From the NCBI GenBank assembly GCA_024704765.1, contig JAKMXF010000128.1, forward strand, positions 1 through 26,708: a stretch of DNA of 26,708 nucleotides, read 5' to 3'. Positions 1-26,708 of this stretch are shown here, one piece after another. Origin of the DNA: Oopsacas minuta. Taxonomy: Eukaryota; Animalia; Porifera. Position 1 is the first letter of the stretch. Each line of letters begins with the position of its first letter. Below the pieces are notes generated by a model. That model saw only the letters and a program-made list of their open reading frames with translations, was not told the DNA's origin and did not search any database. Made by a program: the position numbers and the translations under genes.

Positions 1-405
1 TAACAGGAAAAATTTAGGAAATACATAAAAATCGTTGACTTGTAGATGGAAAAAAAACTGGACGTGCTGGAAAGAATCTGAAAGCAATTTGAATTCAGAG
101 TAAAAAACTAGCTTAGAAAATGTCAATCTAATACTTGATGAGAAAATGAAGTTAAATTTTGTTGACCTGTGTAATCGTAGAACATTGTTCTAAACAGCAA
201 AAGGGGGTAATTCAATACGCTGATTTCGATTTTGACACTCTTGAATTTGTACCGATGAAATCTCTTACAGTATTCCCTTCTATTAATATTTTTAGTCAAC
301 GCAAACAAATTGAACATTTTATGGACTGGATAATCATAGTATATTGGAAATAACTTGTTTTGTGGATTTTAAATCCGAGCGGAGCGAGGAAAAATTACAA
401 AATTA

Positions 406-575
406 CAACCTGTGCCGACAGCTTAGTCTATTAAATTCAATTTGTTTACCAAGTGGCACTATTAATTGGAGGCACTATGTGCATTGGAATTAAACCTAAC
501 TCATAGTCCCTCCAACTAATAGTGCCACCTTTTAAACAAATTGAATTTAATAGACTAAGCCGTCGGCACAGGTTG
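406..575. mobile_element. 170-bp foldback MITE with TA target-site duplication (Tc1/mariner-type)
   Basis: About 74-bp inverted arms starting CAACCTGTGCCGAC(A/G)GCTTAGTCTATTAAATTCAATTTGTTTA, with a few mismatches and a short spacer. TA at 404-405 and 576-577. Confidence 0.85.
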
Positions 576-1310
576 TAATTTATTATTTTTTTCATACTAA
601 CAGAGTTCACGGGATGTATAATTCATAATAAATAGGAAATTGAATAAGATGCATATTCAGACTGGTAAAAATTGGTCACAACTACTAAAATCGGCTGTAC
701 TCTACATGCTCTCAACGAAGAAAAATCTCATGGTGATACACCTTTTCGGGTGATTTGGGGAAGGGATTCGAGGTATCAGATCTCACCCCTACTTTCAATA
801 ATTTCTCAGTGTCAGCAGAGGAAGCTATTTTTGCTCTCTATGGTTCTGTTTAGATTGAAGATTCAGAAGAAGTATACTCTCCACCACCTCTGGAAGAACC
901 ACAAGAGTATATAACTCTCCTAGAAGATTTCAGAACAACAAATTGGGAGCTAACTAGAGAAAACATTCGCACTGACAGTTAAAGCAAGGATAGTATGACA
1001 AAAAAGTGAATCAAAATAGGTAATGTCAATAGTAATTAACTTCTTTTAATATCTCGTGTTGTATATAGCAGACTTTGTGATAACTTTGTCGTATGATAGA
1101 CAAAGCGCGTAGTTTATATGTTGATGGGGTTTTGTAACAGTTACCTAAGCCATAATAGACAAACCAATAACCAATTTCCTGACGTCAATAATGATAATGC
1201 ATGGAGTTGTTTTGAGATTTGTATGTAGCGACCTGGGTTGCAGGTTTGGAAACTCCTTTTTATTACTCATATTTATTGACTATACAATTTACTATATACT
1301 AATGTCTTAG

Positions 1311-1563
1311 ACCAGAGATAAAAGAGGGCGATGAAATCGTATACACCAACATGCCCAAAGTAAAGAAATTGCCCAATGCAAAAGGACAGAGTAAATATTT
1401 GGGGCCATATACTGTCTCGTGGATAACTAAAAGCCGTGAAGTGATTCCTAACCCAAAATTTGGGACCAGAAAGGAAAAGAAGATCCCGATTGATAAAGTG
1501 CGACCTTTTTACAAACGTGATGTCGAACTTAGAATCCTGGGCGTAAAAGAAATCTCAAAATAG
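1311..1563 (+). pseudogene. Integrase C-terminal GPY/F-motif exon of the Ginger1-like element
   Basis: After acceptor gtcttag: PEIKEGDEIVYTNMPKVKKLPNAKGQSKYLGPYTVSWI...IPIDKVRPF, matching the Gypsy/Ginger GPY-V ... H/P-xxx-L/V-R-P-F module. Confidence 0.7.
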
Positions 1564-2491
1564 TAAAGATACGATTGATCTTCCAAACAAGAATTCACGA
1601 AAGGTAACTTAAAAGTGCTAATATTTAATTAATAATGCTAATGATGATCCAAACTCGTATTTTCCTTTGTAGTAGAGCATTTGTTTGGATTTTCCAAATA
1701 CACAATTATTTCGAAAGTAGATGACTTGAAGGTTACCTTAAAACAGTATTTATCTGATCATACCTTTATGGCGCCAATACATCAGAAATTGCATGGAAAC
1801 CTTCATCGTCATCATACCTTTGCTCCTAGCACATCATTGTTTTCTTTACTCAAAGACACCACAAAAGATAACATGGTAAATTCTAAATTTAATTTCTAAC
1901 AACATAGTATTATTAATACAAATCTTATCAATAATGATGCTTTATCATACGTTTAGAAAACAGAAATTCGATAAGTTTAATTGAGCTGGACTACAGAACT
2001 GTGCCCAGAGTTGGGAGATGCACTTACTGCAAAATATACCGAAAAAGTATTGTATGGAATTGTAAGTCTAAGATTATGCATAGTGGAGTTCGCTTTTTAG
2101 CAATGGAAAATCGTGCAAAATAGGAGTTGCTAATAAACCAATTCCACTGTAATTACATTTCAATCGGTGCTTGATATGGGGTACTGACAGTTTGCTGCAC
2201 TGAGTACACGGATTGGGCGGCCGACCCACCCGTACTCCTTCGAACTGGGTCTTATCGAACGTAGGCTAGTCCCTGAGCCAACATTGGAAATTCATGTATT
2301 ACATAAGTGTAATCTAAGGATTGATTTTATCCTGAATACTGAGAAAAAAAGTTAAATTTGAATCATCTTATAATGTCAGATTTATGAAATATTTCTTGTA
2401 CTCCTAGGCAGTTCAATACCTTAACACATGCTCTGGGAAACTTTCCTGAAGGTATTAACAAGACCACTCCTGATTTTTTCACTGGAATCCC

Positions 2492-3126
2492 AAAGATTTC
2501 TATAGTGTCGGAAAATGGCAGAGAGATGCTTGTGCGAAGTTAGGGCTTAATTTTGATCCGCCGAACCGAACAATTTAGTTGGACAACCTCTTGATGAATA
2601 TAAGCATTGGGAGACTACACCCATGATTGGAGATGGGAATTGCCTTTTCCGCTGTCTTTCTCAAATTATTACAGGAAGCCAAAATAGTCACATTCAACTT
2701 AGATCCATCATTACGCGCTTTATTGCAAGTGAAGGGACCACAAAACTTGGATGGTATTTCCATCAGAAAGAGATAAGTCCGTCCACATACTTATTAGACG
2801 AAATTCCCATCCTAATTGTAGGAACCTGGGGAAGCGAGGTAGACATTATGGCCGCTTCTGCCCTTCTGAATGTTGAAATTTTCATCGCTAACAACGATTA
2901 TCACGAAAGGGGATCTCTTTGTCGCAAGGTTGAATGGAGCTTACCTCGTGCAAGTACAATCCAAGTAATACTATATATATAACTAATTACTACCTTCATT
3001 ATGAGGCTCTGACATCAATGTTGGATAGCCCTACTCCTACCTATGGAATTAAATCTGATTACGTGCCGACAGTTTAATGAATTCTTCCTCTACGAGAACC
3101 ACTTAACGACCAATACATCCACCTAA
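2492..3126 (+). pseudogene. OTU-family cysteine protease (deubiquitinase-like) domain, transposon-borne, frameshifted
   Basis: MIGDGNCLFRCLSQIITGSQNSHIQLRS (catalytic D-G-N-C) and WGSEVDIMAASALL. The catalytic His (TNYYLHYEAL) is out of frame by a 2-nt TA slippage near 2975-2981. Confidence 0.8.
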
Positions 3127-3533
3127 AGTGTATTGCGGGACTGGCAAAGTAACTGATGATTCTTAGCCGATGATTGCTTAATTTTCTTAATAACAATTCA
3201 CGTTATATTATGTATATTTTATCCATATATGTCATTTTTATGTACTTTGTATTTATTTATGAATTCATTAAACTCTCATATCTTTTTCCGAAATTTTGTT
3301 TAATTAAGGCACAATTAGTTTAGGAGAAAGATCGTTTAATATAGTAACGTTTCATGTTTACTTGCACACCTCCTAAAACTCTTATTAACATTATTAAAAC
3401 CAATAAAATGTTATCTAGACATTTGCGAACCAAAAGTTAGTGAATAATTATCACTTTGTATATTGTATCAAATATAGGTGAAATATTGTAATTTGTAAGG
3501 CATATTACATCTCTAGTGTATAGATAGTTGAGT

Positions 3534-3608
3534 ATTACAATGAACCACATGTACAATTCGTGTTACATACTTAAATCTCAGAATTCTAAACTCTCCTCAA
3601 ATACTACA
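3534..3608 (-). repeat. Right terminal inverted repeat of the Ginger1-like element
   Basis: Reverse complement TGTAGTATTTGAGGAGAGTTTAGAATTCTGAGATTTAAGTATGTAACACGAATTGTACATGTGGTTCATTGTAAT aligns to 14369-14443 with 6 mismatches and 2 single-base indels. TG..CA-type terminus. Confidence 0.8.
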
Positions 3609-3783
3609 TTTTTCCAAAAGTTGTATAACCTTTCGGACCTGTTCGGATTAGAGAGGGTATACTGTGGTTAGCAATGGATTTCACTATTCGAATGAAAGAC
3701 TCAAATTGCAAATGATTACGAGGAGAATTGATTCGATTGTTTACTGGTTATTATTAGAAAACTTTGTAAAATTCATAACAAAC

Positions 3784-4514
3784 CTATCTGTCCAGTAGCA
3801 ATAATACATTCGTCTAGATCATTATTAGGAAAAACAGATAGTGAAAGTATATCATCATTATGTTGATCGTAAAACCATTGGGTGTTGTTGACTATATCCA
3901 TAACAACTCCAACTGCTGCAGCATTATACACTATATGACTTTCATTCAAGAATTTAAGGTTAGAACGACAATCAAACCCCCTATAACCAAATACATAATC
4001 CAATTTAAGCGAGTTGAAGTCTGTGGTACCATCTCTAGTTAGTACTTTCGTGCTTTTAGAATCGCAATCTCTTTTGCTAGAATCCATTTTACCTTTATAT
4101 TGAGGTATATCAGTTCTATCCGAAATATCACGTACTGGATTTACATACGTCTTTTGCTGATAATCAATTTTCAATTCCCAATCAATATAACTATCATAGC
4201 CACCATCATCTTCTGAAGATAAATTCATTTCATTATTCATCAGTTTCCTATCAGTGCTTCCAACAGAATTAATAACCTTCCAGATTAAGATTGAGGTATC
4301 GTTGCCACCCAATGATACTAAATATGATCCATTATTTGAAAAGCGTACACATGTAACATGTGCAGAATGTCCAACATAACTCTTATGCTTTGCTTTATTC
4401 ACATAGGAAGGGTATTTGTAAATGCGAACATATCCGAGATCATCACCTGTAGCCATTAGCTTAGTATTGTTACAATCGAGGGTATTCACATCGGTTATAT
4501 CAGCCCCTTCATAC
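3784..4514 (-). CDS. EML6: EML5/EML6-like protein, internal (penultimate) exon: end of TAPE domain 2, acidic linker and HELP motif of TAPE domain 3
   Basis: 731-nt open exon between acceptor ttgtAG (4516-4515) and donor GT (3783-3782). Encodes YEGADITDVNT..ATGDDLGYVRIYKYP..GHSAHVTCVRF..GGNDTSILIW..SEDDGGYDS..LKLDYVFGYRGFDCRSNL..HNDDILSL..ATGQIG. EML5 versus EML6 cannot be distinguished. Confidence 0.92.
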
Positions 4515-5566
4515 CTACAAGAGCAACATAATTAGAACATAGTAAAGAGGTGTAGAATCTGCGGTGAGGTCGGAAAAAAACAACATGATTATAGTTGTTT
4601 TGGTAATAAGTGTAACGTTAAAGTGGTCACATGACCATACTCGGAATAATTCCAAAGTAACGCAAGATTATCTCAGGAATATGTTAAAATCCATCCTCCA
4701 AACTTATCCAAATTCTATCGAGTGACCCTTGTTCGACTCCGATCGACAAATTGAGTCTAGTTTCGCACATATCAGCGCTCTAAATGACAGTCTCACTCGA
4801 TTTTACGAGATCGTCCCCGTGGCTCTCTAATTCTCTTGCTATTCTTTCATATATTTCTTGTAAATACATGATAATATCGTTTGTTCTTGAGAGAAATATA
4901 TCTATAATTATAAATATATTATGTCTTAAGACGTGAATCGAGGCATTTGACCCCGGAATACATGCTAAGTTTATCAGAAAATTTTAAACTAGTCTAGCTA
5001 TAGTTACTAGTCATTCTGAATAATTGAAAATTATAACTCTTGGGAATGGGAATAATCCAAATCTGTCAACTGAAAAACTGTATAATGTGACAGATAGGGA
5101 TAGGTGGTGGTTTGACACAATATACAGAGTTCCAGTTGATCGAATTATGATTATCCCAATTCCGCCGAGTTAAATTTATGCAATTATTTAGAATAAGTAG
5201 TCACATACTGAATCTTCAAACAGAAAATTTTCTGATCAACTTAGTATAAATAATTAAAAAACGCCCCGAATTATGTCTTTAATCACATATTACCAAGTGC
5301 CGGTGTGGAAGGATTTCTCACCACAAAAATTCTCTGAATTAATTGAATAATTAATAACTTTGCGGTTAAACTACATAAGACATAGTTTGATAAAATTGAA
5401 ATGGGAAATGAGAATGCTATATATAAATGAAGGAATCACCAAATTGTTCATAACTAGATAATTAGCTGTAAAAGAATTCGTAATCAAACTTTTACCATGT
5501 AAATATCTTGAAAATATAGAATATTTATTTTAATTTATAAATTGTGTATAATATTTGTACTAATTT

Positions 5567-5839
5567 TCAAATCATCCCAATCATTGCTCCCAGAGACATA
5601 GCCACTTTAATTTTTGTGCCACCCATGGCACAGGTAGCACATATGACAGGAAGCCCCAAATCATAATACTCTACAGATGACATGATAAATGAATAGTATA
5701 CATTGATGCGAAGATACTTGAAGTTTTTTGTGAAAAACTCCCAATACTCAGTGGAGTCCTTGTAATGTGTACCACTAGTGCACAAACAGTAAAATGGCTG
5801 TATCTCCGGGAGGAATGATCGGAATGCTTTGAAAATCAC
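5567..5839 (-). CDS. Unidentified exon-like ORF (90 aa)
   Basis: Open frame with protein-like composition (DLGLPVICATCAMGG) preceded by CTAAC and a pyrimidine-rich ...caaAG. No family recognised. Confidence 0.25.
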   Translation of the reverse strand: MIFKAFRSFLPEIQPFYCLCTSGTHYKDSTEYWEFFTKNFKYLRINVYYSFIMSSVEYYDLGLPVICATCAMGGTKIKVAMSLGAMIGMI

Positions 5840-8154
5840 AAAAAATATTAGTTAGACTGTAATCAAAATTTTATAATAGTATACGTAGTTATACTATTTT
5901 AAAATTTTAATTGTATTGAGAGTCACTATGTAACTTGGTTGGAAATTCGTAGAGAATTGTAAACTAAACACAATGGAACCCTGCTTAACGAACACCAGAA
6001 TATCCATCACCCTGATAATCAGACTACCTCTCTTGACCACTCATTGAGGTTAATCCATACTAGCTAGGTGTCTGCGCGAAAGCTCTGCCCCTCCAATTTG
6101 GCATAAGTATACAGCTTCTAAATATTGAATTAGTCTTGTTAGCTGCGGGACTCAATATCTCGGCACTATATGCCTCGCGTCCTGAAATATAGGAAAATTA
6201 CTGAATAGATTATCCAAGATCTATCTAAATGAAAAATTATGACTGCACTCGTCACACTATAGCAGCTGCACAAGTTTTTGATTTTAATCTCGGTACTATG
6301 TAATCTCGGTACTATGTGCTTTGAGTAATACAAGATTATCATAAATGTCGAAATTTAAGAAAATTAGATCATTTTGTACAGTTATGGTGTCGTAAAGTTC
6401 CATGATGAGTTAGCATTTGGTCAACGTGATACAGTCAGAATATTTAACATATTGAGGAGTATCTGTAACTCAAATTACAACAATCTAACAACAATATTGG
6501 CTGAGGAGTGGCTAATAATCCGATTTTTCGAAAGTACTATAAGGTGACAATTATCTCGTCATAGGTAAGAATGCCGAGGGAATTGTCACATTTTTGGAAA
6601 TAATTTCGTAATAGGTATGAACTTTGTTCCAAGATTCAAAGTTGTCATAACCAGGTCCAAAATACCCCTGTATACCAAAAATCAGCCCTGGGGTTTTCAG
6701 TTTCTTCAATCAATTCTGGACATATATACATATAAGAATATACCTATGTATACGTATAGGGTGCAATCTAGAAAGATGATAGAGTGCAAAGTGATTATAG
6801 CAGTAATAAAAAATAATAGGATTGTGTGGAATCCGAAACGATGGACAATTTACTCAAGCTGTACCGAAAGTATCATTCTCGGGCTATATGCTCATAGATA
6901 ACTTCGAACTGAGATGGGAATGGTGTGATCTAGATCGTTTAAGTGATGACATAGACAAAGTGGTTACACTAATTGGATGTTAAAATACAATGAATGTGTT
7001 GTCTAAGAGCTATAAATCCGAAGATCAAGCTAAAAACATAGATATACAGTAGATAAGGGATACAGTGATAATATCAGCACTGAAAAGAGAACTTTGGTCC
7101 GTATATTTGACAAAAAGAATTTTGAATCGCATCGAGCAAATAATACTACATTCAGTTCAAGAAAAGAACAGAGCATCTAGAAATACCATGCAGAAAACTA
7201 TATAGCCAATTTTGATATGCTAAACTATGTACCTTAGTTCCCTGACTGAACAGGCGCCAGGAAATTCTCACGCACTTATTCAAGGAAATACGATAGTGTA
7301 TGTATCGTATATAATAATATTCGAAATAGTGATACAGCAAAGCCTAGTTAATACAAAGATGGATAATGCGGATTTCCGGATAAGACAAAGACACAATTAC
7401 ACTTGATCGGGTCCCTATAGTGTTGTCTAAATCGGTATAGTCTTATAAATACGATGTCCGAATTAGGTAAACAATATTAAACAGTCCTTTTGGGTTCGTA
7501 TTAACGAGGTTACGCTGTATATAGTTAGTGAATATTTGGCCGAAAATTATATGCCCCTGCCATAATCACTAAATCCATTATCTACTGTAACCAAAGAAAT
7601 TCTCGAGATCTTAAATGTAGACTAGTATGCCCAGGGGCGTACCTTGCGGGGGGGTGTGTGACACCCCACTCATCGCTAAACGGCCGGTAATCAGAACAGG
7701 CTAGAGTGATCTAATCCTGACAGCCCCAATTTCCACGAGACTTCATACTGCCATGTTAATAATAGTGATTACGTAATTAATCTGAGAAATAATTTCGCTC
7801 GCTACACTCTCTGGTAAAATAAATGATAGCACTAGTTTTCTAACAAGAGGCGGAATCCATTCAGCCAACACCTAAATACTTATTCTAGCCCTGCTCTTGT
7901 GTAATTGGGGATTGGCATTGGTTATATGATCGTAAAGGAGTACTGAATAATTAGAATATATGATCACGATACTTGAGTGAGTAGGGAAAACAGGGTGCAG
8001 TTTACAAAATATAATGTTATACCTCATACGTATATCGAATTTCCCCATTATAATAATTCACACAATAAACCCCATTTGACTAACTACTGGATCTTAAAAA
8101 ACGATAATTTCAGCGAGTGGATTAGGCAAGCGCTGAGTACTTTATATATCAGGT

Positions 8155-8480
8155 CATTTTACGTCATTTTCAGGTCATTTCAGGTCATTCAGACTCTTTA
8201 TAGCTCGTTTTCAGGCGAGAGTTTACGGTATTCTCTCTTCTCTGATAATCTTACCTTACTAACCTCGTCACTTAATCAACCCGTAAATTGAATTGAATTA
8301 CTTTCCATAATAAAGTCGACCAGTTTCGAGTATGATATAACTTCCTGCAAATAGGCTCTCGTCAAAATCAATACTGAGTCAAAACTGGCAGTATATCCAT
8401 CCATCCCTTAGTGTATGGTTCCCCATTCCTAAGTCGATTATTGCACTCAATGGAATCTTAAACGACCTAAATTTGACCTG
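8155..8480 (-). repeat. Dispersed repeat, inverted copy of 13565-13900
   Basis: 55-bp core 8366-8420 is the exact reverse complement of 13618-13672. Flanks are similar but diverged and rich in TCAGGTCA/TGACCTGA motifs. Confidence 0.85.
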
Positions 8481-8780
8481 AAAATTACCTAATTAACATA
8501 AGATAGAAATGGACTAGAGTTGGGCCATGATTCACAGTACATGTTTAGCATCTAATAGTACCCTATCTTAAATTACATGCAAACTGTTGGAATTTGTAAC
8601 AAACAATGGATAGTTAAATGATATAATCTCAGCTCAGCTCATGTAATGCATAGCATTAGTAAAATTTGCACACTCAAAATAACAAGAATCATTCTACACC
8701 TTTTAGACACACTCATAATTGTAAAATATCTAAGAAATTGACCATCTTTTTGTATTATTGTGTTACGTTTTATGCATTAG

Positions 8781-8990
8781 AAACAAACGGATCATGAGAT
8801 TATACTATTAGATTTAGAAAGTGCGTTAAGGGAGATATTATATTCAGTAAGACTTCCAGAAGATTATGAGGACGATATTATTGCAAAAGAAAAGGCAATA
8901 ACTTACAGACAAAATTCACCATTGGAGTGCACTTTAAACAAATTAATCAAAATTGTTAATCATTTATTAAAGATAGTAAAAACATTCTAA
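8781..8990 (+). CDS. Candidate orphan terminal exon (69 aa plus stop), product unknown
   Basis: Begins right after tttatgcattAG and reads KQTDHEIILLDLESALREILYSVRLPEDYEDDII...HLLKIVKTF* without a stop in very AT-rich DNA. Not in the ORF track. Confidence 0.3.
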   Translation, partial: KQTDHEIILLDLESALREILYSVRLPEDYEDDIIAKEKAITYRQNSPLECTLNKLIKIVNHLLKIVKTF

Positions 8991-9528
8991 AATGCATGGC
9001 TTGAATATTGTTATTGTCCTGAAAGTATATATCTTATACGTAATAACTTATTATATACCATTGTTACCCTTGTGGAGTGGAGAAGTTTTAAGTAATGTGA
9101 ACCAATTAACTTCTGTTTGTACAGACAGTAATGCTAGCGTTGTTTAGGATAGTAAAGCATAGTATTTTTAATTCTGAAAGCAGATTGAGGGAAGCAGATA
9201 TTATCAGGACCATTTACATGGATATTGATGATAGATTCATTCGCATTCACACATTTAGCTACAAAGTGTGAGGGGTACTGACGTTTGTTAAATGAATATT
9301 AATTGCATTTTCTATTCATGATATATGTCTTTATACAATATATTGAATAATTTGTGTAATTTGATAATATGATGTGTGAATTAGACTTGTATCTCCTATA
9401 TGAGTTATATATATAAGTATTTATTTGAGTATTTGATTTATAATCTTATTTATCGAGCTAAATGGAACCTCCCTAAAATTGAAATCGTAATTATCTACAA
9501 TGGAGTTTATATTACATGTATATGTTTT

Positions 9529-9589
9529 TTAGCCTAATAGCAATATTACTCTATAACTTTCTAATAGAGTAATATTGCTATTAGGCTAA
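9529..9589. repeat. Perfect hairpin (26-bp stem, 9-nt loop), possibly a 55-bp mini-MITE with TA TSD
   Basis: ttagcctaatagcaatattactctat-aactttcta-atagagtaatattgctattaggctaa. Confidence 0.9.
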
Positions 9590-9974
9590 TGAAGGAAGTG
9601 CTAATAGGCGAATACCATTGTAATATATAATCACAAAGCCCACCATACACGATGCAACTTTGTTGTATGCGACAAATTTACATGGTGTTCAGGAGCGGCT
9701 CAAATTGTCAGGCCAGTCAAGGCCATAACCTATTCAATTGTATGATCCGCAGGGTTGCCCTTAAGCAGGGATGTCCTGCTCTAATTATAAGTATGGGAGC
9801 GGTATTTCAAATTTCAAATTCAATTGAATATATCCTAATTTCCAATACAAAATTCAAACAATATACCGGTATTTGAATTAATAAGATAAATATGAAAATT
9901 ATCAAAGGTTTAGTACTAAATCTGAAAATAGAGTTCTAACAAGTAATTAAGTACCCAAAATTATTTAACTAATA

Positions 9975-10364
9975 TTACTGCCAAATTTCTTCTTGTTTAT
10001 GGGGTTCAGAAAATTTGGATTTCAAGCCATGGATATCTGTTGCTGAATTATGGTGCAAGAGCTAAGATTTAGAATATTCCAATGGTCTCCAAATAGTCAG
10101 TGGTGGACCATTAAGCTGGATAAACAGCAAAGAAGAAACGTGTTCTATTGTAAGCCAGTTTCGTTTCTCATCCAGTATGATATTCATTTGACTAAACCTC
10201 CTTTCGCATTCAGATGAGCTGCATGGAATAACTTCTACGCAGTTTATCAATGGCCTTAAAGCAGAAGGAGTTCGAATACCGATGTTGTCATAATATTCGC
10301 AAAATGCATCAACTAGGATTATTTCTGGTNTACAGCCACTTGGATATTCATACCTTGCAGGCAC
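9975..10364 (-). pseudogene. hAT transposase C-terminal dimerisation-domain fragment (ZNF862/KIAA1586-like)
   Basis: LINCVEVIPCSSSECERRFSQMNIILDEKRNWLTIEHVSSLLFIQLNGPPL: typical hAT S-x-CER-FS-MN / R-x-L / LNGPP motifs. Confidence 0.8.
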
Positions 10365-10538
10365 GCTTGTTGTTGTACCAGATGCAGCCAGAGGATTAAA
10401 GATCTAGGCCAGCCGTGCCCTATATGTCGCTCAGATATTGAGAACACATTTCAAATATTTGTTAATTAACACTAATTCAAGTTATTGTTCTGTTTTCAGT
10501 CTATTAAACTAATTCATATTCACTAATAAGGAACTCCA

Positions 10539-10603
10539 TTCTAACAAATGCAAACATATGAAAAACTCATTCTAACAAGTGTAAACTGTAGAAATTCTAA
10601 CAA
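10539..10603 (+). repeat. TTCTAACAA-motif subterminal repeat family, inverted relative to 25620-25714
   Basis: ttctaacaaatgcaaacatatgaaaaactcattctaacaagtgtaaactgtagaaattctaacaa matches the reverse complement of 25620-25714. Confidence 0.8.
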
Positions 10604-10975
10604 ATGACTACTTCTAAATTTTAACAAATGCATGCACCCTTTTCTTCATTATTCTATCATTAAGAAATTCATAAGTCAACAATCCTGCATGATAAAATTT
10701 AATAGAACCAAATATTGACTTCCATTAATTGATAATGCTTGAAAACATCAAACTTGATAGATCCAGAAATAAATGCATTTTATGATAGGATAAAGGTGTG
10801 GCTGACAGCCGCTATTAAAAATGCCAAAAATCAATGGCCTCAATTTGAATTTTGTTGAATTTTTACTGTGCCGACTATACTTCAGTATAAGGCTCAGTAT
10901 TGATCTTAGTGAAAAGTTGATTTTGTTATTTTTAGTTCCGGTGTGGGGCGGTCAGCTGTCCCCCTGGGTGAGCTG

Positions 10976-11716
10976 CAGGGCCGTCGAGAGAGCGAGCGGC
11001 CCCGGGTCATAATTTTTGGTGAGGCCCCCCTTTGATATTTTGTTCCGTTATCGTGAAGTGAATAAACTAAACGCAAACTATCGCATTCGTATTATATATA
11101 TATTAAAAAATTTTAATAAATAAAATCCTATTTACTCTTATATTTTATGCATTTTCAAATAGCCTATAGCTATATAGCTATAGAGTTTATGATTTTAAGT
11201 AGTATAATGAAAAACTAATACTACAAAGCTAATACTTCAAGAGTTATTGTAGTTAAGAACAGGAATATACAAAAATTTACGGTCAGTGTAATTAACAGAA
11301 AGCTTTGCGTGCCTTCTTCATAGCAAAATTATTGATTATGTCTTGAAAGTCAATACGCTTTGCAAGTTCAGCCTCGATGCTCAACATTGCGAGGTCGTTC
11401 AGTCTTCCCTGACTCATAGTGCTTCTCAGAAAGTTCTTGATGAGTTTCAACCTATTTACGCGTGCCTGCCGTTTGGATCGTATCCCGTAAACTGAGTAGT
11501 TATGGAAAAAAATTATAATTGATACAAAGCAAGTGAGGGCTGGATTTCTAGGAAGGATTAAATAACAAAGGTATTGCTCTGCCCAGCGATGTCTTTATTT
11601 TCTCCTTTACTTGTCTACTTAATGCAGCCAATAAAGCCCATGCATACCTTCACAGACAGAATTTCTCGGGCCCCGGGGTGACTACCCCCGCCTACCCCCC
11701 CCTCTCGACAACCCTG
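10976..11716 (-). mobile_element. 741-bp non-autonomous hAT element nested in the left arm of the long-TIR element
   Basis: TIRs CAGGGCCGTCGAGAG / CTCTCGACAACCCTG, with a perfect 8-bp TSD GTGAGCTG at 10968-10975 and 11717-11724. Confidence 0.93.
11292..11453 (-). pseudogene. hAT transposase last 53 codons (ZMYM1-like dimerisation domain) retained in the nested element
   Basis: RLKLIKNFLRSTMSQGRLNDLAMLSIEAELAKRIDFQDIINNFAMKKARKAFC*. Confidence 0.88.
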
Positions 11717-12170
11717 GTGAGCTGTCCCCCTGACTTATGGAACTAGGGCAAGGAGTCCCCCCGGACTAGTGGCACTAGGGTCAGCTGTCCCCCCGGACTT
11801 CTGGCACTATGACACCGGTTTCAACTGTACATACTTAGTGGCGTATCCACTATCCAAGTAGCGCGCAATGGGTGCTCGAGAATACCCCTTGAATAACAAT
11901 GATAGCAATTGATAATGATTTAGACAGAGATTGTTATCTAAAAATAAAACAATCACGTGATAGTCCTCTGTCTAATGCAATTTGGTAAGAAAATTCAATT
12001 AGTCCATATAAACTATTGGCGAATTATTTCGATTAATTGTCGTACTTTTCACTCTACAAGTTGAATTTAACTTATTCAGTATTCATCAAATTTAGGAAAG
12101 TTGCAATGTACATATATATTGTCTTATATTCCTTTGTACTCGATACTTATTTGAGTACTTTCTTAATTAG

Positions 12171-12810
12171 GAGTCCATAAGCGGTACAATATCGTCAAGT
12201 CCTCCATCACCATCTCCATTCTGGGTGCACAGTCTGAATCTCAACCCAACTGATGAGCTAGAAATACTTAATGGACTTTAGCTGACAGATAAACACATTG
12301 TTGCGGCTAAAACATTATTGAAAGAACAGCACCTACTTATAAATGGACTTGAAGACCCCTTCATACTTGCTGAAAAGCTTTCGTATAAATCAACTTAAAT
12401 CTAATTTGCCCAGATTGTAAACTTAGGTAGAACACACTGGGTCTGTGTTTCAAGCTTCAACTGTCTACCTGGAACTGTTGATGTTTATGATAGCATTCCA
12501 GCATGTTCCATGGGTTCGTTATCTTTGAGAAAACAAGTGGCTGTAATACTTCAAACAACTGAATGCAGTTTTGAATTACATTTTGTCGAAACTCAAAGAC
12601 AGTTGGAGGGAGCAGATTATGGACTATTTTCCATAGCTCTTGCTACAACATTATGTCAAGGTATTGACCTACATATGTGCTTCTTCGATCAAACTCAGAT
12701 GAGGATACATCTACACAGCCGTCTAGAACAATTGAACATGACTCTGTTCCCTCCATCAAAAAAACCTCGTCGAGAGTGCATGAAGAGATGGCAGAGAAAG
12801 GTCGTAGTAA
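12171..12810 (+). pseudogene. Ulp1/SENP-like (C48) cysteine protease remnant
   Basis: After acceptor ttcttaattAG: FWVHSLNL..*LTDKHI..QIVNLGRTHWVCVS..VDVYDS..QRQLEGADYGLFSIA..FDQTQMRIHL. The H-W and Y-D-S motifs are present. The catalytic Cys position reads Tyr (TAT) and there are three in-frame stops. Confidence 0.75.
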
Positions 12811-12820
12811 CAAGTAGATA

Positions 12821-13090
12821 CAGTGGCGTTTCTAGGCTTTTGATTACGAGTGTGCTAATTCATATGGGTTGACATTGAAATTAAAAAGATTTCGTCAGAC
12901 TATATTCACTATAATAGTAATTCTCTATCAATGAAGGTCAGGGAAGCACTTGATTTGATTGTAAGAAACACAAAATACTTGATTTTTAGACAACAATCTC
13001 TGCCTAAATCATTATCAATTACTATCATTGTTATTCAAAGGAGTTCTCGAGCACCCATTGCGCGCTCCTTGGATAGTGGATACGCCACTA
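12821..13090. mobile_element. Probable 270-bp hAT MITE
   Basis: Ends CAGTGGCGT.. and ..ACGCCACTA. Flanking 8-mers AGTAGATA and AGTATGTA match at 6 of 8 positions. Confidence 0.45.
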
Positions 13091-13564
13091 AGTATGTACA
13101 GTTGAAACCGGTGTCATAGTGCCAGAAGTCCGGGGATTCCTTGGCCTAGTGCCAGAAGTTCGGGGGAGTCCTTGCCATAGTGCCAGAGGTCCGGGGGGGA
13201 CAGTTCACCCTCTCACACCGTGTCCACCCTACAGCTGGCACTGTTTATGATTAAGAGCTGAAATTTTTCAATGGGTTCATTGTTACCTGTAGATTTACAC
13301 CTCGGAATAATTTTAATCTGATACAATTTGCCACTTTTGTGCCACTTCCTAATTTTTCTCATAGGAATTGTATTAGTTTTTGGAAAATAGAATACTAGGA
13401 GGAAAATCCTATTTCACACACCATCGATTGCCATGAGGATGAAGAAGAAATATATATAATTTTAAAGCATGTTTGTGTTACCCCATTAGGGCCCGGTCAC
13501 ACAAACCCTGCTGGTCAAAAGGTCCTACAAAGTCAGGTCAGGTCTCAAGATTAATCAGGCCAAT

Positions 13565-13900
13565 TTCAGGTCGTTTAAGAATCAATTGAGTACAATTAAT
13601 CAATTTAGAAATGCGAAAACCATACACTAAGGGATGGATGGATATACTGCCAGTTTTGACTCAGTATTGATTCTGACGAGAGTCTATTACATTGAAGATA
13701 TGTCATACTCGAAACTAGTTAACTGTATTTTGGAAAGTAATTCAATTCAATTAACAATTTACGAGTACTTTGACGGGATTAGCAAGGTAAGATTAGAAAA
13801 AATACGGTAAATTCCCTGGAGCATGAAAATGAGCTGAAAATATTTTGAGTGGCCTGGAAATGACCTGTAATTGATCTGAAATGTCATCAAAATGACCTGA
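13565..13900 (+). repeat. Dispersed repeat, inverted copy of 8155-8480, with AGGTCA/TGACCT arrays
   Basis: Exact 55-bp core 13618-13672 (aaccatacactaagggatggatggatatactgccagttttgactcagtattgatt). Motif arrays extend over about 13530-13970. Confidence 0.85.
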
Positions 13901-14368
13901 AGTAACCTGATTCAGGTCAGCCCATTTAGTGAGCAGGCTTGTCCAAAGGTCAGGTCATGACCTGACACTTATTTATATATTTAGAACTATCTAAGTCTAA
14001 TTAGGGCCACATGACTGAAGCATATGCTAAGCCCAGTACCGGATTTAGGGTGTTTTGGGCCTAGGGCTAAGTCATTATTTTGGCCTACCCTACCATTTTG
14101 ATACCCTATTTTATGGAACTGAACGGAACGTGCAATTTACGCATACGTTATTTGCTTAAATAATGGTCCCGACGATTATATTTTCGTGCAGGAGAATACT
14201 CAAACCAGCTTTTCATCAATTATCGAAATAAATTTTATTTGAAATTTTGTGTGGTGCTACCCTATAGCACGTATTTGAGCCTTTGAGGGCCATTTAGGAC
14301 AGTATAATATTATACTGTTGTGTAATAATTGAGATTCTTGTATTAAGAAACACCATGGACACTCATAT

Positions 14369-15987
14369 CGTAGTATTTTGAGGAGGGTATAGAATTCTGA
14401 GATATAAGTATTAACACGAATTGTACATGTAGTTCATAGTAATTTGGTGATAAATGTGTGCTGAGATTTTGTGTTACTTAAATAAGTACATAAACTCCTA
14501 CATGATCGAAATCACAATATTTTGATAATTCAAAATACTTGTACGTGAACTTTTTATTGTTTTTCTGAAATTACTTCTCTATTTTAAATTCATTTTGTCA
14601 TTGGAATCCTCACATTTGAATGGATCCCGAAGAACTCAGAGCAATCATTGAGTTCCATCAGCGTGGCTAAATTCCAGGAACTCTCTCTGCTGAAGGTTAA
14701 GGAATTTCAAGATAAAGGCAAATAATTATACCCTCTCTGAGGAAGAACCAAACAGGCTTTTCAAGGTAGGTATAAAAACATTTATTCCGTTTGTATACGT
14801 ATACAAATTTAGATTTTAAGATAAGCTGAAAAATTGATACTATTTAATATTTACTTATGTCTAGAAAGTCTCCAAGAGTGGCCTACAGTTGGCTCACGAA
14901 GTCCCCAGTTGTGATAAACTTGGTTCAATCTTTGTACAATATCACGATCAATTAGGTCAAGCTGGGATCAATTCTACAATACAATTAATCCAGCAAAGAT
15001 ACTATTGGGTAGGAATGTATCCAGATTTTCAAAATTATGTGAGTGTTAAAATGTGATATTAGCAAATACTGTACAAGTTAAAATGTGGACCGGTAGTCCT
15101 TACTTGAACCGTTGTACTGGCCAATTCATAACAATCCAACTGAAATTAGCTTCAAATTTTGTTTTGTTTGATATACTTATAGGCAAAAAAATGCGTTACA
15201 TGTCAAGAGACAGCCGCTTTACCCCCATAACCTCAAAGGAAATTACAACCTATTCCACCTCCAGAAACTCCTTGGAAGCACATAGGGATGGATCTATGCG
15301 ATCTCCCTGAGACCCCTGAGGGTTACAAACATATACTAGTGACAGTCTGCTATCTCTCCAAGTATGTTATTGCAAGGCTACTCAAGACTAAGACAACCAC
15401 TGAAGTCATTGAGCAATTGGAAGATATCTACCCTGAATTAGGATTACCAGATATCATGTAACATGATCAAAGAAAGGAATTCACTTCAAAGGTATATATA
15501 TTTATGACATTATGCTTCAGTACAAGCATTACTAATTTTAGTAATTTATAATTTGCAAGATATTATCTAGGAGCGCCGGACGCTCCTCTAGGCGCATGAT
15601 TGTTGATGCTATTGTAGTTAGGAGCGTAAAATTGAGGATCTTCCCTTATATCGTGACACTAATTTACTGATTTAGGCGTATGAAAATTTGAGAGGAGGGC
15701 CGCTAGGAGCGTGCTCTGAAAACCCTGTATAACCCCCTGATAATTTGTTGCTAACGTTTATACTTGTAGCTATTTCACGAGTTTCATAAAAAACTACATG
15801 TTTACAATAGAAGTACTCGTGCATACCATCCAATGGCAAATGGACTGGTCGAGGCCGACAATAAGATTCTCAAAATGTGAGTGTTCCAATTATGTAATAA
15901 TAAATATCCCTTTAATAATGTTGATGCAATGTGGGTTACAATCGAAAATCTGTTTAGCTATTAGGTAGAAATACTTCTAGAAGTACA
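14369..15987 (+). mobile_element. 5' half of a decayed, intron-containing Ginger1-like transposon (left TIR plus four integrase exons)
   Basis: Left TIR 14369-14443. Exons 14620-14765, 14865-15038 (HDQLGQAG..QRYYWVGMY), 15183-15491 (CVTC..PWKHIGMDL..HDQRKEFTSK) and 15770-15876 (YHPMANGLVEADNKILK), separated by GT-AG introns. D-D-E residues are identifiable; several stops. Confidence 0.85.
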
Positions 15988-16306
15988 TTTTTACTGTGCC
16001 GACTATACTTTAGTATAGTGGCCCAGTATTGAAATGGTTGCCTATATTATGATTATTTATCTCCGTAAAAGCCCTGCAGCCAAAACTTGATAGAATTAAT
16101 CTGATATATACCGCCGTATTCACTAAGCATACTTAGTACTTAAGTACTAAGTACGTACTTAAGTATCACTTATATTCATGAATTTGTGAGTTTCTGATGG
16201 ATTGCTTTACAGAATTACTTTCAATCATTCAGGAATATATTTTCAAAACTTCTCATGTTTTATGCATGATCTCACGANCATTTATGAAAGGTGTGAACAC
16301 TACATA

Positions 16307-16491
16307 CAGTAGAACTCGGATAAGACGTACCCGCTCGGGAAACAGAAATTAGTACGTCTTAACCGAGTGTACGTCTTATCCGAATATGTTTGCATTACAA
16401 ATAATGATACTGATATTTTGGGATATAAGAAATGGTACGTCTTAACCGAGTGTACGTCTTAAGCCGAGTACGTCTTATCCGAGTTCTACTG
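16307..16491. mobile_element. 185-bp Tc1/mariner (Tigger/pogo-type) MITE
   Basis: Perfect 24-bp TIR CAGTAGAACTCGGATAAGACGTAC, TA at 16305-16306 and 16492-16493, internal GTACGTCTT repeats. Confidence 0.93.
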
Positions 16492-18827
16492 TACTTTCAA
16501 CTGTTTCCGTTGATTATTCTAGAATTGAGCAATCTTAAGGTGCTTGAAAAGAACATTGAGAAGAAAATTCACCTTTTCATCAGAGCAAACTCCAATGTTT
16601 CCAACTCATTGGGAATACACTTCTATTTAGAAATCATTTCACCCTAAAATCCTTCATTAGCACAAATTGTTACCATTACGATGGAATGAGGAACAGAAGG
16701 ATAAAATTTGAATAAAGTTCTAATCAGACACAAAATAGTTAAGTCAACTTTGTAGTGTACATGCTTATTCGATGTTAGTTGACTTTTAGCTTAGGCATTG
16801 CAGTCGTTTTAGTACGAAGTGTTTCAAAATTAGTAAAAATATATAGGAAAACCATTTGCATTTGCAGAGTCAGATTTTATCTAAATATATGGGCGGAGTA
16901 AGGGGAGGGCTAATTATGAACAGTTTGAATCAGGTTCGAAGAAGAATACCAGTCGAATTGGTTAATACACCTGGTACCGCTTGTATCTAAGCGGAAGATA
17001 TAGTATATCCTGAGGGTGATAAGTCATTATTATGCGTAAGAAGCCATATGCTAGTTAACGCTAAACCGCAATAATAAACAACTGAGTCATAACTTGTAAA
17101 TCGACAACATCTCGCACAATATATATACCCAAATATCCAATTAACTTTCTCAATTGATGCATGATGTTTAATCACTTTGAAATGCTAATATTGGTAATCA
17201 GCATTATAATTTTGGGTCACATGACCATGCTTGTAGAAAGGATTTTTTGGTCAAATATACAATTTCTCCCAGGCTGTGTACCGGTATGTACCCCTATACT
17301 TTCCCTTCCTATCGGGCTCTCTATCTTATAGAAGATTAAGTTCATCATGTCATTTCGAATGGCAATAGTCTCAGCTTCTGATACAGCAGATGCTGGACCT
17401 AGTTGTAATAACTTTGACTCGACTTACCGGATATAGGAATATTAAGTCCAGTCCTGACGATATTCCTTTAACCAGCATCCAATGTATTGTCTAATACGAA
17501 ATAAATATATACAAAATACCGAATAAAGGCGGAGAGGCACCTATAAAAATAGCCATCTCGAAATAATATAAATTCTCCAGGCCTCCATAGCCATATCTTT
17601 TTTAAATATATTTAGCAATTTTATTGCTATGCCACCTCACGATTGGCCTAACATTTCTATGTAACAGCGAAAAACGATTGGAAATTCATGAAAATTGCGG
17701 TTAGCATTTGTATAGCTCTACTTTTCGCTCCAGTTGCGAACGTGTTAGTATGTTGCTTAAATTTCATAGGCTATTTTAGCGTGTATTTAATAGACATTTT
17801 TGCATTTTTATATTTTAAGTGTGTATTATTAAATCAGTAGATTATTCTTTCTGAGAGTAATGTCTAGTGAATTATTAGATTATCCTTTCTTAGGCCATGT
17901 AAAATAAATTACTTGTTTCTTATCCATTTTTTCTGCGAAATAGCGGCGAGGGGCGGCTTTTTATTTTTATTTTTTGGTTAGCGTCATTTTACTAATTTAT
18001 TTAAACTATCTCGTTAATACGAATTTCTGATAAGATGAACAATATTCGTACATAATCAGGTCTCTACAACCGTACTTCAATGGATATTACTCCGGTTTAT
18101 GAACTCCGGAAAGGCGAATAAATTTTAACCATACGGACGGTGCGTTGGTGTTCGTATTAAGCTTATACTGTATATGGGAAAACTGATATTCACTTCCTCT
18201 CTATAATCTGAATTATTATACAATTTAAATAATAATGATAAAATTAATAATAATAAAAATTTAGTGCACACCCAAGGGCTAATTTTTGCCATACAGGGAG
18301 GGGTATTTGGGGCCTGACTCGGACAGGTTTGAGTCTTGGACGAAATTTCACTCCTGACGAAATTATGATGCATTGCCACCTTTTTGGATTTTCGAAAAAT
18401 CACATGGTTAGCTTGTTTCGAAGATGTTCATCTGCGAATATATGTATTAAATAAAGATATGTATTAAAATTAAAAAAAATGCGGAGGAGGGAGATTAAAT
18501 GGGGCGGGCGGGGATTATAAACAAGTATATTATTTTATATGGCCTTAGTGTAATGTCTAGTGAACTTGAAATTTTGACATATTTAAGCAAAAATGTTTTT
18601 GCGGGTTTGATCCATGAAAACAATTACTAAGCTTTTACGTTAAATTTGATTCTATGATCATATGTGCATCAGCTCTTGGAGTCCTTTGTTCTTAGTGCCT
18701 GTTTTTTGCTAATTTGCCCTAAACCTTTATATTTGGTTAATTTAAATTGTTTCTGCTTTGTATAACGAAATTAATTGTAGCTTTTTTGTATTACATTTTT
18801 TGACTTAAAGAAATTAGCATAATACCA

Positions 18828-21094
18828 ATGTCAAAAGAAAAATAACTAAGATCCAAACAGCTACTGTTCCAAAAGTCCAAAATGGGCAATAGATTCAATT
18901 TTCTCTAAAATAACTACTCAACTTGGAGAAGAGACATGACACTTCAGATACTGAGTTGACTATTGATGTACCAAAATTTAGTGAGGATTCTCATGAATGT
19001 AAATCTGAAACTGGCAACAAGAAGAAGAAAGATTCTATCAAATCTATTATCAAAACTAATAAGTGTATTGTAATGTTTCAAAATCAGGCAGATCAAGATA
19101 TGTATGTGAACTATATTTTAAGTTCGCAAAAACAATGTAATACCGAGGCAAAATTCCAGCCATTTGTACGGCAAATGAAACCATACTGCGACTTTCAGAA
19201 CTGCAAGAACATATTCCTCTGAAATTCATAAAAAATCATGTAGTGCTGAAAATGTTCCGAAAATGTCTAATGTTGAAAAGACGACAAAAACAGAAATCGG
19301 ATGTGTATTTCAAATCAGAATGCAGCTATTTGTAATAGAATTGGCAGTCTAATGATTGAAGTGTTCAACAATTGTAAACGAGGAACAATATCTGCATGGC
19401 CCTGGCCAAGTATTCATATCTCAAATACTATGACCAGTGAGTTTGACATGAGATCTCCCCATGTCACTTATAACCCATCGCCGGGCATTTTCTCCTATGT
19501 GACACCAATGCAACATGCTGATTTGTTGTCATATATTGTTTCTAGACAAACCTGAGTTATTAACCAAAATCAAACCTGCATTGGCAGTTTCATTGGCAAT
19601 TGATGGTTCAGTAGATCGTTTTCAATTGGATAATAAGTACGTGAAATGTAAGATTTTACAACTGAAGGAGAACAAGAGGATCTTTTTTTGGGATTTTCGG
19701 AGTCAACGGAAAGGAAAACAAAAGGGTATGTATCTGCAGTCAAGGAAGCAGTATCTTTTACAATTACTTGGAAAGATCTGTTTGACAACATTACATGTAT
19801 TGTAACTGATGGTGAAAGTCTGAATAATAGAGAACACAACAGCTTGTGGAAAGTATTACAAGATGAACGTTCATATTCTACTTCAAATCCAACTCTTCCT
19901 TTAATAAAAATATGGTGCGCTGCCCATAGGTCAGACGTTGCATTTGGAAAGTGTCAAATCAGTAAAAGAAGTAAATTTACAAATTTCAGATGCCTGTGGG
20001 TTGTCAACATTCTTCCACACATCTTCTGTTAGAATTAAAGAATTAGAAATGATAGCATCTCATCATGATTTAAAAGTAAAACACATTCCAAAATATTTTG
20101 AAGCTAGATGGACCGAATTTTCCTAAAGTATATTCTGTGGCATTCAATTTTCTTGGCAAGCTATTGTAAAATATTTGCAGTACACAGAAGATAGATCTGC
20201 TCAGCGCCACATAAAATTCATAACAGATAGGACAAAATTTCGAACAAATTGTTGTGTTGCTGATGTTCTACAGATATATTCTAGATTTCAGAAAGCTATT
20301 CAAGATAACTGTGTTACCTATTTTGATTCAACAACTTAACAAAATGAAGTCTACAATGCTAGTAGGAGGGTGGGAATATAACTTCAATGGAAACTACAAT
20401 GAAGAAGCATCTACTTTCTTTGGTATGAATTTAATAGATAAGCAGAGGAGAACAAACCATACACCTGTCTCTGTGAAAAGGGATTTCTCCGCAATTCGTT
20501 TTGAAATTATTGACTCTCGTATAAATATTTTAGAGGAAAGATACCATCTTGACTCAGAAAGAGTAAAACAACTACACCTATTGAAAATTTAAATTCTGAA
20601 GTAACTGAGGAAGAATTGAAAAATGCTATGAGATTATTATACCAGAATTAGACCTTGCATCTCTTGCATTACAATATAGAGATGCTTGTGATGCATTTGG
20701 TAATGCAAATATGGCACCAATTGAAATTGTAAAATCCATAATTCAATCTGGATTATTAGCGGATCACAAAGAAATTGTAACCGCATTTGCACGGATTGTC
20801 ACAGCAAACTACATTCGTTGAAAGGCTGATAAAATCTTACAATCTCATAAACCGAAGACCGGGCTAATCTATCATCTATTACACTGAAGAATTATTTATA
20901 CATTTGACACAACATGCCTGGTTTCTGAGTTTAATCCTCGCCCCTGTGTATTGAAGTTGTTAAATGATAAAGAACGTTGAGATGTACTTTCAAAAAAGAG
21001 TAAAGAACAACGCTGGTTTGCTTCAATATTGAAAGAAGCATATGAAGAAACTAAGAGAAAAGCAACTACACAATCAGAAAAAATTGGTTTCTGA
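18828..21094 (+). pseudogene. hAT transposase pseudogene (ZNF862-like), many frameshifts and stops
   Basis: Collinear fragments: KRGTISAWPWPS, SLAIDGSVDRF (D1), CIVTDGES (D2), IWCAAHRSD (CxxH), YFEARWTEF (RW), VERLIKSYNLI..DRANLS..LKNYLYI (E and dimerisation domain). Confidence 0.85.
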
Positions 21095-22222
21095 GAAAAT
21101 ATTATTTATCGGATTGTTGATAATTAATTGATATAGTAGAATAGTGTTTCGATCATATGCAAAATAAACATCAAGTTTACATTTTTAGAATGCGTGTACT
21201 TTTAGATTTTCCTTAGATAGCTTATGTGCTTAATAGGGCATTTACAACTTTCCTGCAAAATTAGCTTGGTACTATGTATTCCCATGCTAAACCCTAATGC
21301 TCCCTCGACAACTAATTTAATTAACATACTAAGTTGTCGGCATAGATTTTAGATATTTTCAAAAGTCTGTCAAAAAGGGGAGCCCTAAGTTTAATGGACA
21401 ATTACAGAATATGAAAAATTTGGGACCGAGAAAAGTGTTCATATTTTGGAGTTGTTCATTTCTTAGAGGCGTTCACTTTTGGAGGTTTTACTGAATTATC
21501 AGCAGCATGTATTTCTAGAACATCCCAATGGATATATTTTCATACATTTCCTTACAATAATGCATTATTAATGGAAAAATGGTGATAGCTATAGTCATCG
21601 TATAATGTATAAACTATAATTGAATATTCATTTCATTAAATGTCCTATATTTTCAAATGAGGAGATGGCCATGAAATTAAGGGGATGGCTGAATATTGCT
21701 TGCATATTTATAATGGTTATAAAACGCATAGTTCATGAAATGAATTCATCATTTGAAAAGAAGAGGGAAAACCAACATCCAGACTTATTAAAGGAGCGCA
21801 CACATTGGGACGCGCTCCTATTTAAATGCAAACAATTTACAAATTTCATCGTTATTTTGCATAAATTCAGTTTTCTTACTGTATATGTGGATGCTGGGAC
21901 ACTTTTGTATAATTCACAATTTATTGAAATGGTTTGTTGTATTGCCAATGGAAATCGGGTATAAAATCACGTATTTATTGGTGGATTTCAATGAGATGAG
22001 AAGAGAAACAATAGATTTCCATAGGAAAATAGAAACAAATTCGTTTCTACATAATAGTAATACAAATACTGTTTTGATACTCCATGGCTAATAATCGAAA
22101 AATGTATGACGTTCTCCATTTTTCTATTTTATTTAGAATATCATAAGTCACAACCCTACGAGTTATTGATATAATTTAATCATCAATGTAACCAAAATTA
22201 CTGACTTTCCGTGAGTTGATAG

Positions 22223-22389
22223 CAGTATTCTCTGATTTCCGGGGATGCTGTCAAAATTCTTGGGGTATAACAAAATATTCGGGTGGTACAAGTAATATAT
22301 TGCAATAATGGAAGAAATTCAGGAAAATATCCTCAAACATTTGTAAGCGAAAATTCTGGGAGCCCCTGAATTCCTTAGAGGGAACGCTG
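22223..22389. mobile_element. 167-bp decayed hAT MITE
   Basis: Ends CAGTATTCTC / GGGAACGCTG. Flanking 8-mers GTTGATAG and GTTGATAA match at 7 of 8 positions. Confidence 0.65.
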
Positions 22390-23182
22390 GTTGATAATAC
22401 ATTCTAAACATCAAAACAAGACAGATCTAGGATGAAATGAATTTAAAATACGATAAGAGCCAAGTTGCGCCCCGCAAGTAAGGAAGATAAATAATGAAAT
22501 GTGTGTACGCTTTCACGTGTTCGAATTAACATGTTCTTATTTGTTCGAAATTCTAAGATTGTCATTTGTTCGACTAATATATTCCTTTGTTGTCATTTGT
22601 TCGACTGATATTTCTTATATTGTCATTGTTGTATTAACAGTATTAGTCCTACTCTCGTTGATGGCGTTAAGCAAGTCCTAGTCTTTTCGTAGTTTTTGTA
22701 GAGGGAAGGCGCATACATTAGTTCTACTTGTATGTAGGTTTAGTTTGAATACTTGGCACAACGTGCCAAATTAGTCTACAATTTATGATTGTATTTTACA
22801 TGTAGTCAGTAGAAACATATGAAAGGTTGGTTGTTTCGCTCATCATGATTTTGCATAAATAATTATGGATCGGATTCAACTTCATCATTAATATATTCCT
22901 GGACAAAATATACCTCTTTCGGTCGTGAAAATATATACTAGGTCACTCCAGTTACATACATTGTTATCCATTATAGAGGAATACAAATATCATGAGTGAG
23001 AATAATGCTATATTATGAAAATATAACTATTAGAGAAAATAATTTTCATCTCGACTAAGTATATGGAACGAAAACATATAGATATGTATACCCTATACTT
23101 CATCAATAATTAACAACTAATTGTCCTAACTAAACTCAAATTATCTAATAAATGTAATCACGAATCTATAATATTAAGGTCT

Positions 23183-24765
23183 CTAAACATCTTTAATTGT
23201 TTTCCAAAGAAAGACACAAGAGTCGTCACCACCAGTAGTTACAAGATAATCGTCGTTACAGGTAAATCTCAGATTTGTAACGTGAGCAGAATGCCCATGA
23301 AATTGAAGATATGTTGCATTCTTTTTATTAACAGGAAAGTTAAACAATTTTACTAATCCATAATCATCACCAGTTGCAAGTATATGACCACGGTTGGAAA
23401 GATGGGAATTATTCACATCCCCAGATTCTGAATCTTCTGACCAGATTCCTAAGAGATCTGGACCACTCACACACGTTAATGTTGACCAAATGATTTTCCC
23501 AATAACTTCATTATCCAATATGAGATTAGCGTCACTTATTTGGTAAATTAAGCGTTGATACTGTAATGTATTTATTTGGATAAAGTTAGAATCATGAGAC
23601 CAATCAAGATTTGATGTAATTCCTTTAAATCCTTTACATGTAGCATGTTTTATTAGATGTGGAAGTTTGTAGATATCTACAAAGTTTTTCGAACAAGCAA
23701 CAGCCAATTTGGTTCCATCTGGAGAAAATTTAATAATATTAATGGTTGATGAGTAATCTCGTTTTTTCTTGATCGCGGACTCCATCTCCAACGTTCCATT
23801 CTCTTTCAGTTCAAATAATGTAAATTGTCCATTACAGAAACCAGCAGCAATTAAATCTGCGTTAGGATTTATATCAATGCTTTGAGCTGGGCCTGATAAA
23901 TTTTTAAGGGTGCTAATTATTCTTTTGGTACACAGATCCCATGATTTAATACAAGAATCATGTGAAGCAGTAATTGCAATCATCTTACTTGGATGAATCG
24001 CTAGACCCCATAACTCTCCATATCCATGTCCTTGATTCAATATTGTTTTAATATCGTCTTTAATTTGAATTATCATGCTATCATTGGTGCCAACTATTAT
24101 CATATTATTAATGGAATCAATCGCTCTAATGTCTGAAGCAATGTTTCTACTAATTATTTCTTGGATTTTCACTCCTTCAAGGGACGATAATTTTAACACT
24201 ACATCAATATCAGAAGAACCTCTTGAACCACTCAAAATACCATCAGGATGAGAAGCTAGAGCCCAAATTGGACCATTATGTAGTTTAATCGTATTGCTAA
24301 TCAAAAGGTCTTGAAATATATACATTGTTCCACTCAAACTACCTACAATAATTTTTTGATCACCACATTCCAATATTGATAACATAGTTTCACAAGGTGT
24401 ATCTATCCCTAAAGATAGTCTTTCTGAAACCATATTGCTTCCAGTAACACACCAATACTTTATATGTGAAATACCACATGTGATCAGAGAAAGATTATCA
24501 ATTTGATTAGATTGTTTAGATTTCGGTGTCGTTATACACAATACCTGAAATATTCGGTATTGGCTTCCATCGACTTTCGAAATTAATGAGCCTTCTCTCC
24601 AGTTCCAAATAGCTATTGTATGACAGTCATCAATTCCCACTGATGCTAACAATATGCCAGAATTTGAAAAAGAAAGAGAACACACACCTTTACTGTGTGC
24701 ACCTGTTAGAATTGACTCTGGCTCTTTGTTAAAAACTTTCCATACATGAATTGATCCATCTTTAC
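23183..24765 (-). CDS. EML6: EML5/EML6-like protein, terminal exon (rest of TAPE domain 3, 526 aa after the split Gly)
   Basis: Acceptor ctattAG (24767-24766), then GKDGSIHVW..AHSKGV..QGHGYGELWGLAIHP..KFSPDG..LDWSHD..ATGDDYGLVKLFNFP..GHSAHVTNLRF..GGDDSCVFLWKTIKDV*. 1583 nt uninterrupted and collinear with the EML6 C-terminus as I recall it. Confidence 0.93.
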
Positions 24766-25619
24766 CTAATAGAACACAATAATTGGTATTTACAAGGTGT
24801 GGGACATATATTATCATACTGTCCTTTGAAAAATTATAATTGTAACCTAAGTATATATACTTACTTATATATTTTAGATTAAAAATGACAGGGCGCATTT
24901 AGATTGTTTGGTGCCTTAGGCAGTATAAGATTGGGGGGGGGCCTAACTATCCTTAGCTGGCCCTAATTTCCAAGGTGATTATAAAAATTGTTCTAGCAAA
25001 TCCTGAGTGATGATCTTAGTTTGAAGAATTTGTGTCATATTTATACAGCAACAAATATATGCTTGAGAGCTTATATTTGTCGCAGTATAAATATGACACA
25101 AATTGAAAACTAAGGGGTCCATATTTTTTCATTAGACCACTCCAATACAAAACAGGTTATAGGTTATATAACTTTTGGAAAATGTTCTAAATGTTCAAAA
25201 ATAACTTATTGTATCCAATTCTACTGTGGACAAATATATCTCACTATATTACGCCAACATGTGAAAACTTGGCACCCTTTTCATAGTTTGTACAACTTTA
25301 TCCTCTAGTATTGTTTCCATGCATCCGAACAATCTTACTCGAACGAATTATTCTGCAATTGGAATACTACTGTTCGGATTAGCTAGGATGTACTGTATAT
25401 TATTTCCCATCACCCGCCCCGTCTGTATTTGGGGCCCGCATCAATTTCTCCATTATTTTTTAATTCATTCATTACTTTATAGTAATTTTCAATGAAGTCA
25501 CCTATGGGTTAGAACCTCTCCCAAACTTACCCCTAATTAAAGTAGTAATGCAAATACTGTTTTCATACACCATAGATAATAATAGAAGTTAAACTTATAG
25601 TTTTTCTTCGGGGGCAGCA

Positions 25620-25714
25620 TTGTTAGAATTTCTACAGTTTGCACTCGTTAGAATGAGTTTTCATATGTTTGCATTTGTTAGAATGAGTTTTTCATATGTT
25701 TGCATCTGTTAGAA
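25620..25714 (-). repeat. TTCTAACAA-motif repeat, inverted copy of 10539-10603 with one extra unit
   Basis: Tandem pair of an about 30-bp unit, gttagaatgagttt(t)tcatatgtttgcat(t/c)t. Confidence 0.8.
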
Positions 25715-25892
25715 AGGTTCATTCATGATGCAGTGTTGAATGCACAACTCCAACGCCTTCATCATATCAGCCAAAAATATTGTTGTTTGCCACTGAATTT
25801 GATCTCTCCGGCAGAGGAACCAAACAAGTTCCCATCTGAATCGTATTTAACAACATTTTTGTCTCTGGTATAAATTTACAACTAATTATTTG

Positions 25893-26708
25893 ATGGAATA
25901 TACATTGGAGGAATACAAACGTATTGCCGGAAAGGTTTTCGCTACGTCAGATGGAAACAAATACATTCTTTCTAAATCAAATGTCAATTTTGTTTACCTA
26001 AGGTGTGCTTTATTCAGAGATGGGTTGCAAAGGAACATGTAAACTCAATCGTGAAGGGATCCGATTACTCCCTTAAATTCGCATAATCATGACCGTGAAG
26101 CGTATAAAACTGAATTATTCGCTCTCAAAACAAAATGTAAGACAGTTGCAGGAAACTCGCAAATGAATCTCCGGAAGGTTTTCGATGATGTGACAAGAGA
26201 TGATCCACGGGCATGTGAAATATCTTTTTCAGAATGCGAATCCACGATGTTTCGGGCGAGAAAAACTCTAGAACCTAAGATCCCTCAGACAGCTTCGGAA
26301 TTTAGTGACATGATAACAACTACAAACTTCTGGAAGTACTACAATTTTAGCGTCTCTGTTGGCAATGAACTTGGTGTGGTATTATTTTCAGAGCCTATGA
26401 AAGATTTTTTATCACATATTACCAACATACAATACGATGGGACATTCTTTACTGTACCCATTCAATTTTATCAGTTGTGGACCATTTTCATTTCAGTGGG
26501 AAGGCACACTCTACTTGCGATACACTGCTTATTGACCGGGAAAAACTAACAGCTATATCAAGCCATACTGGAAAGCATTTCGCAGAATATTCCTCACTTT
26601 CGACCTCTCGCCTCAATGTCAGATTGGGAAGACGCCTCTCGAAATGCGTTTAGAGAAACTTATCCCCAGGTAAAGATTTATGGATGCTGGTTTCATTTCA
26701 CCCAGCGT
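25893..26708 (+). pseudogene. MULE (Mutator-like) transposase pseudogene, runs off the window
   Basis: N-terminal zinc-finger-like YLRC..CKG..HNH with two frameshifts, then QYDGTFFTVP..FYQLWTI (D1), LLTGKN*, MSDWE (D2) and GCWFHFTQ. Confidence 0.9.

Follow-up and report, generated by a model that had tools for sequence, protein, structure and literature searches.

Why should two exons of one gene lie in an order that no linear transcript of the DNA could give? The window analysed here is the entire 26,708-bp scaffold JAKMXF010000128.1 of the sponge Oopsacas minuta (assembly GCA_024704765.1), and it carries two exons, A and B, of a microtubule-binding gene of EML type (echinoderm microtubule-associated protein-like) on its minus strand, where exon B, the one with the stop codon, lies upstream of exon A and is separated from it by 18.7 kb. 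A preliminary description of this DNA had drawn attention to the two open, phase-matched minus-strand exons and to their inverted succession, and had offered misassembly, duplication, a recent rearrangement or obligatory trans-splicing as explanations. We conclude that the scrambled order is very probably an artefact of scaffold order, and the gene itself neither scrambled nor trans-spliced.

The arrangement of the exons was confirmed. Exon A is bordered by an acceptor (...ttgtag/GT, the slash marking the splice boundary) and a donor (ATAG/gtttgt), the intron before it being of phase 2 and the intron after it of phase 1, whilst exon B starts at ...ctattag/GTAAAGAT; the splice phases of the two are compatible (G/GT), and when joined they give a single 770-codon reading through ...ATGQI-G-KDGSIHVW..., with its sole stop at the end. 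By Pfam, exon A contains the tail of an EML second propeller (Beta-prop_EML_2, PF23414, 188-266/266), a linker, a HELP motif (PF03451, residues 168-203, 5e-17), which places the protein in the EML family, and the start of a first propeller. Exon B contains profile positions 42-266 of Beta-prop_EML (PF23409, 5.7e-36) and 1-265 of Beta-prop_EML_2 (PF23414, 4.1e-80), the latter being the whole second propeller. Because the Pfam halves of A and B are complementary, they form one TAPE domain (EML first and second propellers in tandem) split over two exons, the end of exon A providing the start of the first propeller, and because exon A opens with the last blade of an earlier TAPE unit (the PF23414 tail), the protein has at least two such units. 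Multi-TAPE genes of EML5/EML6 type show the same succession of HELP motif, first and second EML beta-propeller; the earlier identification as EML5/6-like was correct, as was the A-to-B join, which an RNA contig backs (see below).

Compared with full EML5/6 genes the scaffold holds the last 770 residues only. Related sponges have additional EML exons upstream, and those of O. minuta lie outside this scaffold; when the window was searched by tblastn with both exons and with two multi-TAPE EML proteins of full length, no further EML piece came up, in agreement with the earlier remark that no preceding EML exons were found between the two. A+B matches a three-TAPE relative of 1960 aa (P0002) collinearly over residues 1185-1960, the closest matches in the representative library extend over 3-4 aligned stretches, and identity to non-sponge EML5/6-like proteins is only ~33-39%. 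Exon B shares 71-74% amino-acid identity with single open-reading frames on long contigs of related sponges.

In five of five related sponges checked, the orthologous exons occur on one strand in the order A then B with the same splice positions, the splice sites of exon A being placed as in relatives L002 and L003. The intron between them varies from 0.64 kb (L005) through 2.65 kb (L002/L007), 5.96 kb (L003) and 12.4 kb (L008) to ~15.4 kb (L006 with L009), and its non-coding DNA is not alignable with that of O. minuta, only short repeat families matching. Exon-A-like matches in the protein collection comprise only the exon in the window and one per relative, and none of the relatives examined shows a second EML copy in the 10 kb that follow exon B. 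Like its counterparts in related glass sponges, the O. minuta gene appears to be a normal EML5/6-like gene whose large introns are filled with transposons.

Sequencing reads (runs X1 to X3 and RNA run X4) were analysed over scaffold positions 1-5600. In X4, where exon A is very deep, one RNA contig leaves the genome at the exon A donor (3782..3784, minus strand); its loose end before position 3782 is TCCATCTTT, the reverse complement of which is AAAGATGGA and, with the shared GT, GTAAAGATGGA. Within the window this 11-mer is found at one place only, the very start of exon B; unspliced genome beyond the exon A donor would read GTTTGTTATG. The A-to-B junction, carried by this one contig with a 9-letter overhang, joins the exons in an order that the scaffold DNA cannot give, as in a scrambled or trans-spliced gene, but a cis-spliced gene on a wrongly ordered scaffold would be expected to give it just as well.

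We also considered whether B-then-A could be the natural order, by way of an internal donor in exon B (TG/GTCAGA) that keeps a conserved Trp codon. This was rejected: the start of A and the end of B are, by Pfam, the same blade from two different TAPE units; the relatives match A+B collinearly and have exon A ahead of exon B; and in RNA the junction leads from A into B.

The scaffold itself is composite. Two single N characters (n = 2, positions 10330 and 16278) divide it into three contigs, C1, C2 and C3 (Table 1). Neither the N characters nor the fact that the window spans a whole scaffold had been recorded in the preliminary description. These joints separate exon A, on contig C1, from exon B, on contig C3, and the non-collinear order of the two is not carried by contiguous DNA; with two joints between the exons, the earlier proviso that no single DNA molecule might span both in this order effectively holds at the level of the assembly. 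The N at 10330 is a true discontinuity and not an ambiguous base, since the hAT fragment to its left and the RING domain to its right are both cut there, and we take both N characters as genuine breaks in the sequence. The contigs are 5.9-10.4 kb in size and end in repeats or multi-copy transposons, and there is no overlap between the ends of any pair of them. The published pipeline combined a SPAdes hybrid assembly, SSPACE with Nextera mate pairs, pilon and GapFiller, with a reported coverage of 186x (PMC10280926).

The left end, at which the assembly broke, is formed by a repeat of very high copy number (bases 1-561) whose depth runs into thousands; in the reads over 1-5600 the depth of this end repeat is ~100x that of its neighbours and reads exit it in many differing directions. 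As the left end is a high-copy repeat with many continuations, the scaffold breaks inside the A-B intron. A lookup of Logan contigs via a 571-aa open-reading frame found none on record that extends the scaffold. An inverted 72-nt repeat has one arm at 25620-25689 and the other at 10532-10603, where C2 starts; a target-site duplication for this pair (25620/10603) was sought and not found.

Table 1. Contigs, joints and annotated features of scaffold JAKMXF010000128.1.
Feature	Position	Strand	Remarks
Contig C1	1-10329		Carries exon A
Contig C2	10331-16277		
Contig C3	16279-26708		Carries exon B
C1/C2 scaffold joint	10330..10330	.	Single N
C2/C3 scaffold joint	16278..16278	.	Single N; the Ginger1-like transposase half in C2 meets it without a C-terminal half
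Ginger1-like element, 3' half	1..3607	+	Head of C1
Ginger1-like post-core stretch	669-911	+	'TPFRVIWGR'; motif read by eye
GPY-like stretch	1303-1560	+	'LGPYTV'; by eye; no Pfam or PDB match
Ginger1-like OTU protease domain	2557-2979	+	Pfam OTU, 1.8e-07
Ginger1-like 3' TIR	3534-3607		TIR alignment
EML exon A	3784..4514	-	C1; 243 open codons plus one leading base and one trailing G
hAT C-terminal fragment	10065-10328	-	Dimer_Tnp_hAT; stops at N 10330
RING finger	10332-10466	+	zf-C3HC4_3 13-48/49; begins at N 10330, first 12 profile positions absent
Ginger1-like element, 5' half	14370..16277	+	Tail of C2; decayed
Ginger1-like 5' TIR	14370-14443		TIR alignment
Ginger1-like integrase zinc finger	14865-15053		Pfam Integrase_H2C2, 7.6e-11
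Ginger1-like integrase core, N-terminal part	15231-15458		Pfam rve 4-63/102, 0.0033
EML exon B, terminal	23183..24765	-	C3; 526 open codons, then TAG
Right scaffold end	24766..26708	.	Acceptor-side portion of the A-B intron
MULE transposase fragment, truncated	26550-26708	+	Pfam MULE 45-98/99, 3.1e-05; closes the scaffold

A second feature of the window, a transposon, is permuted in the same way. Ginger1 transposases carry an integrase followed by an OTU domain in elements of 2.6-7 kb, with terminal inverted repeats (TIRs) of 40-270 bp and TGTNR termini (Bao, Kapitonov and Jurka 2010, PMC2836005). The tail of C2 and the head of C1 hold the two halves of a Ginger1-like element, and C2 joined to C1 gives a single element of 5.5 kb with its TIRs facing inward and a TGTAG terminus. 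It shares with Ginger1 (PMC2836005) a gypsy-like integrase (H2C2, DDE core and GPY-like stretch) combined with a C-terminal protease of the OTU/Ulp1 kind, here by Pfam matches to H2C2, to the N-terminal part of rve and to OTU, the GPY-like stretch having been read by eye. It further shares TIRs of ~74 bp, the TGTAG terminus, a length of ~5.5 kb once the halves are joined, and the presence of introns, seen in RNA run X4 as GT..AG joints on the plus strand of the 3' half. It differs in that its reading frames are decayed, the middle of the DDE core is not identified and part of the element lies in the assembly gap. A PDB sequence search with two transposase stretches gave no matches. The element has no target-site duplication, its flanks reading ATAT and TTTT and not CCGG or CCGT, and with none found the two halves could stem from different copies.

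Only the order C3-C2-C1 mends both the gene, with an A-B intron of ~11.7 kb, and the Ginger1-like transposon, at ~5.5 kb. Gap marks lie between the permuted parts, features are cut at those marks and one re-ordering mends several of them; as the transposon is permuted like the EML gene, the permutation is not specific to spliced genes. Misassembly, which the preliminary description had ranked first, is therefore supported in a more exact form, as a mis-ordering of three contigs at the scaffold level, and not as a chimeric contig.

We infer that the true sequence is most likely C3-C2-C1 with the present strands kept, which is equivalent to flipping every contig in place. The contigs would have broken within transposons and high-copy repeats and then been linked through mate pairs by SSPACE, so that neighbour relations are probably correct and the order along the strand is reversed. 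Read in this order, the minus strand would present exon A, an intron of ~11.7 kb plus the gaps, full of transposons and with the Ginger1-like element sitting inside it, and the terminal exon B, and the pre-mRNA would be spliced ordinarily in cis. A confusion of inward and outward mate-pair orientation may have swapped the order whilst keeping the strand, the resulting negative gap being written as one N. The locus shares with known cases of mis-ordering by mate-pair scaffolders its small, repeat-ended contigs, its feature-cutting single-N joints, the use of SSPACE on Nextera mate pairs and the mending of two independent features by one reversal of contig order; it differs in that the orientation confusion is deduced from SSPACE behaviour and is not documented in PMC10280926. 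The literature on how SSPACE handles negative gaps yielded nothing directly usable.

B would also precede A if the genome truly held a tandem or segmental duplication, or if a circular repeat unit had been collapsed. The true sequence would then be A1-B1-spacer-A2-B2, the scaffold would represent B1-spacer-A2 and the missing partners would lie just outside it. Both scaffold ends would fall within an A-B intron, as this requires, the wrap-around intron of 5,726 nt fits the sizes in the relatives, and two sequence versions ~0.5% apart exist in the flanks. However, this arrangement mends the gene but not the Ginger1-like element, whose halves at the end of C2 and the start of C1 would still be parted by C3; the 18.7-kb spacer contains no EML exon, so that the second copy would lack all upstream exons; the relatives examined show no second copy in the 10 kb downstream of B; and the scaffold order it takes as given depends on N joints and not on contiguous sequence. 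Exon A itself has no variant positions and, in the cleanest DNA run (X1), a depth at the single-copy level, 117 against 223 over an adjacent transposon piece. This 2:1 ratio is absent from runs X2 and X3; given the reported coverage, the depth of exon A looks compatible with a single copy. A duplication is thus unlikely, and the tandem duplication with alternative C-termini that had been proposed earlier is disfavoured by the unrepaired transposon, the relatives and the single-copy-like exon A. A circular scaffold or collapsed tandem unit was examined separately and rejected, there being no end overlap and the Ginger1-like element being left unrepaired.

We consider it very unlikely that the error is of another kind, with contigs that are not neighbours or that belong in an order other than C3-C2-C1, in which case the gene would still be canonical. 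The contig ends do not overlap, no target-site duplications tie the transposon halves together, and the ends are multi-copy transposons, across which mate-pair links may mislead. Nevertheless, the complementary Ginger1-like halves break off precisely where C2 ends and C1 begins, and C1 and C3 each hold an exon of one gene, which in unrelated contigs would be a large coincidence. The order C3-C2-C1 accounts for both.

A real rearrangement in O. minuta that placed B upstream of A, with the junction made by trans-splicing or by back-splicing into a circular RNA, is highly improbable. Both exons are intact and expressed, and in scaffold order the RNA junction that links the donor of A with the acceptor of B is formally a back- or trans-splice. 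Yet two unrelated features within 26.7 kb are permuted alike and exactly across gap marks, trans-splicing cannot explain a permuted transposon, all the relatives checked have a canonical exon order and canonical splice sites, and there was no sign of a spliced leader or of any other trans-splicing signal. Back-splicing would need transcription past the stop of B and through the 18.7-kb transposon-rich spacer, yet RNA depth in X4 is zero over 4676-5600, directly upstream of exon A. Scrambled and trans-spliced genes of ciliates, of Giardia and dinoflagellates, and Drosophila mod(mdg4) likewise combine a difference between DNA and mRNA exon order with an RNA junction; in contrast to them, the DNA order here is without contiguous support, the relatives are canonical and a non-spliced transposon is equally permuted. 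The recent rearrangement and the obligatory trans-splicing raised in the preliminary description are disfavoured by the co-permuted element and by breaks that fall exactly at the gap marks. Were the scaffold order real, the permuted Ginger1-like element could be a further trace of the local event that rearranged the EML gene, e.g. by excision of circular DNA and its re-integration, which we regard as scarcely probable.

The biological import of the locus is slight, the EML5/6-like gene being ordinary. Single-N joints in the O. minuta draft GCA_024704765.1 can conceal contigs in reversed order with their strand kept, and such reversal gives rise to apparent 'scrambled genes', to 'permuted exons' and to 'split transposons with outward TIRs'. 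The published annotation splits the EML gene into separate single-exon models, a 227-aa gene for exon A (P0213) and a 544-aa gene for exon B (P0151), and this split will distort the gene counts and domain inventories of a much-cited 'compact' sponge genome.

The preliminary description placed two minus-strand EML exons in the window, and both are present and open at the positions in the table below: exon A, with an acceptor ...ttgtag/ before it and ATAG/gtttgt at its 3' end (the slash marks the exon border), and the terminal exon B, with an acceptor ...ctattag/ and the first bases GTAAAGAT. The proposed splice join is borne out, as A and B together give one 770-codon reading across ATGQI-G-KDGSIHVW, collinear with residues 1185-1960 of P0002, a 1960-aa EML protein with three TAPE units (first and second beta-propellers in tandem). 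By Pfam, the contents of the two exons are complementary: exon A comprises the last blade of an EML second propeller (profile positions 188-266 of 266), a linker, the HELP motif and the initial part of the first propeller, and exon B has first-propeller positions 42-266 and a complete second propeller. A tblastn search of the window gave no further EML piece, between the exons or elsewhere, and in the scaffold exon B does lie upstream of exon A on the minus strand, 18.7 kb away.

Coordinates of contigs and features in the scaffold
Feature	Position	Strand	Remarks
Contig C1	1-10329		carries exon A
Contig C2	10331-16277
Contig C3	16279-26708		carries exon B
EML exon A	3784-4514	-	243 open codons, with a single base before and a G after them
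EML exon B	23183-24765	-	526 open codons, then TAG
Ginger1-like terminal repeat, 74 bp	14370-14443	+	C2 tail
Integrase H2C2 zinc finger	14865-15053	+	C2 tail; 7.6e-11
Integrase core, N-terminal part	15231-15458	+	C2 tail; rve 4-63/102
'TPFRVIWGR' stretch		+	C1 head
'LGPYTV' stretch		+	C1 head
OTU protease domain	2557-2979	+	C1 head; 1.8e-07
Matching inverted terminal repeat	3534-3607	+	C1 head; 91-94% identical
C3HC4 RING finger, C-terminal two thirds	10332-10466	+	zf-C3HC4_3, 1.7e-11; ends in stop codon
hAT dimerisation domain fragment	10065-10328	-	cut by N 10330
hAT/ZMYM-like C-terminal stretch, second	11295-11594	-	read by eye only
MULE domain fragment	26550-26708	+	cut by scaffold right end

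Logan contigs of four runs of the sequenced sample (X1-X4) were aligned to positions 1-5600. Run X4 behaves as RNA-seq, with very high depth on exon A, zero depth from 4676 on and GT..AG joints. One X4 contig departs from the genome at the exon A donor, with an overhang TCCATCTTT (plus strand) that is the reverse complement of AAAGATGGA, the GT common to intron and exon B having already been taken up by the alignment. The RNA thus reads ...CAGATAG GTAAAGATGGA where the unspliced genome has GTTTGTTATG. The sole match to this 11-mer in the window lies at exon B's first base, so A is joined to B in the mRNA, as the preliminary description predicted; one contig shows this junction. The published annotation has two separate single-exon genes here, one of 227 aa at 3785-4513 (-) (protein P0213) and one of 544 aa at 23186-24817 (-) (P0151) which starts at an intronic ATG. 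Its RNA mapping used TopHat with -I 5000, i.e. a 5-kb maximum intron (PMC10280926), so long introns of the EML gene would be missed. A plus-strand cluster of open-reading frames lies downstream of the EML stop codon (19688-20032 and 20263-20592); one is a 109-aa gene in the authors' annotation, and one has a weak, sub-threshold match to the STING transmembrane domain (E = 0.007).

The scrambled order is very probably not a real genomic feature: the order of the contigs appears to have been reversed at single-N scaffold joints, a form of the misassembly that the preliminary description ranked first, and undoing this reversal mends both the gene and a transposon. The window is the whole of scaffold JAKMXF010000128.1 (26,708 bp) in GCA_024704765.1, the draft genome of the glass sponge Oopsacas minuta. 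The assembly was made with SPAdes from Illumina and corrected PacBio reads, scaffolded by SSPACE with paired-end and Nextera mate-pair reads, polished with pilon and gap-filled with GapFiller (PMC10280926). Single Ns stand in the scaffold at positions 10330 and 16278, so it consists of three contigs (C1-C3). These Ns are true discontinuities: at N 10330 a C-terminal hAT fragment on the minus strand breaks off and a plus-strand RING finger begins without its first 12 profile positions; the RING fragment ends 65 nt ahead of an inverted repeat (10532-10603). No overlaps were found between the contig ends. The order of B before A thus depends on scaffolding links, without contiguous sequence. An assembly error of another kind is a slim prospect.

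The second broken feature is a Ginger1-like transposon, whose halves are each cut exactly at a contig end, that of C2 and the start of C1. In Ginger1 transposases an OTU or Ulp1 domain comes C-terminal to a Gypsy-type integrase (zinc finger, DDE, GPY/F), in elements of 2.6-7 kb with terminal inverted repeats (TIRs) of 40-270 bp, TGTNR termini and possible introns (PMC2836005). Joining the C2 end to the C1 start gives 5,515 nt plus the gap, with inward TIRs, TGTAG at one end and CGTAG at the other, and resembles Ginger1 in its integrase-then-OTU order, TIRs, TGTAG terminus and length. The halves have no recognisable target-site duplication (flanks ATAT vs. TTTT), so they may conceivably come from two separate copies. 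The gene needs C3 before C1 on the plus strand and the transposon needs C2 directly before C1, so only C3-C2-C1 fits both. A real duplication is improbable; reading the scaffold as circular or as a tandem repeat also mends the gene, with an intron of 5,726 nt, but leaves the transposon interrupted by C3.

With strands kept, C3-C2-C1 is equivalent to inverting every contig at its present position, and the scaffolder's neighbour pairs C1-C2 and C2-C3 would be retained with their direction alone reversed. When the facing of mate pairs is mixed up (outward taken as inward, or the reverse), two neighbouring small contigs would be swapped with their strands kept, and SSPACE would write the resulting negative gap as a single N. 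Such a mix-up may have reversed the order here.

The decayed 3' half of the transposon is covered by plus-strand spliced X4 contigs over 553-3223, with GT..AG joints at 1016-1308, 1601-1671, 1874-1956 and 2061-2408, and is therefore transcribed and spliced despite stops in the upstream frame; it includes a 141-codon open stretch with the OTU protease domain, and may represent either a dead transposon that is still transcribed or an OTU gene that has been co-opted. In X1, the cleanest DNA run, depth is 117 on the exon-A region (3616-5600) vs. 223 on the transposon piece (562-2907), which with the reported 186x coverage suggests that exon A is single-copy; X2 and X3 lack this ratio, and depths in X2, X3 and X4 are roughly equal on both stretches. 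X1 has the reference letters, whereas X2, X3 and X4 have 14 others across 553-2907 and several across 4738-5088. There are two sequence versions, ~0.5% apart, and different runs of one sample kept different ones; possible reasons are heterozygosity, pooling of individuals or another copy of the transposon.

At the scaffold's left end, bases 1-561 have depths in the thousands vs. 40-220 nearby (summed word depth ~22,000 vs. ~220 adjoining), and reads exit in many different directions. Sub-boundaries at 86/87, 172/175 and 399/401 occur in this stretch, whose repeats look like nested MITE-like insertions, and a 90-nt hairpin pair lies at 390-479 and 502-591. C1 ends here because of these high-copy repeats; the assembly breaks in a repeat within the intron after exon A.

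Six other sponge assemblies have open-reading frames with 60-74% identity to exon B, on contigs 0.24-1.96 Mb long, and the exon A/B neighbourhoods were inspected in five relatives. A gene that is genuinely permuted and trans- or back-spliced is the least credible reading; all five relatives have the two orthologues on one strand with A upstream of B, and the two closest of those inspected for splice sites have the same acceptor and donor positions (...ag/GTATGAAGG, ATAG/gt, ...ag/G[TC]AA). The 10 kb downstream of exon B contained no second EML copy in any of the five. Their EML exons further upstream are small, with ~5-kb introns between them and transposons inside these introns, which accounts for the lack of an EML exon in the 5.8 kb upstream of exon A within C1. 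The A-B intron measures 0.64 kb in relative L005, 2.65 kb in L002/L007, 5.96 kb in L003, 12.4 kb in L008 and ~15.4 kb in L006 with L009. Under C3-C2-C1, an inverted 72-nt pair (25620-25689 and 10532-10603), for which no target-site duplication was found, would flank the MULE and RING fragments, and the A-B intron of O. minuta would be 3783 + 5947 + 1943 = 11,673 nt plus two gaps, inside the relatives' range and containing the Ginger1-like element with MULE and hAT-like fragments.
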